A stretch of DNA of 64,000 nucleotides from the sequence record NC_048205.1; one strand, 5' to 3'. How positions within the stretch are numbered: the first letter of the stretch is position 1; each line of letters opens with the position of its first letter. The notes under the pieces were generated by a model, which saw only the letters and a list, made by a program, of their open reading frames with translations, made no database searches and was not told where the DNA came from. A program made the position numbers and the translations under genes. This document shows, piece after piece, positions 1 through 64,000 of the stretch. The stretch comes from Escherichia phage vB_Eco_mar004NP2.

Positions 1-913
1 AATCTGGCAACCGATCTCTAGATCGAGAGAGTTAATATAATCAACGTTATTAAGAGTCGCCTTAACAATTGTAGCATCATCAATAATTACCGGTTCGAAA
101 TAGCCAACTGGAGTTACTTTACCAGAAACCCCTACCTGCCACTCAACTTTAGTAAGAGTTGTAATCTCGCCTTCTTCATCCTCTTTAATAGCGAATGCTC
201 CACGAGGGAATTTATTAGTCCAGCCTTCTCGGAAGAATTTGTTATTGTCATTAATACGAACAACTTTACCGTCCGTCGGAATCCATTTAAAGAAGGAACG
301 CACATTAACAACTGTTAAGAAGTTCTCATTCTCCAGCCAAAGCATATCTTTTAAATACGCTTCTGTAATACCTACAGATTCAGCAGAACACTGGATACCA
401 TATGCAACGAAGATTAAACCACCTTCCCCGATACGTTGTACGAAATCATCTCTATCCTTGAGGTTAATAGCACCAGAGGCAAAGTTACGTTTATTTTCTA
501 CTTCTTTTGTAATTAGAACTTCACCAGTGATTTGAGTAGGTACTTTTTGGGAAATCTTTTTAGGGATGTTCAGCAATCTTACGTTGCTTGTGACATCATT
601 CCCTAGAATGCCATTACCACGAGTTAATGCTTGAACAAATTCGCCATTAATATATAACAGAGAAATCGCACAACCATCTAACTTATCAGTTTCTACCTGA
701 CCTAATGGGTTAAACGGAGGTTTATCTCCACGATTATAATAAACTTTCTGTAAAGAATACATACGATACAGATGTGGAATATCGCCCTTAGGCCCGATCT
801 CTTCTTCTAACGGAAATCTTTTAATCAGACGATCATATTCTTCGTCAGAGATTAAAGACATTCCCTGGTAATATGCTTCTTGGCAACGTTTAATAAAGTC
901 TTTTACATTAGTC
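1..913 (-). CDS. NAD-dependent DNA ligase, N-terminal adenylation part (truncated by window start)
   Basis: Manual translation of minus strand from ATG at 913: MTNVKDF...TDKLDGCAISLLY contains KxDG adenylation motif; promoter and RBS upstream. Confidence 0.75.
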
Positions 914-946
914 ATTTATTTGTATCTCTCATTAATTTATATAAAT

Positions 947-975
947 ATTATATAACAAAACTGAGTTGAAAGCAA
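947..975 (-). promoter_or_regulatory. T5-type early promoter (minus strand) for ligase gene
   Basis: -35 TTGCTT, 17-bp spacer, -10 TATAAT on minus strand; AT-rich upstream. Confidence 0.6.
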
Positions 976-1002
976 ATACATTTATAAAGAAAAAGCCAAG
1001 AA

Positions 1003-1311
1003 CTAGGCATTCTTGGCTTTGAGTTCTTCAGCTCGTTTCTGTACTTCATGTAAAACCTCAGATTCGCTAAGAATCTGTGTAAACGCATAGAAAAGCTGCG
1101 ATGTTGTTTCTAGGGTGTAAGGAAAAGAGAAGCCAGATTTCGTTGGAAACCATTCATCATTAATATCAAGAAGCCAGTAACGAATACCCATGTATAGATT
1201 CCCACGAAATTCAGATACTGTTAATCTTACTTGTTCTCCCTCCTTCTCCCAGAGTATGATGGACTGGTCATCAACGTGTCCTTCATAGTTTTGATTTACC
1301 TGTTCGCTCAT
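1003..1311 (-). CDS. PC4/YdbC-like ssDNA-binding protein (putative)
   Basis: RLTVSEFRGNLYMGIRYW...KSGFSF resembles PC4 C-terminal domain pattern. Confidence 0.45.
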   Translation of the reverse strand: MSEQVNQNYEGHVDDQSIILWEKEGEQVRLTVSEFRGNLYMGIRYWLLDINDEWFPTKSGFSFPYTLETTSQLFYAFTQILSESEVLHEVQKRAEELKAKNA

Positions 1312-1330
1312 TTACATATCCCAAATACAC

Positions 1331-1351
1331 AAAAAGCCCCATATAGGGGCT
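1331..1351 (-). terminator. rho-independent terminator (minus strand)
   Basis: Hairpin AGCCCC-ATAT-AGGGGCT followed by T-run on minus strand. Confidence 0.6.
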
Positions 1352-1361
1352 AATTGGTTTC

Positions 1362-1658
1362 TTATCGGCCTACTGGAGAAGCACGATCTAACTCTGATTG
1401 GAGGCTAGTCACACGACGGACTTTCTCGACAGGAATAAAACGGAAGCTATCATTAGTACGAGAGAAGACAAGGATCTCATCATCTTTCGCTTTACGAATA
1501 CGTTCACGTTTAATACGCTCAGCCAGATATTTATCTTGGGCTGGATCAAATTCCATCGTACCCTGAAGGTACGTGGTTCCTTTCTGACGAAGTTTCTCGT
1601 AATGAAGATAAAACTCACCAAATTTTTCACATTGTGTGATAATTTCAGCTTTGGTCAT
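1362..1658 (-). CDS. hypothetical protein
   Basis: ORF with AAGGAA RBS upstream; followed by hairpin plus T-run. Confidence 0.55.
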   Translation of the reverse strand: MTKAEIITQCEKFGEFYLHYEKLRQKGTTYLQGTMEFDPAQDKYLAERIKRERIRKAKDDEILVFSRTNDSFRFIPVEKVRRVTSLQSELDRASPVGR

Positions 1659-1694
1659 AACTGTGTTCCTTTTGTTGGTGGATTTATCTAAAAA

Positions 1695-2105
1695 TTACTT
1701 AGTGATAGCTCGGATTGCTTCTGCCAGATGAGCAGCCGCTTTACCGGTCAGTTTGTCGATAATTGCATCATCCAGAAAATCTGGTGCTAAGCCAGCATCA
1801 GAGAATGCTGAACGAAGATCGGCATGAGCTTGGGCTTTGGAAGTACGAGAACCACCAGAAGCTTTTTCTCCAGTAGATGCGCTAGATTTAGAAGCAGAGC
1901 CAGCAGCTTTCTTGATATACACACCTGCTTTAGTTAGCTTCATACGAAAACCGTTCGGAGTTACACCATTTTCCTGGGCAATTTCGCTAACAATTTCCAT
2001 GCTAACACCCGGACGTTCATCCTCTGGGAATTGCTCCATACGAGCAACGTATTCGGAAGACATTTTTTCGAACAGTTCATCAGTCCACTGAGTTGGAGTA
2101 GTCAT
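1695..2105 (-). CDS. hypothetical protein
   Basis: ORF with RBS and T5-type promoter upstream (2163-2191). Confidence 0.6.
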   Translation of the reverse strand: MTTPTQWTDELFEKMSSEYVARMEQFPEDERPGVSMEIVSEIAQENGVTPNGFRMKLTKAGVYIKKAAGSASKSSASTGEKASGGSRTSKAQAHADLRSAFSDAGLAPDFLDDAIIDKLTGKAAAHLAEAIRAITK

Positions 2106-2162
2106 ATTTTATATTTCCTTAATTAATAATTAAACAGAATAGTTCTTTCAAACTATGAGAAT

Positions 2163-2191
2163 ATTATATCAAGAATTATAGGATTAAGCAA
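2163..2191 (-). promoter_or_regulatory. T5-type early promoter (minus strand)
   Basis: -35 TTGCTT / 17 bp / -10 TATAAT. Confidence 0.6.
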
Positions 2192-2211
2192 CTGAAATTT
2201 TTCTGTAATTG

Positions 2212-2475
2212 CTACACATCTAGCTCAACGATCTCCCAATCATCCGCCAGAGCTTCTTCTAGGGTTAGGGAGGAGGTTTTCCATGTTGCGTCTTTTATAT
2301 CGAACTTGGTATACCCATCTTCATTGGGCCACCAGGTAAACTCGACAATATCATTATTATCAACATCTACTTTTATAATGGTAGAGTAATAAGTACGAGC
2401 GTCCCAATTACCCCAGCTATCCCGCTGGAGATATTTTACATCTCCATCTTTAAGCAAATCTGTTAGCTTACTCAC
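2212..2475 (-). CDS. hypothetical protein
   Basis: ORF; likely GTG start at 2475 preceded by AAGGAA; overlaps stop of upstream gene by 8 nt. Confidence 0.45.
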   Translation of the reverse strand: MSKLTDLLKDGDVKYLQRDSWGNWDARTYYSTIIKVDVDNNDIVEFTWWPNEDGYTKFDIKDATWKTSSLTLEEALADDWEIVELDV

Positions 2476-3172
2476 GGCGTTTTCCTTTTTCTTTATCAAG
2501 CTTCAGGGCGGCCTTAACAGCTTCGTTAATCAACGTAATAATTTCTTCACGAGTCCACTTGTACCCTAGAGATTTTACGTCAACCCCTAACTTTTCTAGA
2601 TGCTTAACAGAGGCCAACTCGTAATTCATATAATGGACGTTCTGTTGTTTGCCTTCCGATAGAAGCCATACACGGTAACAACCAACAGGATTATCCATTG
2701 CTTTTTTGATTTCACCGATACACTGGTATCCAGGAACCCAAACAAGCTCACCAACTGCAAATTCTTCTGCTACAGCATCATCAGGAATAATTGGAGGATT
2801 CAATGGATCTACAATATCGTTCAAACGAAGTAGAGCACCATATCGTTCCAGAACAGATTTAACCATTGCTACAGAGCGGTAATTACGATCGGCAATTTCT
2901 TCAAAAGAATCACCAGATAAATACTGCTCAATAACGTTAGCTAACTCAATGCCTTCAATGAGTGTGCCACGTTTCTTTTTCTTCATTTCGGCAACTTGAA
3001 TCTGGCGGTCTTGCCATTCTTCAATCATTCTTTCCATAGTTGGATTAGATGATACGCCGAGCATTTCACATGCTGCTTTCTTAGTACCACCGTTCTCCAG
3101 ATGCTCTATAACCTTTTTAAAGACTTCATCCGGGATTTCATGGATATGTTTCTTTCTACGAGAACCAGCCAT
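2468..3172 (-). CDS. putative HTH DNA-binding protein
   Basis: N-terminal HTH-like segment (GGTKKAACEMLGVS); strong RBS GAGGAG and N25-like promoter upstream. Confidence 0.65.
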   Translation of the reverse strand: MAGSRRKKHIHEIPDEVFKKVIEHLENGGTKKAACEMLGVSSNPTMERMIEEWQDRQIQVAEMKKKKRGTLIEGIELANVIEQYLSGDSFEEIADRNYRSVAMVKSVLERYGALLRLNDIVDPLNPPIIPDDAVAEEFAVGELVWVPGYQCIGEIKKAMDNPVGCYRVWLLSEGKQQNVHYMNYELASVKHLEKLGVDVKSLGYKWTREEIITLINEAVKAALKLDKEKGKRRE

Positions 3173-3203
3173 ATTTAAACTCCTCTCTCAAATTTATGAA
3201 TCT

Positions 3204-3232
3204 ATTATACAGAAATTTTTTGCACTATGCAA
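3204..3232 (-). promoter_or_regulatory. T5-type early promoter (minus strand), N25-like
   Basis: -35 TTGCAT / 17 bp / -10 TATAAT followed by CATAAATTTGAGAGAGGAG leader. Confidence 0.65.
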
Positions 3233-3240
3233 ATAAATTT

Positions 3241-3483
3241 TTACGATTCCTTGAGCAAAGAAGCAAGTTCAGCATAGACTTTATCTAATTCAAAGCCGAT
3301 GCGAAGAGACACGTTTGTTTTCCGTTGTTTAAGTAACCACTCGGATATGTTAGGGATGCCAGCTAATCTAGCAGGAACCACCCTACATAGCTTTTCCGAA
3401 GTATCGTAAACAGGAACTTTACGCTCTTTTACTGGGAACTTCCTTGTTTCCCATTTTTTATTCTTCACTGTCATTTCTAGCAC
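3241..3483 (-). CDS. hypothetical protein
   Basis: ORF overlapping end of upstream gene; weak RBS. Confidence 0.45.
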   Translation of the reverse strand: MLEMTVKNKKWETRKFPVKERKVPVYDTSEKLCRVVPARLAGIPNISEWLLKQRKTNVSLRIGFELDKVYAELASLLKES

Positions 3484-6247
3484 CTAGCTCTGCCATTGCT
3501 TCATCATGCATATGTTTCTCCTCATCAGTCATAAACTTATAAGGAATTGGCATACACTCGATTTTACAATAGGTTCTGTACCAGTCTACAATATTTTCAG
3601 TGTTCATATCCTTACCAATACCCATCATACCAAGATACATTCTAGCATATTTTGGGTTAGCACTCTGACCTGTTTTAAGGAAGAAGTCCTTCTTCTTACC
3701 TTTCAGAGCTTCTATGAATGGTTTGATAGTGACGTTTGAACACTTCTTAATATCTTCCCAAAACATCTCGTGCATTTTATGGAAGAATGCCGCTCGATCA
3801 TTAGGTTTATCCTTGATATATTGTTCAACATGCTCAACTGTTACATCTTTAATAGACTCAAGATGATAATAGCGAACAAGAAGTAGTTTAGCTTCATACG
3901 CATCCGCATGACGTGGAGCACAATAATCAGGAGTTGAATGTAGAATAGCTTTGATTCGCTCTTCCATATATTCTTTCCCTGCACCTTCAATAGTTCCCCA
4001 GCTTTCGCTGAAAATATCAATAGTTGCACCCTGATCAAGCAAGTAATAACGTAAAGTACTAGTATAATTTCTAGATTCCAGCTCTCTACGACGTGCATAT
4101 AATTGCTGTGCTAACTCCAGCCAGCCCTCATCAATATTATATTGTTCAGAACCTGCAGAGAATCCACTCGTAGATTTATCAATAAAATAATAGATATTCT
4201 GAGCACCACGGTCGCGCCTGATTGCTTGAAAACGCATGTTTGGAGCTTGGTTACTGGTTCTAGTAATAACGAATACGTTATCAAAATAGTTAAAGTCAAC
4301 TCCACTCGTTACGGATGGACTACATAATAAGCAATCAATTTGTTGATCAATCAGCTCATTAGTTGTGTAATCCAGAATACGTCTAATATCCACATCAGAC
4401 GTAGAATTTGAGTGGATTTCCTTAACTAACGCACCCGTATTACGACGTAATGCCATACCCTTCTCATTCAGCTCATCAGGGCCACAATCAGATACCAGAA
4501 TAGATTTCTCACCCATCTCTAGAGAAGTCTGAAGTGCAACCCAAATACTGGATTCATCAGGAAACTCATAAGCATGAGCTTTTGACAGCATTTTACGGTG
4601 ATGATTATAAAATGCAACCGGTTTATCAAACTCGATCAAAGAACCATATGCTTCAATTGTTTCTGCACTAATATCACCATCTGATAATATAATGATTTTT
4701 GCAGTTGCAAGAATATCCCGAAGAACCTGAATACATTCACGACGTTGTTTAACAACCGGGGCGAATAATAGGTCGTTCATTACTGCATCACATTCATCGA
4801 TAAAGATTGCATCAATTTGACCAATAAAACTCTTGAACTTATGCAAAGAGTGAATAGTTGTGGACATACGGTCAATAGCACCACGCTTAAAATTAAGCAT
4901 ATCTACAGACTTATCATATTGTCCTGCACTAAATTTCTTAGCATTGGAAGATACCAGTGCTCGAGTATTGGTAATTGCTAAGAAATTACCTTTAATAACT
5001 CCTGAATCTAACCAACGCACAACCGCTGTAGTTTTACCTGTACCTAGACTCGCTTTTACAAAAGTCATATAACCTTCTGGTGGCACAGTATTTAATTTCA
5101 AGAAGTTATCAGTCTCTAAAGAGTTAGTTTCTAGCTTTTTGAGTGGAATACCTTTTAAAACATCCGGTATATCACGTTTAGAATTATTAACAAATGCTTT
5201 TAGAGCCTGTTTACGACCATTATTAAAGTAGTCTTGAATATTACGACTATTATCTTTAGTTGCAATATATTCTGATAAGGCTGGACGGATTTCTTTTTCT
5301 AGCCATGCAAAATCAACACCATCCTCTAAAGCCCTGTGATAGAGTTTAGGAATAATACGTAGATACACTCCATCCTCAGCTTCTTCTAGTTCGCTGATGG
5401 TTTCTTCTACTTTATCAGAGGCAGCTTTTTTACCCTTAATTTGGTCGAGTAAAGAGTAGAACTCTTCTTTAAACTCACCTCTAGTTGTTTCATAGTCAAC
5501 CAGATTATTGGGTAAATTTACTTTAGAACCCTTAACAAATACCAGACGTGAAGCACCCTCCGCTTTAAACGGATCTACTATACCATCGGTAAATAACGGA
5601 TCTGCAAAATAATGGAGCTGTACGGAAGAGTAATAAGCTAAGTCGGCAATATCAAAGCCATACTTTTGTCTACTACTTTCGTTGATAGATGTAAATAAGA
5701 ATTTGATTTGACCCTGAGTTACTTTAACATTAGATTCTAGTATTAAGTGCATTCGGATACCTGGTTTTAGCCCAGCCGAAGACGATGCATGAGCGATAAA
5801 CCCTGCATCAAGAGGAAACATATCCTCACTAATACTATTTAACATTCTAATAATATGTCGAGCCATGCCAACAAGATCAAACTTGTTACAACCACCTGTA
5901 TCTACAATACCATCCACATCCATTGCAATTATATGACTTGGGTTAGATACATTAAAGTTGCCCTTCTTACGTCGCACATTATTTTTAGGTGCAAGACATC
6001 GACCTCGTACCGCAACGATATGAGGGTCAGACGTTAAACGTCTCATAAGAGGAAGCATTTCTACTAGGGTTTGAGGATCAACTTCGTCAATTACATCAAA
6101 CTTGAAGGGCATTGAAGCTGGTTTACCTTCAGGATGCTTTGAGGAAAATCTTTTAGCAAAAAGATAATCTTCTGCTTTAACTTCTCGCCAATTGCCTGTG
6201 GCTAAATCGCGATGAAATCCTGCATGACCTTGTAGGATTGAAAACAC
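3458..6247 (-). CDS. putative replication primase/helicase (P-loop NTPase)
   Basis: Walker A GTGKTT, DECD Walker B-like, helicase-like motifs; track ORF extends to 6325 (TTG) but GTG at 6247 has AGGAG RBS 7 nt upstream. Confidence 0.6.
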   Translation of the reverse strand: MFSILQGHAGFHRDLATGNWREVKAEDYLFAKRFSSKHPEGKPASMPFKFDVIDEVDPQTLVEMLPLMRRLTSDPHIVAVRGRCLAPKNNVRRKKGNFNVSNPSHIIAMDVDGIVDTGGCNKFDLVGMARHIIRMLNSISEDMFPLDAGFIAHASSSAGLKPGIRMHLILESNVKVTQGQIKFLFTSINESSRQKYGFDIADLAYYSSVQLHYFADPLFTDGIVDPFKAEGASRLVFVKGSKVNLPNNLVDYETTRGEFKEEFYSLLDQIKGKKAASDKVEETISELEEAEDGVYLRIIPKLYHRALEDGVDFAWLEKEIRPALSEYIATKDNSRNIQDYFNNGRKQALKAFVNNSKRDIPDVLKGIPLKKLETNSLETDNFLKLNTVPPEGYMTFVKASLGTGKTTAVVRWLDSGVIKGNFLAITNTRALVSSNAKKFSAGQYDKSVDMLNFKRGAIDRMSTTIHSLHKFKSFIGQIDAIFIDECDAVMNDLLFAPVVKQRRECIQVLRDILATAKIIILSDGDISAETIEAYGSLIEFDKPVAFYNHHRKMLSKAHAYEFPDESSIWVALQTSLEMGEKSILVSDCGPDELNEKGMALRRNTGALVKEIHSNSTSDVDIRRILDYTTNELIDQQIDCLLCSPSVTSGVDFNYFDNVFVITRTSNQAPNMRFQAIRRDRGAQNIYYFIDKSTSGFSAGSEQYNIDEGWLELAQQLYARRRELESRNYTSTLRYYLLDQGATIDIFSESWGTIEGAGKEYMEERIKAILHSTPDYCAPRHADAYEAKLLLVRYYHLESIKDVTVEHVEQYIKDKPNDRAAFFHKMHEMFWEDIKKCSNVTIKPFIEALKGKKKDFFLKTGQSANPKYARMYLGMMGIGKDMNTENIVDWYRTYCKIECMPIPYKFMTDEEKHMHDEAMAELGARNDSEE

Positions 6248-6746
6248 AACAATACTCCTGTGTTGGAAATGAAATAAGTTTTCTTTAGGACTATTCAGAA
6301 AGAATAGAACAACTGTTACTGTCAATTTCTCAACAAATTAATCGCAAATACTGAAGTGGGGTGGCAACTTCCACTTTCACGCTGCGCTGCTGCTTTGCTA
6401 TACCGCACAAATCCTTGAGGATGGCCGCTAAGCCAGATTTGCTCACCTAATGCTTCATATACTAGCTCATACTAGATGCAATATAACTTACAGAATCACG
6501 TCTCGGAGTTTTTCACTCCTCCCGTCTCACTTCACAACCACCTCTATCTAGGTTGCTTCGAGGCCTTACCAGGGTTCCTACGGGACGCAGATCGCTAAGT
6601 ATTCTATTAACTATTTGTTTAAAAACTAACACGTAACAGTTAAAACAACCCTTAATGGGGCAGCCTAACTGTTCCGTATCGCGGATTGTAAACAAGAAAA
6701 ATTAGCAAAATCAATTTTTACTAATGTCTCTCAATTCAATATAAAT

Positions 6747-6775
6747 ATTATATCAAGATTTTGAGCACCATGCAA
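6747..6775 (-). promoter_or_regulatory. T5-type early promoter (minus strand) with about 400-nt leader before primase/helicase gene
   Basis: -35 TTGCAT / 17 bp / -10 TATAAT. Confidence 0.55.
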
Positions 6776-6866
6776 GTAAATTTTTCCCAAAGGTGCTATC
6801 AGTGTCTTTGAGTACAGAGAAAACCGAGCCAAAATGACTCGGTAATCAGAGTTCAGCTAGTAAAAA

Positions 6867-7259
6867 TCATTCATCATTTAGGCCTGGAACATAAATCCCA
6901 ACACGGTTTAATTGTTCTTTAGCTTCTTTGAGAATATCTGGAGTGTACTCCCAAATATCATCTTTCACCTGTAAAAGATGGGGCGAACAACCGTCATCAG
7001 GCACACGACATATGGCAAAACCACGTGGATGGAACAAAGAGAAATTTAGGGAAACAATTAAACCCATAGAGGACAATTCATTCCAGTCCATCTCCCATTC
7101 CCCGGCATATCCAGACAGGAAAACGCCAGTGCAGGGATCATCTATTTGCTGCTCTGGAAAAGTGAAGGAGGCTTGCTTTACCCCCAACCAACGTTGTAGC
7201 AGCTTCTCAGCACGCTTCACCAAACTAGGATCAATCTGACGCCAATATACTTGTTCCAT
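6867..7259 (-). CDS. hypothetical protein (paralog of 7269-7697)
   Basis: AAGGAGG RBS; shares W.EL..MGL...LN..LF.P and C-terminal G(I/Y).(V/I)PGL with neighbour. Confidence 0.65.
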   Translation of the reverse strand: MEQVYWRQIDPSLVKRAEKLLQRWLGVKQASFTFPEQQIDDPCTGVFLSGYAGEWEMDWNELSSMGLIVSLNFSLFHPRGFAICRVPDDGCSPHLLQVKDDIWEYTPDILKEAKEQLNRVGIYVPGLNDE

Positions 7260-7268
7260 TCTGCCTCC

Positions 7269-7697
7269 TTAAGCAGTTAAACCTGGGATCATATACCCGA
7301 AACGGCGAAGTTTCTGAATCCCCTCATTCACCTCTTCCGGTGAGTAAGACCAACCATAACGTTCATTAACCTGAAAACCAGGAGATTCACTAGTTTTATA
7401 GTTAACAACTAGGCGATGCTTAGCAGGCATAAACAGCTTATAGTTTAACGCAAAAACTAAGCCCATTTCGTCTAACTCTTTCCAGCCCACAATCTCTTCA
7501 AGACCATCCTCTACCTGCACAATTAAACCAATACAGGGGGCCTCATCAATATCATCCTTAAAAGCAAAGGAGATTTCGTTATTCTCACACCATATTTTCA
7601 AAGAGTTAATAGCCTCATTATACAGGCTAGCTGGGAGAGTACGCCAAAAGTTAACCAAAATTGGGTTAGCTTCTTTAGAGAATACATTATTGAACAT
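7269..7697 (-). CDS. hypothetical protein (paralog of 6867-7259)
   Basis: AAGGTG RBS; paralogous to adjacent ORF. Confidence 0.65.
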   Translation of the reverse strand: MFNNVFSKEANPILVNFWRTLPASLYNEAINSLKIWCENNEISFAFKDDIDEAPCIGLIVQVEDGLEEIVGWKELDEMGLVFALNYKLFMPAKHRLVVNYKTSESPGFQVNERYGWSYSPEEVNEGIQKLRRFGYMIPGLTA

Positions 7698-7699
7698 AT

Positions 7700-8206
7700 T
7701 TACACCTTAAATTGTTGTAAGGATTTACACATTTCAATATCTGGGCTAAATTCTAGCATATAGCTAACAGCTTTTAAATCTTGAAGATTTATCCCAGTCC
7801 TACCGTTGACTATAACCGTTGGATACTGATACATCATAGCACCAGCATCATCAAGCACACACCAATGTTTGAGCTTATGCTTTTCAACGAAACGGAGAAC
7901 AGAATTACCTCTAGATAGCCCACCCCCAGTAAAATCAGTTGTACCAAGAAAACGATCGATAAGACCTAATCCGGTCATAATCTGAACGTTCTCCATCTCA
8001 TTCCTGACAGAGAACCATGAGGATACTCCAACAATCATTATCGGAGAAGGACGAATAAAATCCTGAAAAGCCTTGAGAAGCGGTTTGAAAACCCAGTCAC
8101 TTCCAAAGAAAATCTTTTCATTATCAGGTGCATGATGATGGGAGATGCTCGAATTGAGCACCCCATCAATGTCTAGAAAAATAATTGGAGTATTACTTAT
8201 TTCCAT
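7700..8206 (-). CDS. HAD-superfamily hydrolase/phosphatase (putative)
   Basis: N-terminal IIFLDIDGVLN matches HAD motif I (DxDG); AAGGAA RBS. Confidence 0.55.
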   Translation of the reverse strand: MEISNTPIIFLDIDGVLNSSISHHHAPDNEKIFFGSDWVFKPLLKAFQDFIRPSPIMIVGVSSWFSVRNEMENVQIMTGLGLIDRFLGTTDFTGGGLSRGNSVLRFVEKHKLKHWCVLDDAGAMMYQYPTVIVNGRTGINLQDLKAVSYMLEFSPDIEMCKSLQQFKV

Positions 8207-8296
8207 TTTTGTTCCTTTCTAAGAACGTATCATACTCAACCGTATCAACATATATAACACCAAGTGCCAGACTAAGCTATAAAAATATCCCATTCA

Positions 8297-9115
8297 TTAT
8301 TTCTTGCTTCTCGACACATAAGGTCTACCCTCTAAATGGGCTTCTACACGAGCAATAAAATCAGGGTCATTGAAAGCATCTACCGCACCTTTACTCCAGT
8401 AAGGGATACCACGTTCTTCCAGCTGGTACATCTCACTACGAGTCATACCTTGATAGCCCGGTTCCGCTGCGAGGGCACTATCATAGTAGTTAACAACCAT
8501 AAGTTTCGCAGCAGTCAAATTAAGAACAGGAAATAATTCCCAGTAGAAGTTAATTACTTGGTTAGAGCAACCAACCACAATGATCATATCTTGACTGGTA
8601 ATACCATCAAAAATATTGTACATTTCTGCATACGCTGGAGCATGCTCCCCAAAGAAGATTACATTAGGTTTAACCCATTTATAATCATCTGGATCAATAG
8701 AATTGTACCCTATATCAATAATCCGTTTATTGCTACTATTGTAGCTATCAGCTACAACAACCTCTTTTAAATATCCGTGAATGTGCAGAATGTCACTATG
8801 TGGAACGCCAGCACGCTCAATAAGGTCATCAACGTTGGTAGTCAAGTTTACTACCTGACCTGGATATTGTTTATACCATTCACCAATACGCAAATGTGCA
8901 AGATTGGGTTCAACAGTTTTTAGCTCTTCACGACGTTTGTTGTAAAACATATGGGTTTTATGGTAAAAATTACCACGAAAGGTATGAATATTACATACTT
9001 CTTCTAGATCATAATCATCCCACAGTGCTTTACCACTAGCAGTATCAGTACGAAAAGCTCGTACACCACTTTCAACACTCAAACCCGCACCGCTAATAAT
9101 AATTAATCTACGCAT
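8297..9115 (-). CDS. Sir2-family NAD-dependent deacetylase/ADP-ribosyltransferase-like protein
   Basis: IISGAGLSVESGVRAFR matches Sir2 GAG..ESG..FR motif; start taken at Met 9115 with AGGTGG RBS. Confidence 0.75.
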   Translation of the reverse strand: MRRLIIISGAGLSVESGVRAFRTDTASGKALWDDYDLEEVCNIHTFRGNFYHKTHMFYNKRREELKTVEPNLAHLRIGEWYKQYPGQVVNLTTNVDDLIERAGVPHSDILHIHGYLKEVVVADSYNSSNKRIIDIGYNSIDPDDYKWVKPNVIFFGEHAPAYAEMYNIFDGITSQDMIIVVGCSNQVINFYWELFPVLNLTAAKLMVVNYYDSALAAEPGYQGMTRSEMYQLEERGIPYWSKGAVDAFNDPDFIARVEAHLEGRPYVSRSKK

Positions 9116-9329
9116 TTTCCACCTGTTCTCTGAAGTTTTGCCCAATACTGTCTAATAGCTCAGCTAATTCTTTATTGCCTTTCTCCATTAAGGTATTAGC
9201 AATAACTTCTAGCATATTAGCGCAGGATTCAACACCATCCTTATAGCCAGTTTCCCAATGCTGCATTAATGCGTTTTCCAAAGCGGCATTTAAACCCTTA
9301 TCTGGTAGCATCGGCTTCGAGAATGCCAT
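9108..9329 (-). CDS. hypothetical protein
   Basis: ORF with AGGAG RBS. Confidence 0.55.
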   Translation of the reverse strand: MAFSKPMLPDKGLNAALENALMQHWETGYKDGVESCANMLEVIANTLMEKGNKELAELLDSIGQNFREQVENA

Positions 9330-9501
9330 AAAGTTTCTCCTCTAGTTCCATAACACGATTTTCATAAGAAGCACGCAACTTTTCAATTGCCAGCGCACGC
9401 ACTGTAACCTCATTAGAATTAATAGCTAACTGGGCTAGGTCTTCTGTTTCCATACGTCCGTTGTAAATTAAGCGATATTTAAGATGTTTTACGTTCTTCA
9501 T
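9298..9501 (-). CDS. hypothetical protein
   Basis: ORF with GAGGAA RBS. Confidence 0.55.
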   Translation of the reverse strand: MKNVKHLKYRLIYNGRMETEDLAQLAINSNEVTVRALAIEKLRASYENRVMELEEKLYGILEADATR

Positions 9502-9710
9502 TCTTGTTCCTCAAACATTTCAATTTCTGCACTAGCAATAGAAAGGGCGGGCCCAGATAAGCACAATCCCACCCTAGGATCAATCTTCCCTTCGTCCATC
9601 CAAGTATTTACTAAACATAATTTAGCTATATCCCCACGGAGAATGGAACCATACGCCCCAGAATCCATAATAAAATAGATACGTTCTTTATCTACCTTGT
9701 GAACTCTCAT
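9498..9710 (-). CDS. hypothetical protein
   Basis: ORF with GAGGAG RBS and T5-type promoter upstream. Confidence 0.6.
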   Translation of the reverse strand: MRVHKVDKERIYFIMDSGAYGSILRGDIAKLCLVNTWMDEGKIDPRVGLCLSGPALSIASAEIEMFEEQE

Positions 9711-9738
9711 AGCTTTCTCCTCTCAAATTTATAAATCA

Positions 9739-9767
9739 ATTATACATAAATTTTTGGCTGAAAGCAA
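9739..9767 (-). promoter_or_regulatory. T5-type early promoter (minus strand), N25-like
   Basis: -35 TTGCTT / 17 bp / -10 TATAAT then CATAAATTTGAGAGGAG leader. Confidence 0.65.
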
Positions 9768-9809
9768 ATAAAATAAAAGCCAGGTCGACTAGCAACCCGG
9801 CTGATTAGC

Positions 9810-11684
9810 TTATTTAGCTCGAATATCCTGATGTTTCACCCTGCCCATAACCTCGTGCTGTTTACCAGGGTTAAATGGACGAGCACCTGGATTTCCAAGA
9901 TACCCACAAACTCGGCGAGTTACTTCAAGAGTTTCGGGATCATGATTACCACAGATAGGGCACTTAAACCCATCTTCGGATGCTACTGTTTCACCTAAGA
10001 ATCCACATTTACCGCAAGAATCCACTGGAGTATTAATACCGAAGTAATGAACTTTACTAGCAGCATAATTAATAACCCATTCCAGTGCATCTGGGAATCG
10101 TTTCATATCTGGTAGTTCTACATAGGAAATGCACCCACCAGAAGCAATAGGCGTAAAGTTAGATTCATAATCAAATTTCACATTGGGAGCAACCTTACGT
10201 TCTACATCAAGGTGGTGCGAGTTAGTGTAGTATCCTTTAGACAGAATATCTTCATGCTCCGGGAAATATTCGCGGTCTAGACGACAAAAACGGTCACATA
10301 GGGATTCTGATGGTGTAGCATACAGGCTATAACCTAACTTAGTTTCTTCCTTCTTCTGATCGACTCTATCCCGCATGTACTGCAATACACGCTGAACAAA
10401 CTTGATGCAGGTCTCGGACATTGTGTCTACATCTTTGCCAAACATGAACTGTAGCATTTCATGGCAACCAATATACCCTAGAGATACAGAAGCACGGTTA
10501 TAGAAATGATCGAATACATATTCATCAGGCTCCAAGCGCAGTCCAAAGGCTCCTGACATATAGAGGATGGGCGCAGCTTTAGCTTGGATGTATTTTAAGC
10601 GATCAACTCTCCACTCCAATGCTTTTAACGCTGTATCCACACGTAGCTCAAGCAAATCAAAGAATAGGTCAATATTTCCTTCAGCTTCGATAGCAATTCT
10701 AGGCAAGTTTACAGAAACAACACCTAAGTTATTACGACCGGCAGTTTCACCATCTTCTGTAGCAGCTAGGAATGAACGGCAGCCCATAGAAACTTTATAG
10801 TCTCCAGTAACTTCCACAACCTTATCATAGCTGATATAATCTGGATACATACGTTCAGCAGTACATTTCATAGCTAACTTCTTGATGTCATAATTAACAT
10901 CTCCTGGTTTCATGTTAACGCCATCACGGAGTACAAATACCAGTTTCGGGAAGATAGCTGTACGCTTATTGATACCTAAACCATCCATGCGTACTTTCAG
11001 TATTGCTTTCTGTACTAGACGTGCTTCCCAAGAAGTTCCTAGACCAAAACCAAAGGTAATAAACGGACTCTGACCATTAGAGTTGAACATGGTATTGATT
11101 TCATATTCTAAACCCTGACAAGCGTCATAGACTTCTTTTTCAGTCATCTCCGTAGCCATTACGGATGCTTTGGCTTCATCCTTAGTCCAACGTTTTGCAA
11201 ACGCATGATTTTTGTCATAGGATTTACGAACATAAGGTGCTAATACTTCATCAAGGCGATCTACAGAAGTACCACCATACTGATGGGAGCTAACTTGAGT
11301 GATAATCTGAGCAGTGATAGCCGCCGCAGTAGTGATAGAGTTTGGAGTGCTAATTTCAGCATTACCAACCTTCATACCATTCTTCAACATATCTTCCAGA
11401 GCTACCAGGCAACAGTTAGTCATGCCTAATGCAGCATAATCAGCATCATGGAAATGAATATCCCCAATCATATGAGCATTTCGAATCTGAATTGGCATTT
11501 CTTCTAGAATCAGATACTTACTCAATTCACCTGCAAGCATATCCCTTTGTGTAGGGAAACGTTCTGAGGGTTTATTGGCATTATTAAACAGCAGCTCTTC
11601 ATCTGCTGACCCTTCGATAATCTCTTTGCAGTTTCTAATTAACGCCTGCATTTCTTTATACTTTAGTTCTTCATTGCGATTCAT
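9810..11684 (-). CDS. nrdD: anaerobic ribonucleoside-triphosphate reductase
   Basis: 624 aa; C-terminal glycyl-radical motif RVCGYLG and Cys cluster CGKCG...CPICG; RBS AAGGAG. Confidence 0.9.
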   Translation of the reverse strand: MNRNEELKYKEMQALIRNCKEIIEGSADEELLFNNANKPSERFPTQRDMLAGELSKYLILEEMPIQIRNAHMIGDIHFHDADYAALGMTNCCLVALEDMLKNGMKVGNAEISTPNSITTAAAITAQIITQVSSHQYGGTSVDRLDEVLAPYVRKSYDKNHAFAKRWTKDEAKASVMATEMTEKEVYDACQGLEYEINTMFNSNGQSPFITFGFGLGTSWEARLVQKAILKVRMDGLGINKRTAIFPKLVFVLRDGVNMKPGDVNYDIKKLAMKCTAERMYPDYISYDKVVEVTGDYKVSMGCRSFLAATEDGETAGRNNLGVVSVNLPRIAIEAEGNIDLFFDLLELRVDTALKALEWRVDRLKYIQAKAAPILYMSGAFGLRLEPDEYVFDHFYNRASVSLGYIGCHEMLQFMFGKDVDTMSETCIKFVQRVLQYMRDRVDQKKEETKLGYSLYATPSESLCDRFCRLDREYFPEHEDILSKGYYTNSHHLDVERKVAPNVKFDYESNFTPIASGGCISYVELPDMKRFPDALEWVINYAASKVHYFGINTPVDSCGKCGFLGETVASEDGFKCPICGNHDPETLEVTRRVCGYLGNPGARPFNPGKQHEVMGRVKHQDIRAK

Positions 11685-11713
11685 TATACTCTCCTTCTCT
11701 AACTAAGACTACT

Positions 11714-11742
11714 ATTATAACTCATTCGAGGGCGGATGTCAA
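11714..11742 (-). promoter_or_regulatory. consensus sigma70-type promoter (minus strand) for nrdD
   Basis: -35 TTGACA / 17 bp / -10 TATAAT. Confidence 0.6.
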
Positions 11743-11796
11743 CAATATTTTACTATAAAGTTCTGTAACATGATCTGAGTCAAAAAATTTTATTTG

Positions 11797-11825
11797 CCAA
11801 TCTCTATTAAAAATTGTATAATCAC
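11797..11825 (+). promoter_or_regulatory. promoter (plus strand) upstream of phoH
   Basis: -35 TTGCCA / 17 bp / -10 TATAAT. Confidence 0.5.
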
Positions 11826-11934
11826 GCACTCGTACACGCGATATAAAATGATTATCTAGTATCACACATCTCACGTTAAAAGCAAGCAAATTTTTTATTT
11901 AAATGCAATATCATAGGCTTATTTAAAATTGTAG

Positions 11935-11963
11935 TTGCTTTTTACTGTATATATTGGTATAAT
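11935..11963 (+). promoter_or_regulatory. T5-type early promoter upstream of phoH
   Basis: -35 TTGCTT / 17 bp / -10 TATAAT. Confidence 0.6.
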
Positions 11964-12036
11964 ATATTTGTAAGTTGATAAACAAGATCTTTTTGTTGAT
12001 CCTCTGTTAGCGAAGTACACTATAGGAGTGTTATTT

Positions 12037-12789
12037 ATGGGAAAAGCACGTCAAAAAAGAGAGAACCGCAATGGTTCAAGAAAGCGTGGCAACAAATATG
12101 AGAATAACGTAATTCAGGCTGATTTTTCTAATGATTACGCTAACCCAGTTGCTAAATCCCTAGTAGGTAAAAACCGCGAGCAAAAATCATATATCAATAT
12201 GATCAAGAACAACACAGTGACTGTGGGTATCGGTGAGCCAGGTACTGGTAAAACCTTTATTCCGTCCGTTCTTGCAGCTCAGGAACTCGTAGACATTCAC
12301 TCAGATATTGAGCAAGTGATTCTCGTACGTCCTAATGAACCTCTAGGTAAGTCTCTTGGTATGCTTCCTGGTGATCTGGCGGAAAAGCTAGAGCCTTGGT
12401 TAGAGCCAATAGCTGATGGTATGAAATGGGCCATCGGCGATCATGCCTATAAGGGATATGTCGAACGTCAGAAAATTAAATTTTTGGCTGTCGAACATGC
12501 TCGTGGCAGAACTTTCAACAACTCCTATGTAATTGTCGATGAAGCTCAGAATATTTCCGTTGAGGCAATGATTTGTCTCCTAACTCGTGTAGGGCAAGAC
12601 TGCCGTTTAATTATCTGCGGAGATATAGCTCAGAAAGACATTAAAGGTGACTCAGGTCTAGCACTCCTTATGGAAGTCTATGAGAAATATGAAAATGCCC
12701 CATTCTCAATGATCGAATTGATTGATAACGTTCGTTCTGTTGAGTCTAAAGCATTCTATGATATTTTTAAAGATATGGGAAAGGTGTAA
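12037..12789 (+). CDS. phoH: PhoH-like ATPase
   Basis: P-loop GEPGTGKTF and PhoH-like length; ATG at 12037 follows AGGAG. Confidence 0.85.
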   Translation: MGKARQKRENRNGSRKRGNKYENNVIQADFSNDYANPVAKSLVGKNREQKSYINMIKNNTVTVGIGEPGTGKTFIPSVLAAQELVDIHSDIEQVILVRPNEPLGKSLGMLPGDLAEKLEPWLEPIADGMKWAIGDHAYKGYVERQKIKFLAVEHARGRTFNNSYVIVDEAQNISVEAMICLLTRVGQDCRLIICGDIAQKDIKGDSGLALLMEVYEKYENAPFSMIELIDNVRSVESKAFYDIFKDMGKV

Positions 12790-12790
12790 T

Positions 12791-13033
12791 ATGGGAAACG
12801 TCGTTCATCTGAGCCGTAAAACTAAAATACATCGTACTTCACTGAGTGCTGCTAATATGATTACACGTAAGGAAGGGGAAGAAAGTCCTAAGACAACCCT
12901 AGCGTGGAAAATTGTAACCTCAAATCCAAATAAACCATTCAATTATAACGAGCTGAGCACCTCTATAGATATTCTATTAAAAGAAGTAGCTAGAGCTAAA
13001 GTAATTGAACAAGCTAAAAAGCTAGACTGGTAA
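12791..13033 (+). CDS. hypothetical protein
   Basis: ATG immediately after phoH stop; in-frame part of track ORF 12722-13033. Confidence 0.5.
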   Translation: MGNVVHLSRKTKIHRTSLSAANMITRKEGEESPKTTLAWKIVTSNPNKPFNYNELSTSIDILLKEVARAKVIEQAKKLDW

Positions 13034-13154
13034 TATACAGGGCCTGGGTATGAAAATACTCGGGCCTTTTCTATCAGAAAATTTTATTTGCCTAATGACA
13101 GATAATAAAGTAGAATATTCCTTAAATCCTGATAACTATAAAAAGGAAAGCCAA

Positions 13155-15485
13155 ATGAGCCATCGCATTGAAAAAGTAATTAAACGTGACGGTACTGTAG
13201 AAGACTTTGCTCCTGAAAAACTCAATGGTTGGGCAGAGTATGGTTGCAAAACAGTTGATGTAAGTTGGTCAGCCATTACTATGGCTGCTCAAAAAACTCT
13301 GCCTAAGGGGGTTGTAGATTCCGACACTCTGATGGACGCATTAATTAAAGCTGCTGAAAGTCTTATCAAAGATAACCCAGCATACGATGTGCCAGCAAAG
13401 GAATTACGTCTTGCGCAAATGCGTAAACGCCTTTACGACTCTTTCGAACCACCTTCTCTACGCTTCTTCCATGACCATATGGTTAGCGTAGGTGCATGGG
13501 AAGACATGAGTGCATGGATTACCGATGAGCAGTTCGAAGCTCTGAATCAGGTTATCGACCATGATCGTGACCGTCTTTTTACTAGTGGTGGACTGAAACA
13601 GTTCTTTGATAAGTATTCCCGTCGTAACATAGCCACTGGTGAAATTTATGAAACTCCGCAGTTTGCCTACATGGGTATGGCAATGGCGATGTTATCTCAA
13701 CCTAGCTGGACAATTCTAGATGCAATCGACCTCTACAACGCAATGTCACTCCACAAAATCAACGTTCCTACGCCGCCACTGGTTGGTCTGCGCTCTAGTG
13801 ACCGTGGATTTGCTAGTTGCTGCCTCGTGGATTCCACTGACACGTTGGATTCAATCGACACCGCCGAGCACATCGTCTTCAAAATGGTCGCAGCCAGAGC
13901 GGGAATCGGGTATCATCTTGAAAGCCGATCAATTGCTGATCCGGTGCGAAATGGGGCATTCCCGCATTCCGGAAAACTGCCATATTATCGACACATTGAC
14001 CGCTCAGTAAAGGCCAATACTCAGCAAACTCGTGGTGGTTCTGCCACAGTGTCTTATCCGTACTTCGACCCTGAAATCATTCAATTGATGCAGGTTAAGC
14101 AACAACGTGCTACAGATGAGAATAAAATCGATAAGATGGATTATTCTCTGAGCTTTAACAATCTTTTGTTAAAACGTTATCTTAAAAACGAAGATATTAC
14201 GCTAATGTCATACTTCTATGCTCCAGAAGTTCATGAAGCGTTTTATAGTGATGACGAGGCTAAATTTGAAGAAATCTACGTGGCAGCGGAGAAACGTGTG
14301 GCATCTCTTACAAAGATCGACCACGAAGGAAAAACAGTTCCAGCAGCTCCTAAAGTCTCTGCAAAAGAAATCCTAGATACTTGGCTACGTATCCGAATGG
14401 AAACAGGACGTATGTATGCGCATCACATCGGGGAATCTAATCGTCACGGTAATTTCCTTGATCCGATCCGTATGACAAACCTTTGTGTTGAGATTACTCA
14501 GCCTACACGCCCGTTCCACCATATCACGGAACTGTATAAAACAAAAGAACAACTTGATCAAATGAAGCCGGAGGATATTGGTGAAGTATCTCTGTGTAAC
14601 TTAGGTGGTGTTGTACTTGGACGCATGGAATCTCTGGCTGAGTGGGAAAAAACTTGCTACATCCTCCTGAAATTCGTTGATACAATTATTGAAATCCAGG
14701 ATTATCCGTTCCCAACTATGGAATATACGGCTAAGAAACGTCGTAATGTTGGTATTGGACTGATGAACGCAGCAGGTGCAATGGCAGCAGAAGGTCTGGC
14801 TTATGAAGGTATTGAAGCCCGTAACTGGATTCACCGTGAGGCTGAAAAACTGTCTTACTTCCTGCATAAAGCCTCTGTACGCCTAGCTAAAGAACAGGGT
14901 GCATGTGAGTGGTTTGATCGTACTAAACCATCTAAAGGAATTCTGGTAATCGACACGTACAAGAAAACTGTTGATGAACTGGTATCCGTAGGTCTAGAAA
15001 TGGATTGGGAGTCTCTACGTGCAGATATTCTGAAATATGGTATGCGTAACTCTGTTCTGACTGCTCAGATGCCGGGAGAAAGTTCTTCTGTTCTGTTAGG
15101 TGTTACTAACTCTATTGAACCACCTCGTAAGATTGTATCTATCAAGGGTAGTGCAGTAAATAAAGTAATTGCAATTGCTCCAGGTGCAACCGATTGGGAA
15201 ACGTTAATGAGCTATAAACTGGCCTATGATGTAGATCGTATCGAGTGGATCAAGTGGGTAGCAACTATGCAGAAATTCTTCAGTCAGTCTATCAGTACTA
15301 ATATGTACTATGACTACACCAAGTTTGAGAATGAAATCATTCCTGGCCCAGTAGTAGTTCGTGATTTCATGACTGCTGTTAAGTATGGGTGGAAAACTTG
15401 GTATTATGCTAACTTCAATACCGCAAATGGTGGAGGTGCTGGAGAAGAAGCAGCCGGTTGTGCATCCGGTGGTTGTACTATTTAA
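13155..15485 (+). CDS. nrdA: ribonucleoside-diphosphate reductase large subunit (class Ia)
   Basis: ATP-cone start MSHRIEKVIKRDGTVEDF, catalytic-site C-terminus with CxxC tail; RBS AAGGAAAG before ATG 13155. Confidence 0.9.
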   Translation: MSHRIEKVIKRDGTVEDFAPEKLNGWAEYGCKTVDVSWSAITMAAQKTLPKGVVDSDTLMDALIKAAESLIKDNPAYDVPAKELRLAQMRKRLYDSFEPPSLRFFHDHMVSVGAWEDMSAWITDEQFEALNQVIDHDRDRLFTSGGLKQFFDKYSRRNIATGEIYETPQFAYMGMAMAMLSQPSWTILDAIDLYNAMSLHKINVPTPPLVGLRSSDRGFASCCLVDSTDTLDSIDTAEHIVFKMVAARAGIGYHLESRSIADPVRNGAFPHSGKLPYYRHIDRSVKANTQQTRGGSATVSYPYFDPEIIQLMQVKQQRATDENKIDKMDYSLSFNNLLLKRYLKNEDITLMSYFYAPEVHEAFYSDDEAKFEEIYVAAEKRVASLTKIDHEGKTVPAAPKVSAKEILDTWLRIRMETGRMYAHHIGESNRHGNFLDPIRMTNLCVEITQPTRPFHHITELYKTKEQLDQMKPEDIGEVSLCNLGGVVLGRMESLAEWEKTCYILLKFVDTIIEIQDYPFPTMEYTAKKRRNVGIGLMNAAGAMAAEGLAYEGIEARNWIHREAEKLSYFLHKASVRLAKEQGACEWFDRTKPSKGILVIDTYKKTVDELVSVGLEMDWESLRADILKYGMRNSVLTAQMPGESSSVLLGVTNSIEPPRKIVSIKGSAVNKVIAIAPGATDWETLMSYKLAYDVDRIEWIKWVATMQKFFSQSISTNMYYDYTKFENEIIPGPVVVRDFMTAVKYGWKTWYYANFNTANGGGAGEEAAGCASGGCTI

Positions 15486-15493
15486 TAAAAACA

Positions 15494-15520
15494 AGGAGAT
15501 CTTCGGGTCTCCTTTTTCTT
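15494..15520 (+). terminator. rho-independent terminator after nrdA
   Basis: Hairpin AGGAGATC-TTCG-GGTCTCCT then TTTTTCTTT. Confidence 0.65.
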
Positions 15521-15531
15521 TGAAATTTTAC

Positions 15532-15560
15532 TTGCTAATCGCTACCAGATTTGCTATAAT
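15532..15560 (+). promoter_or_regulatory. T5-type early promoter for nrdB-frd-thyA
   Basis: -35 TTGCTA / 17 bp / -10 TATAAT. Confidence 0.6.
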
Positions 15561-15591
15561 ATTCCTGAAATAGTGAGAAAGAGGAAAATCA

Positions 15592-16737
15592 ATGACTACT
15601 TTACTAAACCTGAATTGGGATCATACTAACGCTGACCTTTTCCTGGGAGATTCTCTCGGTATCGCAGATTATGTACGTGTAGCACATCCAGAACTAGAAC
15701 GTCTGGCACTTCTGCAACGCTCTCAATTTTGGACTGAAACTGAAATTAGTCTGGAAGCAGATAAGAAACAGTGGCCTAATCTCCCGCGTGAAATTCAGGA
15801 AATTACACTCCTGAACTTAGCATGGCAGACTCAAACAGATTCCTTTATCAGTCGTGCCCCTGAAGCAGCTATTATGCCGCTTGTAAGTCGTCCAGAGTTG
15901 GAAGGTATGCTCAAGCAGTGGAGCTACTTCGAAGATCTGCATAGCCGTGCATATAGTAATATTATTCGTAATGTGCTGACTGATCCAGCAGAATTTATTG
16001 ATTCTGTAACCAAAAACCAAGAAGCATTCGCACGCATCGCTGATTCTGTTGAACTATTCGATGAACTGTACCAGTTAGGTCAGTATTTCATCGCAGTACG
16101 CGATCATCGTGGCGACAATACATATCCAGAAACTGAGTTCCCTGAAGTTAAACGTGAAACTCAGGCTAAGCTATTAGATGCTTACTTTGCGATCTATGGT
16201 CTGGAAGCAATGCAGTTTTACGCATCCTTTGCATGTACCTTTGCATTAGCAGAGAACGATATTCTGCAAGGTATTGCTAAAAATCTGCAATTAATCGCTA
16301 AAGATGAAGCTCTGCACACTCAGATGTCCAAAGCAATCATCCAGATTATGTTTCAACAATTTGACAAAGATCTGGTAGATGAAGCAGTGGCTAAAGCACC
16401 AGCACAGCTCCTGAAAACTCTGAAAACTGAAATTGAATGGGGTCATTTCATTTTCAAAGGTCGTAGTCTGATTGGTTTGAACGCAGAACTTCTAGAAGAG
16501 TATCTATATTTTGTGGGGCGTAATGCGTTTATGCACATTGGTGTAGAATGGCCTAGTCATTTACCAGTAATCACCAAAAACCCTATTCCGTGGATCATGA
16601 ACTGGTTGGATACCACTTCTTTACAGCCTGCTCCACAAGAAATCCAGATTGGTGCAGCCTACCGTGTGGGTCAGGTAACTGAGACCTCTACTGATACTCT
16701 GAAAGATCTGGGTAATGAATTTGGAGATTTCTTATGA
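15592..16737 (+). CDS. nrdB: ribonucleoside-diphosphate reductase small subunit
   Basis: 381 aa with di-iron/tyrosyl radical family features; follows nrdA terminator and promoter. Confidence 0.9.
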   Translation: MTTLLNLNWDHTNADLFLGDSLGIADYVRVAHPELERLALLQRSQFWTETEISLEADKKQWPNLPREIQEITLLNLAWQTQTDSFISRAPEAAIMPLVSRPELEGMLKQWSYFEDLHSRAYSNIIRNVLTDPAEFIDSVTKNQEAFARIADSVELFDELYQLGQYFIAVRDHRGDNTYPETEFPEVKRETQAKLLDAYFAIYGLEAMQFYASFACTFALAENDILQGIAKNLQLIAKDEALHTQMSKAIIQIMFQQFDKDLVDEAVAKAPAQLLKTLKTEIEWGHFIFKGRSLIGLNAELLEEYLYFVGRNAFMHIGVEWPSHLPVITKNPIPWIMNWLDTTSLQPAPQEIQIGAAYRVGQVTETSTDTLKDLGNEFGDFL

Positions 16738-17267
16738 TAACGGCATTATATGCAGTTGGGCCGAATGGGGAGTTCGGCCTCCGAGGTAAACTCCCTTGGG
16801 GTTCCTTCAAAGAAGAACTAGATGCTTTCTACTCTCAACTGGACGTGTTGAACCCAGATAACATCATCATTGGTGCGGGTACTTATTTAGCACTTCCAGA
16901 AGTTATTCGGCAACGTATGATTGGAGAATCTGACCTCTTTATTCGTGCGGATCGTCCTCTGCCTGATGATATTAAACATGGTATCTATACCCCAATTTCT
17001 AAGATTGGGGATACATTACCTACGTTCTTAAAAGATCAGCAAACAGTAGTTCTAGGCGGAGCTAATCTTCTCCTAGAAATGTATCAGCATGGACATATAG
17101 AAAGTGCTTTTGTATCTACAATCTTTAGCGAGCAGAAGCTAGAGGCGGATATACACCTAGATAGTATGATACTGGATTATAACTACGAATCCACTCGATT
17201 AGTCTATGCAGTTGGCGCAAACAGTGATAACAGCCTGCGATTTGTACAGGAATTGGTTACTTATTAA
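16734..17267 (+). CDS. frd: dihydrofolate reductase
   Basis: MITALYAVGPNGEFGLRGKLPW typical DHFR N-terminus; overlaps nrdB stop (ATGA). Confidence 0.85.
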   Translation: MITALYAVGPNGEFGLRGKLPWGSFKEELDAFYSQLDVLNPDNIIIGAGTYLALPEVIRQRMIGESDLFIRADRPLPDDIKHGIYTPISKIGDTLPTFLKDQQTVVLGGANLLLEMYQHGHIESAFVSTIFSEQKLEADIHLDSMILDYNYESTRLVYAVGANSDNSLRFVQELVTY

Positions 17268-18106
17268 TGCAACAATACTTAAAAATTTTGACAGATGTAA
17301 TTTTACTAGGTGAACCCCGTAATGACCGTACAGGAACAGGCACAGTTTCAATTTTTGATTCCTATGCTAAATTCGACCTACGTGAGGGGTTTCCGGCTGT
17401 AACTACCAAACGTCTAGCTTGGAAATCCGTAGTAGGAGAACTCTTATGGTTCTTGTCTGGTTCCACAAATCTCCATGATCTACGTGTATTCACATTTGGT
17501 CGTGACGAAGGACAGTGGACCATCTGGACTCCAAATTATGAAGATCAAGCTATAAGTATGGGGTATGATAAGGGTAATCTAGGACCGGTATATGGTAAAC
17601 AGTGGCGTAACTTTGGTGGGCGAGATCAGATTCTAGAACTTATTGAAGGACTCAAGAATAATCCTCATGGCCGCAGACATCTAGTTTCTGCGTGGAACGT
17701 AGCTGAACTTGATAAAATGGCATTACCACCTTGTCACTACGGCTTCCAGTGCTATGTAAGTAACGATGGATACCTAGATCTTAAATGGACACAACGCTCT
17801 GTGGATTGTTTCCTCGGTTTACCTTTCAATATTGCTAGTTATGCTTTATTAACACATATCCTGGCAAAACTGACTGGATTAAAACCTCGCTACCTTATCT
17901 TTAGTGGCGGTGATACTCATATCTATAATGACCATATGGAACAGGTAGAAGAACAGGTAAAACGTAAACCTCGTTCTTTACCAACTCTAGTAATGCCAGA
18001 ATTTGTAGATCTCTACGATTTACTGGAGAATAATACTGCAGCTTGGTCATTCCATTTAGAGGGGTACGATCCTCACCCAGCTCTTAAAGCTAAGATGTCT
18101 TCTTAA
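17267..18106 (+). CDS. thyA: thymidylate synthase
   Basis: Active-site PPCH(Y)GFQCYV motif; 279 aa. Confidence 0.9.
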   Translation: MQQYLKILTDVILLGEPRNDRTGTGTVSIFDSYAKFDLREGFPAVTTKRLAWKSVVGELLWFLSGSTNLHDLRVFTFGRDEGQWTIWTPNYEDQAISMGYDKGNLGPVYGKQWRNFGGRDQILELIEGLKNNPHGRRHLVSAWNVAELDKMALPPCHYGFQCYVSNDGYLDLKWTQRSVDCFLGLPFNIASYALLTHILAKLTGLKPRYLIFSGGDTHIYNDHMEQVEEQVKRKPRSLPTLVMPEFVDLYDLLENNTAAWSFHLEGYDPHPALKAKMSS

Positions 18107-18111
18107 CTCAA

Positions 18112-18135
18112 ATAGCCCTTCGGGGCTATTATATT
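18112..18135 (+). terminator. rho-independent terminator after thyA
   Basis: Hairpin TAGCCC-TTCG-GGGCTA then T-rich tail. Confidence 0.6.
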
Positions 18136-18145
18136 TAAATTTCAT

Positions 18146-18174
18146 TTGCTTACTGAGTGAAATTTAGATATAAT
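18146..18174 (+). promoter_or_regulatory. T5-type early promoter
   Basis: -35 TTGCTT / 17 bp / -10 TATAAT. Confidence 0.6.
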
Positions 18175-18198
18175 ATATTTTATAAATCGGAGACAACT

Positions 18199-18453
18199 AT
18201 GGGACTATTTAAAAAGAAAGTTTATTTAACACAAAGTCAAGAACGTAGGTTCTTAGCTCTGTCTCAGTATTATCACTTACCTTTCGATCATTTTGTAGAA
18301 CGGGCGTTAGAACAATTCCTAGAAAAGGAATTAAAGGCAATTAGACCTGAACCGCCAAGAGTACTAAATGATGCACAGAGAGGTCAACCATGTATTCCTC
18401 CTATGCCGCCAATTCCTCCAGCGACTAGGGTAATTATAGAAGGCGAAAACTAA
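18199..18453 (+). CDS. hypothetical protein
   Basis: Start at internal Met with GGAGA RBS downstream of promoter. Confidence 0.55.
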   Translation: MGLFKKKVYLTQSQERRFLALSQYYHLPFDHFVERALEQFLEKELKAIRPEPPRVLNDAQRGQPCIPPMPPIPPATRVIIEGEN

Positions 18454-18722
18454 TGTCTATTCTTTTATCTGCTTTAGAAGCAAAACAAAATACTATTGCT
18501 GTTATTAAACAGGAAGTACTTAATCTAGAGTCACTTATTGCCGTAGAGATTGATAAAGCAATCAAAGAAAAAGAATTTAACTGCCATATTCAGGGATTAA
18601 CTGAATATTCAGAAAACGCCAGAAACAGCGTTATGCAACGACTCACTAAACTAGGCTACGTCGTAGAAGCTAAGTATGAGCAGCGTGAAGGTTTTTGGCT
18701 TGAAATTGACTGGAGCAAATAA
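18453..18722 (+). CDS. hypothetical protein
   Basis: ORF translationally coupled to neighbours. Confidence 0.55.
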   Translation: MSILLSALEAKQNTIAVIKQEVLNLESLIAVEIDKAIKEKEFNCHIQGLTEYSENARNSVMQRLTKLGYVVEAKYEQREGFWLEIDWSK

Positions 18723-19198
18723 TGTCGGTTTTCCACATTTACACAGATGGTGCTTGTAAGTCTAACCCAGGTCCAGGTGCTTGGGGATTTATTGTCTATG
18801 ATGATAACGATGATCGTTTAGGTTCTAAATCTGGATATAGTCCTAAAACTACAAATAATGAGATGGAACTCACGGCTATTGTAGAGGCTCTACGTTGGTC
18901 AGTTAAAAAAGATAATAGACCAATTGTTATCTATACTGATTCTGCTTATTGCAAAAATGGTATGGAAAGTTGGATGTTTTCTTGGCAAAGGAAAGGCTGG
19001 AAGAAAGCAGATGGTGAAGTTCCTCTTAATCTAGAACTTTGGCAGGAAGCATTTAAATTAACACAGCAGTATATCAACTTTCATAATACTAACCCTACCT
19101 TTATTAAGGTTAAAGGACATTCTGGTATTAGTGGTAATGAAGCTGTAGACGCCTTATGTAACACAGTTATTACTGAAGCTGAAATGGCTGAGATGTGA
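18722..19198 (+). CDS. rnh: ribonuclease H
   Basis: IYTDGAC...NNEMELTAIVEAL...IYTDSAY...GHSG..GNE.VD RNase H1 catalytic pattern. Confidence 0.85.
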   Translation: MSVFHIYTDGACKSNPGPGAWGFIVYDDNDDRLGSKSGYSPKTTNNEMELTAIVEALRWSVKKDNRPIVIYTDSAYCKNGMESWMFSWQRKGWKKADGEVPLNLELWQEAFKLTQQYINFHNTNPTFIKVKGHSGISGNEAVDALCNTVITEAEMAEM

Positions 19199-19219
19199 TA
19201 AATAAATTAAAAAATTTTC

Positions 19220-19248
19220 TTGCTTAAAGCCCTCTAATTTAGTATAAT
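19220..19248 (+). promoter_or_regulatory. T5-type early promoter
   Basis: -35 TTGCTT / 17 bp / -10 TATAAT. Confidence 0.6.
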
Positions 19249-19275
19249 ATTCGTATTGAAAGTGAGGAGGGCTTT

Positions 19276-19554
19276 ATGAGAATTTATAACTCAAATTCAT
19301 TAGGATTTAAACCGTTGAGAAAACGTGCACAATCACCTCGTCAAATAAGAAAGGCTAATATTGGTGAGCCAGAAACACGTCTTCCACCTCCTCCGGAACA
19401 ACGTTTAGTTTATCTGGATGAAGAATTAGCTGAACGCGAAAGAAAAGCTCAAGAAGAGATTGAGCGTAAGAAAATGTGTACTGCTCCAGCATATAATAAA
19501 GGAGCGTATCAATATGTTTCCGATGCAGAACAAGCCAAGATGGTTGGTAGATAA
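19276..19554 (+). CDS. hypothetical protein
   Basis: ORF with GAGGAGG RBS and promoter. Confidence 0.6.
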   Translation: MRIYNSNSLGFKPLRKRAQSPRQIRKANIGEPETRLPPPPEQRLVYLDEELAERERKAQEEIERKKMCTAPAYNKGAYQYVSDAEQAKMVGR

Positions 19555-19570
19555 TTTTTAAAAAATTCAT

Positions 19571-19599
19571 TTGCTAAACGCTTCAAATTCTCGTATAAT
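19571..19599 (+). promoter_or_regulatory. T5-type early promoter
   Basis: -35 TTGCTA / 17 bp / -10 TATAAT. Confidence 0.6.
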
Positions 19600-19637
19600 A
19601 TACTTCATAAATTGATAAACAAAAAGGAAAATAAATA

Positions 19638-20153
19638 ATGGCTAAGCAGAAAAACGCAAAAACTCAAGCAGCCCCGGCAGTTAAAACTTTCCCTCAGACT
19701 GAGGCTAACCGCAAAGCTCGTCTGGAACGCCACCTGCGCAAGCACCCTACTGATGCTCAAGCTGCACAGGCACTGAATCGTCCGGCTCCGATTCGTCAAA
19801 AGCCGAAGGCTAAGAATACCACTCGTTCTGTAGCCCGCCTTGTGACCTATGTACAGGGTTATGGTCACAAATCTGTTCCAGTAGCACTGAGTTTCAATGC
19901 TGGAGCAGAATTGTTCCCTCGTAATGGCATGGCCATGAAAGATTACGAGAAAGCAGTTAACCAGAAACGCAAACCAACGGCAGATGTATTGCGTGATACT
20001 CGTGGACAGTTTGGTTCTGTTAAGCCAAATATCTTCGGTGTAGAGTATAGCAAAGATAATGTTCGTGCTCTGTGTTACGGTGTAGGCATTAAGTTCACGG
20101 GTGATTCTGCTCGTAAATCTGCTAAACCAGCTCGTAAACGTAAAGCGAAGTAA
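19638..20153 (+). CDS. hypothetical basic protein
   Basis: Lys/Arg-rich 171 aa; AAGGAAA RBS; promoter upstream. Confidence 0.6.
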   Translation: MAKQKNAKTQAAPAVKTFPQTEANRKARLERHLRKHPTDAQAAQALNRPAPIRQKPKAKNTTRSVARLVTYVQGYGHKSVPVALSFNAGAELFPRNGMAMKDYEKAVNQKRKPTADVLRDTRGQFGSVKPNIFGVEYSKDNVRALCYGVGIKFTGDSARKSAKPARKRKAK

Positions 20154-20217
20154 TAGATAAATAGGGGCAGAAGCCCCTACAATCTACTAATTCTCTAACT
20201 AATCAAGGATATTTTTT

Positions 20218-20433
20218 ATGTTCTCTAAGAAACCACGTTCCGTTACTGAAATCGTTGCTTCCTTTACCACTATCACTGATGAGCTTCAAGCTCGTATTGA
20301 GGCTGATCAAAAAATTGCGGCGGATATTCAGAAACAGCAGGAAGAACTCGCTTTAAAGTTGGCTGAAACCAACAAGAGTGAAAAATCTGCCCAAACTATT
20401 ATGGAAAATATCCTTAAACTGCTGGGCAAGTGA
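20218..20433 (+). CDS. hypothetical protein
   Basis: ORF with AAGGA RBS. Confidence 0.55.
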   Translation: MFSKKPRSVTEIVASFTTITDELQARIEADQKIAADIQKQQEELALKLAETNKSEKSAQTIMENILKLLGK

Positions 20434-20474
20434 TTTAAATCAGGGGGCGAAAGCCACTCTTATTTGGAGAAACT

Positions 20475-20711
20475 ATGCGTAATTTTGTAGCAAAGAATGA
20501 TTTTAACCGTGCTAGCACTCATAAGTCCGCTAGAGATTATACACGACTTTCTAGTCATGAGGTAATGGACACCTGTTATGAAGAGCTGGAAGGTAGCTGG
20601 AATGAATGGCCCGACTTCTCTATGGAAGAGAACTGGGATGTCAGTGAGGATATGCTTCCTGGCTTTAAAGACCCCAAGAAGTGGGGGTCTATTAAAGAGA
20701 CAGCTCTTTAA
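20475..20711 (+). CDS. hypothetical protein
   Basis: ORF with GGAGA RBS. Confidence 0.55.
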   Translation: MRNFVAKNDFNRASTHKSARDYTRLSSHEVMDTCYEELEGSWNEWPDFSMEENWDVSEDMLPGFKDPKKWGSIKETAL

Positions 20712-20739
20712 TAGTTTTCTACACAGTAAAGGATAAGTT

Positions 20740-21441
20740 ATGAAAGTAAAACCATTTGGTATGCTAGATATTGAATCTCTAGGAACTCCAGGAGATTGTG
20801 GTACTACTCATATCGTAATGCCTTCTTTCGCTTTTGTGGCTATGCATGGGGTTGATAAAGACCCTGATCTAGTATTTGTTACTTTGGATGTGCAGGATCA
20901 GCTTAATTCTGGTGCCAAAGTTACAGCATCTACTCTAGCATTCTGGATGGATCAAGCTAAAAATAGCCCCTCTGCTATCCACATTATGGAAGCTATGAAG
21001 GAACGTAATCCAAAACTGATTGCCTTCCAAAATGGTAAACATCATTGCACTAATAAATTAGGCTCAAACTATGCTGCCTTCTCTATGGCTCAAAATATTA
21101 TGGAGTTGGCTCTAGGCGAAAATGCTTTGTATTATGGCAATGGCCCAGAGTTTGATATGACTATCTACTCTGCAAACACGTTCCATGCTGGAACCAATGA
21201 AGAGGTAGTTCCATGGAAATTCTGGAATTTGGGTAATGTTCGATCTCTTCGTAATCTCTGGATGCAAGCTGGATACAGTTATAAGGCTCTAGAGACCGAA
21301 GGTATTAGCTGGGCAATAGCTAAAATGGAGAAGATGGACACCATTCGTTATGGGATCTATCCGGTTAAGCACGACCCAGCATTCGATGCCCTAGTTGAGA
21401 GTTATTGTGTTGCAGCTATGATCGAAAAAATGAAAATTTGA
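20740..21441 (+). CDS. DnaQ-like 3'-5' exonuclease (DEDDh)
   Basis: Exo motif I FGMLDIESLG and motif III H-x4-D (YPVKHDPAFDALV). Confidence 0.6.
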   Translation: MKVKPFGMLDIESLGTPGDCGTTHIVMPSFAFVAMHGVDKDPDLVFVTLDVQDQLNSGAKVTASTLAFWMDQAKNSPSAIHIMEAMKERNPKLIAFQNGKHHCTNKLGSNYAAFSMAQNIMELALGENALYYGNGPEFDMTIYSANTFHAGTNEEVVPWKFWNLGNVRSLRNLWMQAGYSYKALETEGISWAIAKMEKMDTIRYGIYPVKHDPAFDALVESYCVAAMIEKMKI

Positions 21442-21442
21442 T

Positions 21443-21471
21443 TTGCTTCCGGCTCCAAAATTCTGTATAAT
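21443..21471 (+). promoter_or_regulatory. T5-type early promoter
   Basis: -35 TTGCTT / 17 bp / -10 TATAAT. Confidence 0.6.
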
Positions 21472-21511
21472 ATATTCATAAATTTGAGAAAACAATAAAA
21501 GGAAAACAAAT

Positions 21512-21694
21512 ATGCCAGTATCTAAAAATGTTCGTAAAAATGGTAAGAAAGCTACTCGTAATCTGGGTATCCGTCGTATGGCTGAACGTCAATCAGGTAT
21601 CCAGAAAATCTTTGATCTGCTAAATCGTGCTAATATTAAAATTGATAACAGTAATGATACTGTTCTGCGCACTCTGCTGGCAATTGGTCTGTAA
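21512..21694 (+). CDS. hypothetical protein
   Basis: ORF with AAGGAAA RBS and promoter. Confidence 0.55.
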   Translation: MPVSKNVRKNGKKATRNLGIRRMAERQSGIQKIFDLLNRANIKIDNSNDTVLRTLLAIGL

Positions 21695-21747
21695 TAGACC
21701 AAATTTAAACAAATTCAAATCTCAAACTTCATATAAGGAAGCAAATA

Positions 21748-22386
21748 ATGACTACTCGTATCTCTAAAACTCGCGCTCTAGCAACTATCAAATCTCTGGA
21801 AGCTAAAATCCGTAAAGCTACTGAACAACAGCTTCTGATCGCTGTTGGTGAAGGTAAGGATAAAAATAAGGTTGTAGTTGGCGCTGCAATCGAAGTAGAT
21901 GATTTATCTGAGCGTATTAAGACAGATTTCCAGTCTCTGCTGGATATGATGTCTCAGCGTGATCGTATCAAAGCTGCTCTGATTAAGAGCAATGCGGAAA
22001 CAGTAGTTGAGATTGGCTCTCGTAAGATGACTGTTGCGGAAGCAATTGAAGCTAAGCGTTCTATGGAGCTTAAAGCTCAACTGCTGGCTAACATGCGTAA
22101 GCAGTTCCATGCCGCTACGGTTAAATTTAATACGCAGAAAGCACAGTTTGATGCTAAATATGAGCGTTTGCAGGATAGCATGGCTACCCGCGATAAGAAA
22201 ACTTCCGAAGATGAAGTTAAAATGCAGCTCAACCTGCTGGAACTCAAGAATACTCCATTCTTGATTGATCCGCTGGAACTGGAGAAGCTGATTAAGCAGC
22301 ATGACGAGGAATACCAGGACTTTGCAACAAATGTTGACTTTGTTCTGTCCGAGTCTAACGCCTCTACCTTCATTGAAGTAGAGTAA
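21748..22386 (+). CDS. hypothetical coiled-coil protein
   Basis: 212 aa, RBS AAGGAAG. Confidence 0.6.
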   Translation: MTTRISKTRALATIKSLEAKIRKATEQQLLIAVGEGKDKNKVVVGAAIEVDDLSERIKTDFQSLLDMMSQRDRIKAALIKSNAETVVEIGSRKMTVAEAIEAKRSMELKAQLLANMRKQFHAATVKFNTQKAQFDAKYERLQDSMATRDKKTSEDEVKMQLNLLELKNTPFLIDPLELEKLIKQHDEEYQDFATNVDFVLSESNASTFIEVE

Positions 22387-22769
22387 TAATTTAAAAGCTA
22401 GTAAATCGGTAGACGAAAGCCCAAGCATCTTACCTCGCAGCAGCGGTTGAAATACGAGGTTAAATAAGACCGCTGACCATACTATAAAGTATAATCTATT
22501 GGAGATTATGTTTATTACACCAGCCTTTTAAGCTGACACGTAAGAACAAAGCGTCGTTGATATTACCGACACAACTTCAAAGATCAACATTTAAGTATGA
22601 AAGCTGAAAAGTTTAAAGAACTCAAACTTCTAAACTTCTAAAGCTAAAAGATGCAAAGTATTCGTTGATGATTCAAACCCTAGATCAAAGGTACATGGCT
22701 CATAAGATATGGCCTGTGGCGCCTCTAGGCTGTTTATCGGTTTACTAGTTTCACAATTTAAAAATGTAT

Positions 22770-22798
22770 TTGCTAATCCACTAAATTATATGTATAAT
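22770..22798 (+). promoter_or_regulatory. T5-type early promoter
   Basis: -35 TTGCTA / 17 bp / -10 TATAAT. Confidence 0.6.
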
Positions 22799-22828
22799 AT
22801 ATTTTTAAATTGATGAAACGAGGCTATT

Positions 22829-23146
22829 ATGACTTTTCATATTTTGATTGATGATGTGCGTAATCTTCATGGAATGGACATTATCATTCGAACCCCAGAA
22901 GCCGCTGTAGAGTTTCTGAATAAAACTGATACCACAGGCCATTTCGTTTATATGGATAATGACTTGGCTGTAGATGGTATGGAAGGTTATCAAATTCTTC
23001 GTTTACTCTTAGAATTTGGGCAGAGACCAAAGAAAGTGGTACTAGTAACCTCGAACCCAGTAGCTAAGCAAAATATGCGTAATGATTTGCTTGACTTAGG
23101 GTATAAAGAAAATTCCAATCGTGTTGAATATGATTGGCAGGAGTAA
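22829..23146 (+). CDS. CheY-like receiver (REC) domain protein (putative)
   Basis: ILIDDV...YMDNDL...VDGMEGYQILRLL...VVLVTSNP aligns by eye with receiver-domain fold. Confidence 0.45.
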   Translation: MTFHILIDDVRNLHGMDIIIRTPEAAVEFLNKTDTTGHFVYMDNDLAVDGMEGYQILRLLLEFGQRPKKVVLVTSNPVAKQNMRNDLLDLGYKENSNRVEYDWQE

Positions 23147-23151
23147 AAAGA

Positions 23152-23601
23152 ATGAAGGCAGCTTTGCTTTTAGTAGCTGCCCTTACCTTCAGCTTTAGTA
23201 GTCAGGCATCGCACGATGCAAAAGAAATAGATTGCATTGCTAAAAATATCTATTTCGAAAGTCGTGGTGAGGGCATAAAGGGAATGACGGCGATTGCACA
23301 TGTTACTAAAAACCGTGTAAACTCCGGTAAATTCCCAGATTCCTACTGTAAAGTAGTATATCAGTCTAACCAGTTCTCTTGGGTATCTAAGAGACCAAAA
23401 GTTGATAAAACTGATGAGGCTTGGCAAACCGCCAAGAATTTAGCTAGAGTGATATACTACGTTGATTTACCACAAGATCCTACACATGGAGCACTATACT
23501 TCCATAGTGGTAAAGATAAACCTTACTGGACAAAGAAGTTTAAGAAAACAACTAAGATTAAGGGACATACGTTTTATAAACCTGTTGTCACTAAAACTTA
23601 A
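23152..23601 (+). CDS. secreted cell-wall hydrolase, SleB-like
   Basis: Signal peptide then NIYFESRGEG...AHVTKNRV..GKFPDSYCKVVYQSNQFSW pattern; start at ATG 23152 with AGGAG. Confidence 0.65.
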   Translation: MKAALLLVAALTFSFSSQASHDAKEIDCIAKNIYFESRGEGIKGMTAIAHVTKNRVNSGKFPDSYCKVVYQSNQFSWVSKRPKVDKTDEAWQTAKNLARVIYYVDLPQDPTHGALYFHSGKDKPYWTKKFKKTTKIKGHTFYKPVVTKT

Positions 23602-23609
23602 AAATTTAC

Positions 23610-23638
23610 TTGCTTAAATACTTAAATTTCCGTATAAT
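23610..23638 (+). promoter_or_regulatory. T5-type early promoter
   Basis: -35 TTGCTT / 17 bp / -10 TATAAT. Confidence 0.6.
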
Positions 23639-23669
23639 ACTTCCATAAATTAATGAGAGGAAGCGAAAT

Positions 23670-23840
23670 ATGAAATCAGTTGTAATTATTGGTGTTAACA
23701 CTCGCGGTATTCGTACTACGAAAACTGTTAAAACTTCTAACGTTGCTGAGATCACTACGAACCCTAAAAAGTTTGATTTCGCCAAAGTCTCAGCAGTTAT
23801 GACAGAACGATCTTTTAACCAAGCGTTAGGAATGAAATAA
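23670..23840 (+). CDS. small hypothetical protein (56 aa)
   Basis: Unlisted short ORF with GAGAGGAAG RBS directly after promoter; stop overlaps next ATG. Confidence 0.45.
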   Translation: MKSVVIIGVNTRGIRTTKTVKTSNVAEITTNPKKFDFAKVSAVMTERSFNQALGMK

Positions 23841-24283
23841 TGGAAGAGAATATTTTAGATGTTTTGCGTAGAGCTTTGCAGGATTCTAAGTTTAATGGTT
23901 CTGATAAAGAAGTCGCTAAAAGCTATCAGACCATAATCGGGGATCTTCAGCGTATTAATAAAGATTTCATCACTTCTGAACAATTTGTGTCTTATCTCAA
24001 AGCTCAACTAAAAAGCATTAACCAGATGAAAGCTAAACTTCATGGTCAAGATCTTGATAGTTATAGCTTGCAGTCCGCTCAGTATGAATACATTCTAAAT
24101 AAGTGGTTGCAGGAGTATCTGCCTCCTCAGTTATCTGATACTGAGATTCGTAAATACTTTGCAGAATTAGTTAAGCTAAACCCTGGAATTACAAAAGGTA
24201 TGCTAATGAAAGCGATTAAGGAAGAATTTCCTGGGCGTTATGATGGTGGTACTGCTGCTCAGATTGCTGGCGAATTTAATTAA
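23840..24283 (+). CDS. GatB/YqeY-domain protein (putative)
   Basis: C-terminal G..KGMLMKAIKEEFPGRYDGGTAAQIA resembles YqeY motif. Confidence 0.5.
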   Translation: MEENILDVLRRALQDSKFNGSDKEVAKSYQTIIGDLQRINKDFITSEQFVSYLKAQLKSINQMKAKLHGQDLDSYSLQSAQYEYILNKWLQEYLPPQLSDTEIRKYFAELVKLNPGITKGMLMKAIKEEFPGRYDGGTAAQIAGEFN

Positions 24284-24291
24284 AAATTTAT

Positions 24292-24320
24292 TTGCTAAAT
24301 GCTTATAAATTCTGTATAAT
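24292..24320 (+). promoter_or_regulatory. T5-type early promoter driving about 900 nt without an ORF
   Basis: -35 TTGCTA / 17 bp / -10 TATAAT. Confidence 0.6.
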
Positions 24321-24558
24321 ATATTCATAAATTAGAGAACAGCGAGCCGATTACGCTGAACTTGTCTTAATGTAAGATGCGTCAAGCACTAAGATTCGTT
24401 GAATAGAGTCGGTGGGTTAGTTGTAAAACTAGTACACAGGGGGCGGCAATCCCGGTTAGTGGCTAGAACGTGTAAAATGAGGCGTCTGAAACCTCTCCCC
24501 TAAACTCTTCTCTAATTTATAAATAGTGGGGTGTGGAAATCACTTATGTAGTAACACT

Positions 24559-24630
24559 GCCGTCCTAGTATAATTGGTATTATCAAGCCGTAACTGGTGG
24601 AAGATGTAGGTTCGAATCCTACGGTCGGTA
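24559..24630 (+). pseudogene. tRNA-like element lacking a foldable anticodon arm (possible tRNA pseudogene)
   Basis: Acceptor-like pairing GCCGTCC/GGTCGGT and perfect T-arm GTAGG-TTCGAAT-CCTAC but no anticodon stem; no CCA. Confidence 0.3.
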
Positions 24631-25132
24631 AGAACTGGATAACTGATGCTTTTAACGTAAAAGCTTCCGAGGTTAGTTGCGCACTGCCTAAACCACGCGG
24701 TAGTTGGTTCCAGACTAACCAACCAGTCTGCTGAATAGTTTTATTACGATTTAACTATGCCCAGGCTAAAGAAGAACTTTAGAAGGTATTCTAGGGTAGT
24801 GAAGTTCTTTCTCCATATCGGAGTAGTTTTTCAAGCTATCCACAAAGTGGGAAATGCTGACATGAGAGATGTCACTAATGGTGCACAATAGCACAGGTAA
24901 TTCGCGATAACTCCTGTTGAGTAGCAGCAAAAGGTGGGAAGTCATGACCCCAAGCCTAACCGAGTCCTCAATATACCGCAGGACATAACCACTAAGTCAC
25001 CCTGACTTAAACTGGAAAATAATAGACGTTACCGTATTTTGTCTTGAAATACTTAATGAGTGAGACTTATGACTCTCCCGGTATCGTCTGTATTTTTAAG
25101 AGTTTTTACGAGAGTTCTTAAAAATACTTAAA

Positions 25133-25207
25133 CGGGGTGTAGTCTAAGGGATAGGCAGGAGTCTTCTAAATTCCTTTATGCAGGTTCGAATCCTGTCACC
25201 TCGGCCA
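25133..25207 (+). tRNA. tRNA-Arg (anticodon TCT)
   Basis: Hand-folded: acceptor CGGGGTG/CACCTCG, AC loop CTTCTAA, T-loop TTCGAAT, encoded CCA. Confidence 0.7.
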
Positions 25208-25241
25208 ATTTTATTAACTGTAACTAAAACAAAGGAAATAT

Positions 25242-26189
25242 ATGTTTAATACTAAAAATATGAAAGAACTAACTTCTGAGCAGAAAGTAATTCGTACTAT
25301 TAAACGTTGGGGGATTGGTGCTGTAGTTGGTTTAGCAGGTTTAATCCTAGCTTTTAATTCATATACTATTGTTTCTGATGGTACGGTTAAAACCCAAACA
25401 TTTCTTGGTAAAGTAGATCCTAACCCAGTATTACCTGGTTTCCATCCTGTAAACCCATTTGCATCTTTCGATACTTTTAGTACAAAAGATATTGCTGTAA
25501 AATTAGATAAACTTCAGGTTCCTAGCCAGGATAAGTTTAAATCCACTGTTGACCTGACTGTTATGTTGCAGTTTGATGGTTCTAAGGCACCGATTAACCG
25601 TATTAATGCAGGTACTCAGGATCAAGCATTAGACAAATATGTAACTGAAAAATTACTGTCTACTATTCGTGAGTTTGGTAAGTCTGTACCTAAAGCACAA
25701 GATTTATTTGATGCTAAAATTCAGGCTCAATTGCAAACTGCAATTCAACAGGAAGTTGAAGAGTATGCACGCCCATATGGCTACACAGTTAAGCAGGTGT
25801 TTCTTCAGGATATTACTTTGCCACCAGTAATCATGGAACAGGTACAGAATACCAAAGTTCGTGAAGAGCAAGTTAATGCTGCAAAAGCTGAACTGGCTCG
25901 CGTTGAACAAGAAGCTCAGCAGAAAGTTAAACAAGCAGAAGCAGACCGTGAAGCTCGTAATAACCAAGCTATTGCTAACGAACGCGACGCAGATGCTAAA
26001 CTGTACGCAGCTAAGAAAGAAGCTGAAGCTAACGCCGCGCTGCAACGTACCATTACTCCTGAGATGATTCGCTGGAAGCAACTAGAAGTTGAAATGATTC
26101 GTGCTCAGAAGTATCAAGGTGGTGTACCGCAGACTGTGGTTGGCACTGGTTACGATGGCCAGATGATTATGGATATGCGTAATAAGTAA
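25242..26189 (+). CDS. SPFH/band-7 (HflC/prohibitin-like) membrane protein
   Basis: N-terminal TM helix plus coiled-coil Ala/Glu/Lys-rich C-terminus; AAGGAAA RBS. Confidence 0.55.
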   Translation: MFNTKNMKELTSEQKVIRTIKRWGIGAVVGLAGLILAFNSYTIVSDGTVKTQTFLGKVDPNPVLPGFHPVNPFASFDTFSTKDIAVKLDKLQVPSQDKFKSTVDLTVMLQFDGSKAPINRINAGTQDQALDKYVTEKLLSTIREFGKSVPKAQDLFDAKIQAQLQTAIQQEVEEYARPYGYTVKQVFLQDITLPPVIMEQVQNTKVREEQVNAAKAELARVEQEAQQKVKQAEADREARNNQAIANERDADAKLYAAKKEAEANAALQRTITPEMIRWKQLEVEMIRAQKYQGGVPQTVVGTGYDGQMIMDMRNK

Positions 26190-26213
26190 TATCCACGCGT
26201 AATATTCGAAGTA

Positions 26214-26248
26214 AGCCCTGTGTTTCCTGGAGAGCGCAGGGCTTTTCT
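26214..26248 (+). terminator. rho-independent terminator after SPFH gene
   Basis: Hairpin GCCCTG...CAGGGC followed by TTTTCTG. Confidence 0.6.
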
Positions 26249-26286
26249 GTATAATGTATTTATACAACTAACTAGGGGATCAAATA

Positions 26287-26805
26287 ATGACTGTTGATGA
26301 ACTAACAGAACATCTCTTATCTAGAGGGTTTGATACAGATAAATATCACTGCTGGCTAAGCCCAGAAGGATGGCTAACAGTCCCATTGTATGACTTCTCT
26401 GGGATGTTGAGAGGCTATCAGACTTATAATCCTTCTGCTCCAAAAGGTCATGGTAAACGCCCCTTTGAAGCTAGATATTTTACTTATTCTACTACACAGT
26501 GTGTATGGGGACTAGAAACTCTCAATGGAGACGAAAAAGTAGTATTGATTGCTGAATCTGTATTTAAGGCAGTTGCGTTACATAACGCTGGTTATCCAGC
26601 CCTGGCAATGTTGGGTTCTTCCCCCGGAAAAGCGTTGTTAAAGCAATTGAAATTACTACCTTTTAAATTGGTAGCTGTTGGGGATAATGATCCTGCTGGT
26701 GAAAAATTTGCTAGACAATTAAATGGATTTGTTTCTCCTGTAGATGTGGATGAGATGTCTACCGAAAACTTGAAAAATTTTCTTGCTATGAAGCTAAATT
26801 TCTAA
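26287..26805 (+). CDS. Toprim-domain protein (putative)
   Basis: VVLIAESVFKA and VAVGDNDPAGEKFA resemble Toprim E and DxD motifs. Confidence 0.45.
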   Translation: MTVDELTEHLLSRGFDTDKYHCWLSPEGWLTVPLYDFSGMLRGYQTYNPSAPKGHGKRPFEARYFTYSTTQCVWGLETLNGDEKVVLIAESVFKAVALHNAGYPALAMLGSSPGKALLKQLKLLPFKLVAVGDNDPAGEKFARQLNGFVSPVDVDEMSTENLKNFLAMKLNF

Positions 26806-26811
26806 TATAAT
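26783..26811 (+). promoter_or_regulatory. T5-type promoter driving tRNA-Ser/tRNA-CAT
   Basis: -35 TTGCTA / 17 bp / -10 TATAAT. Confidence 0.55.
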
Positions 26812-26826
26812 ATATTTATAAATTCG

Positions 26827-26914
26827 GAAGAATAGCATAACGGTATTGCAGCAGATTGCTAATCTGTCGGTTTGAAATATAGCCTTGTGGGTTCGATTCC
26901 CACTTCTTCCGCCA
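26827..26914 (+). tRNA. tRNA-Ser (anticodon GCT), type II
   Basis: Acceptor GGAAGAA/TTCTTCC, AC loop TTGCTAA, long variable arm, CCA encoded. Confidence 0.7.
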
Positions 26915-26920
26915 AATTCT

Positions 26921-26998
26921 GGTTCTCAAGCTCATATGGTATGAGCACCCGGCTCATAACCGGAAGGTACGTAGGTTCGAATCCTCGGGGAGCCACCA
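26921..26998 (+). tRNA. tRNA with CAT anticodon (Met, fMet or Ile2)
   Basis: AC loop CTCATAA; acceptor with two G-U pairs; T-stem imperfect. Confidence 0.5.
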
Positions 26999-27214
26999 AC
27001 TTAATTAGGGGATTACAAGTGGAATTATACATAGTTTATGTTGTGTTTATTCAAGATAGAGAATACCCTGATGAATATAAAAAAGGATATAGGTTAGCCA
27101 GAGCTACTTCTGAAGCCCAAGCTATGGATAAAGTGGCAGATTATATGCTTACAGTAGAAAACGTACACTACATCGACTACCTTGAAGCCTCAAAAGTAAT
27201 TGACTAAACTACAC

Positions 27215-27291
27215 GGGGGTGTAATCGAATTGGCATAGGTACTGGACTTAAAATTCAGGTTTTGTGGGTTCGAATCCCACCACCCCTACCA
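27215..27291 (+). tRNA. tRNA-Leu-like, anticodon TAA, type-I length
   Basis: AC stem CTGGA/TTCAG, loop CTTAAAA; Leu-type D-arm (3 bp stem, GAATTGGCATA loop); 5-nt variable loop; A73; CCA. Confidence 0.5.
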
Positions 27292-27466
27292 AATTAAGGA
27301 AATAAGATGTATAGACACCCACCTCCGCCAACACGTCGTTCTAGAGAAGTTATCCTCATGGAATTGACTAAAAACTTCAAGGCAACTCTTGAGGATAGAG
27401 ATTTAGGCACGGATGAAGACATTGATTTTATTTGTAGACTATTAAAGATGAAACTGGAGAAACAAC

Positions 27467-27673
27467 ATGGCTAATCCTGAAATTACCATGCAACGATTCA
27501 TGGCTAAAGGCATGATAGCTGAGGCAGGAATTGAACAAGAAGTAAAAAGTTATTACGAACAGATTAAGGGTATTGTAGACTCGGCTAAAAACACCGGAGA
27601 AAAAGAACATGGTGCGGCAATTATGGCTATAACTCTTATTAGTCTAGACTTGGCCGAAGAATCTGGAGTTTAG
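27467..27673 (+). CDS. hypothetical protein
   Basis: ORF with GGAG RBS. Confidence 0.5.
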   Translation: MANPEITMQRFMAKGMIAEAGIEQEVKSYYEQIKGIVDSAKNTGEKEHGAAIMAITLISLDLAEESGV

Positions 27674-27703
27674 CTCCTCCAAACAGAATTTTTAAAAATG
27701 TAC

Positions 27704-27733
27704 TTGCCTTTTGCCTTAAATTTCTGATATAAT
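27704..27733 (+). promoter_or_regulatory. T5-type early promoter
   Basis: -35 TTGCCT / 18 bp / -10 TATAAT. Confidence 0.5.
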
Positions 27734-27763
27734 AATTATATAAATTGATGGAGGAGTTAACGA

Positions 27764-28039
27764 ATGCAAAATCGTGTTGTAGCAACTGGTATTGAAAGTG
27801 CAATCTGTAAATCCTGGGAAGGCTGGGAAGGTGAGATTGAATGGCTTTATTTCTATGATGTAGAACTTCTACCGGAAGTTAAAGCTAAATGTATTGAAGC
27901 TGGCATGGCTCCAGATGCAAAAGCTGATATTGATATTTTAATGTCTGAACTTAAAGGTCGTGTAGTTACCGTTAGTAATGAGGGCGAAGAAGTTTTCGAA
28001 CTTCCGTTTTCCTTAACTGTCACTCCTAAGTTCGACTAA
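27764..28039 (+). CDS. hypothetical protein
   Basis: ORF with GGAGGAG RBS and promoter. Confidence 0.6.
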   Translation: MQNRVVATGIESAICKSWEGWEGEIEWLYFYDVELLPEVKAKCIEAGMAPDAKADIDILMSELKGRVVTVSNEGEEVFELPFSLTVTPKFD

Positions 28040-28075
28040 CTAATACAGCACTGAGCAAGTTCTTTAAAATTTGAC

Positions 28076-28104
28076 TTGCTCAGTGCCTTAAAACTTGATA
28101 TAAT
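28076..28104 (+). promoter_or_regulatory. T5-type promoter driving the tRNA-Tyr/Glu/Trp/Phe block
   Basis: -35 TTGCTC / 17 bp / -10 TATAAT. Confidence 0.55.
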
Positions 28105-28121
28105 AGTTATCTAATTCGGAA

Positions 28122-28170
28122 ACATATTTAAAAGTGTTTAAACTAGTATTTGAATACTTTTAAATATGTT
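28122..28170 (+). other. 15-bp-stem palindrome immediately upstream of and overlapping the tRNA-Tyr 5' end
   Basis: AACATATTTAAAAGT ... ACTTTTAAATATGTT perfect inverted repeat. Confidence 0.6.
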
Positions 28171-28258
28171 GGATTAGTATCGTAGAGGTAGCGAAGCAGA
28201 CTGTAAATCTGCCGACTCGGAAGGGTCTCGGGTGGTTCGACTCCATCATCCAACACCA
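28168..28258 (+). tRNA. tRNA-Tyr (anticodon GTA), type II
   Basis: Acceptor GTTGGAT/ATCCAAC, AC loop CTGTAAA, long variable arm, CCA. Confidence 0.7.
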
Positions 28259-28265
28259 AATTTAA

Positions 28266-28342
28266 GTCCTGTTAGACAAACTGGTAAAGTCACTACCCTT
28301 TCAAGGTAGGGTTTGCGGGTTCGATCCCCGCACAGGACCCCA
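28266..28342 (+). tRNA. tRNA-Glu (anticodon TTC)
   Basis: Acceptor GTCCTGT/ACAGGAC, AC stem CTACC/GGTAG loop CTTTCAA, T-loop TTCGATC. Confidence 0.7.
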
Positions 28343-28351
28343 ATTAATAAT

Positions 28352-28422
28352 TGGGGTACGCATAGGTTGCAAATGGGCCTCCAAAACCCATGAAAAGGTT
28401 TCGAATACCTTTACCCCTGCCA
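28352..28422 (+). tRNA. tRNA-Trp (anticodon CCA), short D-arm
   Basis: AC loop CTCCAAA, perfect T-arm AAGGT/ACCTT, 3' end CCCCTGCCA; U1-U72 mismatch and short D region. Confidence 0.5.
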
Positions 28423-28428
28423 AAATTT

Positions 28429-28503
28429 GCACCTTTAGCTGAGATGGATTAGCGCTTGCCTGAAGAGCTTGAGAGGTTCGTTCGATACGAACAGGGTGCA
28501 CCA
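28429..28503 (+). tRNA. tRNA-Phe (anticodon GAA), tentative
   Basis: Acceptor GCACCTT/AGGGTGC, D-arm GCTG/TAGC, AC loop CTGAAGA with weak stem, T-arm GTTCG/CGAAC. Confidence 0.5.
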
Positions 28504-28520
28504 AATTGAAGGAGATGCTG

Positions 28521-28790
28521 ATGCATCCTGAAAACTTCTTTATTTACTGCGCGGATAAGTCGCTGAAACGTAGAATTAACAAAGTCTATCATTATCGTGT
28601 TAGTCAACAGCCTTATGTATACGCTTTTGACGGTGATCACATTTCATTAGAACAATTATCTTGTGATTACATGATATTGAAGAACTTTGACGAGACGAAG
28701 ATCTCAAGCGTTCACAATCGACAGAATCCATTAACGTGGAAATATAAGAAAAAGAAAGGCATCAAATTCTTAAAAAATGTAGTTGCTTAG
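28521..28790 (+). CDS. hypothetical protein
   Basis: ATG 6 nt after AAGGAG; begins right after tRNA-Phe. Confidence 0.5.
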   Translation: MHPENFFIYCADKSLKRRINKVYHYRVSQQPYVYAFDGDHISLEQLSCDYMILKNFDETKISSVHNRQNPLTWKYKKKKGIKFLKNVVA

Positions 28791-28811
28791 TTTCCAAAAG
28801 TTCTGTATAAT
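28783..28811 (+). promoter_or_regulatory. T5-type early promoter
   Basis: -35 TTGCTT / 17 bp / -10 TATAAT. Confidence 0.6.
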
Positions 28812-28840
28812 AAATACATAAATTGAACTGGAGAAGCAAC

Positions 28841-29059
28841 ATGACAGAACAAGAATTGAATGAACGTAAGCTAGTAATGCTTCGCTTACTAAATATTTTC
28901 TCTGGTATGGACGGTGGTGGTGATTTCTTAAGACTTAAGGTATTTACAGAAACTGCCGAAGGTGATGCAATCTCTAGAGTTATTAGGAACATGGGAAGCC
29001 TGCTAGATGTGGCTGGAGTAGCTACTCAATACACCTTAGATAATCCTACTGGAGAATAA
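28841..29059 (+). CDS. hypothetical protein
   Basis: ATG at 28841 with GGAGAAG RBS and promoter. Confidence 0.55.
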   Translation: MTEQELNERKLVMLRLLNIFSGMDGGGDFLRLKVFTETAEGDAISRVIRNMGSLLDVAGVATQYTLDNPTGE

Positions 29060-29251
29060 ATGAGAAGATTAGTTAGATTTAAGTGTTGTAGTTCTGAACA
29101 TATTTTCACACATCTTCGTGAATTTAAAATGTGTGATTGTGGTAAATCAGGCTATGACTCTGGAAATGGGTTCTACACCCGTACTCTAGGGAACTTCAAT
29201 GATTTAGAATTTGAAGATCTCGAAAAACAAGATAAACCGACCGTTGGCTGA
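29060..29251 (+). CDS. hypothetical Cys-rich protein
   Basis: CC...CDC motif; 3' end overlaps tRNA-Cys. Confidence 0.45.
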   Translation: MRRLVRFKCCSSEHIFTHLREFKMCDCGKSGYDSGNGFYTRTLGNFNDLEFEDLEKQDKPTVG

Positions 29252-29313
29252 ATGGCTTAGGCGAAGGATTGCAAATCCTTTTTATGTGAGTTCAAATCTC
29301 ATGCGGTCGTCCA
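29238..29313 (+). tRNA. tRNA-Cys (anticodon GCA)
   Basis: AC stem AAGGA/TCCTT loop TTGCAAA; T-loop TTCAAAT; CCA; overlaps 3' end of upstream ORF. Confidence 0.7.
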
Positions 29314-29334
29314 AATTACTAAAGGAAAGAAGTA

Positions 29335-29853
29335 GTGCATACAAAAGTTTTTGATAGTTTGGTAAAGAAAGGCGTTGTTACTAACGAGCCCTTCTATATA
29401 ACCGCAGAACTAATCCAGAGATTTATGGAAGAATATATAAATCTTTCAGGAACCAATGGTAATACCAAAAAGAATACAAATACTATGTATTCGAGAAAAC
29501 TTGCTGCACTTTCCTTTATAAAGTTTAAGCAGGAAAATAAACTTCCTATTTCTGAAGGTTTTGTATACTGTATTAGTAATCCTGCATGGAAAAATCAGTA
29601 TAAAATAGGTATGAGTCAAAATCCAAAAGAGAGATTAGCTCAATATCAGACTTATTCCCCTTATAGGGATTATAAGTTAGAGCATTGGTCTTTTTGGTTT
29701 GACAAACGAAAAGGTGAAAAACTAATTCACCAGTATTTCAAAGATTTAAAAGAACATGAGTGGTTTAGTATAAATTCTAGGGATCTTAGTAAATATCTAG
29801 AACGTATTAACTCTAGTTCTGACTTATATGGTTCCTTAGCTCTAATTGGTTAG
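29335..29853 (+). CDS. T5orf172-domain protein
   Basis: 172 aa; GFVYCISNPAWKNQYKIGMSQNPKERL matches the T5orf172 family signature as recalled; GTG start after AAAGGAAAG; 3' end overlaps next tRNA. Confidence 0.6.
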   Translation: MHTKVFDSLVKKGVVTNEPFYITAELIQRFMEEYINLSGTNGNTKKNTNTMYSRKLAALSFIKFKQENKLPISEGFVYCISNPAWKNQYKIGMSQNPKERLAQYQTYSPYRDYKLEHWSFWFDKRKGEKLIHQYFKDLKEHEWFSINSRDLSKYLERINSSSDLYGSLALIG

Positions 29854-29908
29854 AGCGGCATCTTGTTAAGTTGAGGGTTGCTGGATTCGAATCCAGCAGG
29901 AACCGCCA
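29830..29908 (+). tRNA. tRNA-Asn (anticodon GTT), tentative
   Basis: Acceptor GGTTCCT/AGGAACC, D-arm GCTC/GAGC; weak AC stem; T-loop one nt longer than canonical. Confidence 0.45.
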
Positions 29909-30010
29909 AATTCTGTGTAGAGTTAAGTAAACCGGTAGCCAACCAGCTATCATTGCTGACATCGAATTCAGCCATAGATACCATTTTCGTTAATAACTGA
30001 GGAAACAAGC

Positions 30011-30196
30011 ATGTCCAAGAATGTAATTGCGCAGCTAGAAGTTCATCGTGATAGCACTATCAACAATATTGAAGTTGAGAAGAAATACATAGAAGAACTT
30101 AAACATGATATACTGGTAAGTCTCAACCGTCTTAATGTACGAAAAGAGTTTCTTAAAGAACTTAATGCAGCTATTGAAAAACTCAAAGCTGAGTAA
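30011..30196 (+). CDS. hypothetical protein
   Basis: ORF with GAGGAAA RBS. Confidence 0.5.
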   Translation: MSKNVIAQLEVHRDSTINNIEVEKKYIEELKHDILVSLNRLNVRKEFLKELNAAIEKLKAE

Positions 30197-30205
30197 ATGA
30201 ATTAT

Positions 30206-30282
30206 GCGACCGGGGCTGGCTTGGTAATGGTACTCCCCTGTCACGGGAGAGAATGTGGGTTCAAATCCCATCGGTCGCGCCA
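30206..30282 (+). tRNA. tRNA-Asp (anticodon GTC)
   Basis: Acceptor GCGACCG/CGGTCGC, AC stem CTCCC/GGGAG loop CTGTCAC, T-loop TTCAAAT. Confidence 0.75.
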
Positions 30283-30299
30283 AATAAGGTAGGTTAGCT

Positions 30300-30458
30300 A
30301 TGGAACGTAGGGAGTTTACTCCAGAAGAGATAGAGCAGATAAAAGAATCTGCTATGAAAAATGCTAGAATATCTCTGTCACTGGAAGGTATCATTATTAG
30401 TGATGTAAACTTTGAAAAAATCAAAGCCATAGCTGATGAACTGGAAAAAGTAATTTAA
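30300..30458 (+). CDS. small hypothetical protein (52 aa)
   Basis: Unlisted ORF MERREFTPEEIEQIK... with AAGGTAGG RBS between two tRNAs. Confidence 0.4.
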   Translation: MERREFTPEEIEQIKESAMKNARISLSLEGIIISDVNFEKIKAIADELEKVI

Positions 30459-30459
30459 T

Positions 30460-30535
30460 ACATCCATAGCTCAATGGTTAGAGCTACCGCCTCTTAAGCG
30501 GAGGGTTCTAGGTTCAAGTCCTAGTGGGTGTACCA
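30460..30535 (+). tRNA. tRNA-Lys (anticodon CTT)
   Basis: D-arm GCTC/GAGC, AC loop CTCTTAA, T-arm CTAGG/CCTAG. Confidence 0.6.
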
Positions 30536-30561
30536 AATTAAACTAGCACGAGAAATATGCT

Positions 30562-30909
30562 ATGATTAATGCTAAAGAAGAATTGTTACTTGCCCTAAAG
30601 AATACTAATTCTGAAGTTAAGTGTATTAAGATAGAATTCGGTTATTATGGGGATAAAGAAGTTTGGGTATTACCCGTAGGTTATACAGAAAAAGATATTG
30701 AAGATTTTCTAGATAATCTAGACTTTAAATATGATTCTGGTTTCGGCGGACAATTGCTTTATGGTAACGTATGGTTTACCGATGGAACTTGGTTAGAACG
30801 TGGTGAATATGATGGTTCTGAATGGTGGGAATATAAGACTACACCAGCAATCCCAGAAGAATGCCGAACAATTAATGGTGAAGTAGATCGTACTTTACTA
30901 TTAAATTAA
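30562..30909 (+). CDS. hypothetical protein
   Basis: 115-aa ORF, weak RBS. Confidence 0.5.
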   Translation: MINAKEELLLALKNTNSEVKCIKIEFGYYGDKEVWVLPVGYTEKDIEDFLDNLDFKYDSGFGGQLLYGNVWFTDGTWLERGEYDGSEWWEYKTTPAIPEECRTINGEVDRTLLLN

Positions 30910-31031
30910 CAAAATTTCAGTGCAGAACACGGAGCTAGCAATTCGGAAGTGCTGACTCATGATAAGCTGCCTATGTACTTGCGAAGCGGTCGTGTCCAAG
31001 ACTCGGACTCTTGCACTGAAAACAATCAAAC

Positions 31032-31152
31032 ATTCTAGCGTGGTTGATGGGGAAACCAGCTTGGCGAGGGCAGAAGCTCGTTCGATTCGAGTGAAAGAAT
31101 GGTTCTCGTAAGTCCGCACAAGTGATAACAGGTTCGAGTCCTGTCTAGAATG
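31032..31152 (+). ncRNA. 121-nt tRNA-like structured RNA (extra arms between acceptor and T-arm)
   Basis: Perfect 7-bp acceptor ATTCTAG/CTAGAAT, D-like hairpin TGGTT/AACCA, perfect T-arm ACAGG-TTCGAGT-CCTGT, internal extra hairpins. Confidence 0.3.
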
Positions 31153-31301
31153 ACACTATAAAGTTTACTTATTATGTAGGTTCCGATAGACCGGCGGGTC
31201 TATTCTAGCATTTAAGAGAGGTCTCGCAAACTTCTTTGTCAGCCGTGGGGTTGGTAGCCTCCAGGTGGCCTACACAATAAGTAAATTTATTAAAAATTCA
31301 T

Positions 31302-31330
31302 TTGCTATTCTGCTTTATTATCTGTATAAT
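31302..31330 (+). promoter_or_regulatory. T5-type early promoter
   Basis: -35 TTGCTA / 17 bp / -10 TATAAT. Confidence 0.6.
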
Positions 31331-31362
31331 ATATTTTATAAAGTGAAGAGAAGGAAAGCAAA

Positions 31363-31521
31363 ATGAAACACAAGATAGCTCAAGTTTTTATGGCATTATG
31401 GTGTATACCAATAGCTATAACAGCATTTAATCTAGATACTTTTACTATAGAAGAAAAATGTATCGGATTAGTTAGCGGTTTTAGTATGCTGGGCTTATCT
31501 TTGCTGTGGTTAAAGAAATAA
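31363..31521 (+). CDS. small hydrophobic protein (52 aa)
   Basis: Unlisted ORF MKHKIAQVFMALWCIPIAI... with strong RBS after promoter. Confidence 0.45.
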   Translation: MKHKIAQVFMALWCIPIAITAFNLDTFTIEEKCIGLVSGFSMLGLSLLWLKK

Positions 31522-31525
31522 TATT

Positions 31526-31603
31526 CTCCGTGTAGCTCAGTTTGGCCAGAGCGTTTCGTTTGGGGCGATAGGGTCGGGGGTTCAAATCCTCCCACGGAGA
31601 CCA
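31526..31603 (+). tRNA. tRNA-Pro (anticodon TGG)
   Basis: Acceptor CTCCGTG/CACGGAG, AC loop TTTGGGG, T-loop TTCAAAT. Confidence 0.7.
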
Positions 31604-31609
31604 AACAAT

Positions 31610-31687
31610 TGCGGGTTAGATCTCTGGTAGAGATCGCTAGTCTCATAAGCTAGAAAGAGGTAGGTTCGATTCCTGCACCCGCTTCCA
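31610..31687 (+). tRNA. tRNA with CAT anticodon (Met, fMet or Ile2)
   Basis: D-arm GATC/GATC, AC stem CTAGT/GCTAG loop CTCATAA; U1-U72 mismatch. Confidence 0.6.
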
Positions 31688-31707
31688 CTTTAATAGAGGA
31701 TTTCGAA

Positions 31708-31875
31708 ATGAAAGTATTTCGATTAGTAGTAAGTGACAAACGTTTAGGTAAGAATACCTCAAAATCCTTACTTGCTCATTATGGAAAAGATGATAAAGAA
31801 GTAATGGCGGAGTTTGGGATTAATCACCCTTACTTGAAAGTTCACTCTATTAAAGAAGTATATAATGGTTACTAA
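31708..31875 (+). CDS. small hypothetical protein (55 aa)
   Basis: Unlisted ORF with AGAGGA RBS between tRNAs. Confidence 0.4.
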   Translation: MKVFRLVVSDKRLGKNTSKSLLAHYGKDDKEVMAEFGINHPYLKVHSIKEVYNGY

Positions 31876-31876
31876 T

Positions 31877-31955
31877 AGATCGCTAGCTCAATAGGTTTAG
31901 TAGCATCCGACTTTTAATCGGAAGGTTCTGGGTTCGAGTCCCAGGCGATCTACCA
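31877..31955 (+). tRNA. tRNA-Lys (anticodon TTT)
   Basis: Acceptor AGATCGC/GCGATCT, AC stem TCCGA/TCGGA loop CTTTTAA, T-arm CTGGG/CCCAG. Confidence 0.75.
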
Positions 31956-31973
31956 ATTTCAAGAAAAACGCAG

Positions 31974-32002
31974 TTGCTTGATACTTAATTTCTTGTTATA
32001 AT
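31974..32002 (+). promoter_or_regulatory. T5-type early promoter followed by hairpin and untranslated segment
   Basis: -35 TTGCTT / 17 bp / -10 TATAAT. Confidence 0.6.
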
Positions 32003-32240
32003 ATTTATATAAATTGATGAGGATTTCTCCTCATCATAGTTCACTAAGGTATTAGCTCGACCTAGGACTGGCTGCCAAAAAGCACGATCCCTACGATTCG
32101 GGAGGAGTTCTAGATTAGTCCACTAGATTCAGCGGCAACTGAATAGTGTATTGGGTTTGCGAGATGACGCGGTTCCTTCCGCTCGAAGCGAAGGTGCTGT
32201 AGTTACGCCGAGCTAATAGCCTTAGTAAACTAAAGAATTT

Positions 32241-32319
32241 GGGGGATGGGTCTGCTAGGGGTGGACACCTCGCTTGCACCGAGGACATCAGAACGATTCG
32301 AATTCGTTATCCTCCACCA
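32241..32319 (+). tRNA. tRNA-Ala (anticodon TGC)
   Basis: AC stem CCTCG/CGAGG loop CTTGCAC; G3-U70 pair present; 7-nt variable loop. Confidence 0.6.
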
Positions 32320-32324
32320 AATAC

Positions 32325-32401
32325 GCGTGATTGATGGAATTGGCATACATACCGTCCTTAGAAGTCGGGTTTTGAGGGTTCGAATCCCTTGTCACGCACC
32401 A
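32325..32401 (+). tRNA. tRNA-Leu-like, anticodon TAG, type-I length
   Basis: AC loop CTTAGAA; Leu-type D-arm ATG/CAT with GAATTGGCATA loop; short variable loop; A73. Confidence 0.5.
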
Positions 32402-32526
32402 AATTTGATGGTCAGAGTAAATTAAACCTACTATCTCGGTTGAGCTGTTTTAATGGGTTCGAATCCCAGCGAGGCGTAACTGCCTGGTGTGATAGAGGCA
32501 TCATTCCACTAACATTGGAAAAACTA

Positions 32527-32757
32527 ATGAAACGAAAATTAAAAAAGTCTTATATAATTAAGATAAATAAGCTACGAAGTAGGGCAAAAGGATGGCCACT
32601 TCGAATATTAATTGCGGATAACCATACTAGATACCATGCGGAACAACGTCATTACAAACAGTGGGAGTCATACTGCCGCTCAAAAGCAGGTCGTTTAGAT
32701 GGATCTTATGAGTTTCTATTTGGTAAGAAGCCTACTAGAGTAGCTTTAGGTAATTAA
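32527..32757 (+). CDS. hypothetical basic protein
   Basis: In-frame ATG within track ORF 32389-32757, downstream of tRNA-like fragment. Confidence 0.45.
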   Translation: MKRKLKKSYIIKINKLRSRAKGWPLRILIADNHTRYHAEQRHYKQWESYCRSKAGRLDGSYEFLFGKKPTRVALGN

Positions 32758-32762
32758 TACTT

Positions 32763-32853
32763 GGAAGAGCAAATCGAATTGGCGACGAAAACCGCTTGGA
32801 AAGTGGCTGACTGGTAAAACGGCTTGAGAGTTCAAATCTCTCCTCTTCCGCCA
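32763..32853 (+). tRNA. tRNA-Ser (anticodon GGA), type II
   Basis: Acceptor GGAAGAG/CTCTTCC, AC loop TTGGAAA, long variable arm, T-arm GAGAG/CTCTC. Confidence 0.65.
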
Positions 32854-32865
32854 AACAATTTATAT

Positions 32866-32960
32866 GGTAGGTCAATCCAACGGCTGGCGCTGGACTCCGA
32901 CTTGAAATCGGTTGATCGTAGTGATACGGTGTAAGGGTTCGATCCCCTTACCTACCTCCA
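32866..32960 (+). tRNA. tRNA-Ser (anticodon TGA), type II
   Basis: Perfect acceptor GGTAGGT/ACCTACC, AC loop CTTGAAA, long variable arm. Confidence 0.65.
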
Positions 32961-32965
32961 AATCT

Positions 32966-33096
32966 TGGAATATGCCGGAATTGGTAGACGGGACTGCCGA
33001 ATAGGTTTACTAGGAACATCCACTCCTAGAAATATACCTTAAAAGCGGTTGAGTTAAATGGTCTAACTCATGAAGGTTCAAGCCCTTCTATTCCTT
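32966..33096 (+). pseudogene. tRNA-Leu-like gene (type II) interrupted by about 40 nt in the anticodon loop
   Basis: Acceptor GGAATA/TATTCC, Leu D-arm GCCGGAATTGGTAGACGGG, AC stem ACTGC/GCGGT enclosing 47 nt ending CTTAAAA, hairpin variable arm, T-arm GAAGG-TTCAAGC-CCTTC; no CCA, U73. Confidence 0.3.
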
Positions 33097-33210
33097 GATA
33101 CATCAATGGCTCAAAGTGTAACGGTGCTATTTGATGCTCTTGGAAAGACTTTCCCGACATGCGTTCGGGGGTAAGCTTCTGAGGCTAGAATAGAAGAGTT
33201 TCTGAGAGCC

Positions 33211-33330
33211 GCCACAATTGAAAATTCGTACTCGTCTTGAGCTGCGTGCAATAGGAGATAACTTGATTAGTATTCTAGAACATGCTAATTGAGGATGGTT
33301 TCGCTAACCCTGCGAGTTTTCAATTGTGGC
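33211..33330 (+). other. 18-bp inverted repeat whose 3' arm overlaps the tRNA-His 5' end
   Basis: GCCACAATTGAAAATTCG (33211-33228) vs CGAGTTTTCAATTGTGGC (33313-33330), 17/18 complementary. Confidence 0.55.
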
Positions 33331-33403
33331 TATATCATAATTGGTTAATGATCCTGATTGTGAATCAGGCCTATGTGGATTCGAATTCCACTAGCCACCC
33401 CCA
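33326..33403 (+). tRNA. tRNA-His (anticodon GTG)
   Basis: Acceptor GTGGCTA/TAGCCAC, D-arm TCAT/ATGA, AC stem CCTGA/TCAGG loop TTGTGAA; C-rich 3' tail. Confidence 0.7.
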
Positions 33404-33428
33404 AATTAACTTAAATAGGAAATAAAAT

Positions 33429-33623
33429 ATGGCTGATTTCTGCAAACAATGCTCCATTGATATGTGGGGCAGAGATACTGGTGATCTTTCTGGGCTGATT
33501 ACAGAAGCCGAAGTCAAAGAAGGTTATGGTGCAGTTGTGGTTTGTGAAGGATGCGGAGTCATTCGAGTAGATCATGAGGGTAAGCGCCTTGAAGAACCTG
33601 AGCCAGTTACCCTATTTCCCTAA
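33429..33623 (+). CDS. hypothetical zinc-ribbon-like protein
   Basis: CxxC...CxxC pairs; RBS AGGAAA. Confidence 0.5.
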   Translation: MADFCKQCSIDMWGRDTGDLSGLITEAEVKEGYGAVVVCEGCGVIRVDHEGKRLEEPEPVTLFP

Positions 33624-33636
33624 AGTAAAGAATTAT

Positions 33637-33712
33637 TGGGATGTAGATCAATTGGCAGATCGTCGGCCTCTGACTCCGAAGGTTCCACGTTCGATCCGTG
33701 GCATCCCAGCCA
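33637..33712 (+). tRNA. tRNA-Gln (anticodon CTG)
   Basis: Acceptor TGGGATG/CATCCCA, D-arm GATC/GATC, AC loop CTCTGAC, T-arm CCACG/CGTGG. Confidence 0.65.
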
Positions 33713-33718
33713 AATACT

Positions 33719-33794
33719 TGGAGAGTAGTGTAACGGTTAGCACAACGGCCTTTGACTCCGTTAATGGTAGGTTCGATTCCTCCTTCTCCAGCCA
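33719..33794 (+). tRNA. tRNA-Gln (anticodon TTG)
   Basis: Acceptor TGGAGAG/TTCTCCA, AC loop CTTTGAC, T-loop TTCGATT. Confidence 0.7.
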
Positions 33795-33801
33795 AATTAA
33801 T

Positions 33802-33876
33802 GCGTGATTAGTTCAGTGGCTAGAATAACTGGCTTCCAACCAGTAGACACGAGTTCGACTCTCGTATCCCGCACCA
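33802..33876 (+). tRNA. tRNA-Gly (anticodon TCC)
   Basis: AC stem ACTGG/CCAGT loop CTTCCAA, T-arm ACGAG/CTCGT. Confidence 0.7.
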
Positions 33877-33890
33877 AATAAGGAAACACT

Positions 33891-34142
33891 ATGCACGTTT
33901 TTGAGTTTCGTAATAAAAGTACTGATAAGCGAGTTATCATTATTGGAGAAACATATCGAGCATATGAACAAACTGATGGCTCTGTTATCTTGAATGATGA
34001 GAAAGGAGGTTTTAGCTTTTATCCAGAAGAACCTTATGAAGAGTTTCGAAAACAATTTAACCTAGACTGGAGAAAGCATTTAAACACTGTTGCTTCATCT
34101 GTAGTATTGCCAACTACCAGTACTGTACTCTCTAATGGCTGA
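33891..34142 (+). CDS. hypothetical protein
   Basis: ORF with AAGGAAA RBS. Confidence 0.55.
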   Translation: MHVFEFRNKSTDKRVIIIGETYRAYEQTDGSVILNDEKGGFSFYPEEPYEEFRKQFNLDWRKHLNTVASSVVLPTTSTVLSNG

Positions 34143-34309
34143 CAACCTAAAAGTAAAGATTGATAAACAAAAGAAACGTGTAGAAGTAGAGATTGGTGAA
34201 GAACGTGTTGGCTTTACTTTTGAATTTCTACAGCAAATGGCAATGGCAGTTATGACTGATAAGTCTCCTGTTATTGAAAAAGAAATCCCGTTGAAATAAC
34301 GGGATCATC

Positions 34310-34384
34310 GCTCCTAAAGCATTGCTGGCGATGCAGTTGCCTTGTAAGCATCTGAACCGGGTTCGATTCCTGGTGGGAGCACCA
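34310..34384 (+). tRNA. tRNA-Thr (anticodon TGT)
   Basis: D-arm GCAT/ATGC, AC loop CTTGTAA, T-loop TTCGATT. Confidence 0.7.
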
Positions 34385-34399
34385 AATTTAAAAATTCAT

Positions 34400-34428
34400 T
34401 TGCCTTCTCTCTTATTTATTGTTATAAT
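34400..34428 (+). promoter_or_regulatory. T5-type early promoter
   Basis: -35 TTGCCT / 17 bp / -10 TATAAT. Confidence 0.55.
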
Positions 34429-34458
34429 ATTTATATAAATTAATGAGAGGGAAACCAA

Positions 34459-34749
34459 ATGAAACGTTATCTTTCTATTGTATTCCAAACTGGTGGTCAA
34501 AGATATACCTATGAATTTCCATCTTCTTGGAAAATCAAAGAAGGTGATCAAGTAGTAGTGTTAACACCGCGTGAAGGGTATAAAGTAGTAATGGTTAAAC
34601 AAGTATTCCCAAAAGATCATGAACCAGCTAAAGGCATTCGCTATAAGATGATTCATGGTGTGGTCCGTCAAGTACCACGAACTGAGGTAGAAGTAGATAA
34701 GACTGGAGAAACTAAATTCCATTATACTTCTTACTTAGATAGTGTGTGA
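34459..34749 (+). CDS. hypothetical protein
   Basis: ORF with GAGAGGG RBS and promoter. Confidence 0.55.
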   Translation: MKRYLSIVFQTGGQRYTYEFPSSWKIKEGDQVVVLTPREGYKVVMVKQVFPKDHEPAKGIRYKMIHGVVRQVPRTEVEVDKTGETKFHYTSYLDSV

Positions 34750-34764
34750 TGTAAATATTCTAAT

Positions 34765-34841
34765 ACTTCGGTAGCTTAGCGATCTAAAGCACCCGGCTGA
34801 TAACCGAGAGATCGGGGGTTTAAATCCCTCCCGGAGTACCA
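34765..34841 (+). tRNA. tRNA-Ile (anticodon GAT)
   Basis: D-arm GCTT/AAGC, AC loop CTGATAA, T-loop TTTAAAT. Confidence 0.7.
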
Positions 34842-34937
34842 AATTTAGGAATTAAGACTATGCGTCCAGGAAAGTTTAAAAAAGCTAATTGGTCTAAAGA
34901 GTATAAAGAATACTTACTTAGTCTAGTAAAACATAAC

Positions 34938-35013
34938 AGTTAGTTGGCAGAGTGGTTATGCACCTCCTTCATACGGAGCGACTACAGTGGTTCAAATCCA
35001 CTACTAACTACCA
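34938..35013 (+). tRNA. tRNA with CAT anticodon (Met, fMet or Ile2)
   Basis: Perfect acceptor AGTTAGT/ACTAACT, AC loop TTCATAC, T-arm AGTGG/CCACT. Confidence 0.6.
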
Positions 35014-35050
35014 TTAAAATAGCTAGAGATAGCTAAATTTAGGAGCAGCT

Positions 35051-35245
35051 ATGTTAACAATTAAAATAATGTCAGCCAAGAATGGTGAACATATCCATAC
35101 AGGCAAAAGCGTAAGCTTTAATCCTAGAAATAAGAGATTGGCTATAGTTGGAGTAGATCAAGCCATCTTTTTAAAAGAAGATGAAGTAGCATACGTCATG
35201 AACCAAACTGGTAAGACAGTTTCCGTATACTATGGAAAAGTATAA
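35051..35245 (+). CDS. hypothetical protein
   Basis: ORF with AGGAG RBS. Confidence 0.5.
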   Translation: MLTIKIMSAKNGEHIHTGKSVSFNPRNKRLAIVGVDQAIFLKEDEVAYVMNQTGKTVSVYYGKV

Positions 35246-35287
35246 AGAATAAAGAGCTGAGCCAAATTCTAGCATCGTGGAGATCTA

Positions 35288-35656
35288 ATGAAAGCATATC
35301 AAAATCTTAAGTCTGGCGTAATTAATCTTGTTCATGATAATCAGATTATTCAACTGTACTCTAAAAATGGCGAACTTAAACAAAAAGTTCTGGTTGAGGA
35401 TCTAGAGGGTATTACACCCCATTTTGACCCCGAGTCCTTTCGTGAAGTCAAGGTGGAAGTCGCCCCTCAAATTGAAGGTGGTCAGCACCTAAATGTCAAT
35501 GTGTTAAGTCGTGATCAGCTTTTGGATGCACAGAAACATCCTGAAAAATACCCTCAATTAACTATCCGTGTTTCAGGGTACGCTGTGCGTTTTAACGCAC
35601 TGACGCGTGAACAGCAGAACGACGTTATTAGTCGTACATTTACTCAGGCGATGTAA
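35288..35656 (+). CDS. grcA: autonomous glycyl radical cofactor (GrcA/YfiD-like)
   Basis: [12 protein letters not shown]...[37 protein letters not shown] closely matches GrcA including RVSGY glycyl-radical motif. Confidence 0.85.
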
Positions 35657-35737
35657 TGGGGCTTGGATACGGTTTCTACGAACTACGTAAGGTAGTCGAG
35701 CAAACTCCATTTATCTCCCAAGTTTTAGGAGAAATGT

Positions 35738-36052
35738 GTGGATCGAGCATTAAGACGTCATCACCGGCAACGTGTAAAGAACAACCGCAAGAAGTATTGG
35801 ACAGTCTTCCCACATGAAGAAAGCCCTAAACGGTTAGGTATTATCACTACTACTCCTTGTATCTGTTCTTGTTGGATGTGCGGGAATCCTCGCAAATACT
35901 TTAAGAATAGTAAAGCAGGGATGAAAACCTCGGAGATTAGGAAAATGGAAGCAATGATTACGGATATTTCAAATGATGAATTTGATGGCTTTGTAGGATT
36001 CGGAGAAGGAATTAGCTCAGGCTGTTTCGAAGATGTACGCCCCGATTTGTAA
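35738..36052 (+). CDS. hypothetical Cys-rich protein
   Basis: GTG start after GGAG; followed by intrinsic terminator. Confidence 0.5.
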   Translation: MDRALRRHHRQRVKNNRKKYWTVFPHEESPKRLGIITTTPCICSCWMCGNPRKYFKNSKAGMKTSEIRKMEAMITDISNDEFDGFVGFGEGISSGCFEDVRPDL

Positions 36053-36063
36053 TTAATAACAAA

Positions 36064-36096
36064 CCCCAGCTATTGAATAGGTAGTCTGGGGTTTTT
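36064..36096 (+). terminator. rho-independent terminator
   Basis: Hairpin CCCCAG...CTGGGG followed by TTTTT. Confidence 0.7.
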
Positions 36097-36173
36097 CTGT
36101 ATACAGGTAGATAATTTATGTATAATAAAATTCATCCACATTAGGTTAATTTAAAAAACTTAATGGAGGTAAT

Positions 36174-36521
36174 ATGAGCCGTACTTATCGTAAACAATCT
36201 GGTGATCAGTGGTGGAAGTCTAAAGAACAATTCTCTCAAGAATATTCTTTCATCAAAGAAAATGGCTACTGGATTCGTGTTATTTATGCCAAATCTTGGG
36301 ACGACATCAAAAAAGAAATGAAGGAAGCAACCATTCGTAATGAGAAAAAGGATGGTTATAACTGGAATTCTGTTAGTAAGAATGTTAAGTGGCATTCTAA
36401 TAAAATGGTTCGTCAAGGGAATCGTCAAGAACTCCACCGCGTGATGAAAGATCCAGAAAATTACGACTATAATCGCGATCATGACATGCGTAAGCGTGGA
36501 TTATGGTGGTGCTACGACTAA
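36174..36521 (+). CDS. hypothetical protein
   Basis: ORF with GGAGG RBS. Confidence 0.55.
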   Translation: MSRTYRKQSGDQWWKSKEQFSQEYSFIKENGYWIRVIYAKSWDDIKKEMKEATIRNEKKDGYNWNSVSKNVKWHSNKMVRQGNRQELHRVMKDPENYDYNRDHDMRKRGLWWCYD

Positions 36522-36538
36522 TTTCTGAAATAATTCAT

Positions 36539-36567
36539 TTGCTAAACCTCTCTTTTCTTGTTATAAT
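36539..36567 (+). promoter_or_regulatory. T5-type early promoter
   Basis: -35 TTGCTA / 17 bp / -10 TATAAT. Confidence 0.6.
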
Positions 36568-36597
36568 ATATTTATAAATTGATGGGAGAGGTTTGAA

Positions 36598-36879
36598 ATG
36601 AAAACTCGTCTAGACTGTGCTATCCACGTTGTCGAGCATAGTGTTGTTGGAACCTGTATGTCTTACCATGAGGCAGGTCGCTTAATTAAAGAACGTGTGG
36701 CAGATGTATGTGGATTGAAGATTACTGCTGAGGAAGCTGATGATCTTTTAGGCCAAGCACTTGAGAAAACCGAAATATTCCTCTGTGATTCTTGTTCTTG
36801 GTGGTGTGAAGCTCACGAACATTCCTTCAATGATTATGATGTATGCCGTGACTGTAATGAGGAAGATACTGATGAATAA
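36598..36879 (+). CDS. hypothetical Cys-rich protein
   Basis: ORF with RBS and promoter. Confidence 0.55.
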   Translation: MKTRLDCAIHVVEHSVVGTCMSYHEAGRLIKERVADVCGLKITAEEADDLLGQALEKTEIFLCDSCSWWCEAHEHSFNDYDVCRDCNEEDTDE

Positions 36880-37171
36880 GTTTATTATTGCATTGATGGT
36901 TTCGGCAGTTAGTTTCGGTTCTCTAGCATCTACCAAAGTTTTTATGAAAAATGGCAATGTTAAAGTACAACAGAACGGCATTATTACCGAGTATGGTAAA
37001 GTTCGTGATGTTAAGGAACGTAACGGCAAAGTAGAAATATATACTAATAAAAACTTCTCTACTCCGGCTGTTACTGTTAGCAAACGTGGTGAGATAACTA
37101 CTCAACGTACTAATAGCTCTAGTTCTTTTACTTGTCGTTATGATTGCGACTTTGAAGGTGAAGATGAATAA
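36872..37171 (+). CDS. secreted small protein (signal peptide)
   Basis: MNKFIIALMVSAVSFGSLAS signal-like N-terminus; overlaps upstream stop. Confidence 0.5.
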   Translation: MNKFIIALMVSAVSFGSLASTKVFMKNGNVKVQQNGIITEYGKVRDVKERNGKVEIYTNKNFSTPAVTVSKRGEITTQRTNSSSSFTCRYDCDFEGEDE

Positions 37172-37559
37172 TTTAGACCCTAGAATTAAATTTGCAATTA
37201 CAGAAATCCAAGATCAAATTGATGAGGACTTCACTGTTTGGTCAAGGTCTGGTAATGGAGAATATTGCCAGCTTTATAGCATGAAAATGGGTATCTCAAT
37301 TGAGCTTAATATCAACTCTGAAGGTAGAGTAGAAGCCCAACCTATGTTTAGTATTCCAGGCTTCTCTGGATTTGTTGCAGGTATGAAATTGTGTCTACCA
37401 AATAACCATCTTCATCGAGTTATTTGTCAACTAGAGACTATTAAACACTTCTTACCAGAAGATAACATTAATGACCACTACCATGAAGTAGTAGCAGCTC
37501 ATATGATGAAAGAATGCAAACGTCGGAGAGAAGAACGTGAAAAAGCTAAACATCAATAG
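37164..37559 (+). CDS. hypothetical protein
   Basis: Internal ATG of track ORF 37140-37559 with GAAGGTGAAG RBS. Confidence 0.5.
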   Translation: MNNLDPRIKFAITEIQDQIDEDFTVWSRSGNGEYCQLYSMKMGISIELNINSEGRVEAQPMFSIPGFSGFVAGMKLCLPNNHLHRVICQLETIKHFLPEDNINDHYHEVVAAHMMKECKRRREEREKAKHQ

Positions 37560-37833
37560 CACAGTGCAGATTCCAGCAACTAAGGATATTTTAACATTCC
37601 TACGTAGTGAAAACACTCAGTTTTGGCACGACTATATTCAGGAAAATAAAAATAATCCAGATATAGTGGCTTTTGCCAAAACCCGTATTGGGGAATACAA
37701 AGATCCAGAAATTAAAGATGGCATGATTACTATGCAGTTATGGATAGCTATGAAAACATTTGGACCTACTATGAGTTTAGGATTTGCCCCTCTGTTTACT
37801 GATATTCTAATTAAGGAAAAGGATCTGAAATGA
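37537..37833 (+). CDS. hypothetical protein
   Basis: GTG start after GGAGAGAAG. Confidence 0.45.
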   Translation: MKKLNINSTVQIPATKDILTFLRSENTQFWHDYIQENKNNPDIVAFAKTRIGEYKDPEIKDGMITMQLWIAMKTFGPTMSLGFAPLFTDILIKEKDLK

Positions 37834-38114
37834 TTATCTCTCCATTTGCTCTTTGGTTCGTCATTGGGTCTATAGTTGCTATTTACAGCTTGATTGATGA
37901 TCTGTATATCTCTAAGAACAAAGATGTACTTTTATATGTTATACATAAAACACGTCCACTAGATCTAGCACCTCTTGACGATAAAACACTATTAAGATGT
38001 GGTATGTCTGTGCTATTTATTATGGATATTCTGCTAGGACCAGCATCTGTATTTTTCTATTACCGAAAAACTCGTAATATGAAAAAATTTAAAGCAGAAA
38101 TGCAGAATAATTAA
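37830..38114 (+). CDS. hypothetical membrane protein
   Basis: Hydrophobic helices; AAGGAAAAGG RBS. Confidence 0.5.
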   Translation: MIISPFALWFVIGSIVAIYSLIDDLYISKNKDVLLYVIHKTRPLDLAPLDDKTLLRCGMSVLFIMDILLGPASVFFYYRKTRNMKKFKAEMQNN

Positions 38115-38224
38115 AGAACTCGCGTAGGACCGAGTTGCGTCACCTGCAACTGTTACGGATAAGGGAGTCGTGCCCCTTAGTGCGGTAAGTGGTGAGTTGG
38201 TCGCTGACCTTAACTGGAGATGAT

Positions 38225-38569
38225 ATGACTATAGTATTAATTCTTGTTACCACTTGGTTTTTAATTGGTGCTGGGTATGCAGTAGCTGTACTTAGACATT
38301 TGGACGAATATTCTGCTGAATGGTTCATCAAATACCTTCGTATCGACAACAAGGAACATGAATTTAAAGATGAAAAGCAGAAAAAGGCAGTAGAGAAAAT
38401 GACAGCCAAAGAATGTTTATTCTACATGCGTATTATAGGATTCTTTGGGTTATTAATTGCTGGCCCAATTGGTTCTACTATTGCTCCGTACAAAGAAACA
38501 GTTGCTGACATCAAATTATGGAGAAATGCAGGGGTACTACGCAAAGCTAGAGAAACTAATATTACATAA
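38225..38569 (+). CDS. hypothetical membrane protein
   Basis: ATG at 38225 after GGAG; TM helices. Confidence 0.5.
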   Translation: MTIVLILVTTWFLIGAGYAVAVLRHLDEYSAEWFIKYLRIDNKEHEFKDEKQKKAVEKMTAKECLFYMRIIGFFGLLIAGPIGSTIAPYKETVADIKLWRNAGVLRKARETNIT

Positions 38570-38663
38570 GATTGACACTAAGTCAACTTACTAGCAAAAG
38601 CAAATAATGACAAAGCCCAGCCTGCACTTTTGCGACTGGGCTATTTTTGTAATAAAATTTTAG

Positions 38664-38692
38664 TTGCATAGATGCCCAAACTTTTGTATAAT
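38664..38692 (+). promoter_or_regulatory. T5-type early promoter
   Basis: -35 TTGCAT / 17 bp / -10 TATAAT. Confidence 0.55.
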
Positions 38693-38723
38693 ATACTCAT
38701 AGATTGAGGCAATAGGATTAAAT

Positions 38724-39422
38724 ATGAGAATCATTTCTAAATTCGCAGATGTGTATGATTTGCAGAACAGTTTGTTTGATCCCGATCGTGTTTGGGAGCG
38801 TAAAACTGAAGAGTTACTAGTTAAGGTAACTGATGATGCAGAAAAGAACATTGTGCATACTCGCCAAGTATTTCGTGAGGGTTCACTATCTTTCCGTGGT
38901 GACTTCGAATACTTCGTAAACCCACTGTTTATTGCAGGTGAAGTTTACTGGCTACACGAGCTGTACTGCTGGCACCCAGCATTTAGTTTCAAAACGTTCA
39001 ACCTCGACACTATGTTCGATAAAATGGAAGAGATGGGATTGCATGCTCGCTCCTACTTAATGGATAAGAGTCGTGGAGATGTTCGTGAAACAATGCGTGA
39101 TTTGCTCGTTGAAGCAAAACCTAAAGCAGAACGTATCTTGTCCGAACTGCGTGTACCGATTGCATATGTGAAAGGTATTAAGAAGAACGATAACGATGAT
39201 GTTCGTAACTTCGTGATTCAGACTAACATTCGTTTCCATCAGTCAGGTATTCCGTGGCAGGAAATTGAAAGTAACTTATACCGTTTACACCAGATGATCG
39301 AGCAATATATCTGGGGCGTATTAGGAACCGGTGAACCAGATACTATTACCACTTCCGATAAGGATCGCTTAGCTGCATATGGATTTGATATTGTTACTTC
39401 TTTTAGGAATATGAAAAGATGA
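38724..39422 (+). CDS. hypothetical protein
   Basis: 232-aa ORF downstream of promoter. Confidence 0.6.
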   Translation: MRIISKFADVYDLQNSLFDPDRVWERKTEELLVKVTDDAEKNIVHTRQVFREGSLSFRGDFEYFVNPLFIAGEVYWLHELYCWHPAFSFKTFNLDTMFDKMEEMGLHARSYLMDKSRGDVRETMRDLLVEAKPKAERILSELRVPIAYVKGIKKNDNDDVRNFVIQTNIRFHQSGIPWQEIESNLYRLHQMIEQYIWGVLGTGEPDTITTSDKDRLAAYGFDIVTSFRNMKR

Positions 39423-39916
39423 TCAGTAAGGAAGAGCTAAGAAGGATGTTCGATTACCGAGATGATGGTAATCTTATCTGGAAACCCAGGGAAGGGGACG
39501 AACACTTTAATAAGATATTCGCCGGAACAGTAGCAGGATCTAGACAAAGTACAGGACATAGAGTAGTTGAGCTGTATAATGGTTCCCTAGCTATAGGTAC
39601 ACATAGATTAATCTATGCATGGCATACTGGAGAATGGCCAGAAATAGTTGACCATAAGGATAAAGACTCAACTAATGATAGGTTTGAGAACCTAAGACCT
39701 GCTACAAGATCTGATAACGCTTGTAATCAAAAAGTAAGAAGCGACAACCATTTAGGCGTTAAAAATATTCATAGAAAAACAAATGGGACTTACCAAGTAA
39801 GAATCACTAAACATGGTAAGCAAGTTTCGAAAACACTTAAGAGTTTGGAAGAGGCCATAGAATGGAGAGACGCCAAACTTAAAGAACTCCACGGTGAGTT
39901 TGCGAGTACAGGCTGA
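39419..39916 (+). CDS. HNH homing endonuclease (HNH + AP2-like domain)
   Basis: VDHKDKDSTNDRFENLRPATRSDN HNH motif; AP2-like GVKNIHRK..GTYQVRI segment. Confidence 0.7.
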   Translation: MISKEELRRMFDYRDDGNLIWKPREGDEHFNKIFAGTVAGSRQSTGHRVVELYNGSLAIGTHRLIYAWHTGEWPEIVDHKDKDSTNDRFENLRPATRSDNACNQKVRSDNHLGVKNIHRKTNGTYQVRITKHGKQVSKTLKSLEEAIEWRDAKLKELHGEFASTG

Positions 39917-40359
39917 TGTGGAAATGGTTTGTAGACTTAGTTTGGGATAATAAGATGTATATCCTGGGAGCAGGTCTAGCGATAGGCATCGGATTCGGTG
40001 CTTATCACTTAGTTAATAAGGTTGAGACTCTAGCAGGTGATCTTGCAGCAGCTACTAAAAAGATCTCTTCTCTAGAAACCTCCCTTAATAATGTGAGGGC
40101 TGAGAGTGAACTTCGTGAGACTCGAATGAATCAGTATTTCACAATGAATAATGTTTCGCAAGCAGATCTAGACAAGAAAATTAATCAGCTTGATAAAGCA
40201 CTTAGTCGTCAAGATATTATAGCTGCAAAGCCTGGATTGGTTACATTAATTGCTAAAAAGCAGAGTAAGGAGTTCGAGGAAAGATTAGCATGTTTAACTG
40301 GAAACTTGGAATACTGCTCGCAGCCGCAATCACAATCACAGGCTGTGCACAAGAAATAA
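39916..40359 (+). CDS. putative i-spanin-like protein (N-terminal TM, coiled-coil)
   Basis: TM helix YILGAGLAIGIGFGAY then coiled-coil; 3' end overlaps next ORF. Confidence 0.4.
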   Translation: MWKWFVDLVWDNKMYILGAGLAIGIGFGAYHLVNKVETLAGDLAAATKKISSLETSLNNVRAESELRETRMNQYFTMNNVSQADLDKKINQLDKALSRQDIIAAKPGLVTLIAKKQSKEFEERLACLTGNLEYCSQPQSQSQAVHKK

Positions 40360-40643
40360 AGCCAGAACCTACCCATGAACTACCAACAGCTCATGTGGAC
40401 TGGCCTAAAGGACTTCAACCTTGTAGCTTTGATTTCAAATTTGAAAAGAAATTAGCTACAAACGGTGAAGATGGTGTAGTAGTAGTCGTACCATATAAAG
40501 ATTGGAATATGTTGGCAAAATGCCGCGAGGCAGAATATTCATATATCTCACGACTGACAAGTATGGTTTGCTTCTACCGCCAAGATTTGCAAGAAAAACG
40601 TTGTTTAGTATATTATCCACCAATTAACAATAGGAAAGATTAA
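40290..40643 (+). CDS. putative lipoprotein (o-spanin-like)
   Basis: Lipobox LAAAITITGC; start embedded in 3' end of previous ORF. Confidence 0.4.
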   Translation: MFNWKLGILLAAAITITGCAQEIKPEPTHELPTAHVDWPKGLQPCSFDFKFEKKLATNGEDGVVVVVPYKDWNMLAKCREAEYSYISRLTSMVCFYRQDLQEKRCLVYYPPINNRKD

Positions 40644-41395
40644 TGTCAGTATTAGTCGGTTTACATGGTGAAGCTGGTTCGGGAAAAGATACCGTTGCAA
40701 AATTAATTATCGATTGGTGTAATGACACGTATCCAACGTGTTTACCCCGTCGTTACAGTTTTGCCAAGCCCGTTTATGAACTTGCATCTGTAATCCTCGG
40801 TGTAACTCCAGAGTTTCTAGGAGAGCGCAGGGGAAAAGAGATTGACCAATGGTTTACGGTCACACAATCTCAATTGGAGCGAGCTAGAGACGTATGGTTT
40901 AAATACGGTATCGATAAGTTTGAAGACTTCTCGTACGTTTGGCCGATTTTTGAGGAAAAATATCTTAATCCTCAACAACTTATCTCAGAGAATAAAGAAG
41001 ACGGACTTTATAGTTTATTTATTTCTCCGAGAAAAATGTTACAGCTCGTAGGGACAGAGCTAGGAAGGCAGCTGGTACATGAACGCATTTGGCTCATAAT
41101 TCTGGAGCAATCCATCGCTAAAGACGACCCAGATGTCGCCGTAATAACAGATGTGAGATTCCCCAATGAAGGAGAGCTACTCAGAGAAACAAACCATTTA
41201 GATATGGATTCTTTGATAGTAAATGTAGTACCAGCTGAGCAGAAGTTCACTATTAAATCAGATCATCCATCTGAAAGTGGTATTCCTGCAAAATATATTA
41301 CTCACGAATTAGTTAATAAATTCGATGGTATCAATAACCTTAAACTAGAAGTTTATAACTTCTGTGACTTAGAGCTAGAACCACTAGTTGGATAA
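40643..41395 (+). CDS. dnk: deoxynucleoside monophosphate kinase
   Basis: P-loop GLHGEAGSGKDT; 250 aa as in T5-type dNMP kinase. Confidence 0.65.
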   Translation: MSVLVGLHGEAGSGKDTVAKLIIDWCNDTYPTCLPRRYSFAKPVYELASVILGVTPEFLGERRGKEIDQWFTVTQSQLERARDVWFKYGIDKFEDFSYVWPIFEEKYLNPQQLISENKEDGLYSLFISPRKMLQLVGTELGRQLVHERIWLIILEQSIAKDDPDVAVITDVRFPNEGELLRETNHLDMDSLIVNVVPAEQKFTIKSDHPSESGIPAKYITHELVNKFDGINNLKLEVYNFCDLELEPLVG

Positions 41396-41407
41396 TCAAG
41401 GATCGCT

Positions 41408-42007
41408 ATGACTAATAAAAAAGAAGAAAAGACTAACCTGTTTCACTCCATTCGCCAATCTAATGAGTATACCTTTTTCTTTGATGAAGAACTCGGTCCG
41501 CCGGATGAATACCGTGATTTATCAATGGTACTTATGCAAGCAAATGAGGACGACGAAATTAATCTGATGATTAATGGTCCAGGTGGTTATGTTGATACTG
41601 CTGCACAGTTATCTAACTTAATTGCTAATTGCCGTGGAACAGTTATAGGACATCTGGTTGGTCCTAGTGCTTCTGCTTACTGCACAATTTTCCTATCCTG
41701 TCATGGATGGGTAGTACATCCACATGCTACGCTAATGGGACACACGTTCTCTGGCGGATTCTGTGAGAAAGGTCAAGAAATCAAGAAAGCCTATGAATCT
41801 TACAACAAGTTCGTAGAAGATATGATGCTAGATGTCTACTATCCGTTCTTCTCAATAGATGAAATAGACGAGATGGTAAAAGACAACAAAAATATCTATC
41901 TAGATAGCAAGGAAATCCATAAGCGTATTGAAATCTTGGCGAAATATAGATCTGAGCAATATAATAAAATGCAGTTAACTCAATCTGAGGAGCACAACGA
42001 AGAGTAA
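41408..42007 (+). CDS. ClpP-like serine protease (putative)
   Basis: INGPGGYV and GPSASAYC...HPHATLMGH resemble ClpP INSPGG / AAS..G / MIHQ blocks. Confidence 0.55.
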   Translation: MTNKKEEKTNLFHSIRQSNEYTFFFDEELGPPDEYRDLSMVLMQANEDDEINLMINGPGGYVDTAAQLSNLIANCRGTVIGHLVGPSASAYCTIFLSCHGWVVHPHATLMGHTFSGGFCEKGQEIKKAYESYNKFVEDMMLDVYYPFFSIDEIDEMVKDNKNIYLDSKEIHKRIEILAKYRSEQYNKMQLTQSEEHNEE

Positions 42008-42026
42008 GTAATTTTAAGCCAGGGTT

Positions 42027-42057
42027 AAGTACCCTGGCTTTTCTTTTATCTAAAATT
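42027..42057 (+). terminator. rho-independent terminator after ClpP-like gene
   Basis: Hairpin AGCCAGGGT-TAAGT-ACCCTGGCT then TTTCTTTT. Confidence 0.7.
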
Positions 42058-42109
42058 CTTCTTGACAACGACATAATTTTATGCTCCAAGTGTAACATTT
42101 AAAAACCCA

Positions 42110-42138
42110 TTGAAATTTTCCTCCAAAATTAGTATAAT
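42110..42138 (+). promoter_or_regulatory. promoter upstream of holin-endolysin
   Basis: -35 TTGAAA / 17 bp / -10 TATAAT. Confidence 0.5.
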
Positions 42139-42163
42139 GGTACTGGTTAGAGGAGGTTACAAA

Positions 42164-42820
42164 TTGGAAAAGTTCTTACAATTATTAACAGTACTGCTCC
42201 AAGAAGCGAAAGACCCAGCATCGCTTCTTAAACGTCTGCTAACTATCTTAGTTGCTGTCATTATTTTCTTATTTGTTAGTAATACTAGTGAAGTAATGTC
42301 ATTCTTAAAGACTTTTTCCACGTCTGCAGTTTTACAGGATTTACAAACCCAGAGGATAGATAACTTCCCTAATGTGGCGAGGGAAAAGAGCATGGTTCTC
42401 TTCTCTCAGACGGGTGCAGATGCTGTTTTTGTAGTCAAGTATAAACCAGATGCTATCAATGATTATTCCAATATTATTGCATGGGAAAGTAATGCGCAAT
42501 TAGATAGGGCTGACTTGGCCGATAAAGCGGTAAATAAAACGTCTGAATTATACAGACGTCATTTAGAGGGCTTTAACTACGCATCGGATTTAAGTGTAAG
42601 AGTAAATAAATATATGGGGTTAAATATACCTGCGTTTAAAAACGTTACTTTTAATTACATATACACTTGTCCATACTTCAATCTAAAAAATATCTATGCT
42701 GGGTACATTGGTATTGCTTGGAAAGATAATCCGGTAGATACAGCTGATTCTGAACAGTTCAAGGAATATTTAGCAAAGCTCTGTTCCCCACAACAGAGAT
42801 CTTTAGGTAGGTCAATATGA
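42164..42820 (+). CDS. holin (T5-type, putative)
   Basis: TTG start 7 nt after AGGAGG; single TM LLTILVAVIIFLFV; immediately upstream of endolysin. Confidence 0.55.
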   Translation: MEKFLQLLTVLLQEAKDPASLLKRLLTILVAVIIFLFVSNTSEVMSFLKTFSTSAVLQDLQTQRIDNFPNVAREKSMVLFSQTGADAVFVVKYKPDAINDYSNIIAWESNAQLDRADLADKAVNKTSELYRRHLEGFNYASDLSVRVNKYMGLNIPAFKNVTFNYIYTCPYFNLKNIYAGYIGIAWKDNPVDTADSEQFKEYLAKLCSPQQRSLGRSI

Positions 42821-43230
42821 GTTTTAAATTTGGTAAAAATAGCGAAAAACAATTAGCTACCGTTAAGCCCGAGCTACAAAAAGTAGCTCGTAGGGCTTTA
42901 GAATTATCTCCGTATGATTTCACAATCGTGCAAGGTATTCGTACAGTAGCACAAAGTGCCCAGAACATTGCTAATGGTACTTCATTTCTAAAAGATCCTA
43001 GTAAAAGCAAACATATTACTGGGGATGCTATTGATTTTGCTCCATATATTAATGGCAAAATTGATTGGAATGACTTAGAAGCATTTTGGGCGGTTAAAAA
43101 GGCTTTTGAACAAGCTGGTAAAGAACTAGGCATTAAACTTCGTTTTGGTGCTGATTGGAATGCTTCAGGAGACTATCACGATGAAATAAAACGTGGTACC
43201 TATGATGGCGGTCATGTCGAACTAGTTTAA
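42817..43230 (+). CDS. endolysin, L-alanyl-D-glutamate peptidase (peptidase M15)
   Basis: 137 aa; HITGDAIDF and DGGHVE zinc-ligand motifs; terminator follows. Confidence 0.85.
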   Translation: MSFKFGKNSEKQLATVKPELQKVARRALELSPYDFTIVQGIRTVAQSAQNIANGTSFLKDPSKSKHITGDAIDFAPYINGKIDWNDLEAFWAVKKAFEQAGKELGIKLRFGADWNASGDYHDEIKRGTYDGGHVELV

Positions 43231-43240
43231 TTAATAACTG

Positions 43241-43265
43241 AGGCGGGAATATTCCCGCCTTTTTA
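43241..43265 (+). terminator. rho-independent terminator after endolysin
   Basis: Hairpin GGCGGGAAT-ATTCCCGCC then TTTTT. Confidence 0.7.
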
Positions 43266-43307
43266 GGCAAAGGGGGCTTTAATAATTTTTGAAGATAGGA
43301 GAAAGCC

Positions 43308-43724
43308 ATGTTTGCAGAACTATTCACTATGATGCTGCTAGGTATCTGGAAAATAAGTCTAGTAGTATTCGTTTTAATGATAGTCTTTACTATCATTGCA
43401 TTAACTACCCGAAATAGCTTATTAATAAAGGTTATTCACGGACTAGAGTATATAATTATGGGTTCATTCGGCGTTTGTAAATGCAATTGCCATAGAGATA
43501 CGAAATATTGTTGGTTATGGATGGAACTAGAGAATCCCATATCCATAGCTTTGGCTGTTTCATTCGGTATGATTCTTATGGCCCTTACTCTAGCATTAAT
43601 ACCTTTAATGTTAGCTGGGGGAGTTACAGCGTATTTCACCCTTTTCTCCCCGATACTTATGTACTCAATTTACCCAATAACTATGTATCTAGTTAGGAAA
43701 AGATTTATACATGCAGTAGATTAA
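43308..43724 (+). CDS. hypothetical polytopic membrane protein
   Basis: Multiple hydrophobic helices; AGGAGAAAG RBS. Confidence 0.55.
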   Translation: MFAELFTMMLLGIWKISLVVFVLMIVFTIIALTTRNSLLIKVIHGLEYIIMGSFGVCKCNCHRDTKYCWLWMELENPISIALAVSFGMILMALTLALIPLMLAGGVTAYFTLFSPILMYSIYPITMYLVRKRFIHAVD

Positions 43725-43737
43725 GATAAAAAAGTAG

Positions 43738-43766
43738 TTGACTTTTAGCCCTAGTTATTATATAAT
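43738..43766 (+). promoter_or_regulatory. T5-type early promoter
   Basis: -35 TTGACT / 17 bp / -10 TATAAT. Confidence 0.6.
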
Positions 43767-43799
43767 ATATACATAAATTAGTTAAGAGAGGTATATATT

Positions 43800-44231
43800 A
43801 TGTCTGATCGTTTCTACACTCAAATGGCGGAACATTTTCGTATACCACATTACGAGCTAAACATTGCACTCCGTGATCATGACTCTCCTGAGTACAAAAA
43901 GCTCGAAAAGAAAGCGGAAAAATCTATTGATACAAAGGTAGGTGCATCTATGTCTAAGGGCAAAAAGTTAACTCGTCTTGATCTTAATAAAATTTTAACT
44001 GAACTTTTGGGTACTGATATTGAAGGTGCTAAATTACCACTTCTTGTACTAGAGACTATGATTAAAAAGGTCAAAAATAAAGAATATAAGAAGGTAGAAG
44101 TCCCAGAGGGCAGATTAAAGGCTCCTTATCAGGAAGCATTAACCGAGTGTTTGGGTGTAAATCTTGATCTGAGCACCGCAACCGTAAAAACTATGAAAAA
44201 CTTCTTAGAGGCCATTAATAACTATGAGTAA
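43800..44231 (+). CDS. hypothetical protein
   Basis: ORF with GAGAGG RBS and promoter. Confidence 0.6.
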   Translation: MSDRFYTQMAEHFRIPHYELNIALRDHDSPEYKKLEKKAEKSIDTKVGASMSKGKKLTRLDLNKILTELLGTDIEGAKLPLLVLETMIKKVKNKEYKKVEVPEGRLKAPYQEALTECLGVNLDLSTATVKTMKNFLEAINNYE

Positions 44232-44514
44232 ATTAGTCTATCTATTAAAAGGTTCCACCTGTAACCCGTGTAAACTTTTCGAGCCAGTATTTGATAAAGT
44301 AGTCAGTGACTATAATTTGGAAATCCATAAAGAGACTGATAATACAGAATTAATGCAGAAATTTGGTGTGCGCCAAGTTCCTGTAGTAGTTCTGGCGGAT
44401 CGCTTACCTAATGGTCGAGTAGAAGCTAATCATATTCTGATTGGACGTCAGCTTCGTAAAGAAACTATGCACGAAGCTATTAAAAATTTCCTGGATGATA
44501 ATCCAGAGGACTAA
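44224..44514 (+). CDS. thioredoxin/NrdH-glutaredoxin-like protein
   Basis: CNPC redox motif and VRQVPVVV beta-strand similar to NrdH. Confidence 0.5.
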   Translation: MSKLVYLLKGSTCNPCKLFEPVFDKVVSDYNLEIHKETDNTELMQKFGVRQVPVVVLADRLPNGRVEANHILIGRQLRKETMHEAIKNFLDDNPED

Positions 44515-44520
44515 TAAACA

Positions 44521-44555
44521 AAGCCTGATCTTAGCTGATCAGGCTTTTATTTTAC
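44521..44555 (+). terminator. rho-independent terminator
   Basis: Hairpin AAGCCTGATC-TTAG-CTGATCAGGCTT then T-run. Confidence 0.7.
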
Positions 44556-44584
44556 TTGCTTTTTGCTAAAAATTTTGGTATAAT
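44556..44584 (+). promoter_or_regulatory. T5-type early promoter
   Basis: -35 TTGCTT / 17 bp / -10 TATAAT. Confidence 0.6.
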
Positions 44585-44641
44585 ACTTATATAAATTGAT
44601 GAAAAGGCTATCTACACACTACAAGAAATAGGGGTATTCCA

Positions 44642-45019
44642 ATGAACTATGCATATCTAATTATTAATAATAACGTAGTTTGTGGTACTCGCGCCGTTGA
44701 GATGGGTATTACAGAAGAAAAGTATAAGTCACTTCCAGAAAAGGAACAACAATATTATGTTGAAGAAGCTGCTTGGGAATATGCTGATGTTTATCCCGAA
44801 CAGCGTGAAGATCGCGTTACTATTGTTGTCTCTTTGGGGCTGGTTGGCTGTGATACCGAAGTTGATACAGACCTAGAGACTTTAGAAGAGTGGGGAGAAT
44901 TAGACATTTCAGCTAAAAACTCTTTAATCCGTGAGGCTTTTTGGGAAGCAGTTGACTGCCATGTTGTCTTTGAGCCTAACGATGAGGAAGCTGAGAAGCA
45001 TACTAACCACTGGGGATAA
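44642..45019 (+). CDS. hypothetical acidic protein
   Basis: ORF with RBS and promoter. Confidence 0.55.
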   Translation: MNYAYLIINNNVVCGTRAVEMGITEEKYKSLPEKEQQYYVEEAAWEYADVYPEQREDRVTIVVSLGLVGCDTEVDTDLETLEEWGELDISAKNSLIREAFWEAVDCHVVFEPNDEEAEKHTNHWG

Positions 45020-45023
45020 TTAA

Positions 45024-45269
45024 ATGTTAGCGGAACAAGCAAAACGTTTAGCTAGGATAAATAGAGCTGCAATTCTTAAGAGCAGAAAGAAACCATATAA
45101 GTATGTTAAAAAGAGAATAGTTTCTTCTGTGGAGATTGGAGGTTCTTTTGTACAGTTTAATCGTGATGAAATTAGTTATGAAGCTATAAAAGCCCTCTAT
45201 AAAGAGGGTTATACTCTCCAACTATCTAATGAGTATGGCACAACTATTTTAACTGTTATTTGGGAATAA
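45024..45269 (+). CDS. hypothetical protein
   Basis: 81-aa ORF. Confidence 0.5.
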   Translation: MLAEQAKRLARINRAAILKSRKKPYKYVKKRIVSSVEIGGSFVQFNRDEISYEAIKALYKEGYTLQLSNEYGTTILTVIWE

Positions 45270-45271
45270 TT

Positions 45272-46135
45272 ATGAAAAAAGAATTTAATGTACATAAAAC
45301 TCTAGTAGTGCCAGATGATGCCAACTTGTTTTTCGTTGGTGATATTCATGGATGCAATGATTTGCTGGAAGATGCGTTGAAATTAGCTGGGTATAATAGC
45401 AAGAAAGATTGCGTAGTATGTGTTGGTGACTTAATTGACCGGGGCACACAAAACTTACAAGTTTTAGCTAAATTCTTATATAATCCACGTTTTTGTAGCG
45501 TTCGTGGAAATCATGACCAGTTTATGATTGTAGGAGATTGGGCTAACTGGATGTATAATGGAGGTATGTGGGCTATGAATGAGCTGGACGCAGATACCAT
45601 TAAAAATATTGCCGAAGACATGGCTGAAAAACTTCCAGTATTTATGACTGTGCTGCATCGTGGCAAGAAGTATGGTGTTGTTCATGGTGGTGTACCTTTT
45701 ACATACAAAGAATGTGGTAACGAAGTAGAAACTCCAGTATGGGATAACCTTATTGCACAAGTAGAAGCAGCTAAGGAAGACCCACATGACCATCCTGGAT
45801 ACCATGTTGAACCATATTTATGGGATCGAGATGTAATACAAGAAATAGGCTTCCATTTGTCCAAAAATGGTGAGGAACACCCGTATTTCCAGCGTTATTC
45901 TGGGTTTAAAGAAAAATACATGGTAGAAATACCTCCAGTTAGTGGGGTAGACTTTGTGTTTCATGGGCATACTGGAGTACCTTACCCTATTTTACACCAA
46001 AATCGTGTTTACTTAGATACTGGCGGTGTTTTCAACGGGCAGTTGACGGTTGCGCAAGTTAATGATGAAACTGGCAAAATCACAACATTTACCACGCTTC
46101 GCGAAGATAGCTGTGGCATACAGAGGATTCTTTAA
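45272..46135 (+). CDS. Ser/Thr protein phosphatase-like metallophosphatase
   Basis: GDIHG, GDLIDRG, GNHD calcineurin-like motifs. Confidence 0.7.
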   Translation: MKKEFNVHKTLVVPDDANLFFVGDIHGCNDLLEDALKLAGYNSKKDCVVCVGDLIDRGTQNLQVLAKFLYNPRFCSVRGNHDQFMIVGDWANWMYNGGMWAMNELDADTIKNIAEDMAEKLPVFMTVLHRGKKYGVVHGGVPFTYKECGNEVETPVWDNLIAQVEAAKEDPHDHPGYHVEPYLWDRDVIQEIGFHLSKNGEEHPYFQRYSGFKEKYMVEIPPVSGVDFVFHGHTGVPYPILHQNRVYLDTGGVFNGQLTVAQVNDETGKITTFTTLREDSCGIQRIL

Positions 46136-46656
46136 TGAAAGTCTGCTTTTGGAGCGATCTACACTTAGGACATGCAAATATTACTAAATTCAGACCAATC
46201 TTCTCTACTATGGAAGAGCATGATGAATTTATTATGGATACTATTACATCCATGAAAGATAAGCGTACAGTATTTTATATTTTAGGGGATGCATTTGTAT
46301 CTAGAAATGGTTTGGAGAAATTCGAAAAACTCTTTAGTAATGTTAGAACTACATTAGTTTTGGGGAACCACGACTTAGAACGAGAAGGGTTATCTTTCAA
46401 AGACTTAGTGGGAGTTGTAGATAACGTACAATCCCTAGTTAAGTATAAAAACTTTTGGCTTTCCCATGCTCCAGTACATCCAGAAGAGTTAAGGGGCAAG
46501 AAGAACTTACATGGGCATACTCACTTTGAGTTAATGGGGGACCCTCGTTATATTAACGTTTGTGTAGAGTATGCAAAATCACCAGTACGCCTGGAAGACA
46601 TCATGAATGGTAAGTACACTTCTCATGATAAAACTAGCTGGATGTTAAATGTCTAA
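46135..46656 (+). CDS. calcineurin-like metallophosphoesterase
   Basis: DLHLGH, GNHD, HGHTH motifs. Confidence 0.6.
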   Translation: MKVCFWSDLHLGHANITKFRPIFSTMEEHDEFIMDTITSMKDKRTVFYILGDAFVSRNGLEKFEKLFSNVRTTLVLGNHDLEREGLSFKDLVGVVDNVQSLVKYKNFWLSHAPVHPEELRGKKNLHGHTHFELMGDPRYINVCVEYAKSPVRLEDIMNGKYTSHDKTSWMLNV

Positions 46657-46764
46657 GTATATAGCTGAGGTTATTATTAAACGAATTATACAGGCGATAG
46701 CAATACTTATAATCATTTGTATTGCTATTGGCACAGGATTAGGCATTTTAATTGAAAGTTTTAT

Positions 46765-46793
46765 TTGCTAAAATGCCTAAGTTTCTGTATAAT
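46765..46793 (+). promoter_or_regulatory. T5-type early promoter
   Basis: -35 TTGCTA / 17 bp / -10 TATAAT. Confidence 0.6.
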
Positions 46794-46823
46794 TACTTTA
46801 TAAATTGATGAGAAGGAATCAAA

Positions 46824-47255
46824 ATGAACAAAGTTGATAAAGCTCTAGTTTTCACAGCAGCAGATAAGTTTGAACAAGTTAAGGCAACTTTCCGAACCTT
46901 GTTCCAGTCTTACGTTCAGGATAAGTCTAATCCTATCTCTGAACGTTTGATGGTCTGGGAATGTCATGCATGCAATGCCTTATTAATTGCTGATTATCGT
47001 AGCGATATAGATAAAGATCTGTGCGAAATTCTTATCGCTGAGGAGGCAGAACGTTATCAGTTAATCTCTTTCCAAGATTTGGCAGAGCATATCATTCCCG
47101 ATGATCTTTGGGATAAATACTATGGTGATCCTGAAGATGAAGGAATGACTCCAGAAGCATGCATTGAGCTGATCTGCAAAGATCATCCTGAAATTGCAGA
47201 GAAATTTGAAAAAGTTTTTGCTTCTGAGTTCTCCGGCGTTGTTAACGATTGGTAA
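46824..47255 (+). CDS. hypothetical protein
   Basis: ORF with GAGAAGGAA RBS and promoter. Confidence 0.6.
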   Translation: MNKVDKALVFTAADKFEQVKATFRTLFQSYVQDKSNPISERLMVWECHACNALLIADYRSDIDKDLCEILIAEEAERYQLISFQDLAEHIIPDDLWDKYYGDPEDEGMTPEACIELICKDHPEIAEKFEKVFASEFSGVVNDW

Positions 47256-47272
47256 GTAATTAAAAAATTCAG

Positions 47273-47301
47273 TTGCTTTAAGCCTTAAAATTCTGTATAA
47301 T
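47273..47301 (+). promoter_or_regulatory. T5-type early promoter
   Basis: -35 TTGCTT / 17 bp / -10 TATAAT. Confidence 0.6.
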
Positions 47302-47333
47302 AAGTTCATAAATTAATGAGAGAGGAAATTCTA

Positions 47334-47585
47334 ATGGAAAACATGACTAAAAATGAAATGGCTAACGTTCTGGCAATTCTCCTCGACATGCAGGGTTTTG
47401 AAGGCCAGCTCATGAAGATGTCTATTCCGGCAATGAAAAAGATGTACGATTCCCTGAATAAGAATGCTATGGCGTTCAACCTTGCAAAACAAGAAGCACG
47501 TTTTGCTAAAGAGCATCAGGCAACTGCCGAACGTCGTGCAGCATCTTTTGAGCGTGAAGTTAAGCAACTGAAAGGTAAGAAATAA
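47334..47585 (+). CDS. hypothetical protein
   Basis: Second ATG of track ORF, 8 nt after GAGAGAGG. Confidence 0.55.
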   Translation: MENMTKNEMANVLAILLDMQGFEGQLMKMSIPAMKKMYDSLNKNAMAFNLAKQEARFAKEHQATAERRAASFEREVKQLKGKK

Positions 47586-47749
47586 TGGAAAGAATATCCA
47601 TTTTTATGCTATCACTCCTTTTAGGAGTGTTAATATATAGTATAGTTTCTCTTCACACACGTTTAGCAGAACTAGACAATTCTATCCACGAGTTAAATGT
47701 GGAGTTGTGTAAACTAGTTCCAAACAATGAAAAATGTAAGGATATTTAA
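47585..47749 (+). CDS. small membrane protein (54 aa)
   Basis: Unlisted ORF MERISIFMLSLLLGVLIY...; start overlaps upstream stop. Confidence 0.4.
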   Translation: MERISIFMLSLLLGVLIYSIVSLHTRLAELDNSIHELNVELCKLVPNNEKCKDI

Positions 47750-48030
47750 TGTTGATTGAAATTCTTATTGGGTTACTAGTTCTTACTACACTAGTAGCGA
47801 TTGGTGGAGTTATTGGGATTGTGAATGCACGAAAAAACATGGAAAGTATGCTTAGTACTAATGATGGACTACACCACCGTTTGCTAGAGCAAGAGCAAGA
47901 TATTGAATTAGCACAAAGACGCTCGGATATTCTTAAGGAAAAACTAAATAGTATAGAAGCAATAGTTGGGAATAATAAATTACCGGCTAAAGTAATGCGT
48001 ACACAGATAATCACGGAGATTAAAAAATGA
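47749..48030 (+). CDS. hypothetical membrane protein
   Basis: N-terminal TM helix; coupled starts. Confidence 0.5.
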   Translation: MLIEILIGLLVLTTLVAIGGVIGIVNARKNMESMLSTNDGLHHRLLEQEQDIELAQRRSDILKEKLNSIEAIVGNNKLPAKVMRTQIITEIKK

Positions 48031-48272
48031 TGATGTTTATTCTAGCATTTTATCTAATCGTGGTGGGAGTTCTAGTTACTAAGTACCATACATGGGCACC
48101 AAAGAATGTAGTTAAGGTAGCACTATTTGTTATTCCAGTCCCACTTATTATACTTTCTATGTTACTGGTGATGTTAATTGGTAAAGTGACGAAGACCGAT
48201 ATTAAACGCATTGCTGATGAATTGCAACAGTCTTGTGATATGGTAGAGGATATTCTTAAAGATGAAGCTTAA
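48027..48272 (+). CDS. hypothetical membrane protein
   Basis: Two TM helices; GGAGA RBS. Confidence 0.5.
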   Translation: MMMFILAFYLIVVGVLVTKYHTWAPKNVVKVALFVIPVPLIILSMLLVMLIGKVTKTDIKRIADELQQSCDMVEDILKDEA

Positions 48273-48588
48273 TTTTAATGAATTAAATACCTTACATGAG
48301 ATACTACAGTTTGTGAATAATAATATTAGCATTCCAGATGACACGCTAGAAGTTCTCATGTTAATCGAGAAAAAGGTAGGAATTGAAATTGAGGATTCTT
48401 GGAAACCACTTTCTGTATTAACACCACTTAATATGAAAGTGATAGTTAAAAATATTGATACTGGTGAAGAGTGTGAAATGATTCGTAAAGAACTAGCTGA
48501 TAGCTATTCACCAAAGTCTGTAGTAATGTACCATGATGATACCGCTAAGACTCTACAGACAGCTAATTATGTATGGCGTCTCCCATGA
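48262..48588 (+). CDS. hypothetical protein
   Basis: 108-aa ORF. Confidence 0.5.
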   Translation: MKLNFNELNTLHEILQFVNNNISIPDDTLEVLMLIEKKVGIEIEDSWKPLSVLTPLNMKVIVKNIDTGEECEMIRKELADSYSPKSVVMYHDDTAKTLQTANYVWRLP

Positions 48589-48687
48589 TTGATTTAGTAC
48601 CAATTACTGCGGGGCTAATAGCACTATTAGTGCTCGCAGTTTTCATTATTGTGGAGCAGGCCAAAGTAATAAGGAGACTTAAAAACA

Positions 48688-48888
48688 ATGGTAAAACGTC
48701 TTGTTTATCAGGCACCAAAGATTGTAACTGAGTATTTTGTATTACTGCCTCAGATTGTATTTCTAACAGCATTATTTAATATACTTTTTCGACATCTAGG
48801 AATAACGGAAAATATCTTCTACACTTCTGGGCTACTTCCTTTTATGTACGAAGGCATCATCGTGGCAATTAACGGAGTTCGTAAATGA
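48688..48888 (+). CDS. hypothetical membrane protein
   Basis: AAGGAG RBS. Confidence 0.5.
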   Translation: MVKRLVYQAPKIVTEYFVLLPQIVFLTALFNILFRHLGITENIFYTSGLLPFMYEGIIVAINGVRK

Positions 48889-49346
48889 CAGCACTACAAC
48901 AACTACAGAATTACTGGTTTGATAACCAATTTAACGATCTCTTCATCCAGTTGTTTGTCGAAACGAACGGACGCTTCAACTACCGATTCTTTAATAAGTT
49001 TCACGAAACAAAATTCTCGCATACAGAAATTAATGCAGCAATCCAAGACCTAACTGGTTCTAAAGTAATTCAGTATCGTGAAGTAGACTTCACACCAGAT
49101 TGTTTTGGGTTTGAATTGTTTAAGAAAGCGTATAAATTTGGTAAGTTTGAGGATGCTCGTCAATGGGTTCATGATTTCTGGTACAACACCGATATTGTCC
49201 CTAGTCGCGTGCTGATTCTTAACTGGATTGCTAAGCAACATCCACCTAAAACGCAATCATCCTTCTTACCGACTGACACAGGAAACCTCTACCATGACAG
49301 AAAAGAAAAACCCATTATTGGAGCAGATGAAGGAGTGGGAGAGTAA
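48885..49346 (+). CDS. hypothetical protein
   Basis: 153-aa ORF with GGAG RBS. Confidence 0.55.
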   Translation: MTALQQLQNYWFDNQFNDLFIQLFVETNGRFNYRFFNKFHETKFSHTEINAAIQDLTGSKVIQYREVDFTPDCFGFELFKKAYKFGKFEDARQWVHDFWYNTDIVPSRVLILNWIAKQHPPKTQSSFLPTDTGNLYHDRKEKPIIGADEGVGE

Positions 49347-49665
49347 TATTGAAACTGGTCTAATAGACGGTGAAGATATTGTCAACTCCATGCTAGAAGT
49401 AACAGTAGATAATATTAATCCTATTTTGGCTGGAGAAACCTCAGATCTTATAGGACTCTCTAGCACATTTGATTCTTTGGCTAAATTAGCTTTAGACGAT
49501 GAAGATATAACCAAAGAAGATCTCGCTACAGCTATGAATATGGCTATTAATGCTTACATCGGTAAACGTACTGATGAACTTGGTAAACAGATCAATAAGC
49601 GTGATGCTACGCTAGGTCTTATGGAAACGGCCACTATGTTAAGAAGTGGTAAACAACTTCATTAA
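49294..49665 (+). CDS. hypothetical protein
   Basis: Internal ATG of track ORF 49228-49665; start uncertain (49294 or 49330). Confidence 0.45.
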   Translation: MTEKKNPLLEQMKEWESNIETGLIDGEDIVNSMLEVTVDNINPILAGETSDLIGLSSTFDSLAKLALDDEDITKEDLATAMNMAINAYIGKRTDELGKQINKRDATLGLMETATMLRSGKQLH

Positions 49666-49672
49666 TTTTAGG

Positions 49673-49709
49673 AGGCCAGGACTTAGTTGTTCTGGCCTTT
49701 TATGTTTTC
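49673..49709 (+). terminator. rho-independent terminator
   Basis: Hairpin AGGCCAGGA...TCTGGCCT then TTTTATGTTTT. Confidence 0.65.
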
Positions 49710-49721
49710 AAGGAACTTCAA

Positions 49722-49925
49722 ATGCAAGTATATGTCCTTACTAGAGATATAAATGAGTATAATCAGGATGGTGAGTATTTTGTAAAAGTATTCGCTGAAA
49801 AGCCAAGTAAACAACAATTATTAGATGCGGGGGTACCCGAAGACCAGGCTAAGTGTATACTACAAGATAAAGAGTTTACCGGGGATGCTTACGAATGTTT
49901 CTACCTTAACTGTGAGACTATTTAA
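49722..49925 (+). CDS. hypothetical protein
   Basis: ORF after terminator; AAGGAA RBS. Confidence 0.5.
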   Translation: MQVYVLTRDINEYNQDGEYFVKVFAEKPSKQQLLDAGVPEDQAKCILQDKEFTGDAYECFYLNCETI

Positions 49926-49926
49926 T

Positions 49927-50373
49927 ATGAGAGAGAAAGTAAATGAATTATTAATCGAGGAAGCTAACAACTTTCCAATAAATAGGTTCATCAAATCGGA
50001 TGGATCTATTAATAGAACTAAAATTAAGCAGCTACATCCCGACTTCCAACAAGAAGCACTAAACCTTATATTTATCAAGAAAGCTGTTGCAGCTCATGGA
50101 GCTTTCTTCGGGTATGAGCGTGTAAATTATAAGACAATGCAACAGCAAGTTGAGATCTATTGTCCAGATCACGATGGTTATTACTGGCAAACTGCTAGAT
50201 CTCATTTAGAAGGTCATGGATGTCGACTGTGCGCACACAAGGTTGTGCAGCGTGTCACGGATTATGGAACTTATACCGTACCAGCATGTTACCATAAATT
50301 TGTAATTGACGATAATCATATAGTTTGGTATAATAAGTTTTCAAAGCTAAGAATGGAGATAAGTAGTGAGTAG
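49927..50373 (+). CDS. hypothetical Cys/His-rich protein
   Basis: In-frame ATG of track ORF 49825-50373. Confidence 0.5.
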   Translation: MREKVNELLIEEANNFPINRFIKSDGSINRTKIKQLHPDFQQEALNLIFIKKAVAAHGAFFGYERVNYKTMQQQVEIYCPDHDGYYWQTARSHLEGHGCRLCAHKVVQRVTDYGTYTVPACYHKFVIDDNHIVWYNKFSKLRMEISSE

Positions 50374-50656
50374 CTATATTGTATGGTCAAACCCACTAGC
50401 AGCACTTAGTAACAAACTATTTAAAACAACGTGGGGGTATAATGAAATAGACTTAGGTAGTCGCCCAATACCAAACAAACACCCCTTAGTTCCAGAGCTG
50501 TATAAGGTAGTGATAAATGGCACGGAGTATTTGGTTGATAAATTTGACAGAAAACGTTTACTAGAGGGTATCTACGATAATTCTACATCGATAAATGAAT
50601 TAGTAGAACATGCCCAAATATACGATAAGAGCTGGATGTTAATATGGAGATCATAG
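50366..50656 (+). CDS. hypothetical protein
   Basis: GTG start after GGAGA. Confidence 0.45.
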   Translation: MSSYIVWSNPLAALSNKLFKTTWGYNEIDLGSRPIPNKHPLVPELYKVVINGTEYLVDKFDRKRLLEGIYDNSTSINELVEHAQIYDKSWMLIWRS

Positions 50657-50877
50657 TAATTATTTTAGCAGTTATGTTATTTATTGTAACATTTGTATCG
50701 TTTGCTATTATGCGCAGAGCTATAGAACTAGCGGAAGATATAACAAAATTACGCGGTGAGTTGGCTGCTCTTAAACTACAACGTGAAGCCCTCAAGCTAT
50801 TTGTAGCTCAAGGTAGCGTAGAGCATACAGCAGAAGACTTCATCATATATCTCAAACGTTACATGGGAGTTAAATAA
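50644..50877 (+). CDS. hypothetical membrane protein
   Basis: TM helix then coiled-coil. Confidence 0.45.
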   Translation: MEIIVIILAVMLFIVTFVSFAIMRRAIELAEDITKLRGELAALKLQREALKLFVAQGSVEHTAEDFIIYLKRYMGVK

Positions 50878-51062
50878 TGGAAACTCTTTTTCTTTTAATG
50901 CTCGTAGGTTCCTTGCTAGTTATATTAGCACTTCTACTGATCTGCAATATTCTTAATAATAAGAATCTAGAGCTAAAGTGTGAGAACCAAATCCTTAACC
51001 GTGAACTTAAACAATATAATCTAGCAGCCCATAAACTGTTAGACAAACTGGAGAATAAATAA
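50877..51062 (+). CDS. hypothetical membrane protein
   Basis: TM helix; GGGAG RBS. Confidence 0.45.
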   Translation: METLFLLMLVGSLLVILALLLICNILNNKNLELKCENQILNRELKQYNLAAHKLLDKLENK

Positions 51063-51664
51063 TGTTTACACAACAACCTATTCAAGTAGTACCAGACCAT
51101 GAACTGAACACATGGGATTATAGCCTTAAAGATTTAACTGCTACTGTACAATTCAAATCTATGAAGCTAACATTTGCACACACTGACCTTAGAGCCTGTA
51201 AAGATCTTGAAGGTAAGCTCGAAGATGCTCGTAGGATTTTTGGCACGGCTCGCATCCCGGCTGATAACCTGATTAATGCACTAATCGATGCGGGATACAA
51301 ACTCGTGAAGACTGAGGTGAACCGCCCCAATACTCCAGTGACTATTAGAGACCCGTGGCAGTCAGGGCCAAATACAATGTGGAACAGCCCTAAAATAACG
51401 TCGGATTTGCACAATGTTCCTTGTGGGGGTGTGGTAAGTAGTACGAAGTCATATAAGTTTGGTGAAGATTATGGGCCTTCTGTACAGTTAAAGCATACCC
51501 AAGAAGCTCTTGAATCTGACATGAAAAGCGTAGCGCCTGCGGATACTGAAGGTTTTAGAAGTCCCATCTATGTTACTCACTTTAATAATCTTAGACCTGG
51601 GAGTATAAATGATACTATCCTTGAGGCGTTGGGAGCTGCTCTTAATGAGAGTAAAAAGGATTAA
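51062..51664 (+). CDS. hypothetical protein
   Basis: 200-aa ORF with GGAGA RBS. Confidence 0.55.
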   Translation: MFTQQPIQVVPDHELNTWDYSLKDLTATVQFKSMKLTFAHTDLRACKDLEGKLEDARRIFGTARIPADNLINALIDAGYKLVKTEVNRPNTPVTIRDPWQSGPNTMWNSPKITSDLHNVPCGGVVSSTKSYKFGEDYGPSVQLKHTQEALESDMKSVAPADTEGFRSPIYVTHFNNLRPGSINDTILEALGAALNESKKD

Positions 51665-51744
51665 TAATTTCCTAATACATGAGCCTCTACGGAGGCTCTA
51701 AAATAAAAAGAAGGTCATCCAGACCTTAAAAACGGGAGATAATA

Positions 51745-52629
51745 ATGTATAACTTTAAAGATAAACTAAGACAAAATGCTGGTAAAACAAAACCTAAAGA
51801 GAATAATAATGTTCCTAATGCCAAAGTATTACCATTTCCAGAACTGTCTCAAGAAGAAAAAGATAAGTTAGCATTTATGTTTGATGCTCTTCTAGGGCTA
51901 AGTGGACGTTTATATTCCTCACTCAATATTAATGAGAAACGTCTAGTAGAGATGTTCTGTAAACGTTACCAAGTTACTTCAAAGGGCAATTCTTATAAAG
52001 AAGGTGAAAAAGCATTTACAGTCTTAAAGATTAGCGCATATGCACATCGTTTCTTAGTTTATGGATTGCAAATGGAATACTTCACCATCCCATCATTTAG
52101 CTCTTTCCATATCTTTGAAGATGAACGAATGAATATTGATGATCTCTATGGGGATACGTACAAATACTCAGGAAGTCCATTCCACGATGCATTAAGGAGC
52201 TACCCTACTAGTTACTTACCAGTTAGGGCATCTCAAGGTAAAGCTAGCGTTTTTGCTGTTTACTCAGGATCTAAAGCATCGGATCTAGAAACTTATATAT
52301 TTAAAGAGCGTAAATCTGTACTTCCAGATGAAGCATTGTATAGCAATCCATTGCTTCCAGAAAAAGAACCAGAGAAAATTGATGTAACCCCACCAATCCC
52401 ATCTGATTCTCAATATTTAATTTATGAGAAACAAGTTAAGTTATCCCTAGAAATTGGGTTAGTTACACCGCTTGCTGCAGCGTTCATAAATAGATACCTA
52501 GAAATCCCAGATGAGTTCCACCAACGTTATAATACGAATATTCAGATAACGGATGAATTAATTGCGTTAGCAAAAGATACACCTACTGACACTGAGGCGT
52601 ATCAAAAAGCATACCAAGAGTTATTATAA
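51745..52629 (+). CDS. hypothetical protein
   Basis: 294-aa ORF with GGGAGA RBS; last gene before repeat region. Confidence 0.6.
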   Translation: MYNFKDKLRQNAGKTKPKENNNVPNAKVLPFPELSQEEKDKLAFMFDALLGLSGRLYSSLNINEKRLVEMFCKRYQVTSKGNSYKEGEKAFTVLKISAYAHRFLVYGLQMEYFTIPSFSSFHIFEDERMNIDDLYGDTYKYSGSPFHDALRSYPTSYLPVRASQGKASVFAVYSGSKASDLETYIFKERKSVLPDEALYSNPLLPEKEPEKIDVTPPIPSDSQYLIYEKQVKLSLEIGLVTPLAAAFINRYLEIPDEFHQRYNTNIQITDELIALAKDTPTDTEAYQKAYQELL

Positions 52630-53162
52630 TATTCTGCATGTCTCGGTGCACAATACCTGTACCGAGACTCAAATACAAACTCTCGTTGACAGATAGCTAA
52701 ATGTATGTTATCATAACTCTATGAGTTAATAGAATTAACCATTTAGAGTTGCCACACAGAAGGTGTGGTGGTTCAGTAATTTAAAATTACTAACTTGTAG
52801 CGGAGGATACGGAGCGACAGGACAAGTTAATAAGTAATTTAATATAAATTGCTAGAAACATCACGAGACCTTCTGGCGGGGGCAAAGCTCTATATGAGAA
52901 CCCTGGGGGATCTTATATTTAAAATAAAAGTAAAACTTTTGACCATATAATTTACATTCAAGATGATACACCTGTTGCCGCTCATCTGCTAGGATGGCAC
53001 AACACTTTCTTCTAGACTCCTAAGTTTCTAGGAAAACTCTTACACTCTAGGGCAGTTTCTCTCCAACGTTACATATCCTAGGCCGGTTTAATACAGGGCG
53101 GTTATTGGGAGGGCGGTTATTTCTAGAAGACATTTTTCCAAAACACATTTCCAGAAATTACT

Positions 53163-53764
53163 GTCGGATTCGCACATTGTGTTTCTAGAAATTTATGGTC
53201 GGATTTGCACAATTGCCTAAGTTTTCATGGACACATAATCTCCTGAAAATGGCAGCATTATTTCGGGCCGAAGGCCCATGATTGCCTGAGTTTTTAGAGC
53301 CACAAGAATTTTCACTTGTCAAGCTATTTTGCCACCTTTAGCAAATAAAATTTTACTTTATCTCCACTAATCTCAAATTAACCCAAATCTTCTCAACTCT
53401 TCCCCCAAAAACGCAGCAAATCAGGCGTTGCACGCCACCCATGCTGCTCCTCCAGTTTCTCCACTTATTTTCTCTCGCTCTCTCATCTTCTCCTCAAACC
53501 TATACAATCACACACCCTCCAATCGAAGTCACAAAAATCTTGTCGGATTCGCACATCTTAATCCTAGAAAAACCGTGTCGGATTTGCACATATCCCACAG
53601 GATTCGAACGCAGTTCGAGATTGCTGGAGTTTTTGGGAAAATTCATTGTCGGATTTGCACACTATAAAAATTTTTGGGGTCGGATTTGCACACTACCAAA
53701 AATTGTCGGATTCGCACATACACGCCCGCGCGTAATCCATGGTGGCAAATGTCGGATTTGCACA
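53163..53764. repeat. array of 8 dispersed direct repeats (T/G)GTCGGATT(C/T)GCACA
   Basis: Copies at 53163, 53198, 53541, 53576, 53647, 53678, 53704, 53750 with irregular spacing; iteron-like. Confidence 0.8.
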
Positions 53765-53766
53765 AA

Positions 53767-54000
53767 AGCGCAGGGCAATTGCCCTGCGCTAAATACGAAT
53801 GATAATGAGAATCATTCGTATTTAAAAAGCGGAATAAGAATGATAATAGTTCTCATTTAGAAAGTGAAATGAGAATCAATCTCATTTAAGAAAGGGAATG
53901 AGAACTATTCAAAAAATGAAATGATTCTCATTTAAAAAATGGAATGATTATCGGTTAGATAGTGAAATGCGAATGATAATGATTCTCATTTAAGAATGGA
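53767..54000. repeat. cluster of palindromic repeats (GCGCAGGGCAATTGCCCTGCGC and repeated AATGAGAATCATTCTCATT-type units)
   Basis: Perfect 22-bp palindrome at 53767-53788, then at least 6 copies of an inverted-repeat unit; related copy near 54320. Confidence 0.75.
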
Positions 54001-54083
54001 AGCGAGAAACACTATTATTTAAGTTACCCACAGACTTATTAACAGCACGATTTGATTTGACAGAATCCTAGCCATTTTGAGGC

Positions 54084-54128
54084 GTTATCAACAGACTTAT
54101 CCACAGCTTATCCTACTGTATAAATATA
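54084..54128. promoter_or_regulatory. DnaA-box cluster and left arm of inverted repeat
   Basis: TTATCCACA at 54097-54105 plus near-match TTATCAACA; segment is reverse complement of 57608-57649. Confidence 0.6.
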
Positions 54129-54389
54129 CAGTATTCCTACGCAGTGAATAATTCTAATATAGCGTTAAAACGTCCTAAATCGCATTCTAACGCGCTTAAT
54201 TTTGATGGGGATACTAAAACAAGGGCAAAATTGGAGGAGGCTTAAAAATTAGTTAGCTTGCTAACGATCACACAAGGCGACACGTAACACCCTAATCATT
54301 AGCAGGCTAACCATCACGGGCGCGGTTAAATGAGAATCACTCTCATTTGAGAATTGGGGGCACTCCCTGGTAGTTGCGCCCCGTTATTA

Positions 54390-54584
54390 TTAGTCTGGTA
54401 GTCGATGCGTGATCTTTTCCTCCTCCCCGTAGGAATCCACCAAATGCTGATAATAACCATCGTGATCATAAATCACTTTATCATACTCGCCACGCTCGAC
54501 CGCTTGTCGGTTTTCCGGCGTATCGGGCACGTAAAAAACATCAACCATTGTACTGATTTTGGTTACAACAATTTTATTGCTCAT
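54390..54584 (-). CDS. hypothetical protein (pre-early-region operon)
   Basis: Start at Met 54584 with AGGGG RBS; track ORF uses TTG at 54614. Confidence 0.45.
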   Translation of the reverse strand: MSNKIVVTKISTMVDVFYVPDTPENRQAVERGEYDKVIYDHDGYYQHLVDSYGEEEKITHRLPD

Positions 54585-54686
54585 AATAACCCCTAGTAAA
54601 TATATTTTTGCCAATAGTGGCGAACGTTATCGCCACCAGCGGAATCATTTGCAGCCTCAACATTACCCGCGAAAATATATATAATC

Positions 54687-55031
54687 TCATTGCGCCACCT
54701 TTCGAAACGCTGTTTCAATACTATCCGCAGTGGATTGAATATACGCGCCTTTCATTATCAGGCGCTCGGTGCATATCTTGCGAAAAATATTAATAAAATC
54801 ATCTTCATTTTCTGCAATTAACGCCTCACCCATGACCTGAACGTCGCAAGATGCAAAGGTCAAAAATTGAAACGCTAGTTCACGGGCAACGACCGCATTG
54901 ATTTTATAATGCGCCTTGCCTTCATAAATATTAATAACGCCCTTATAAGCTGGGGAAAGCTGATTTAAGTAGTTTGCTAGTAATGCCGGACGGCAATTAG
55001 CAACAAAACGATTGCCTTCATAAATTACCAT
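54687..55031 (-). CDS. hypothetical protein (pre-early-region operon)
   Basis: Start at Met 55031 with GGGGAG RBS. Confidence 0.5.
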   Translation of the reverse strand: MVIYEGNRFVANCRPALLANYLNQLSPAYKGVINIYEGKAHYKINAVVARELAFQFLTFASCDVQVMGEALIAENEDDFINIFRKICTERLIMKGAYIQSTADSIETAFRKVAQ

Positions 55032-55032
55032 T

Positions 55033-55245
55033 TTATAGCACTCCCCGAAACGCAGCGTAAAAGGTGGCAAAATGTTTAACTGTTTCAGCTATCACGTTGC
55101 CCCGTTTATCGAATTTTTTCTCGGTAACACGGAAGGCGTTTTTATTTCGCGCTACATATTCAATTTTACAATCTTCCCGCTCGAACGTGTTAACGTCCAC
55201 CAGCTTAAAGCCTTTTGAACGTGCAAGGGAAACGTTACGAATCAT
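55033..55245 (-). CDS. hypothetical protein (pre-early-region operon)
   Basis: AAGGAG RBS 7 nt upstream. Confidence 0.55.
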   Translation of the reverse strand: MIRNVSLARSKGFKLVDVNTFEREDCKIEYVARNKNAFRVTEKKFDKRGNVIAETVKHFATFYAAFRGVL

Positions 55246-55247
55246 TT

Positions 55248-55397
55248 TTATTCTCCTTTACTAGTCATGCAGCCCAGCAGATAAGAAAATACAGCGATAC
55301 CCGCACCAATAATAACCGCGTGAACGCCGAAAGCTATTGCAAAAAGTGATAAAATAGCGCCCAAGATACCTGCTAGAATAGCTCGAAAAATAACCAT
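55248..55397 (-). CDS. small membrane protein (49 aa)
   Basis: Unlisted hydrophobic ORF MVIFRAILAGILGAILSLFAIAF... with AGGAGG RBS. Confidence 0.4.
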   Translation of the reverse strand: MVIFRAILAGILGAILSLFAIAFGVHAVIIGAGIAVFSYLLGCMTSKGE

Positions 55398-55446
55398 TTG
55401 TGATAGCCTCCTAGTTATCGGGGGATATTATATCCCCCGTTATTAA

Positions 55447-55677
55447 TTACATTAAAACAATTTTTGCAGCTTGTTTTTTGGTGCAATGTTCCGCCTTCAG
55501 GGTATCCAGCAAAAAGCCAGCCGTTTGCTGATCGATTTTATCGGCGTTATATAGTTCCTGAATGGTATTATAGGTTTTAGCAATACCGAACTCCTGCACC
55601 ATTTCATAGATGACAGCACGATTAGATACCCAGCCTTGCGCGGTAAACAGATGACTAGCAGAAGAATAAGCAACCAT
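55447..55677 (-). CDS. hypothetical protein (pre-early-region operon)
   Basis: Start at Met 55677, GGAGG RBS 6 nt upstream. Confidence 0.5.
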   Translation of the reverse strand: MVAYSSASHLFTAQGWVSNRAVIYEMVQEFGIAKTYNTIQELYNADKIDQQTAGFLLDTLKAEHCTKKQAAKIVLM

Positions 55678-55783
55678 TTTAAGCCTCCAAATTTTTGGGA
55701 AAATTTTCAACCGTCCTTAAACGGTGTAAAGGCATTATAACAAAAAAGGCCACCAATTATGGCGACCTTTACAAAACTTTACA

Positions 55784-56278
55784 TTAAACTACTTGTAATG
55801 TTTCAATATTGAAACATCGTTTCAATTCGTCATGCAAAACAGCGTATTCATCCCATCGGGTACTATCAGGGATATAAACAAGCTGTTTTAGTCGGTTTGC
55901 GTATATTACCGCTTTATTTCCGATTATTTCAGCGCCACCATATTTAATAATTAATTTCATGACGGAATTAATAGGATCGCCGCCGTTTACATATGTGCCG
56001 GATTTACTTAATTGATAATGATAAAGGCTTGCATATACATTATCATTCTCATACCATTCGCCCGTTTCCTCATCTTCATAGCCATCGCTACCAAAACGAG
56101 AAGCATTATCAACAGCCATTTCATGAGCGAAAGCGTCGAGATCCGTACCAGCAGGAACAAAATATTCCTCAGTATTCCCTTCACCGCAATAGCCAGTATG
56201 ACAATCGACCAAAATGATCATATCATGTTTAGCCTTGCTCACTTCCCCTAGCGAAAACCCATATTTTTCCTCAGCCAT
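55784..56278 (-). CDS. hypothetical protein (pre-early-region operon)
   Basis: 164 aa, AGGAGG RBS. Confidence 0.6.
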   Translation of the reverse strand: MAEEKYGFSLGEVSKAKHDMIILVDCHTGYCGEGNTEEYFVPAGTDLDAFAHEMAVDNASRFGSDGYEDEETGEWYENDNVYASLYHYQLSKSGTYVNGGDPINSVMKLIIKYGGAEIIGNKAVIYANRLKQLVYIPDSTRWDEYAVLHDELKRCFNIETLQVV

Positions 56279-56343
56279 TTATTAGCCTCCTATTAATTAA
56301 TAAGGGAATAGTAAAGCGGGGAAACAATCCCCGCTAAATATTA

Positions 56344-57336
56344 TTACTCGCTTTCGGTGCTAGTGGTAAAAGTAGAAATATCGATACCTTTCACCATTTC
56401 ATCAATCATTTCAGCGATGTTAAAACTTTGCACCATTTCTAGCATTGCCGCTTCCATAGCTGCGCCTGCTACCGCTTTCGCTTTCTGGTTATTCGGGGCG
56501 TACTGGTCAACCGCTACGCTCAGCAGGTTAGCAATAACTACCCGACCAATCGGCGTATCAATATAACCTTTAATCATAAACGGCGCTTTTTTAGCCGCTA
56601 CTTTCGTGATTTGAGTCAATGCAATTTTGCCAGCTTCCAGTTTTGCAGCATTTACAACAGCGGATTTATTAGCGGCAACGATATTAGCGATCTTGGTCAT
56701 GGTATTATTTCCTTTGTTTTCAGTAGTTTGAGTGTTAACGCTTTGAGTGTTAGAATTTACAGCATGTTTTTCCGTGTTGTCAATAGGCTGATCTTCCTCC
56801 TTCCAGAAAGAAAAGCCCGCGCTTTCAATATCCCCATCATATACATAAGGGTACACTTCCGACGGTAACAAAAAATTACCGTTATCATCAAAGGCCATTA
56901 CAGCCGCGAAACGATACCCGTCACAATCCGACCGATTCCAGCCAACTGATAAATAACGCCAAAATGAATCAAGAAAATTTTCAATATCATAAAGATCATT
57001 GGGGTTGGCTTCATAATTTTCTATTGAAAAAACTTCTAAGCCTGCCCCAGTATCATAGGCTTTTACTGTGCTACCTTTTACGATTATGAAATCAGTATCC
57101 GGCCCTCGACTAGTGAGCAATTGATAATCTTGATTATATAAAACAAGCGTTGCCCCTTGTTTATATAACGGTAGAAAACTATTCATATCATAGGCATCGA
57201 AATCACCAAAAAAGTTTTGGTGAATAGTTTCAGCCTTGTTAATAAAATGTTTAATGCTGGTTGTTCTGCTACCGTCCAGCAGGTTACGCAGCGCACCTTT
57301 TAAGACGGTTGCGTTATCTGGTTTATATAGCCTCAT
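56344..57336 (-). CDS. hypothetical protein (pre-early-region operon)
   Basis: 330 aa, GAGGGAGG RBS; first gene of minus-strand operon. Confidence 0.6.
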   Translation of the reverse strand: MRLYKPDNATVLKGALRNLLDGSRTTSIKHFINKAETIHQNFFGDFDAYDMNSFLPLYKQGATLVLYNQDYQLLTSRGPDTDFIIVKGSTVKAYDTGAGLEVFSIENYEANPNDLYDIENFLDSFWRYLSVGWNRSDCDGYRFAAVMAFDDNGNFLLPSEVYPYVYDGDIESAGFSFWKEEDQPIDNTEKHAVNSNTQSVNTQTTENKGNNTMTKIANIVAANKSAVVNAAKLEAGKIALTQITKVAAKKAPFMIKGYIDTPIGRVVIANLLSVAVDQYAPNNQKAKAVAGAAMEAAMLEMVQSFNIAEMIDEMVKGIDISTFTTSTESE

Positions 57337-57607
57337 TTGTTGGCCTCCCTCGTTAATCGGTGAGTGAATGATAAAGGCAATTTTCTAGCATAGGCAAATA
57401 TTATTTTACCTTTTTATTTTCCTTGCCTAGCGCCTAGTTTTATGCTAACCGCGCAGCGGTACAGTAAAGAGCAAAACACGGTGAAGCCACCAGGGCGACG
57501 GGTGAAGGCTTCACTTTAATATTACCCCACCGCATTTAGCTCGTTAGAAAGCGTTTTAGGCCGCCTAAAATTGATTGCAGTTGTTAACACTACCTTTTTA
57601 CCCTGTA

Positions 57608-57710
57608 TATTTATACAGTAGGATAACATGTGGATAAGTCTGTGGATAAGTCCTTATATCGTCGCCTATCGTGTCAAATCATTTTGTGCTGTTAATAAAC
57701 TTGTGGATAA
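57608..57710. promoter_or_regulatory. DnaA-box cluster and right arm of inverted repeat
   Basis: TGTGGATAA at 57629, 57641, 57702; CTGTATATTTATACAGTAGGATAA mirrors 54.1 kb copy. Confidence 0.6.
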
Positions 57711-57993
57711 CTTAAATGATAGTGGTTCTCACTTAGGACGATAGTTTCTTATAGTTATTATTTCTATCGGTTACGATTTCTTATAATTATTATTTCTCAT
57801 TAATTTATAAGTATATTATATATCATGAAATAGTTAGTTGGCTAATGAGATTTTCCGTGATTAATAGTCTGCTAACAGTTCCGGCTGTTACAATCCACCA
57901 GCATGATTATCATCCTAGCAACTATTAGTCTGCTATCTTTCCGATGCATACTAACAAATAAAAGTCAATTAATTTATTTCATAAAATAAGTAG

Positions 57994-58069
57994 TTATCCA
58001 CTGGAAAATAAAAGTCAAGTGGATAACTAGGAAAATTTCATTTTTGCTTTTGGGGATAAGTTATCAACA
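57994..58069. promoter_or_regulatory. additional DnaA-box-like sites
   Basis: TTATCCACT, AGTGGATAA, TTATCAACA near-consensus boxes. Confidence 0.45.
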
Positions 58070-58482
58070 AGGCTAGAATGCGCCTAAAACGCCCTATAAC
58101 GCGATGAAGTTTTTAGCCATGCCATTGCATTGCCTACCCTCGTTTATCGCTACCACGAGCTTTTTAGTTTTTGTCAAGTAGGGCAAGGCAAATATAAATG
58201 AAAAAATTACTTGCCAACCTGCTGGGTTTTATGGTATTCGCGCGCCCGTTTCCTTTAATTTTAGTGCGCCGCGCCCAGGTCGCCGCACGGTGTCCGGTGG
58301 CATTTTGTCTTTACGTTTCTTTACAAAAATAAGGTTGCGCCATTTTTACTATTTGCTATTATTTATCTCGTAGGGCGGCAATGACGAACTACACGGCGGG
58401 AAGTTTACCGCCGCGCTCTTTAAAAATTGGGTACATCTTAAAGTCTATCGGCGGTAAACTTATATTATAAGGAATCGCAGAT

Positions 58483-58686
58483 ATGAAACAAACTTTATTG
58501 ATCACTGGTAAACCAGCTAAAAAATTAGATGGTACTACTAAAAAATTGTTGACAATAGCCCAGCAATCCGTAAAATACCGATTTGCTCAGTACAAGAAAG
58601 GCCGCCAGCAGGGTTTAGAAATGATCTGGCGTAATATTATGATCGACCTGAAAGAAAATCATAAAAAACTGCAAAAAACAGTTTGA
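58483..58686 (+). CDS. hypothetical basic protein
   Basis: 67-aa ORF with AAGGAA RBS. Confidence 0.5.
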   Translation: MKQTLLITGKPAKKLDGTTKKLLTIAQQSVKYRFAQYKKGRQQGLEMIWRNIMIDLKENHKKLQKTV

Positions 58687-58916
58687 CACCCTAGCCGATA
58701 GGCTTTAAGATGTACCCAGTTCGATGAGAGCGATAACTTGATACAATTTGACGGTTAGGTGATTCCCCATAAATCATCCTGCCCCCTAACTGGGATATAG
58801 CAGCCTGCGTGGAGTTCCTTAAATTGATTATAGCGGTGAGCGGATTGTTGCTTATTACCTGCTACTTTCTAGCAGGTAATGCGGAACAATCCCCTAAATA
58901 ACTTGGAGTTTATACT

Positions 58917-59168
58917 ATGCAAAACGTTATTACCGCGCCTAAAATTGGTCAATCCGTTTTTATTCCTTTCGTTACTAAAACGGATGAACTAACCGGAAAA
59001 GCCGAACGTATTAAAGGTGCGGCGCTTATGCCGTTTGATACAATCGACGCGGTATACGCTGAAAATGAACGTAGTAACAACGGCAAAACCGTTTTTAGCG
59101 TTCGCGTTAAATCCGGCGACGTTGTAAAGGTTGTACAGCGTAACGAAAAATGGGAAGCTGTAGCGTAA
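58917..59168 (+). CDS. hypothetical protein
   Basis: TGGAGTTTAT RBS context; hairpin follows. Confidence 0.55.
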   Translation: MQNVITAPKIGQSVFIPFVTKTDELTGKAERIKGAALMPFDTIDAVYAENERSNNGKTVFSVRVKSGDVVKVVQRNEKWEAVA

Positions 59169-59264
59169 TAGTGTTACTTTTATATCCCCCAGTAGTTCGG
59201 GGGATATAACGATTAACATTATGTTAATCTTATCCCTTAAATTAAACTAATAGGAGTTTTTACC

Positions 59265-59672
59265 ATGACTAACGTTAAAACCGCAAAATTTGCTTGGAAT
59301 GAAGAAAACACTCAAAAAGCTGTTTCTATGTACCAGCAGTTAATTAATGAAAACGGTTTAGATTTCGCAAATAGCGACGGTTTAAAAGAGATTGCAAAAG
59401 CAGTGGGCGCGTCTTCTCCCGTGTCTGTTCGCTCAAAATTGACCAGCGCAAAAGCGTATCAGAAAAGCGATAAGCCTCGCAAAGTTGGCGGCGGTAGCTC
59501 AATCCGCAAAGCTCACTATGTACGCGTTATCGCTAAACATGCTATTGATTCCGGCATTATTAAAGACGCCGACGATCTGGCAAGTCTGGAAAGTGCAAAA
59601 CTTGAAACGCTGGACGCCGTAGCGCAACTGTTAGGCGTTGCCGATGAAGTAAAACAGGCCGCAGGTGAATAA
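59265..59672 (+). CDS. hypothetical protein
   Basis: AGGAGTTTTT RBS context. Confidence 0.55.
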   Translation: MTNVKTAKFAWNEENTQKAVSMYQQLINENGLDFANSDGLKEIAKAVGASSPVSVRSKLTSAKAYQKSDKPRKVGGGSSIRKAHYVRVIAKHAIDSGIIKDADDLASLESAKLETLDAVAQLLGVADEVKQAAGE

Positions 59673-59728
59673 ATTTAATTAGTGGGGAATATTCCCCACT
59701 ATAATTTCCCTTTGACTGGAGTTTTAAA

Positions 59729-59926
59729 ATGATCTTTTACCCCACTGAATCGTTAATTTTAGGCTTATTTATTATGGCGGCCTCGTTATTATTCGCTTAT
59801 TTTCAAAATGATTTAGACTCATATTATTTTAAACGTAAGTCTAAATTGGCAAAGCGTTTAGGTCTGATTTGTTTTATTGCCGCCATTGCTTGTGGTGTTA
59901 GTTCTAGCCTTATGCCTTTAAATTAA
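59729..59926 (+). CDS. hypothetical membrane protein
   Basis: Two TM helices; TGGAGTTTTA RBS. Confidence 0.5.
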   Translation: MIFYPTESLILGLFIMAASLLFAYFQNDLDSYYFKRKSKLAKRLGLICFIAAIACGVSSSLMPLN

Positions 59927-60023
59927 TGTTGCAAATTATAACGCCTATTATTCAAGGCGTTATATTTGGCAATATTTGCCAATAACAAACGTTTTTTAAT
60001 CCCTTTAATGGAGTTTTATTAAT

Positions 60024-61688
60024 ATGATTATTTCCGCAGAAAAACAAACCGTTATCCTGAAAATGGCCGCTGACTTTAATTTCTATGGTAAACGTCTGCG
60101 CGCTACTAAACTGGAGGTCTGCGACGATATATCAAAAGCGGTCTACGATACAACAAAACACTCGACCGCTATCTGCGACTGGTTGGAAGCAAATAAACCA
60201 GCTAAACCGAAAGCGGCGAAAGTAGCAAAAGCCATTAAAAACGATGAGCGTCCAGAAGCGGCGGGGATTGTTTCTAGCACGGTTGAGCAATGGGAAGTAA
60301 AGCAGGGTAAACGCTTTATTATTACGTCGATTCAGAATAATACTTTCCCGCATAAAAACTTTTTAGCCTCATTGGAGCAATTTGCTAAATATATCGGCGC
60401 TGATTTGCTGGTTAGCAAGTTTATTTATAACAAAAACGGTTTTCAAAATGGCGAGGGTGCAGAAGGAATAAAATATGATTCCGCATTTGACAAATATATC
60501 TGCAATAAAAACGTGTTTTTAAATAACCGCCGTTTTGCTTTCATGGCTGAAATTAACGTTTTGCCAACCGCAGATTATCCGCTTTCTGGATTCGCTGAAA
60601 CTGCAACGGCGCTTAATCTGGAAGGTCTGGCAATTGGTCACGCTAAAATTACCGCTGAAAGCGTGCCAGCTTTAAAAGGTGAAGTAGTGCGCCGTATGTA
60701 CTCAACCGGAACGGCAACGCTCAAAAACTACATTCAGCAGAAAGCAGGACAAAAGGCCGAGGCGCTGCATAACTTCGGTGCGCTAATTGTCGAGTTCGAC
60801 GAGGACGGGGAATTTTTTGTACGCCAGCTCGAAACGATGGACGAAAGCGGGGTATTTTATGATCTGAATGTGTGCGCTACTCCTGCCGGATGCTATGAGA
60901 CATCGGGGCATGTTTTAGGCTTGCAATACGGCGATATTCACGCAGAAAAACTAGATGATGATTGTGCCGTTGCGTCATGGGCTGGCGAAAATAGCTTGCT
61001 TGATATTCTCAAGCCTAAATATCAGTTTATCCATGACGTGCATGATTTTACATCACGCAACCATCACAACCGCGCATCCGGTGTATTCCTAGCAAAACAA
61101 TACGCCGCCGGACGTGATAAGGTATTAGATGATCTTATCGATACGGGGCGCGTGCTGGAATCAATGGAACGTGATTTCTCGCAAACAATCATTGTTGAAT
61201 CTAATCACGATTTGGCGCTATCCCGTTGGCTTGATGATCGTAATGCTAACATTAAAGACGATCCAGCAAACGCGGAACTATATCACCGCCTAAATGCCGC
61301 GATTTATGGAGCTATTGCAGAAAAAGACGATACTTTCAACGTGCTAGATTATGCGCTGCGCAAGGTTGCAGGTTGTGAGTTTAACGCCATTTTTCTAACT
61401 ACTGACCAATCTTTCAAGATTGCAGGCATTGAATGCGGCGTACACGGTCACAACGGCATTAACGGCAGCCGTGGCAATCCTAAACAATTTAAGAAATTGG
61501 GCAAATTAAACACCGGACACACTCACACCGCCAGCATTTATGGCGGCGTGTATACCGCTGGCGTAGCTGGTAGTCTGGACATGGGTTACAACGTTGGCGC
61601 GTCAAGCTGGACGCAAACGCATTTAATTACCTATGCAAACGGTCAGCGCACTTTGATTGACTTTAAAAACGGTAAATTCTTTGCGTAA
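60024..61688 (+). CDS. A1-like pre-early protein, calcineurin-like metallophosphoesterase
   Basis: 554 aa; GDIHAE, ESNHD, VHGHNG, GHTHTASIY phosphoesterase motifs; size matches T5 A1 (about 556 aa, from memory). Confidence 0.65.
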   Translation: MIISAEKQTVILKMAADFNFYGKRLRATKLEVCDDISKAVYDTTKHSTAICDWLEANKPAKPKAAKVAKAIKNDERPEAAGIVSSTVEQWEVKQGKRFIITSIQNNTFPHKNFLASLEQFAKYIGADLLVSKFIYNKNGFQNGEGAEGIKYDSAFDKYICNKNVFLNNRRFAFMAEINVLPTADYPLSGFAETATALNLEGLAIGHAKITAESVPALKGEVVRRMYSTGTATLKNYIQQKAGQKAEALHNFGALIVEFDEDGEFFVRQLETMDESGVFYDLNVCATPAGCYETSGHVLGLQYGDIHAEKLDDDCAVASWAGENSLLDILKPKYQFIHDVHDFTSRNHHNRASGVFLAKQYAAGRDKVLDDLIDTGRVLESMERDFSQTIIVESNHDLALSRWLDDRNANIKDDPANAELYHRLNAAIYGAIAEKDDTFNVLDYALRKVAGCEFNAIFLTTDQSFKIAGIECGVHGHNGINGSRGNPKQFKKLGKLNTGHTHTASIYGGVYTAGVAGSLDMGYNVGASSWTQTHLITYANGQRTLIDFKNGKFFA

Positions 61689-61744
61689 ATAATTAATCCC
61701 CTAGCGGCTTGAAATATAGCCGCTATTACAGGAGCTAAATTAGA

Positions 61745-62002
61745 ATGAAAGTTACATTACCCAAAACGCTAGACGAAAAAGCATTTATTTCACCGGATGA
61801 AATGGAATCCGATAAAGTTTACAGCTTCGGGCCTATTCTAGCCGCCAAAACTAATACTGATGGGATTATTACGGTCGATTATCGTGATAATGATATTGTA
61901 CCCTTTGACGATGATGGTGCTTTTTATGAGTGGCTAAGCGATAATAATTTACCCGTAAACGGTGAATTAACGCCGTACCAGATGCAGATTATTATCAAAT
62001 AA
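61745..62002 (+). CDS. hypothetical protein
   Basis: 85-aa ORF with AGGAG RBS. Confidence 0.5.
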   Translation: MKVTLPKTLDEKAFISPDEMESDKVYSFGPILAAKTNTDGIITVDYRDNDIVPFDDDGAFYEWLSDNNLPVNGELTPYQMQIIIK

Positions 62003-62040
62003 ATTAAATCCATTATTAAACTAATTGGAGTTTTATAAAC

Positions 62041-62433
62041 ATGAAAAAGCAAAATATTCCATTTGACCGCGCTCAATCCTCAATTGTTCTGGTTTATTCT
62101 AATGGTGAGCGTTACCACGTCGAGGCGGGGCACGTTATTGATGAATTGCTAGATTTCAATGACGCTTTGCAGGTTACAACATTTGCATATATGCAAGGCA
62201 AACTAACTAGCCATATTAAAGCAAAAGGCGTTTATGTTGACACGGTGAAACAAGAAACGATTATCATCGACGCAGTAAAATCCGGTCTAACCTTTGCAGT
62301 TGTCGCGCCTTGCCCCGCTTGCCTTGATGATCAATTGATTTCTGCAAAAGTATATACTTGTGCGGGGATTCGTTCCCATGTATCAGGTGAGGATGTTAGT
62401 TTTATCGCCGATGCGTTGGCTTATGGTCTTTAA
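62041..62433 (+). CDS. hypothetical pre-early protein (possibly A2-like)
   Basis: 130 aa next to A1-like gene; TGGAGTTTTA RBS; assignment by position and size only. Confidence 0.4.
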   Translation: MKKQNIPFDRAQSSIVLVYSNGERYHVEAGHVIDELLDFNDALQVTTFAYMQGKLTSHIKAKGVYVDTVKQETIIIDAVKSGLTFAVVAPCPACLDDQLISAKVYTCAGIRSHVSGEDVSFIADALAYGL

Positions 62434-62512
62434 TAGTTAATTTATTATTACCCGCTTATAAATAGCGGGTAATGCTGAATTAATCTAATCCCTTAAATGG
62501 AGAACGTAACAA

Positions 62513-63247
62513 ATGAATAAAGCTATCATGAATCTTTCCCGCAGCTTCCCGCATATTTCCCGCGTCATGATTTGGGATTTAGACGGCACTATCATTAATT
62601 CTTTCCATCGTGTAGCACCCTGCTTTGATAGCGAGGGCAATTTAGATTTAAATAAGTATAAAAATGAAGCGTGTAAACACCATTTAATAATGCAAGATAC
62701 TTTATTGCCATTGGTTGAATATATGCGCCAGTGCATGAATGACGCAAATACTTTAAACATTATTTGCACCGCTCGACTGATGAGTAAGTCGGACTATTAT
62801 TTCTTGCGTAAACAAGGGTTGCGCGGTCGTGGTAATAGTAATATCCGCGTATTTTCCCGCGATACACTACACAAATATTTTAAAGCTGATAAGGTTAGCG
62901 AAATATACCACAGCAAAGACGCAGTATATAAATCTTATTATTTTGAATTATTTAAACAGTTATATCCTAACGCTGATTTTACAATGATTGATGATCATAA
63001 AGGCGTGCTATCAGCGGCAGCGTCATACGGATTTAAAACGCTGGACGCACAAGCCGTTAATGATATTCTATCAATCGGCGTGGCATTGATAGGTGAAACC
63101 TTTATTGATGAATCTCTCGACGATGATAATGATTATCAATTCCTAGCTGACCGTTTAAAATTATGCTGGGAAGGTATGACCGAGGAAGAACGCGCAGAAT
63201 ATAGTTGCAGTCCTCAACAATATATTGAGAAATTAAAAGTTGCCTAA
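62513..63247 (+). CDS. dmp: HAD-family 5'-deoxyribonucleotidase (dmp-like)
   Basis: RVMIWDLDGTIIN HAD motif I; 244 aa; pre-early location. Confidence 0.6.
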   Translation: MNKAIMNLSRSFPHISRVMIWDLDGTIINSFHRVAPCFDSEGNLDLNKYKNEACKHHLIMQDTLLPLVEYMRQCMNDANTLNIICTARLMSKSDYYFLRKQGLRGRGNSNIRVFSRDTLHKYFKADKVSEIYHSKDAVYKSYYFELFKQLYPNADFTMIDDHKGVLSAAASYGFKTLDAQAVNDILSIGVALIGETFIDESLDDDNDYQFLADRLKLCWEGMTEEERAEYSCSPQQYIEKLKVA

Positions 63248-63399
63248 CAATTAAAGTTGAAATAGTCACGGTGTGTAATGATACCATGCCGTGACTATTA
63301 GCCTGCTAAGTACCGGGCGGTAATGAGACTCATTCTCATCTGGGGGGCCACTGGACACACCCACGCGTACGTAATCCAAAGAAATTGGCAAAAGTCAAA

Positions 63400-63645
63400 T
63401 TAGCGCATAGAAGGGTCATCAAACCTGTATTCTGGTCTGAACTCACGGAATCTCTTCCGCGACGCCCGAGATCCATCCGACCACTCCCGCTCAAACTCCG
63501 CACGTTTCTCGTCAAACTTCCGCTCCCTTTCCGCAATCTCCCGCGTCACTCCCGCAATATATTTACGATGCTTATTGATTGCCGCAGTCGTCCCGAAAAC
63601 TCCCGTGAGTATCCCGATAATAAAAGCAATTACAATACTAAACAT
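63400..63645 (-). CDS. hypothetical membrane/coiled-coil protein
   Basis: N-terminal TM helix, Arg/Glu-rich tail; GAGAGGG RBS. Confidence 0.5.
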   Translation of the reverse strand: MFSIVIAFIIGILTGVFGTTAAINKHRKYIAGVTREIAERERKFDEKRAEFEREWSDGSRASRKRFREFRPEYRFDDPSMR

Positions 63646-63832
63646 CTAATTCCCTCTCAATTTGCAGAATACGGGTACTATCACAGCGTTGAAGCTCTAC
63701 TAATTTTTCTAGTGCAAATTGTTGCTGCTTTACCTGGGCCTCTAGAGTTTTTAGGCGAACATACGCGGTATAAGAAACAATGAAAATTGCCCAGATTAAT
63801 ATTACTATTAATGTAGCTGCCACTTCCATCAT
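63638..63832 (-). CDS. hypothetical membrane/coiled-coil protein
   Basis: TM helix plus coiled coil; GGAGA RBS. Confidence 0.5.
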   Translation of the reverse strand: MMEVAATLIVILIWAIFIVSYTAYVRLKTLEAQVKQQQFALEKLVELQRCDSTRILQIERELDV

Positions 63833-64000
63833 TTACGTTTCTCCAGCAATAAAGTTTCAATTCTAGCTAAGTGATTATCTAAAATACATTGCCCAATAAT
63901 CACAATCCCTAATAGTGCAATAATTACCCATTCCATTAAATCCACCCCGCCATAGCTGCTAACCAAAAACCTACGAAAATAAAGAATAGGAGAGTTCCGA

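What the first reader, a model, noticed from the sequence alone, without database searches (positions are those of the whole stretch)
6326..6866. 540-bp GC-richer leader between promoter and primase/helicase gene
The minus-strand promoter at 6747-6775 lies about 400 nt upstream of the putative primase/helicase start, with no convincing ORF in between (the 60-aa frame at 6513-6695 lacks an RBS). The leader is visibly less AT-rich than surrounding intergenic DNA and could be a regulatory structure or small RNA.
Basis: seen in the sequence. Interest (0 to 1): 0.4.

Follow-up and report, generated by a model that had tools for sequence, protein, structure and literature searches.

The report
Large structured leader RNA, T5-like phages
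The long gap in front of the replication helicase gene D2 of this T5-like phage encodes a large, intricately folded RNA about 490 nt long, conserved across the T5 phage family and matching no Rfam family or paper I could search; its function is not known.

Summary
The window is a T5-like phage (Demerecviridae). Between a terminator (6843-6823) plus a strong sigma-70 promoter (6775-6747) and the D2 helicase gene lies a 619-bp spacer with no conserved ORF. The true D2 start is GTG 6247, not TTG 6325. The transcribed leader (about 6740-6248, minus strand) is a conserved structured RNA. It has a 5' hairpin, an ultraconserved unpaired 25-nt motif, a roughly 38-bp irregular long-range "rod", a roughly 240-nt multi-helix "head" (GC 0.50 against 0.39 for the genome) and a 3' hairpin.

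Two independent alignments each show 47-48 base pairs with compensatory changes, against 11-13 in shuffles (0/500) and 9-17 in slid controls. Ten helices occur in 4-8 different complementary versions across T5-like, Yersinia, Klebsiella and Pectobacterium phages and one further unidentified lineage (L045). The head exists in two barely alignable sequence types (41% identity) with the same architecture, between flanks that are 97-100% identical.

There is no Rfam match and no homolog outside Demerecviridae, and D2 always lies downstream. Function is inferred, not shown. I favour a cis-acting RNA module of the D2 mRNA (a protein-binding or processing element). The rivals are a stand-alone ncRNA and a replication-priming transcript.

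The parts
6813..6843 (-). Intrinsic terminator of the upstream operon (stem ACCGAGTCA/TGGCTCGGT followed by a T-run). It isolates the leader-D2 transcription unit.
   Evidence: T5 record annotates the same site
6747..6775 (-). Sigma-70 early promoter: TTGCAT, 17-nt spacer with extended -10 (TG), TATAAT. The inferred transcription start is near 6740.
   Evidence: sequence; homologous promoter annotated in T5 and AKFV33. In phages with an HNH gene inserted upstream a different promoter is used, and conservation begins right at about +1.
6693..6733 (-). P1: 5'-terminal hairpin of the transcript (leader nt 8-48).
   Evidence: Kept as a hairpin with different sequences in Klebsiella, Pectobacterium and Serratia phages. 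U.G to U-A change in L020.
6655..6679 (-). Motif A (GAUACGGAACAGUUAGGCUGCCCCAU, leader 62-86): the most conserved block of the leader. No covariation-supported pairing partner was found.
   Evidence: Invariant in the T5-like phages and identical at all but one base in L045 and My1; near-identical in Klebsiella phages. Local pairings show no covariation (helix 4).
6598..6642 (-). Rod, 5' strand (leader 99-143). It pairs with 6310-6353 to form an irregular long-range helix of about 38 bp (P2-P6).
   Evidence: Perfect 9-nt inverted repeat 6633-6641/6311-6319 (I18). G-C to G-U to A-U series in T5 and SH9. Completely different complementary sequences in phiR201, L045, My1 and Klebsiella phages. Helices 5-6.
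6354..6597 (-). Head domain (leader 144-387), GC 0.50. P7x/P7 is the closing helix with a conserved 2-nt bulge. Inside are Pa enclosing Pb; the Pc hairpin; the P11-P12-P10 junction carrying hairpin PL with an invariant loop UUAGCG (6423-6434); and hairpin P8 (6354-6376).
   Evidence: Clean double compensatory changes among phages about 97% identical (P7 CUGCG/CGCAG to CUACA/UGUAG; Pa CCCGU/ACGGG to CCCAU/AUGGG; Pc GGAG/CUCC to AGAG/CUCU; P8 GUGG/CCAC to GGGG/CCCC). 4-8 complementary variants per helix across lineages. Statistics.
6310..6353 (-). Rod, 3' strand (leader 388-431).
   Evidence: as for the 5' strand
6291..6307 (-). P9 hairpin (CUAUUC UUUCU GAAUAG). It has no U-tract, so it is not a terminator.
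   Evidence: Covaries: CUAUC/GAUAG in Klebsiella phages, CUUUCC/GGAAAG in L045. Not reported as a terminator.
6248..6290 (-). Variable A/U-rich linker followed by the SD AGGAG (6255-6259). No conserved structure covers the ribosome-binding site.
   Evidence: Only 50-55% identity between the two types in the linker, while the SD and start are conserved.
3458..6247 (-). D2 gene (929 aa; GTG start): the T5 bipolar SF2 helicase, annotated as 'replication origin binding protein'.
   Evidence: Pfam Herpes_ori_bp at aa 394-533; PHROG 3712 full length; same domain position as reported for T5 D2 (PMC3632103).

Best explanation
The spacer encodes the roughly 494-nt 5' leader of the early D2 helicase mRNA, and this leader is itself a functional, highly structured RNA.

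Shown:
- It lies behind a strong promoter and an upstream terminator.
- It has no conserved ORF.
- It folds, on the transcribed strand only, into a 5' hairpin, a single-stranded ultraconserved motif, a long-range rod, a multi-helix head and a 3' hairpin.
- Compensatory evolution maintains this fold throughout the enterobacterial Demerecviridae.
- D2 always lies directly downstream.

Inferred (my preferred mechanism): it acts in cis on the D2 message as a protein-binding and/or processing module. A phage protein, possibly D2 itself or another early replication protein, would bind the invariant unpaired elements: Motif A, the UUAGCG loop and the bulged P7. The rod may serve as an endonuclease (RNase III-type) processing stalk. 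Together these would set the stability and yield of D2 mRNA, and so the timing or dose of the replication initiator helicase. The RNA does not work like a classical riboswitch or attenuator, because no conserved structure touches the ribosome-binding site and there is no terminator.
For: Identity and setting: the window is 100% identical to Salmonella phages SPLA5b and PMBT29 over 6200-6900, and 522 T5-like records match. Terminator and promoter.

Structure:
- The sense-strand core folds at -100.1 kcal/mol (z -3.26, 0/100 shuffles). The antisense strand gives -76.5 (z -1.83).
- About 17% of pairs are G.U, which would be A.C mismatches on the other strand.
- Covariation, window-type alignment A4: 48 pairs changed on both sides against 10.6 +/- 2.7 in shuffles (0/500) and 11-14 when the partner is slid; 94.2% of cells paired against 33-46%.
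- Covariation, T5-type alignment A5: 47 against 13.2 +/- 2.5 (0/500), slid 9-17.
- Ten helices each occur as 4-8 different complementary sequences at homologous positions in seven lineages.
- The constrained fold costs only 3-7 kcal/mol relative to the free MFE.

Selection: leader nt 1-108 are 100% identical and nt 422-460 are 97% identical between the window and T5. Adjacent D2 coding DNA is 84-88% identical, and the head is 41% identical.

Linkage to D2:
- All 8 metagenome hits to a two-motif pattern are T5-like or Klebsiella-phage-like leaders. D2 follows in the six loci that extend far enough to show it.
- A long non-coding gap precedes D2 in Yersinia, Klebsiella, Pectobacterium and Serratia phages.
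- Vibrio T5-like phages have a roughly 700-nt gap with a similar long-range AACUG helix.

No coding potential.
Against: - No transcript data were available; the transcription start, RNA ends and any processing are inferred.
- No expression platform was found. The linker to the SD is variable and unstructured, so cis-regulation of translation has no visible mechanism.
- The rod is much less regular in Klebsiella phages (short P2 plus local hairpins), which weakens a universal RNase III stalk.
- D2 protein sequence does not obviously co-vary with the head type, so there is no sign of protein-RNA specificity pairing with D2.
- The strict adjacency to D2 could simply reflect the way I found most loci (through D2), although the motif-based scans were independent of D2.
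Confidence: 0.45

Rival explanations
1. A stand-alone non-coding RNA. The head (about 240-330 nt) is excised from the primary transcript, for example by cleavage in the rod, much as rRNA or T7 early RNAs are cut out of long-range stems. It then acts in trans as a ribonucleoprotein scaffold, a decoy for a host factor or defence system, or a catalyst. D2 merely shares its promoter.
For: - The architecture, a long stem formed by the flanks enclosing a compact GC-rich multi-helix domain, resembles a processing stalk.
- No conserved structure touches the RBS, and the linker is variable.
- Invariant loops and bulges suggest ligand or protein contacts.
- Two ancient head 'alleles' exchanged between conserved flanks would fit an arms-race target.
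- The size and complexity are comparable to large phage-associated ncRNAs (from knowledge of GOLLD and ROOL).
Against: - No evidence of processing or accumulation.
- The RNA is never found away from D2.
- The most conserved block (Motif A) lies outside the stalk.
- The rod is irregular in Klebsiella phages.
Confidence: 0.25
2. A transcription-dependent replication origin. The promoter-driven, structured transcript forms an R-loop or primer, as ColE1 RNA II, T4 ori(uvsY)/ori(34) or the T7 primary origin do. This happens next to the gene for the putative initiator helicase D2. Motif A and other invariant blocks would be DNA or RNA sites for D2.
For: - D2 has been proposed as the T5 replication initiator helicase, related to the herpesvirus origin-binding protein UL9 (PMC3632103; Pfam hit).
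- The locus lies at about 48.5% of the T5 genome (59.0 of 121.75 kb). From memory, early electron microscopy (Bourguignon et al. 1976, cited) placed a first-round origin near the middle of the molecule; I could not read that paper.
- A strong promoter is followed by a long untranslated transcript and an AT-rich stretch (GC 0.29) just downstream.
- Motif A is conserved as sequence, not by covariation.
Against: - No iterons or repeated boxes.
- Selection is clearly on strand-specific RNA pairing with many G.U pairs, which a DNA site does not need.
- The head sequence is freely replaceable (41% identity) without a matching change in D2.
- No antisense regulator promoter was found.
Confidence: 0.17
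3. A passive structure only. The long untranslated leader is kept folded simply to protect it from Rho-dependent termination and RNase E, with no specific partner.
For: - A 5'-terminal hairpin and dense folding are what such protection needs.
- The head sequence is highly replaceable.
Against: - This does not explain why a 500-nt leader is kept at all.
- It does not explain the invariant unpaired motifs (Motif A, the UUAGCG loop, the P7 bulge).
- It does not explain the same helix topology being kept in two unalignable head types and in distant subfamilies.
- It does not explain flanks more conserved than the coding DNA.
Confidence: 0.08
4. A small protein gene or a decayed mobile element (MITE-like, with terminal inverted repeats AACTGTTAC/GTAACAGTT).
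For: - A 60-aa ORF at 6513-6695.
- A perfect 9-bp inverted repeat flanks the variable middle.
- HNH homing endonuclease genes insert nearby in some phages.
Against: - The ORF is not conserved and has no SD.
- There is one copy per genome, and none elsewhere in phage, plasmid or E. coli collections.
- Covariation extends over about 150 internal pairs, not just the termini.
Confidence: 0.03

Closest known systems
Large 'ornate' phage-associated non-coding RNAs (GOLLD, ROOL, HEARO; Breaker-lab motif classes in Rfam)
   Same: They run to several hundred nucleotides and have many covariation-supported helices plus invariant loops. They are encoded by phages or prophages, and their function was unknown when they were discovered.
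   Different: No sequence or structure match (Rfam 15 scans). This RNA is in virulent phages of Enterobacteria. It is always the 5' leader of one particular protein gene (D2) rather than a free-standing gene near tRNAs. It also comes in two interchangeable head types.
Primer or activator transcripts at replication origins (ColE1 RNA II; T4 ori(uvsY)/ori(34); T7 primary origin)
   Same: A strong promoter drives a long untranslated, partly structured transcript at a replication locus, with an AT-rich stretch downstream.
   Different: No mapped origin, no R-loop evidence and no antisense RNA I-type partner. The transcript continues into an ORF. The structure is far more elaborate than the T4 or T7 origins require.
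Leader-derived regulatory RNAs of replication operons (phage P4 CI RNA, P1/P7 C4 RNA)
   Same: An RNA embedded in the untranslated leader of the operon that encodes a primase/helicase-type replication protein.
   Different: Those RNAs are about 70-80 nt. They act by antisense pairing to repeated target sites in the same leader and confer immunity in temperate elements. Here there is no C4 family match, no repeated target sites, and the phage is virulent.
Translational operators of phage replication genes (T4 gene 32 pseudoknot, gene 43 operator)
   Same: An RNA structure in the 5' leader of a replication gene, bound by the gene's own product for autoregulation. This is the functional model I favour.
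   Different: Those operators are 20-40 nt and overlap or abut the ribosome-binding site. This element is more than ten times larger and is separated from the SD by a variable linker.
RNase III processing stalks (rRNA precursors, T7 early mRNA R sites)
   Same: Flanking sequences pair over a long range to form an irregular duplex enclosing a structured RNA.
   Different: Cleavage is not shown, and the duplex is interrupted and lineage-variable.

Membership tests
Any Rfam 15 family (4227 models, including riboswitches, T-box, C4/IsrK, 6S, tmRNA, RNase P, group I/II introns, GOLLD, ROOL, HEARO, self-cleaving ribozymes) | Covariance-model score at or near the family's gathering threshold | tested here: not met
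   At the gathering threshold the window yields only tRNAs at 24.5-35 kb. A permissive scan of 6100-7000 gives only chance-level snoRNA-type hits at E 1-9. Nine homologous loci scanned at E<=1 give nothing in the leader.
Bacterial RNase P RNA (considered because of short resemblances: ACAGAAC..CCGGCU, GGCUUAGCGG, AAUAG-U-CC) | Collinear conserved regions CR-I to CR-V and significant similarity to rnpB | tested here: not met
   Local alignment of five leader types to E. coli rnpB scores no better than shuffles (fraction of shuffles >= observed 0.05-0.96). The shared 8-10-mers are not collinear. No Rfam hit.
tRNA / tmRNA | Cloverleaf or tmRNA detected by ARAGORN | tested here: not met
   21 tRNAs, all at 25.1-35.0 kb; none near 6.2-6.9 kb
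Riboswitch / transcription attenuator | A conserved aptamer coupled to an expression platform (an intrinsic terminator, or an RBS-sequestering helix conserved with it) | tested here: not met
   No terminator lies between the promoter and D2. P9 lacks a U-tract. The linker to the SD is variable (50-55% identity) and is not part of any conserved helix. Ligand binding is not testable here.
Conserved structured RNA (generic criterion) | Base pairs maintained by compensatory substitutions beyond phylogenetic or shuffle controls, on the transcribed strand | tested here: met
   (47-48 covarying pairs against 11-13 shuffled, 0/500; slid controls 9-17). (ten helices, 4-8 variants each). (strand asymmetry).
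Protein-coding gene | An ORF conserved in position and frame among relatives, with a start and SD | tested here: not met
   Pfam finds nothing for the 60-aa frame.
Iteron-type or DnaA-box-type replication origin | Repeated binding boxes next to an AT-rich unwinding element | tested here: inconclusive
   No repeat family beyond chance-level two-copy matches. An AT-rich stretch exists at 6248-6309. Origin activity cannot be tested with these tools.
RNase III processing stalk | About 20 bp or more of near-continuous duplex that is cleaved in vivo | not testable with these tools
   A duplex of about 38 bp with small internal loops is predicted and covaries in T5-like, L045 and My1 lineages. It is less regular in Klebsiella phages. 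There are no cleavage data.

The most novel reading that the evidence does not exclude
The element is a previously unrecognised class of large ornate RNA, specific to Demerecviridae, with an activity of its own. One version: it is the missing cis or trans RNA component of T5 replication initiation, an RNA II-like primer or R-loop former or a partner of the D2 helicase, which would mark the long-sought T5 origin. Another version: it is an excised ribonucleoprotein or decoy RNA whose two interchangeable head types reflect an arms race with host defences.
Probability: 0.3. Interest if true: 0.8.

Novelty: new variant of a known kind. Interest (0 to 1): 0.62.

Why it matters
T5 is a classical model phage, and its relatives are widely used in phage therapy and food safety. 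Even so, its replication origin and the control of its replication genes remain poorly defined.

This is a 430-nt RNA in front of the essential D2 helicase gene, under strong compensatory selection and more conserved at its flanks than the neighbouring coding DNA. It matches no Rfam family and appears in none of the papers I could search. It is therefore a concrete new handle on early T5 gene control and replication. It also adds a well-supported candidate to the short list of large structured bacterial and phage RNAs of unknown function.

The two exchangeable head 'alleles' with one architecture form a natural experiment on which parts of the RNA matter.

Tried and rejected
1. Rfam at gathering and permissive thresholds, on the window and on nine homologous loci. 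Nothing was found.

2. The RNase P-like idea (a P4-like pairing of Motif A with AAUAG-U-CCU, plus short shared words). Similarity to E. coli rnpB is not above shuffles, the shared words are not collinear, and the rest of RNase P is absent. Rejected.

3. Small-protein hypothesis. No conserved ORF.

4. Iterons or repeats. Only chance-level two-copy matches.

5. Search for the RNA in other contexts:
   - The single-motif scan of IMG/VR gave mostly chance hits inside coding sequences; only T5-like loci carry both motifs.
   - The two-motif scan of metagenomes gave 8 hits, all T5-like.
   - The genome collection gave 2 chance hits.
   - E. coli genomes and plasmids gave nothing.

6. Co-variation of D2 protein with head type. 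No clear signal.

7. The roughly 100-nt extra module, tested as a possible repeated mobile element. It occurs in one copy per genome and only at this site.

8. mafft-qinsi structural alignment is not installed. A single covariance model of the whole RNA would exceed the tool's size limit, so I used type-wise alignments with named structures instead.

Sequence searches find no domain in D2 residues 1-380, so the 'primase' label remains unverified.

10. Literature. No paper in the held library describes this RNA or a T5 transcriptome. The T5 anti-retron factor Rad is a protein in the tRNA region and is unrelated. The retron-Eco11 trigger is helicase D10, not D2. Bourguignon 1976 is not held.

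Full report
**What the window is.** The region 6200-6900 is 100% identical to Salmonella phages SPLA5b and PMBT29. It matches 522 T5-like phage records at 80-100% identity. The window also carries the typical T5 block of more than 20 tRNA genes at 24.5-35 kb. It is therefore a member of Demerecviridae (Markadamsvirinae), and all genes around the finding are on the minus strand.

**Checking the observation.**
- Read on the minus strand, the upstream gene (a DUF7415 protein, homolog of T5.107) stops at 6867.
- An intrinsic terminator follows at 6843-6823.
- Next comes a near-consensus promoter: TTGCAT at 6775-6770, a 17-nt spacer with an extended -10 TG, and TATAAT at 6752-6747. The curated T5 record annotates a terminator and a promoter at the homologous positions.
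- The big downstream ORF can be extended to TTG 6325. The start used in T5 and Lindwurm, and the only one with a Shine-Dalgarno sequence (AGGAG 6259-6255), is GTG 6247.
- The spacer is therefore 619 bp and the leader about 494 nt. The other gaps in this operon are 36-106 bp.
- GC content is 0.496 in the central 6356-6597. The window overall is 0.39 and the other gaps are 0.20-0.38.
- The 60-aa frame at 6513-6695 has no SD. It is shortened in near-identical phages and absent in other lineages, and no ORF on either strand is conserved.

**The downstream gene.** The 929-aa product has a Pfam Herpes_ori_bp match at residues 394-533 and is a full-length member of PHROG 3712, 'replication origin binding'. 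This is the domain position reported for T5 D2. Wong, Sayers and Sanders characterised D2 as a bipolar SF2 helicase and proposed it as a replication initiation protein (PMC3632103). No domain is detected by sequence in residues 1-380. The 'primase' label in some records is thus unverified, and I could not run a structure prediction on my alignment.

**Conservation pattern.** An alignment of 11 T5-like spacers shows a striking mosaic:
- From about +1 of the transcript, the first 108 nt are 100% identical between the window and T5.
- Leader nt 422-460 are 97% identical.
- The roughly 240 nt in between are only 41% identical, although almost the same length.
- The adjacent D2 coding DNA is 84-88% identical. 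The flanks are thus more conserved than coding sequence, and the centre is effectively a second 'allele'.

In phages with an HNH homing-endonuclease gene inserted upstream, a different promoter is used, and conservation starts exactly at the transcript start. This points to a function of the transcript rather than of the upstream DNA.

A long non-coding gap before D2 is also present in other lineages:

| Phage | Gap before D2 |
|---|---|
| Yersinia phiR2-01 | 712 nt |
| Klebsiella Sugarland-like phages | 598 nt |
| Pectobacterium My1 | 590 nt |
| Serratia Kamaji | 433 nt |
| Two further IMG/VR lineages (L047, L048) | leaders of about 615 nt |

These lineages share islands such as GAACAGUYNGGCUGC, GAUC and CUUAGCGG.

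**Structure.** A perfect 9-nt inverted repeat (6633-6641 / 6311-6319) closes the variable middle. In T5 the central G-C becomes G-U, and in SH9-type phages A-U. In phiR201, L045, My1 and Klebsiella phages the helix is kept with entirely different sequences.

Comparing lineages by eye, and then verifying programmatically, I defined ten helices. Each occurs as 4-8 distinct complementary sequence versions at homologous positions:

| Helix | Role |
|---|---|
| P2 | Base of a roughly 38-bp irregular rod |
| P7x/P7 | Closing helix of the head, with a conserved 2-nt bulge |
| Pa | Head helix enclosing Pb |
| Pc | Hairpin in the head |
| P11 | Part of the P11-P12-P10 junction |
| P10 | Part of the same junction, carrying PL |
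| PL | Hairpin with invariant loop UUAGCG |
| P8 | Hairpin in the head |
| P9 | 3' hairpin, outside the head |

Among phages about 97% identical to the window there are clean double substitutions:

| Helix | Window | Variant | Loci |
|---|---|---|---|
| P7 | CUGCG/CGCAG | CUACA/UGUAG | L017, L025 |
| Pa | CCCGU/ACGGG | CCCAU/AUGGG | L020, L023 |
| Pc | GGAG/CUCC | AGAG/CUCU | L017, L025 |
| P8 | GUGG/CCAC | GGGG/CCCC | L017, L025, L049 |

Metagenomic variants shuffle these haplotypes but always keep the two sides of a pair together.

Folding the window and T5 sequences with these helices enforced costs only 3.4 and 6.9 kcal/mol relative to the unconstrained optimum. It gives the same architecture for both head types.

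**Statistics.** I counted named structures on MAFFT alignments that were not fitted to the structure:

| Alignment | Sequences | Pairs changed on both sides | Shuffled mean | Shuffles reaching observed | Slid partner (1-3 columns) |
|---|---|---|---|---|---|
| A4: window type + L045 + My1 | 14 | 48 | 10.6 +/- 2.7 | 0/500 | 11-14 |
| A5: T5 type + phiR201 + Klebsiella phages | 24 | 47 | 13.2 +/- 2.5 | 0/500 | 9-17 |

- In both alignments 94.2% of cells form standard pairs; the slid controls give 33-46% for A4 and 37-48% for A5.
- About 17% of pairs are G.U.
- The sense-strand core folds at -100.1 kcal/mol (z = -3.26). The antisense strand gives -76.5 kcal/mol (z = -1.83).

Selection therefore acts on a strand-specific single-stranded fold, that is, on the RNA. 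Two predicted helices have no support: the local pairings of Motif A, and a pairing of leader nt 59-65 with the start region (helices 3 and 4).

**Anatomy.** Leader position i corresponds to window coordinate 6741 - i.

| Leader nt | Element |
|---|---|
| 8-48 | P1, 5'-terminal hairpin |
| 62-86 | Motif A, unpaired and ultraconserved |
| 99-143 with 388-431 | Rod |
| 144-387 | Head |
| 434-450 | P9 |
| 451-481 | Variable A/U-rich linker |
| 482-486 | SD |
| 494-496 | GUG start of D2 |

No conserved helix involves the SD or start codon, and there is no terminator.

**Distribution.** There is no Rfam family match in the window or in nine homologous loci. There is no similarity in 5,426 complete E. 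coli genomes or in PLSDB plasmids.

- A single-motif scan of IMG/VR returns mostly chance hits inside coding sequences; only T5-like loci carry both motifs at the right spacing.
- A 22-base two-motif pattern finds 8 metagenome contigs, all T5-like or Klebsiella-phage-like leaders. D2 follows wherever the fetched DNA reaches far enough. It finds 2 matches in 185,579 genomes, both lying in unrelated sequence with no leader features; I estimated about two chance matches for this pattern in that collection.
- Vibrio T5-like phages lack these motifs. They do have a roughly 700-nt non-coding stretch before D2 with conserved islands, a similar long-range AACUG(A/G)U helix, and 37 of 103 predicted pairs with compensatory changes. 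This last point rests on six sequences and an RNAalifold structure, so it is suggestive only.

**What it does.** Nothing here measures function. The facts that constrain it are:
- a strong early promoter of its own;
- obligatory position in front of D2;
- an elaborate fold with invariant unpaired elements;
- no expression platform;
- a freely exchangeable head sequence with fixed topology;
- flanks under extreme constraint.

I favour a cis-acting module of the D2 mRNA that is recognised by a protein and possibly processed in the rod, setting the amount and timing of the replication helicase (confidence 0.45). The known functional analogues are the autoregulatory operators of T4 genes 32 and 43 and the leader-embedded CI RNA of the P4 primase-helicase operon. 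Both are far smaller and work differently.

The rivals are:
- An excised stand-alone RNA (0.25). The stalk-plus-head layout is what processing substrates look like.
- A transcription-dependent origin or primer RNA (0.17). D2 is the putative initiator. The locus sits at 48.5% of the T5 genome. From memory, an early electron-microscopy study placed a first origin near the centre, but I could not read that paper.
- Mere protective folding (0.08).
- A small protein or mobile-element remnant (0.03).

**Comparison with known systems and novelty.** It works like, at most, a large structured leader or ornate phage ncRNA. It is not a member of any curated family: every membership test based on sequence or structure models failed, including a specific check of an RNase P resemblance that turned out to be chance. 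I found no description of it in the searchable literature. Large-scale motif catalogues whose supplements I could not read may still list it. I rate it a new variant of a known kind, namely a new family of large structured phage RNA. The interest is moderate to high because it sits in a classical model phage, next to an essential and poorly understood replication gene.

Noticed in passing
window 6247 vs 6325 (minus strand): The longest ORF of the D2 gene starts at TTG 6325. The conserved SD (AGGAG 6259-6255) and the annotated T5 and Lindwurm starts point to GTG 6247. Several public records extend the CDS, or call small hypothetical ORFs, inside the leader (for example GEC_vB_N3 gp136c/137c, and 'hypothetical protein x4-5' in PMBT29). 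These calls are probably spurious.
   Followed up: partly
L025:955-1060, L011, L038, L049 (no copy in the window): An optional extra module of about 100 nt is inserted right after the P1 hairpin, flanked by a UUUUUCUU direct repeat. It is present in 51 of about 528 T5-like records, in both head types. It always occurs once per genome and only at this site. It contains its own hairpin (GGAUUUACGG...CCGUAAAU).
   Followed up: partly
L003, L004, L008, L010 (homologous to window about 6745-6866): An HNH homing-endonuclease gene is inserted between the upstream terminator and the leader in some phages and brings its own promoter. In vB_SLGBLB0002 the first roughly 40 nt of the leader (P1) are duplicated on both sides of the insert. 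The ultraconserved leader start may be the homing target.
   Followed up: no
window 6685-6714 (minus strand): A second promoter-like site (TTGATT, 18 nt, TACAAT; 9/12 matches) lies inside P1 and just after it. It would start transcription just upstream of Motif A. It is not conserved in Klebsiella or Pectobacterium phages.
   Followed up: no
window 6867-7259 and 7269-7697 (minus strand): Two adjacent paralogous genes, each with two DUF7415 repeats (homologs of T5.106 and T5.107), lie directly upstream. Their function is unknown.
   Followed up: no
L016/L051 1019-1189 (Vibrio phage Achelous gp68): The annotated 56-aa gp68 lies inside the roughly 700-nt conserved non-coding stretch before D2 in Vibrio T5-like phages. 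It has no counterpart in JSF12 or L053, so it is probably not a gene. The JSF12 record was opened (coordinate 1) inside this non-coding region.
   Followed up: partly
window 6354-6376 and 6655-6679: The P8 loop of the window-type head (GUUGCCACCCC) resembles the 3' half of Motif A (GGCUGCCCCAU). The T5-type head has an unrelated P8 loop (UAACUUAU). These could be two copies of one protein-binding site, or coincidence.
   Followed up: no
window 24559-35013 (plus strand): A cluster of 21-23 tRNA genes, typical of T5-like phages. ARAGORN and Rfam differ by two calls.
   Followed up: no

What the first reader, a model, noticed from the sequence alone, without database searches (positions are those of the whole stretch)
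22829..23146. Orphan CheY-like receiver domain encoded by the phage
The 105-aa ORF has the acidic pocket (DD near the N-terminus, a conserved Asp in YMDNDL) and alternating beta-alpha pattern of a response-regulator receiver domain, but no output domain. A standalone receiver could interfere with host two-component signalling.
Basis: inference. Interest (0 to 1): 0.45.

Follow-up and report, generated by a model that had tools for sequence, protein, structure and literature searches.

The report
Phage T5 cREC receiver-like protein
The small gene is real and does have a receiver-like fold, but it is the T5.084 ortholog, a member of the already described phage "cREC" family, which lacks key signalling features of CheY and is predicted (not yet shown) to process cyclic phosphates in RNA repair or NAD-derived metabolism rather than to tap host two-component signalling.

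The parts
22829..23146 (+). CDS for a 105-aa standalone cREC (cyclic-phosphate processing receiver) domain protein, the ortholog of T5.084
22770..22798 (+). Sigma-70-like promoter, TTGCTA-17 nt-TATAAT, for the cREC gene
   Evidence: Consensus scan, 10 of 12 matches. The T5 record annotates a promoter at the equivalent place, just upstream of T5.084. This is a consensus match only; expression was not measured.
22820..22823 (+). Shine-Dalgarno GAGG, 5 nt upstream of the ATG
   Evidence: Read directly from the sequence.
8297..9145 (-). SIR2-family gene, a candidate functional partner. This is inferred; the gene is about 14 kb from cREC, not adjacent.
   Evidence: PF02146 at E=1.3e-24. 57.7% identical to the rV5 SIR2 that lies directly downstream of a cREC gene and an RNA ligase gene. 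The ORF start may be over-extended because the listed start is TTG.
7700..8206 (-). HAD 'Swiss Army Knife' RNA-repair-type phosphatase gene next to SIR2, a candidate functional partner (inferred)
   Evidence: PF18143 HAD_SAK_2 at E=7.4e-20. Its distribution across T5-like phages matches that of cREC. This pairing is described for the T5-like phage SP15 in PMC9503650.
24559..35013 (+). Phage tRNA gene cluster starting 1.4 kb downstream of cREC. These tRNAs are possible beneficiaries of RNA end repair (context only).
   Evidence: 21 tRNAs by ARAGORN. 23 Rfam tRNA matches.

Best explanation
The gene encodes the T5.084 ortholog, a standalone member of the cREC family (Pfam PF20274). The family is a stripped-down, divergent branch of the receiver (CheY-like) fold found mostly in phages. 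Shown here: it keeps the receiver's acidic pocket at the C-terminal edge of the sheet (D8, D9, D43, T74). It has lost alpha1, alpha5 and the conserved Lys. It has gained invariant or near-invariant R11, R21, D45 and N76. Inferred: the pocket is a catalytic or phosphate-binding site for a phosphorylated nucleotide or RNA end, not a site that receives phosphate from a histidine kinase. The D43-x-D45 arrangement resembles the nucleophile plus acid/base pair of HAD phosphatases. That suggests a phospho-aspartyl mechanism, probably Mg2+-dependent through D8/D9. The most likely role is the one predicted by Iyer, Burroughs, Aravind and colleagues: opening or processing cyclic phosphates. The substrates would be 2',3'-cyclic phosphate RNA ends left by host anticodon or other metal-independent nucleases, or ADP-ribose 1'',2''-cyclic phosphate made during NAD-dependent removal of a 2'-phosphate. 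In this phage it would act as an early gene together with the phage SIR2 and the adjacent HAD 'Swiss-army-knife' phosphatase to clean damaged tRNA/RNA ends. Because T5-like phages have no Rnl1-type ligase, sealing would need a host ligase such as RtcB. Alternatively, the point may be to remove the cyclic-phosphate species rather than to religate. Family membership is close to certain (about 0.97). The stated confidence refers to the cyclic-phosphate or phosphoester processing function.
Against: No member of the family has been tested biochemically. PMC9503650 says cREC is 'experimentally uncharacterized', and my literature searches found nothing later. In this phage cREC is not adjacent to SIR2/HAD (about 14 kb apart). 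Its immediate neighbours (SleB-like hydrolase, DUF7616, YqeY-like) give no RNA-repair signal. T5-like phages lack an Rnl1-type RNA ligase. Several divergent neighbourhoods are uninformative blocks of small unknown ORFs. I made no formal enrichment test. Co-distribution across T5-like phages is lineage-level and not independent evidence. The HAD-like reading of DxD is my inference. The authors who defined cREC call the site metal-independent, whereas I expect Mg2+.
Confidence: 0.45

Rival explanations
1. First reader's model. The protein is an orphan CheY-like phospho-acceptor that takes phosphoryl groups from host histidine kinases or Hpt proteins (a phosphate sink), or mimics a response regulator, and so perturbs host two-component signalling.
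For: The fold is receiver-type. Four of the five canonical receiver residues are conserved: D8, D9, D43 and T/S74. Y92 aligns with the CheY switch residue Y106. Single-domain receivers acting as phosphate sinks exist in bacteria (my background knowledge).
Against: It fails PF00072 (12.5 bits against 30.2). The K109-equivalent position is N95, and no column there exceeds 20 of 89 Lys. Alpha1 is replaced by a 10-11 residue loop in 67 of 89 family members. From published kinase-regulator complexes, as I recall them, alpha1 is the main docking surface for the kinase DHp/Hpt helices. Alpha5 is absent. No HisKA, HATPase_c or Hpt gene appears in any of the sampled neighbourhoods. The extra invariant residues R11, D45 and N76 and near-invariant R21 are not receiver features. 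The family's defining papers state it is never found in histidine-kinase systems.
Confidence: 0.06
2. The protein is a non-catalytic sponge or sensor. It binds and sequesters a nucleotide-derived immune signal or a cyclic-phosphate RNA end without hydrolysing it, in the manner of phage sponge proteins such as Tad1/Tad2 or Acb2. This would silence host defence or host sensors of 2',3'-cyclic phosphate.
For: It is a small standalone early phage protein. Invariant R11 and near-invariant R21 suit binding of an anionic ligand. Pfam Acb3 and Acb5 families lie within 6 kb of cREC in two divergent phage contigs. The missing alpha1 and alpha5 should leave one face of the sheet uncovered, which could drive oligomerisation (inferred).
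Against: Near-absolute conservation of an acidic triad plus Thr/Ser at the exact positions used for phospho-aspartate chemistry in receivers is more typical of catalysis than of simple binding. The tight RNA ligase-cREC-SIR2 gene string in rV5 points to an enzymatic pathway. PADLOC gives no match, and BFVD returns no characterised relative.
Confidence: 0.17
3. The protein is an accessory or regulatory subunit of the downstream SleB-like cell-wall hydrolase, with which it appears to be co-transcribed.
For: Only 5 nt separate the cREC stop from the hydrolase start at 23152. No terminator-like site was found between them. The pairing is conserved across T5-like phages, including the divergent HNH-fused lineage.
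Against: The pairing is absent outside the T5 subfamily. In My1 the downstream gene is the DUF7022 ortholog, in nt-1 the neighbours are unknown small ORFs, in rV5 it is SIR2, and other loci also lack it. The hydrolase ORF starts with a hydrophobic, signal-peptide-like N-terminus, so it probably works outside the cytoplasm, whereas cREC has no such sequence.
Confidence: 0.03

Closest known systems
cREC (cyclic-phosphate processing Receiver) domain, Pfam PF20274, defined by Iyer et al. 2021 (PMC7824862) and 2022 (PMC9503650)
   Same: It passes the family model well above the cutoff. It shares the family's invariant D8/D9, R11, D43-x-D45 and T/S74-x-N76. It is a small standalone phage protein. 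There is no histidine-kinase context. It shares a genome with SIR2 and an RNA-repair-type HAD phosphatase. Some GenBank and UniProt records already give orthologs this name.
   Different: Nothing at the family level. In T5-like phages the gene is not adjacent to SIR2, RNA ligase or Nudix genes, unlike the textbook neighbourhoods. No phage Rnl1-type ligase is present.
CheY / response-regulator receiver domain (Pfam PF00072)
   Different: It is below the PF00072 cutoff. There is no conserved Lys after beta5 and no alpha1 or alpha5. It has extra invariant R11, D45 and N76 and near-invariant R21. It has no kinase partner.
rV5-type RNA ligase-cREC-SIR2 gene string (Vequintavirus; 'type 2' neighbourhood of PMC9503650)
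   Same: It has an orthologous SIR2 (57.7% identity) and a cREC of the same family (29% identity, E=1e-6). Calcineurin-like phosphoesterases occur in both genomes.
   Different: In rV5 the three genes are contiguous and include a T4 Rnl1-type ligase and a P-loop kinase. In the T5-like phage cREC is about 14 kb from SIR2, the SIR2 partner is a HAD_SAK_2 phosphatase, and there is no Rnl1.
HAD-superfamily phosphatases (DxD motif I); a working analogy only
   Same: Both use a Rossmann-like sheet with an Asp nucleophile at a strand end, and both have a second Asp two residues later. Here these are D43-[N/H]-D45, with D43 invariant and D45 near-invariant (88 of 89). Both have a Thr/Ser on a neighbouring strand. 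The known similarity between receiver and HAD active sites is from my background knowledge.
   Different: The DxD sits after beta3, not beta1. There is no cap domain and no HAD Pfam match. This is not a membership claim.
2H phosphoesterases (LigT / CPDase type)
   Same: They are predicted to do the same job, resolving 2',3'- or 1'',2''-cyclic phosphates, in the same kinds of phage RNA-repair neighbourhoods (PMC9503650).
   Different: The fold and catalytic residues are unrelated (two HxT/S motifs in 2H). The 2H activity is experimentally established and the cREC activity is not.

Membership tests
cREC (PF20274) | Scores above the curated Pfam gathering threshold over most of the model | tested here: met
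   56.8 bits against a cutoff of 27, E=3.8e-15, model positions 2-86 of 88.
cREC (PF20274) | Conserved aspartates at the receiver active-site positions, plus family-specific conserved residues | tested here: met
   D8, R11, D43 and N76 are invariant. D9 and D45 occur in 88 of 89, R21 in 86 of 89, and T/S74 in 89 of 89 across a diverse alignment. The window protein has all of them.
cREC (PF20274) | Receiver-type (Rossmann-like) fold | tested here: met
cREC (PF20274) | Never associated with histidine kinases | tested here: met
   No HisKA, HATPase_c or Hpt in the window's closest annotated record, or in the T5, nt-1, rV5 and My1 regions examined, or in 10 divergent metagenomic loci. This is a sample, not a census.
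cREC (PF20274) | Gene-neighbourhood or fusion links to NAD/ADP-ribose processing or RNA-repair genes | tested here: inconclusive
   Met for the family: the rV5 RNA ligase-cREC-SIR2 string, a locus with WYL and SIR2, and a CTP_transf_like fusion. For this phage there is only same-genome co-occurrence with SIR2+HAD_SAK_2 about 14 kb away and proximity to the tRNA cluster. The immediate neighbours are unrelated.
cREC (PF20274) | Hydrolysis or processing of cyclic phosphates, the activity that gives the family its name | not testable with these tools
   A prediction only. PMC9503650 states the family is experimentally uncharacterised, and no later study was found.
Classical response-regulator receiver (CheY-like, PF00072) | Scores above the Pfam gathering threshold for Response_reg | tested here: not met
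   12.5 bits against a cutoff of 30.2, E=0.17. The best CheY chain in the PDB sequence search has E=0.35.
Classical response-regulator receiver (CheY-like, PF00072) | Acidic pair after beta1, phospho-acceptor Asp after beta3, Thr/Ser after beta4 | tested here: met
   D8/D9, D43 and T74 are conserved and in register with CheY D12/D13, D57 and T87.
Classical response-regulator receiver (CheY-like, PF00072) | Conserved Lys after beta5 (CheY K109) | tested here: not met
   The aligned position is N95. Across 89 sequences no position within 5 residues after Y92 has Lys in more than 20.
Classical response-regulator receiver (CheY-like, PF00072) | Complete (beta-alpha)5 fold including alpha1, the kinase/Hpt docking helix, and alpha5 | tested here: not met
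   Model elements are E4-7, E18-20, H23-32, E39-42, H53-62, E69-72, H77-90 and E100-102. The D9-to-R21 spacing is 10-11 residues in 67 of 89 sequences, and the median tail after Y92 is 12 residues.
Classical response-regulator receiver (CheY-like, PF00072) | Phosphotransfer from a cognate histidine kinase or small-molecule phosphodonor | not testable with these tools
   Needs in vitro phosphorylation assays. No candidate kinase is encoded nearby.

The most novel reading that the evidence does not exclude
cREC is a true phospho-aspartyl enzyme. It would be a receiver scaffold converted to HAD-like DxD chemistry that opens 2',3'-cyclic phosphates on nuclease-cut tRNAs, or ADP-ribose 1'',2''-cyclic phosphate. 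In T5-like phages it would work with the distant SIR2+HAD pair as a ligase-less end-healing pathway. That pathway would either hand clean ends to the host ligase or erase the cyclic-phosphate 'damage signal' that host sensors such as RtcR or WYL/CARF regulators read, protecting the phage's tRNA-based counter-defence.
Probability: 0.2. Interest if true: 0.6.

Novelty: already known. Interest (0 to 1): 0.27.

Why it matters
The evidence points instead to a known but biochemically untested family. T5 is a tractable model phage. Its cREC gene (T5.084) is a compact 105-aa, single-domain member of that family, and it shares a genome with a SIR2, an RNA-repair-type phosphatase and a large tRNA set. 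That makes it a convenient place to test what cREC domains do, and whether phages heal or hide RNA damage inflicted by host tRNA nucleases. For annotation, the gene should be named 'cREC domain protein (T5.084 family)' rather than 'response regulator' or 'hypothetical protein'.

Tried and rejected
1. NCBIfam and PADLOC scans gave no match.
2. The PDB sequence search gave nothing significant. The top hits were spurious designed beta-trefoils, and the best CheY chain had E=0.35.
With the closer alignment it returned almost only T5-like loci, so divergent contexts were sampled one at a time with the look-up of encoding contigs.
5. Literature searches for T5.084, its accessions, PF20274 and phage receiver domains found only the two Aravind-group papers.
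6. I considered functional coupling to the co-transcribed SleB-like hydrolase and rejected it, because the pairing is not conserved in My1, nt-1, rV5 or the metagenomic loci.
7. The 'polynucleotide kinase' annotation near the window's right end (62513..63247) has no Pfam support and was not used.
8. Baret coordinates are not exactly collinear with the window in places, which caused two failed translations. I re-derived coordinates from the ORF listing.
9. Model coordinates are not exposed. I could not measure residue clustering, surface hydrophobicity of the uncovered sheet face, or dimer geometry.
10. The CheY residue-index printout was off by one and is not used.

Full report
**Observation**

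The window carries an ATG-initiated ORF of 105 codons at exactly 22829..23146 on the + strand. GAGG lies 5 nt upstream of the ATG, at 22820..22823. A TTGCTA-17-TATAAT promoter-like site (10 of 12) lies at 22770..22798. The phage T5 reference record annotates a promoter at the same relative place.

Nineteen distinct orthologous coding sequences were collected from related phages. The 18 full-length (315-nt) ones gave a median dN/dS of 0.086 over the 121 pairs with dS > 0.1. The ORF is therefore a real gene under strong purifying selection.

**Genome context**

The window is a T5-like phage (Demerecviridae, Tequintavirus). It is 99.9% identical to Escherichia phage Baret over the 3 kb tested, and 446 phage records match that stretch. 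The gene is the ortholog of T5.084 (YP_006912.1, 95% identical), which the T5 record lists as a hypothetical protein. At least one GenBank record (PP094244.1) and several UniProt/NCBI entries already call it 'cyclic-phosphate processing receiver domain-containing protein'.

It lies in the early region:
- Downstream, 5 nt away, is a SleB-type cell-wall hydrolase gene (PF07486).
- Next come a DUF7616 gene and a YqeY-like gene.
- Then comes the phage tRNA cluster, with 21 genes by ARAGORN and 23 Rfam tRNA matches between 24559 and 35013.

**Profile searches**

The classical Response_reg model PF00072 fails, at 12.5 bits against a cutoff of 30.2 (E=0.17). PF20274 cREC_REC passes clearly, at 56.8 bits against a cutoff of 27 (E=3.8e-15), covering model positions 2-86 of 88. 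PHROG 1479, of unknown function, matches at 2.9e-30. NCBIfam and PADLOC give nothing. No solved structure is a significant sequence relative; the best CheY chain has E=0.35.

**Family**

A profile search of the 5.8-billion-protein collection returned 119 homologs. All but one carry a precomputed PF20274 assignment, and nearly all are 93-121 aa standalone proteins. The exhaustive search of cluster representatives found 1,025 clusters at 50% identity with E <= 1e-10. This is a large family found mostly in phages.

In phage GenBank records, homologs detectable with this protein occur in three groups:
- T5-like phages
- Pectobacterium phage My1
- About 50 Vibrio jumbo phages of the KVP40/nt-1 type

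A more distant member (29% identity) sits in rV5-like phages.

**Conserved residues**

In an 89-sequence diverse alignment:
- D8, R11, D43, V73 and N76 are invariant.
- D9 and D45 occur in 88 of 89 sequences, and R21 in 86 of 89.
- G53 occurs in 88 of 89, and P67 and Y92 in 86 of 89 each.
- Residue 74 is Thr in 76 and Ser in 13.
- Residue 44 is Asn in 45, His in 42 and Ser in 2.

A profile comparison with E. coli CheY is weak (probability 6%, E=0.006). The register it gives is the expected one: D43 opposite the phospho-acceptor D57, T74 opposite T87 and Y92 opposite Y106. The position opposite K109 is N95. No position within five residues after Y92 has Lys in more than 20 of 89 sequences.

So four of the five canonical receiver residues are kept and the Lys is not. 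The family adds its own invariant or near-invariant residues: two arginines, a second Asp two residues after the acceptor-position Asp, and an Asn two residues after the Thr.

**Structure**

AlphaFold2 with the 89-sequence alignment gives a confident model, with mean pLDDT 93.1 and pTM 0.85. Its elements are strand 4-7, strand 18-20, helix 23-32, strand 39-42, helix 53-62, strand 69-72, helix 77-90 and strand 100-102.

Two receiver helices are missing:
- The segment between the acidic pair and beta2 is a 10-11 residue loop in 67 of 89 family members, where CheY has alpha1.
- The median tail after Y92 is 12 residues, too short for beta5 plus alpha5.

From published kinase-regulator and phosphotransferase-regulator complexes, as I recall them, alpha1 is the main surface that docks on the kinase. 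Its absence argues directly against phosphotransfer from host kinases. Both missing helices pack on the same face of the sheet in receivers, so that face should be uncovered here. That suggests self-association or a partner. I could not test this because model coordinates are not exposed.

**What the family is said to be**

Iyer et al. 2021 (PMC7824862) defined cRec as a divergent receiver domain never found in histidine-kinase systems. They linked it to NAD/ADP-ribose-processing enzymes, RNA ligases and WYL regulators, and proposed that it processes cADPr or 2',3'-cyclic phosphates.

Iyer et al. 2022 (PMC9503650) state that the family 'remain[s] experimentally uncharacterized'. They describe sirtuin-centred predicted RNA-repair neighbourhoods, including one typified by the T5-like phage SP15, in which SIR2 is joined to a 'Swiss-army-knife' HAD phosphatase. 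My searches found no later experimental work and no paper mentioning T5.084.

**Independent checks of the context claims**

In rV5_ev147 I confirmed a contiguous string:
- T4-type RNA ligase (PF09511)
- then cREC (PF20274, E=4.5e-15)
- then SIR2 (PF02146)

The intergenic distances are -4 and +8 nt. Next to the string, and divergently oriented, are a P-loop kinase (AAA_33) and a calcineurin-like phosphoesterase.

The rV5 SIR2 is 57.7% identical to the SIR2 in this window. In the window, SIR2 at 8297..9145 (-) lies next to a PF18143 HAD_SAK_2 phosphatase at 7700..8206 (-).

Across phage records the three genes are co-distributed in the T5-like lineage. For cREC, HAD and SIR2 the Salmonella-phage counts are 269, 271 and 289, and the Escherichia-phage counts are 128, 128 and 374. 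My1 was confirmed only for cREC and the HAD gene. Fifty Vibrio phage records appear in both the cREC and SIR2 sets. This co-occurrence is at the level of lineages and is not strong statistical evidence.

Other supporting contexts:
- A cREC fused to a cytidylyltransferase-like nucleotidyltransferase domain
- A cREC near WYL-WCX and SIR2 genes beside an integrase
- A cREC within 6 kb of CTP_transf_like, Thg1 and Acb5 genes
- A NAD kinase gene and an Acb3 gene near another cREC
- An isochorismatase-family gene near another

Several loci were uninformative runs of small unknown ORFs. One cREC lies among housekeeping genes of a candidate Parcubacteria genome. No histidine kinase or Hpt domain appeared anywhere.

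**Points against a simple RNA-repair story in this phage**

- cREC is about 14 kb from SIR2/HAD, and its immediate neighbours are unrelated.
- T5-like phages lack an Rnl1-type RNA ligase. Only 14 of the 841 matching phage records are Salmonella phages, against about 270 Salmonella-phage records with cREC.
- The 'polynucleotide kinase' annotated near the right end of the window has no Pfam support.

If the pathway heals RNA ends, sealing must use a host ligase. Otherwise the purpose is to remove cyclic-phosphate species rather than to religate.

**Mechanism proposed (inference)**

The conserved residues all sit at strand ends or just after them, which is where receivers and HAD phosphatases carry out phospho-aspartate chemistry. 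The D43-x-D45 pair resembles the HAD nucleophile plus acid/base pair. D8/D9 would hold Mg2+. T/S74, N76, R11 and R21 would hold the phosphate.

I therefore favour a phosphoesterase acting through a phospho-aspartyl intermediate on a cyclic or terminal phosphate of RNA or an ADP-ribose derivative. This matches the published prediction, except that I expect metal dependence. I put the probability of this function at about 0.45. Family membership is about 0.97.

Rivals:
- A non-catalytic binder or sponge for such a ligand: 0.17
- An accessory of the co-transcribed SleB-like hydrolase: 0.03. That pairing is confined to the T5 subfamily. In My1 the downstream gene is the DUF7022 ortholog.

**Verdict**

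- The fold call is right at superfamily level.
- The functional reading, interference with host two-component signalling, is not supported.
- The gene belongs to an already described and already annotated family whose activity is still untested.
- Novelty: already known. Interest is modest, mainly because T5.084 would be a convenient model for finally testing what cREC domains do.

Noticed in passing
L034 4485..5306 (IMG/VR T5-like contig); also OK272477.1 JLBYU43_103 = L042 1985..2806: In a divergent T5-like lineage (JLBYU43, Kenya-K38) the cREC domain is 51% identical to the window protein. It keeps D8, D9, R11, R21, D43, D45, T74 and N76, with N44 changed to S. It forms the C-terminal ~100 aa of a 273-aa ORF whose N-terminal ~170 aa is annotated as an HNH endonuclease. 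This is an in-frame homing-endonuclease::cREC fusion in the same syntenic slot. Whether the domain is made as a fusion or from an internal start is unknown.
   Followed up: partly
window 7700..8206 (-) and 8297..9145 (-): A HAD_SAK_2 'Swiss Army Knife RNA repair' phosphatase (PF18143, E=7.4e-20) lies next to a SIR2-family gene (PF02146, E=1.3e-24). The closest GenBank record labels both 'NAD-dependent deacetylase'. The first is really a HAD phosphatase.
   Followed up: partly
window 20740..21441 (+): This gene is annotated 'exonuclease' or 'metallopeptidase' in different records. It matches PF16473, Rv2179c-like 3'-5' exoribonuclease (E=1.1e-7), which makes it another possible RNA-end-processing enzyme close to the cREC gene.
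   Followed up: no
window 21748..22386 (+): This 212-aa ORF is widely annotated 'tail fiber protein' in T5-like records. It has no Pfam match, lies in the early region, and is rich in predicted coiled-coil-like sequence. The annotation looks doubtful. Baret instead annotates an antisense ORF (21904..22428, -) there.
   Followed up: no
window 24559..24630 (+) and about 24300..25130: Rfam finds a weak tRNA-like element (35.5 bits) that ARAGORN does not call and Baret labels 'tRNA-OTHER'. It lies inside the region that the T5 record annotates as 'RNAX, stable RNA with unknown functions', between the YqeY-like gene and tRNA-Arg.
   Followed up: no
window 62513..63247 (+): This 244-aa ORF is annotated 'polynucleotide kinase' in phage Baret and has no Pfam match at E <= 0.01. 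The label is unsupported by this test.
   Followed up: partly
L004 6434..7870 (Vibrio phage nt-1) and L047 4408..5802: In two T4-like phage contexts the cREC gene is followed, immediately or within 1.1 kb, by a DUF2828+DUF7788 protein and then a PF04308 RNaseH_like protein. The nt-1 record annotates the DUF2828+DUF7788 protein as 'RNA-binding protein'. This may be a conserved cREC-linked module in that lineage.
   Followed up: no
window 45260..46135 (+) and 46135..46656 (+): Two adjacent calcineurin-like phosphoesterase genes (PF00149, E=9.5e-16 and 9.2e-7). Calcineurin-like phosphoesterases also recur near cREC genes in other phages (L038, L041, L047, rV5).
   Followed up: no
window residue 96 of the cREC protein (codon at 23114..23116): The window's protein has Ser at position 96, where 14 of the 17 other full-length T5-like ortholog sequences have Pro and 3 have Ser. 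The site is variable, in the C-terminal hairpin, and is probably neutral.
   Followed up: no

What the first reader, a model, noticed from the sequence alone, without database searches (positions are those of the whole stretch)
24321..25132. About 800 nt of ORF-free sequence transcribed from a strong early promoter
The promoter at 24292-24320 is followed by roughly 800 nt with no ORF or convincing RBS before tRNA-Arg (25133) and the next CDS (25242). The segment contains an acceptor/T-arm tRNA-like remnant (24559-24630) and several GC-rich inverted repeats, so it may encode one or more stable non-coding RNAs or an elaborate tRNA precursor leader.
Basis: seen in the sequence. Interest (0 to 1): 0.5.

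Follow-up and report, generated by a model that had tools for sequence, protein, structure and literature searches.

The report
RNAX, T5's large structured non-coding RNA
The roughly 800 ORF-free bases are rnaX, a "stable RNA of unknown function" already annotated in phage T5; comparison across T5-like phages shows an elaborately folded, modular non-coding RNA with a built-in tRNA look-alike, and its job is still unknown.

Summary
A conserved T5-type early promoter (24292-24320) is followed by about 806 nt with no conserved ORF, running straight into tRNA-Arg(UCU) at 25133.

The region is not new as an object. T5 RefSeq, BF23, phage 5, DT57C and DT571/2 annotate it as rnaX, "stable RNA with unknown functions", transcribed from promoter P16-17.

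The new part is the evidence that it is a genuine multi-domain structured RNA:
- Substitutions show no codon periodicity, while both flanking genes do.
- Three domains show compensatory base-pair changes far above shuffled and slid controls, across five lineages of T5-like phages.
- D1 (24327-24520) is a pseudoknotted 5' domain.
- D2 (24524-24700) is a long stem capped by a tRNA-like element (24559-24630). That element keeps its acceptor stem, D arm and T arm but never has a normal anticodon loop.
- D4 (24844-25132) is a 3' core ending in a nearly invariant hairpin.

Domains are gained, lost or swapped for homing-endonuclease genes. No Rfam family matches, including GOLLD and ROOL. The T5 st0 deletion mutant lacks the region, so it is dispensable. 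Function remains inferred.

The parts
24292..24320 (+). Early sigma-70 promoter, equivalent to T5 'P16-17'. The -35 hexamer TTGCTA is at 24292-24297 and the -10 hexamer TATAAT at 24315-24320.
   Evidence: The consensus scan matches 10 of 12 positions. The site is annotated as promoter P16-17 in phage 5 and T5. The same 55-nt block recurs at other annotated T5 promoters. It is conserved from Tequintavirus to Sugarlandvirus, and Hongcheonvirus and Novosibvirus have a comparable TTGCT-N17-TATAAT promoter-like site ahead of their RNAX homologue.
24327..25132 (+). The whole RNAX transcript, about 806 nt. The 5' end is inferred from the -10 hexamer; the homologous annotation start maps to about 24333. 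The 3' end is set by the first base of tRNA-Arg.
   Evidence: 100% identical to Salmonella phage EH4 and 96.6% identical to phage 5, where it is annotated rnaX. No Rfam family matches apart from the tRNA model. There is no codon periodicity. The minimum-free-energy fold is -219 kcal/mol with z = -1.8, and 0 of 20 shuffles fold as well.
24327..24520 (+). Domain D1, an optional pseudoknotted 5' domain.
- P0: 24327-24333 pairs with 24514-24520.
- P1: AGAGAA 24334-24339 pairs with TTCTCT 24508-24513.
- P2 hairpin: 24340-24344 pairs with 24354-24358.
- Pseudoknot: P2-loop GCCGA 24346-24350 pairs with TCGGT 24409-24413.
- P6: GGG 24414-24416 pairs with CCC 24497-24499.
   Evidence: Compensatory variants are seen directly:
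- P1: AAAGAA/TTCTTT in DU_PP_V and AGGGTA/TACCCT in Proteus phage.
- P2: CAGCA/TGCTG.
- Pseudoknot: GCAGA/TCTGT.
- P6: GAG/CTC.

In the pair count, 98.2% of cells are paired. 11 of 28 pairs change on both sides, against 1.7±0.9 in shuffles (0 of 500 reach it) and 0-3 in slid controls. A covariance model built without DU_PP_V or the Proteus phage still finds both, at 61 and 50 bits. D1 is absent from T5 and DT57C and is replaced by an HNH homing-endonuclease gene in MSP1, SE24 and CitS1.
24524..24700 (+). Domain D2.
- Closing helix: GTGG 24526-24529 pairs with CCAC 24693-24696.
- Conserved block TAGTGGGGTGTGGAAATCACTTATGTAGTAACACTGCC at 24524-24561.
- A long irregular stem joins about 24544-24561 with about 24627-24647.
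- Hairpin 24648-24664.
   Evidence: In the pair count, 96.3% of cells are paired. 16 of 30 pairs change on both sides, against 7.4±1.4 in shuffles (0 of 500) and 1-4 in slid controls. The closing helix covaries: GTGG/CCAC, TACGG/CCGTA (DU_PP_V and My1) and AATGGG/CCCATT (Proteus phages).
24559..24630 (+). tRNA-like cap on the D2 stem. The acceptor stem, the D arm with GG and the T arm GGTTCGAATCC are conserved. The 'anticodon arm' is a 3-bp stem with a 6-nt GTAACT loop. No CCA is encoded.
   Evidence: Rfam tRNA model 35.5 bits, with the anticodon arm unaligned. ARAGORN gives no call. In relatives the anticodon arm becomes a 5-bp stem with a 22-nt loop, a 6-bp stem with a GCGAA loop, or a 6-bp stem with a triloop. 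In SH9, S116, L025 and the Proteus phage the whole element is replaced by a plain hairpin. Other annotators call it tRNA-OTHER, pseudo-tRNA, tRNA-SeC or tRNA-Pro. It has no close paralogue among the window's tRNAs.
24701..24843 (+). Domain D3, a variable linker of hairpins. It differs or is replaced between lineages.
   Evidence: Module-level comparison by BLAST and MAFFT. It was not analysed for covariation.
24844..25132 (+). Domain D4, the conserved 3' core.
- Closing helix: GTGG 24847-24850 pairs with CCAC 24989-24992.
- Near-invariant GRAGTCATGACC (invariant from its first G except one G/A position) within 24936-24951.
- Hairpin plus tail AGTCACCCTGACTTAAACTGGAA at 24995-25017.
- Sub-domain 25025-25089.
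   Evidence: In the pair count, 96.3% of cells are paired. 17 of 47 pairs change on both sides, against 9.6±1.7 in shuffles (0 of 500) and 5-7 in slid controls. Caveat: the helices were taken from RNAalifold on the same alignment and then filtered for good pairing.
25090..25127 (+). Terminal hairpin GTATTTTTAAGAGTTTTTACGAGAGTTCTTAAAAATAC, five bases upstream of tRNA-Arg.
   Evidence: It has 16 pairs, and all cells are paired. 11 pairs never vary and 5 vary on one side only, through G-U wobble, across 19 sequences from Tequintavirus to Hongcheonvirus. No run of T follows it, and the scan calls no + strand terminator. In relatives that carry an inserted ORF, the hairpin stays upstream of that ORF.
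25133..25207 (+). tRNA-Arg (anticodon TCT). Its 5' end defines the 3' end of RNAX.
   Evidence: ARAGORN and Rfam at 49.3 bits. In every fully inspected lineage RNAX is followed by tRNA-Arg, sometimes after inserted ORFs; NR01 (L017) looks like an exception, not followed up.

Best explanation
The interval is the gene rnaX. A strong early promoter (P16-17) starts a transcript whose first roughly 806 nt do not code for protein. They fold into a chain of separately closed RNA domains:
- D1, a pseudoknotted 5' domain.
- D2, a long stem capped by a tRNA-like element.
- D3, a variable linker.
- D4, a conserved 3' core that ends in a nearly invariant hairpin.

**Shown.**
- The promoter is conserved.
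- There is no coding signal.
- Base pairing is conserved, with many compensatory changes, on the + strand only. Conserved G-U pairs fix the strand.
- The family spans Tequintavirus, Epseptimavirus, Sugarlandvirus, Hongcheonvirus/Myunavirus and Novosibvirus.
- The domains are independent cassettes. T5 and DT57C lack D1, the Proteus phages lack the recognisable D3-D4 motifs, and homing-endonuclease genes sit at the domain borders.
- The T5 st0 deletion mutant lacks the region.

**Inferred.**
- Transcription reads through into tRNA-Arg, since no terminator is found.
- RNase P cleavage at the tRNA-Arg 5' end therefore releases RNAX.
- The terminal hairpin then shields the new 3' end, which would make RNAX the 'stable RNA' the depositors describe.

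**Most likely role (inference, about 50%).** RNAX acts in trans as an accessory RNA during infection, as a scaffold or decoy. Its conserved unpaired blocks and its tRNA-like elbow and acceptor module would dock host or phage factors that normally bind tRNA. It works like the large ornate phage RNAs GOLLD and ROOL, which also sit in tRNA islands and can embed tRNAs, but it is not a member of either family.
For: **Identity and annotation**
- The stretch is identical or nearly identical to annotated rnaX.
- Promoter evidence.

**Non-coding**
- ORFs are 60 aa or shorter and are not conserved.
- Mismatch counts by codon phase for RNAX against Stitch are 85/89/83. The flanking CDSs give 10/3/33 and 20/7/61.

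**Structure**
- D1: 11 of 28 pairs compensatory, against 1.7 in shuffles (sequences).
- D2: 16 of 30, against 7.4.
- D4: 17 of 47, against 9.6.
- Slid controls are far lower in all three domains.
- The single-sequence fold reproduces D1 closure, P2, the T arm of the tRNA-like element and the terminal hairpin.
- A D1 covariance model recovers the divergent DU_PP_V and Proteus copies that were left out of its seed.

**Modularity**.

**Dispensability**
- The st0 deletion removes the region.
- The roughly 8-kb spontaneously deleted region of T5 and SP15 has been described as an anti-defence island (bioRxiv 10.1101/2023.03.15.532788). Whether that region includes rnaX was not checked.

**Analogy**
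- GOLLD and ROOL are phage or prophage RNAs near tRNA islands.
- GOLLD exceeds 800 nt, has a conserved 3' part and a variable 5' part, and sometimes carries tRNAs in its linker (PMC12286853).
Against: - I saw no transcript data. 'Stable RNA' rests on database annotation only, and the literature searches found no paper describing RNAX.
- The thermodynamic signal of the whole RNA is modest, z = -1.8 with only 20 shuffles.
- Covariation rests on about five or six independent lineages. The D4 helices were chosen on the same alignment that was then counted, and the D1 alignment was fitted to the model.
- D1, the tRNA-like cap and D3-D4 are each missing in some viable phages. There may therefore be several small functions rather than one for the whole RNA.
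- Constant linkage to tRNA-Arg fits a purely cis role equally well.
- Nothing tested here bears directly on a decoy or scaffold activity.
Confidence: 0.75

Rival explanations
1. Pure cis-acting leader. The structured RNA exists only to make the downstream tRNA-Arg and early operon. It would serve as a folding, processing or stability platform for RNase P, RNase E or RNase III, and its 'stability' would be a by-product.
For: RNAX abuts tRNA-Arg(UCU), with only 5 nt between the terminal hairpin and the tRNA. The RNAX-then-tRNA-Arg order is kept in every fully inspected lineage; NR01 (L017) looks like an exception, not followed up. The most conserved piece is the hairpin next to the tRNA; in atrejo the only match to the query spans that hairpin plus tRNA-Arg.
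Against: In several lineages 0.5-kb ORFs separate the hairpin from tRNA-Arg, yet RNAX is unchanged. About 800 nt with pseudoknots and a tRNA-like cap is far more than any known tRNA leader needs. The other tRNAs in the window mostly follow short spacers, another tRNA or a small ORF.
Confidence: 0.2
2. Anti-defence decoy. The tRNA-like module, or the whole RNA, soaks up or misleads a host tRNA-targeting or RNA-sensing immune effector.
For: The region is absent from the T5 st0 deletion mutant. A roughly 8-kb deletable region of T5 and SP15 is described as an anti-defence island that holds tRNA-Tyr and Rad, though whether it includes rnaX was not checked. The tRNA elbow and acceptor stem are conserved while the anticodon is not. 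Cassette-like gain and loss between close relatives is typical of counter-defence genes.
Against: There is no anticodon loop, so it cannot be a decoy for anticodon nucleases. Four lineages replace the tRNA-like cap with a plain hairpin. Per the text excerpts read, the retron-neutralising activities mapped to three fragments holding tRNA-Tyr, ORF72/ORF73 and Rad; rnaX is not mentioned.
Confidence: 0.2
3. D1 is an autonomous riboswitch-like or ribozyme-like element at the 5' end of the transcript, and the remaining domains are separate RNAs.
For: D1 starts at about +1 and is closed by its own helix. It has a pseudoknot and near-invariant junction sequences (GAATAGA, GTAAACTC). It behaves as a separable cassette.
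Against: No Rfam riboswitch or ribozyme model matches, even at E<=10. No terminator, sequestered RBS or other expression platform follows D1. Phages that lack D1 keep everything downstream. Viral-contig motif scans found its P2 motif only in T5-like phages, apart from two chance matches in unrelated contigs.
Confidence: 0.1
4. Non-functional relic: decayed tRNA genes, intron or homing-endonuclease debris carried along in a recombination hot spot.
For: The region is mosaic, flanked and interrupted by HNH and GIY-YIG-type endonuclease genes. It contains a pseudo-tRNA, and it is dispensable in the laboratory.
Against: Compensatory substitutions keep more than 96% pairing in three domains across phage subfamilies. 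Sequence blocks are near-invariant, or share a conserved core, between phages whose neighbouring YqeY-like protein is only 30-50% identical.
Confidence: 0.05
5. Hidden small protein gene or genes, or a highly divergent member of GOLLD or ROOL.
For: Some annotation pipelines place 34-66 aa 'hypothetical proteins' here. The context resembles that of GOLLD and ROOL.
Against: There is no periodicity, no Shine-Dalgarno sequence, and the frames are broken in close relatives. No GOLLD or ROOL hit appears at E<=10 in the window or in eight diverse homologues.
Confidence: 0.03

Closest known systems
rnaX / RNAX of bacteriophage T5, BF23, phage 5, DT57C and DT571/2 (GenBank misc_RNA, 'stable RNA with unknown functions')
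   Same: It is the same locus and the same sequence family. It lies between the YqeY-like gene (T5.081) and tRNA-Arg and starts at promoter P16-17. The window is 96.6% identical to the annotated phage 5 copy.
   Different: The window's copy is the long form, with D1 and without T5's 87-nt insertion. T5 and DT57C lack D1. The annotations give only coordinates. I found no published structure, family model or function.
GOLLD RNA (Rfam RF01998)
   Same: Both are phage-encoded, about 800 nt long and located in a tRNA island. Both have a conserved 3' part with a variable or optional 5' part, and a tRNA or tRNA-like element embedded in the RNA (PMC12286853).
   Different: There is no sequence or structure match to the Rfam model. 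The embedded element in RNAX is never a functional-looking tRNA. Hosts are Enterobacterales phages. Multimer formation is untested.
ROOL RNA (Rfam RF03087)
   Same: Both are large, pseudoknotted phage or prophage RNAs near tRNA islands. In both, function is unknown and the RNA is non-essential.
   Different: There is no model match, and the domain organisation is different.
tRNA-like modules inside larger RNAs, such as the tmRNA tRNA-like domain and YrlA/Y RNA-like RNAs (from my own knowledge)
   Same: The acceptor stem and T arm, with the D/T-loop elbow, are kept while the anticodon function is lost.
   Different: ARAGORN finds no tmRNA, and Rfam YrlA and tmRNA models do not match. In RNAX the acceptor stem continues into a longer helix, and no CCA is encoded.
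Other stable RNAs of the T5 tRNA region (RNAI, RNAIII, RNA1, RNA2, RNA2H, RNAIV), and the T4 tRNA-cluster stable RNAs C and D (the T4 RNAs from my own knowledge)
   Same: All are non-coding RNAs co-transcribed with phage tRNAs, and all have unknown function.
   Different: Those RNAs are about 100-170 nt. RNAX is five to eight times larger and multi-domain. None of its motifs recurs elsewhere in the window.

Membership tests
T5-type rnaX (annotated stable RNA X) | Sequence homology to an annotated rnaX | tested here: met
   96.6% identity over the full length to AJ604531 rnaX. There are also matches to the rnaX features of NC_005859, NC_042564 and NC_027356.
T5-type rnaX (annotated stable RNA X) | Position: downstream of the T5.081-type YqeY-like gene and promoter P16-17, ending at tRNA-Arg(UCU) | tested here: met
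T5-type rnaX (annotated stable RNA X) | Accumulates as a stable RNA in infected cells | not testable with these tools
   Only the depositors' note is available, and no paper was found.
GOLLD (RF01998) | Match to the family covariance model, that is, to the conserved 3' domain | tested here: not met
   No hit at E<=10 in the window's 24200-25300 or in eight diverse homologues. No hit at the gathering score in the whole window.
GOLLD (RF01998) | Phage-borne, in or next to a tRNA island, and able to embed a tRNA | tested here: met
   This is context only and does not establish membership.
GOLLD / ROOL | Homo-oligomeric cage assembly | not testable with these tools
   This needs SEC-MALS or cryo-EM.
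ROOL (RF03087) | Match to the family covariance model | tested here: not met
tRNA (for 24559-24630) | Score above the Rfam gathering threshold | tested here: met
   35.5 bits against 29. Homologues score from 26.6 to 39 bits.
tRNA (for 24559-24630) | Cloverleaf with a 5-bp anticodon stem and a 7-nt anticodon loop | tested here: not met
   The anticodon arm is left unaligned by the model, and ARAGORN does not call a tRNA. Across lineages the arm is a 3-bp stem with a 6-nt loop, a 5-bp stem with a 22-nt loop, a 6-bp stem with a 5-nt loop or a 6-bp stem with a 3-nt loop, or the element is absent.
tRNA (for 24559-24630) | Free acceptor end with an encoded or addable CCA | tested here: not met
   No CCA is encoded. 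Positions -1/73 and -2/74 pair (U-A in 15 of 15 sequences, C-G in 14 of 15) and extend the stem into the D2 helix.
tmRNA / YrlA | Detection by ARAGORN (tmRNA) or by the Rfam models | tested here: not met
Known riboswitch or self-cleaving ribozyme classes (for D1) | Match to any Rfam model | tested here: not met
Protein-coding gene | A conserved frame, an RBS and third-position substitution bias | tested here: not met

The most novel reading that the evidence does not exclude
RNAX is the founding member of a third family of large 'ornate' phage RNAs. It would be functionally analogous to GOLLD and ROOL: associated with a tRNA island, embedding a tRNA-like element, and acting in trans through higher-order assembly or capture of tRNA-binding machinery. 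It would be evolutionarily unrelated to both. Uniquely, it sits in the genetically tractable model phage T5/BF23 and E. coli, where natural variants lacking D1, lacking the tRNA-like cap or lacking D3-D4 already exist.
Probability: 0.3. Interest if true: 0.8.

Novelty: already known. Interest (0 to 1): 0.5.

Why it matters
The element itself has been on record as rnaX since the T5, BF23 and phage 5 sequence deposits. As a discovery the finding is therefore not new.

What seems undescribed is that RNAX is a conserved, covariation-supported, multi-domain RNA family. It is found across Demerecviridae, it has a tRNA-mimicking cap, and no Rfam model covers it.

Large ornate phage RNAs such as GOLLD and ROOL are a current puzzle. 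Their structures are solved, but no function is known and the hosts are awkward to work with. An analogous RNA in T5-like coliphages would make the question directly testable. These phages offer easy genetics, natural domain-deletion variants, and a link to a deletable region reported to carry anti-defence genes.

Tried and rejected
- **Rfam.** Searches at the gathering threshold and at E<=10, on the window, eight homologues and seven odd loci, gave nothing but tRNA hits and noise.
- **Genome-contig scan.** The pattern GGAGTCATGACC-N15-45-AACCAC was too loose. It returned more than 120 hits across unrelated phyla, which I treat as chance. That scan was wasted.
- **Metagenome and viral motif scans.** They added few new lineages. 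L221, L223, L225 and L227 are chance matches inside coding sequence. L077 and L079 are the same kind of match.
- **MAFFT Q-INS-i.** The structural aligner is not installed.
- **A rejected D1 helix.** RNAalifold proposed AGAGT (24405-24409) pairing with ACTCT. I rejected it because the G-to-A change in Klebsiella phages, DU_PP_V and the Proteus phage is not compensated. The pseudoknot alternative is compensated.
- **A dropped D2 helix.** Alignment columns 10-14 pairing with 180-184 has mismatches in Tequintavirus and no covariation. The GTGG/CCAC closing helix was preferred.
- **Misaligned DU_PP_V.** Both MAFFT and the covariance model misplace DU_PP_V's GAGAGAATCTGTGAG block. Its pseudoknot covariation is therefore shown from motif extraction, not from the pair-counting tool.
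- **D4 closing-helix regex.** The pattern picked the wrong CC motif, so for that helix I rely.
- **Literature.** No paper on RNAX was found.
- **Origin of the tRNA-like element.** A recent copy of one of the window's tRNAs is not supported. The best global alignment score is 10 over 72 nt, to tRNA-Asp.
Full report
**What is at the coordinates**

The window is a T5-like phage. The query stretch is 100% identical to Salmonella phage EH4, and matches to all or part of it occur in 447 records by megablast and 566 by blastn.

- The interval 24321-25132 lies between a YqeY-like gene (23840-24283) and tRNA-Arg(TCT) (25133-25207). An SPFH/Band_7 gene follows.
- A TTGCTA-17-TATAAT promoter sits at 24292-24320.
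- The 55-nt block around this promoter recurs at T5's annotated promoters P-D/E33 and P-H207.
- In T5 and phage 5 the homologous site is annotated "promoter P16-17".
- ORFs in the interval are 60 aa or shorter.

**It is already annotated**

Five GenBank or RefSeq records mark this interval as misc_RNA rnaX, "RNAX, stable RNA with unknown functions". In each, the feature runs from the promoter to the base before tRNA-Arg.

| Record | Phage | Annotated length |
|---|---|---|
| NC_005859 | T5 | 719 nt |
| NC_042564 | BF23 | not read |
| AJ604531 | phage 5 | 785 nt |
| NC_027356 | DT57C | 636 nt |
| KM979355 | DT571/2 | 636 nt |

The T5 st0 deletion mutant lacks the region, so it is dispensable in the laboratory. 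A roughly 8-kb spontaneously deleted region of T5 and SP15 has been called an anti-defence island (bioRxiv 10.1101/2023.03.15.532788). I did not check whether that region includes rnaX. I found no paper that describes RNAX itself.

**Not coding**

- No ORF of 45 aa or more is shared across lineages.
- The only ATG-started + strand ORF (24757-24891, 44 aa) has no Shine-Dalgarno sequence. It is truncated to 12-22 aa in T5, HildyBeyeler, MSP1 and FFH_1.
- Mismatch counts by codon phase are flat for RNAX. Against Stitch they are 85/89/83, and p ranges from 0.42 to 0.93 over five comparisons.
- The two flanking genes show the classic third-position excess: 10/3/33 (p = 1e-7) and 20/7/61 (p = 2e-12).

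**No known RNA family**

Rfam release 15 gives only tRNA-model hits. There is no GOLLD, ROOL, YrlA, tmRNA, riboswitch or ribozyme hit at E<=10, in the window or in eight diverse homologues.

**Anatomy from comparison**

Homologues were collected from these groups:
- Tequintavirus.
- Epseptimavirus, including Yersinia phage phiR2-01.
- Sugarlandvirus, from Klebsiella.
- Hongcheonvirus DU_PP_V and what is probably Pectobacterium phage My1 (a 122,024-bp contig).
- Novosibvirus, from Proteus.

Alignment shows near-invariant blocks separated by hairpins that differ between lineages.

*D1 (24327-24520)* is closed by helices P0 and P1. It holds hairpin P2, whose loop pairs downstream to form a pseudoknot, and helix P6. 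Motif extraction shows the following variants.

| Helix | Window form | Variant forms |
|---|---|---|
| P1 | AGAGAA/TTCTCT | AAAGAA/TTCTTT (DU_PP_V); AGGGTA/TACCCT (Proteus phage) |
| P2 | CAGCG/CGCTG | CAGCA/TGCTG |
| Pseudoknot | GCCGA/TCGGT | GCAGA/TCTGT |
| P6 | GGG/CCC | GAG/CTC |

A covariance model built from 14 sequences, without DU_PP_V or the Proteus phage, finds both at 61 and 50 bits. It finds nothing else in the window. On the resulting alignment 98.2% of cells pair. 11 of 28 pairs change on both sides, against 1.7±0.9 in shuffles (0 of 500 reach it) and 0-3 when partners are slid.

*D2 (24524-24700)* is closed by GTGG/CCAC. That helix covaries to TACGG/CCGTA in DU_PP_V and My1 and to AATGGG/CCCATT in the Proteus phages. 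D2 contains a long stem plus a hairpin. 96.3% of cells pair, and 16 of 30 pairs are compensatory, against 7.4±1.4 in shuffles and 1-4 in slid controls.

*D3 (24701-24843)* is variable between lineages.

*D4 (24844-25132)* is closed by a second GTGG/CCAC helix.
- It carries the near-invariant GRAGTCATGACC, a hairpin with the tail AGTCACCCTGACTTAAACTGGA, a sub-domain and the terminal hairpin.
- 96.3% of cells pair, and 17 of 47 pairs are compensatory, against 9.6±1.7 in shuffles and 5-7 in slid controls.
- The caveat is that these helices were selected from RNAalifold on the same alignment.
- Many conserved G-U pairs mean the structure exists only on the + strand, which agrees with the promoter.

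The single-sequence fold has z = -1.8. It reproduces D1 closure, P2, the T arm of the tRNA-like element and the terminal hairpin.

**The tRNA-like element (24559-24630)**

- It scores 35.5 bits on the tRNA model. The anticodon arm is not alignable, and ARAGORN is silent.
- Across lineages the acceptor stem, the D loop with GG and the T arm (GGTTCGAATCC) are kept. The tRNA 'elbow' is therefore preserved.
- The anticodon arm is never canonical. It appears as 3 bp with a GUAACU loop, 5 bp with a 22-nt loop that holds a hairpin, 6 bp with a GCGAA loop, or 6 bp with a triloop.
- In SH9, S116, L025 and the Proteus phage the whole element is replaced by a plain hairpin, while both flanks stay.
- The acceptor stem is continued by conserved pairs into the D2 stem, and no CCA is encoded.
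- It is not a recent copy of any tRNA in the window.

It is therefore a conserved but replaceable cap on a helix, not debris.

**Modularity**

- T5, DT57C and DT571/2 lack D1 exactly between the P0/P1 strands.
- MSP1, SE24, CitS1, rokbiter and L021 have an HNH_3 homing-endonuclease gene in place of D1.
- An unknown 169-aa ORF, or a T5orf172/MUG113 endonuclease-type ORF, can sit between the terminal hairpin and tRNA-Arg.
- Klebsiella phages, phiR2-01, SH9 and L026 carry an extra module of about 200 nt between D1 and D2.
- The Proteus phages have D1, an extra segment and D2, and then tRNA-Arg, without the recognisable D3-D4 motifs.
- T5 has an 87-nt insertion flanked by a duplicated D4 hairpin motif.

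**How it most likely works**

What is shown: a conserved promoter, no + strand terminator before the tRNA, conserved structure and dispensability.

What is inferred:
- The primary transcript continues into tRNA-Arg.
- RNase P cleavage at 25132/25133 creates the RNAX 3' end.
- The adjacent 16-bp hairpin protects that end. Its sequence, not just its pairing, is almost invariant across subfamilies, which suggests it is also a recognition site.

The released RNA, or its separately closed domains, then acts in trans. I favour a scaffold or decoy role that uses the conserved single-stranded blocks and the tRNA elbow and acceptor module (about 50%). A purely cis leader role gets about 20%. An explicit anti-defence decoy gets about 20% and overlaps with the favoured role. 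Nothing here tests function directly.

**Comparison with known systems**

RNAX works like GOLLD and ROOL in context. Those are phage RNAs in tRNA islands. GOLLD is longer than 800 nt, has a variable 5' part and a conserved 3' part, and sometimes embeds tRNAs (PMC12286853). RNAX fails their model-based membership tests. It is a member of the annotated rnaX family by sequence and position.

**Verdict**

The object is already known as an annotation, so the novelty class is 'already known'. The covariation-backed multi-domain architecture, the family's range across Demerecviridae and the nature of the tRNA-like cap appear to be undescribed. That makes RNAX a tractable candidate for the unsolved biology of large ornate phage RNAs. 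I score interest at 0.5.

Noticed in passing
window 26921-26995 and 29830-29905 (+): The Rfam tRNA model scores 40.3 and 44.2 bits here, but ARAGORN calls no tRNA. These may be additional tRNA or tRNA-like genes in the cluster.
   Followed up: no
L212 (T5, NC_005859) about 1370-1480; also L082:7364-7472: T5 and one metagenome contig carry an 87-nt insertion inside D4. It is flanked by a direct duplication of the 22-nt motif AGTCACCTTGACTTAAACTGGA. The insert has 10-bp terminal inverted repeats, ATACTTACTT and AAGTAAGTAT.
   Followed up: partly
window 24995-25016; loci L049/L068, L062/L086, L074/L080/L090, L075, L081, L087: The D4 motif AGTCACCYTGACTWWAACTGGA also occurs in contigs that are not T5-like. 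Most of these sites are in AT-rich, apparently intergenic phage-like sequence, and one lies next to tRNAs. Rfam and the D1 model find nothing at these sites. By rough expectation the count may be near chance.
   Followed up: partly
L032:744-1226, L029:1707-2216, L213:2288-2800: Mobile genes sit at RNAX domain borders. An HNH_3 endonuclease (Pfam E = 1.2e-11) replaces D1. A 169-aa ORF with no Pfam hit, and a T5orf172/MUG113 ORF, lie between the terminal hairpin and tRNA-Arg.
   Followed up: partly
window 24284-24338 compared with L003 (T5 st0) 6035-6085, 6876-6925, 8196-8252 and 9794-9844: The promoter block is 80-88% identical to several other annotated T5 early promoters (P-D/E33, P-H207 and two putative promoters). 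T5 early promoters therefore share about 50 nt of extended similarity, not just the two hexamers.
   Followed up: partly
L062:14170-14241 (-), a 97-kb uncultivated viral contig: A sub-threshold YrlA (Y RNA-like) hit scores 37 bits against a gathering score of 69. It looks like a tRNA-like module and is unrelated to RNAX.
   Followed up: no
L220 and L222 (Proteus phages), downstream of tRNA-Arg: A second T5-type promoter-like sequence follows tRNA-Arg. After it comes another stretch of apparently ORF-poor, GC-rich-hairpin sequence before the next tRNA. This may be a further structured RNA.
   Followed up: no
window 23840-24283: Annotators label the upstream gene variously as 'tRNA amidotransferase', 'recombination-related exonuclease' or 'YqeY-like'. 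Pfam gives only a sub-threshold YqeY match, 25.4 bits against a cutoff of 27. The gene exists in two very divergent allelic forms, about 45-60% identical, among otherwise close phages.
   Followed up: no
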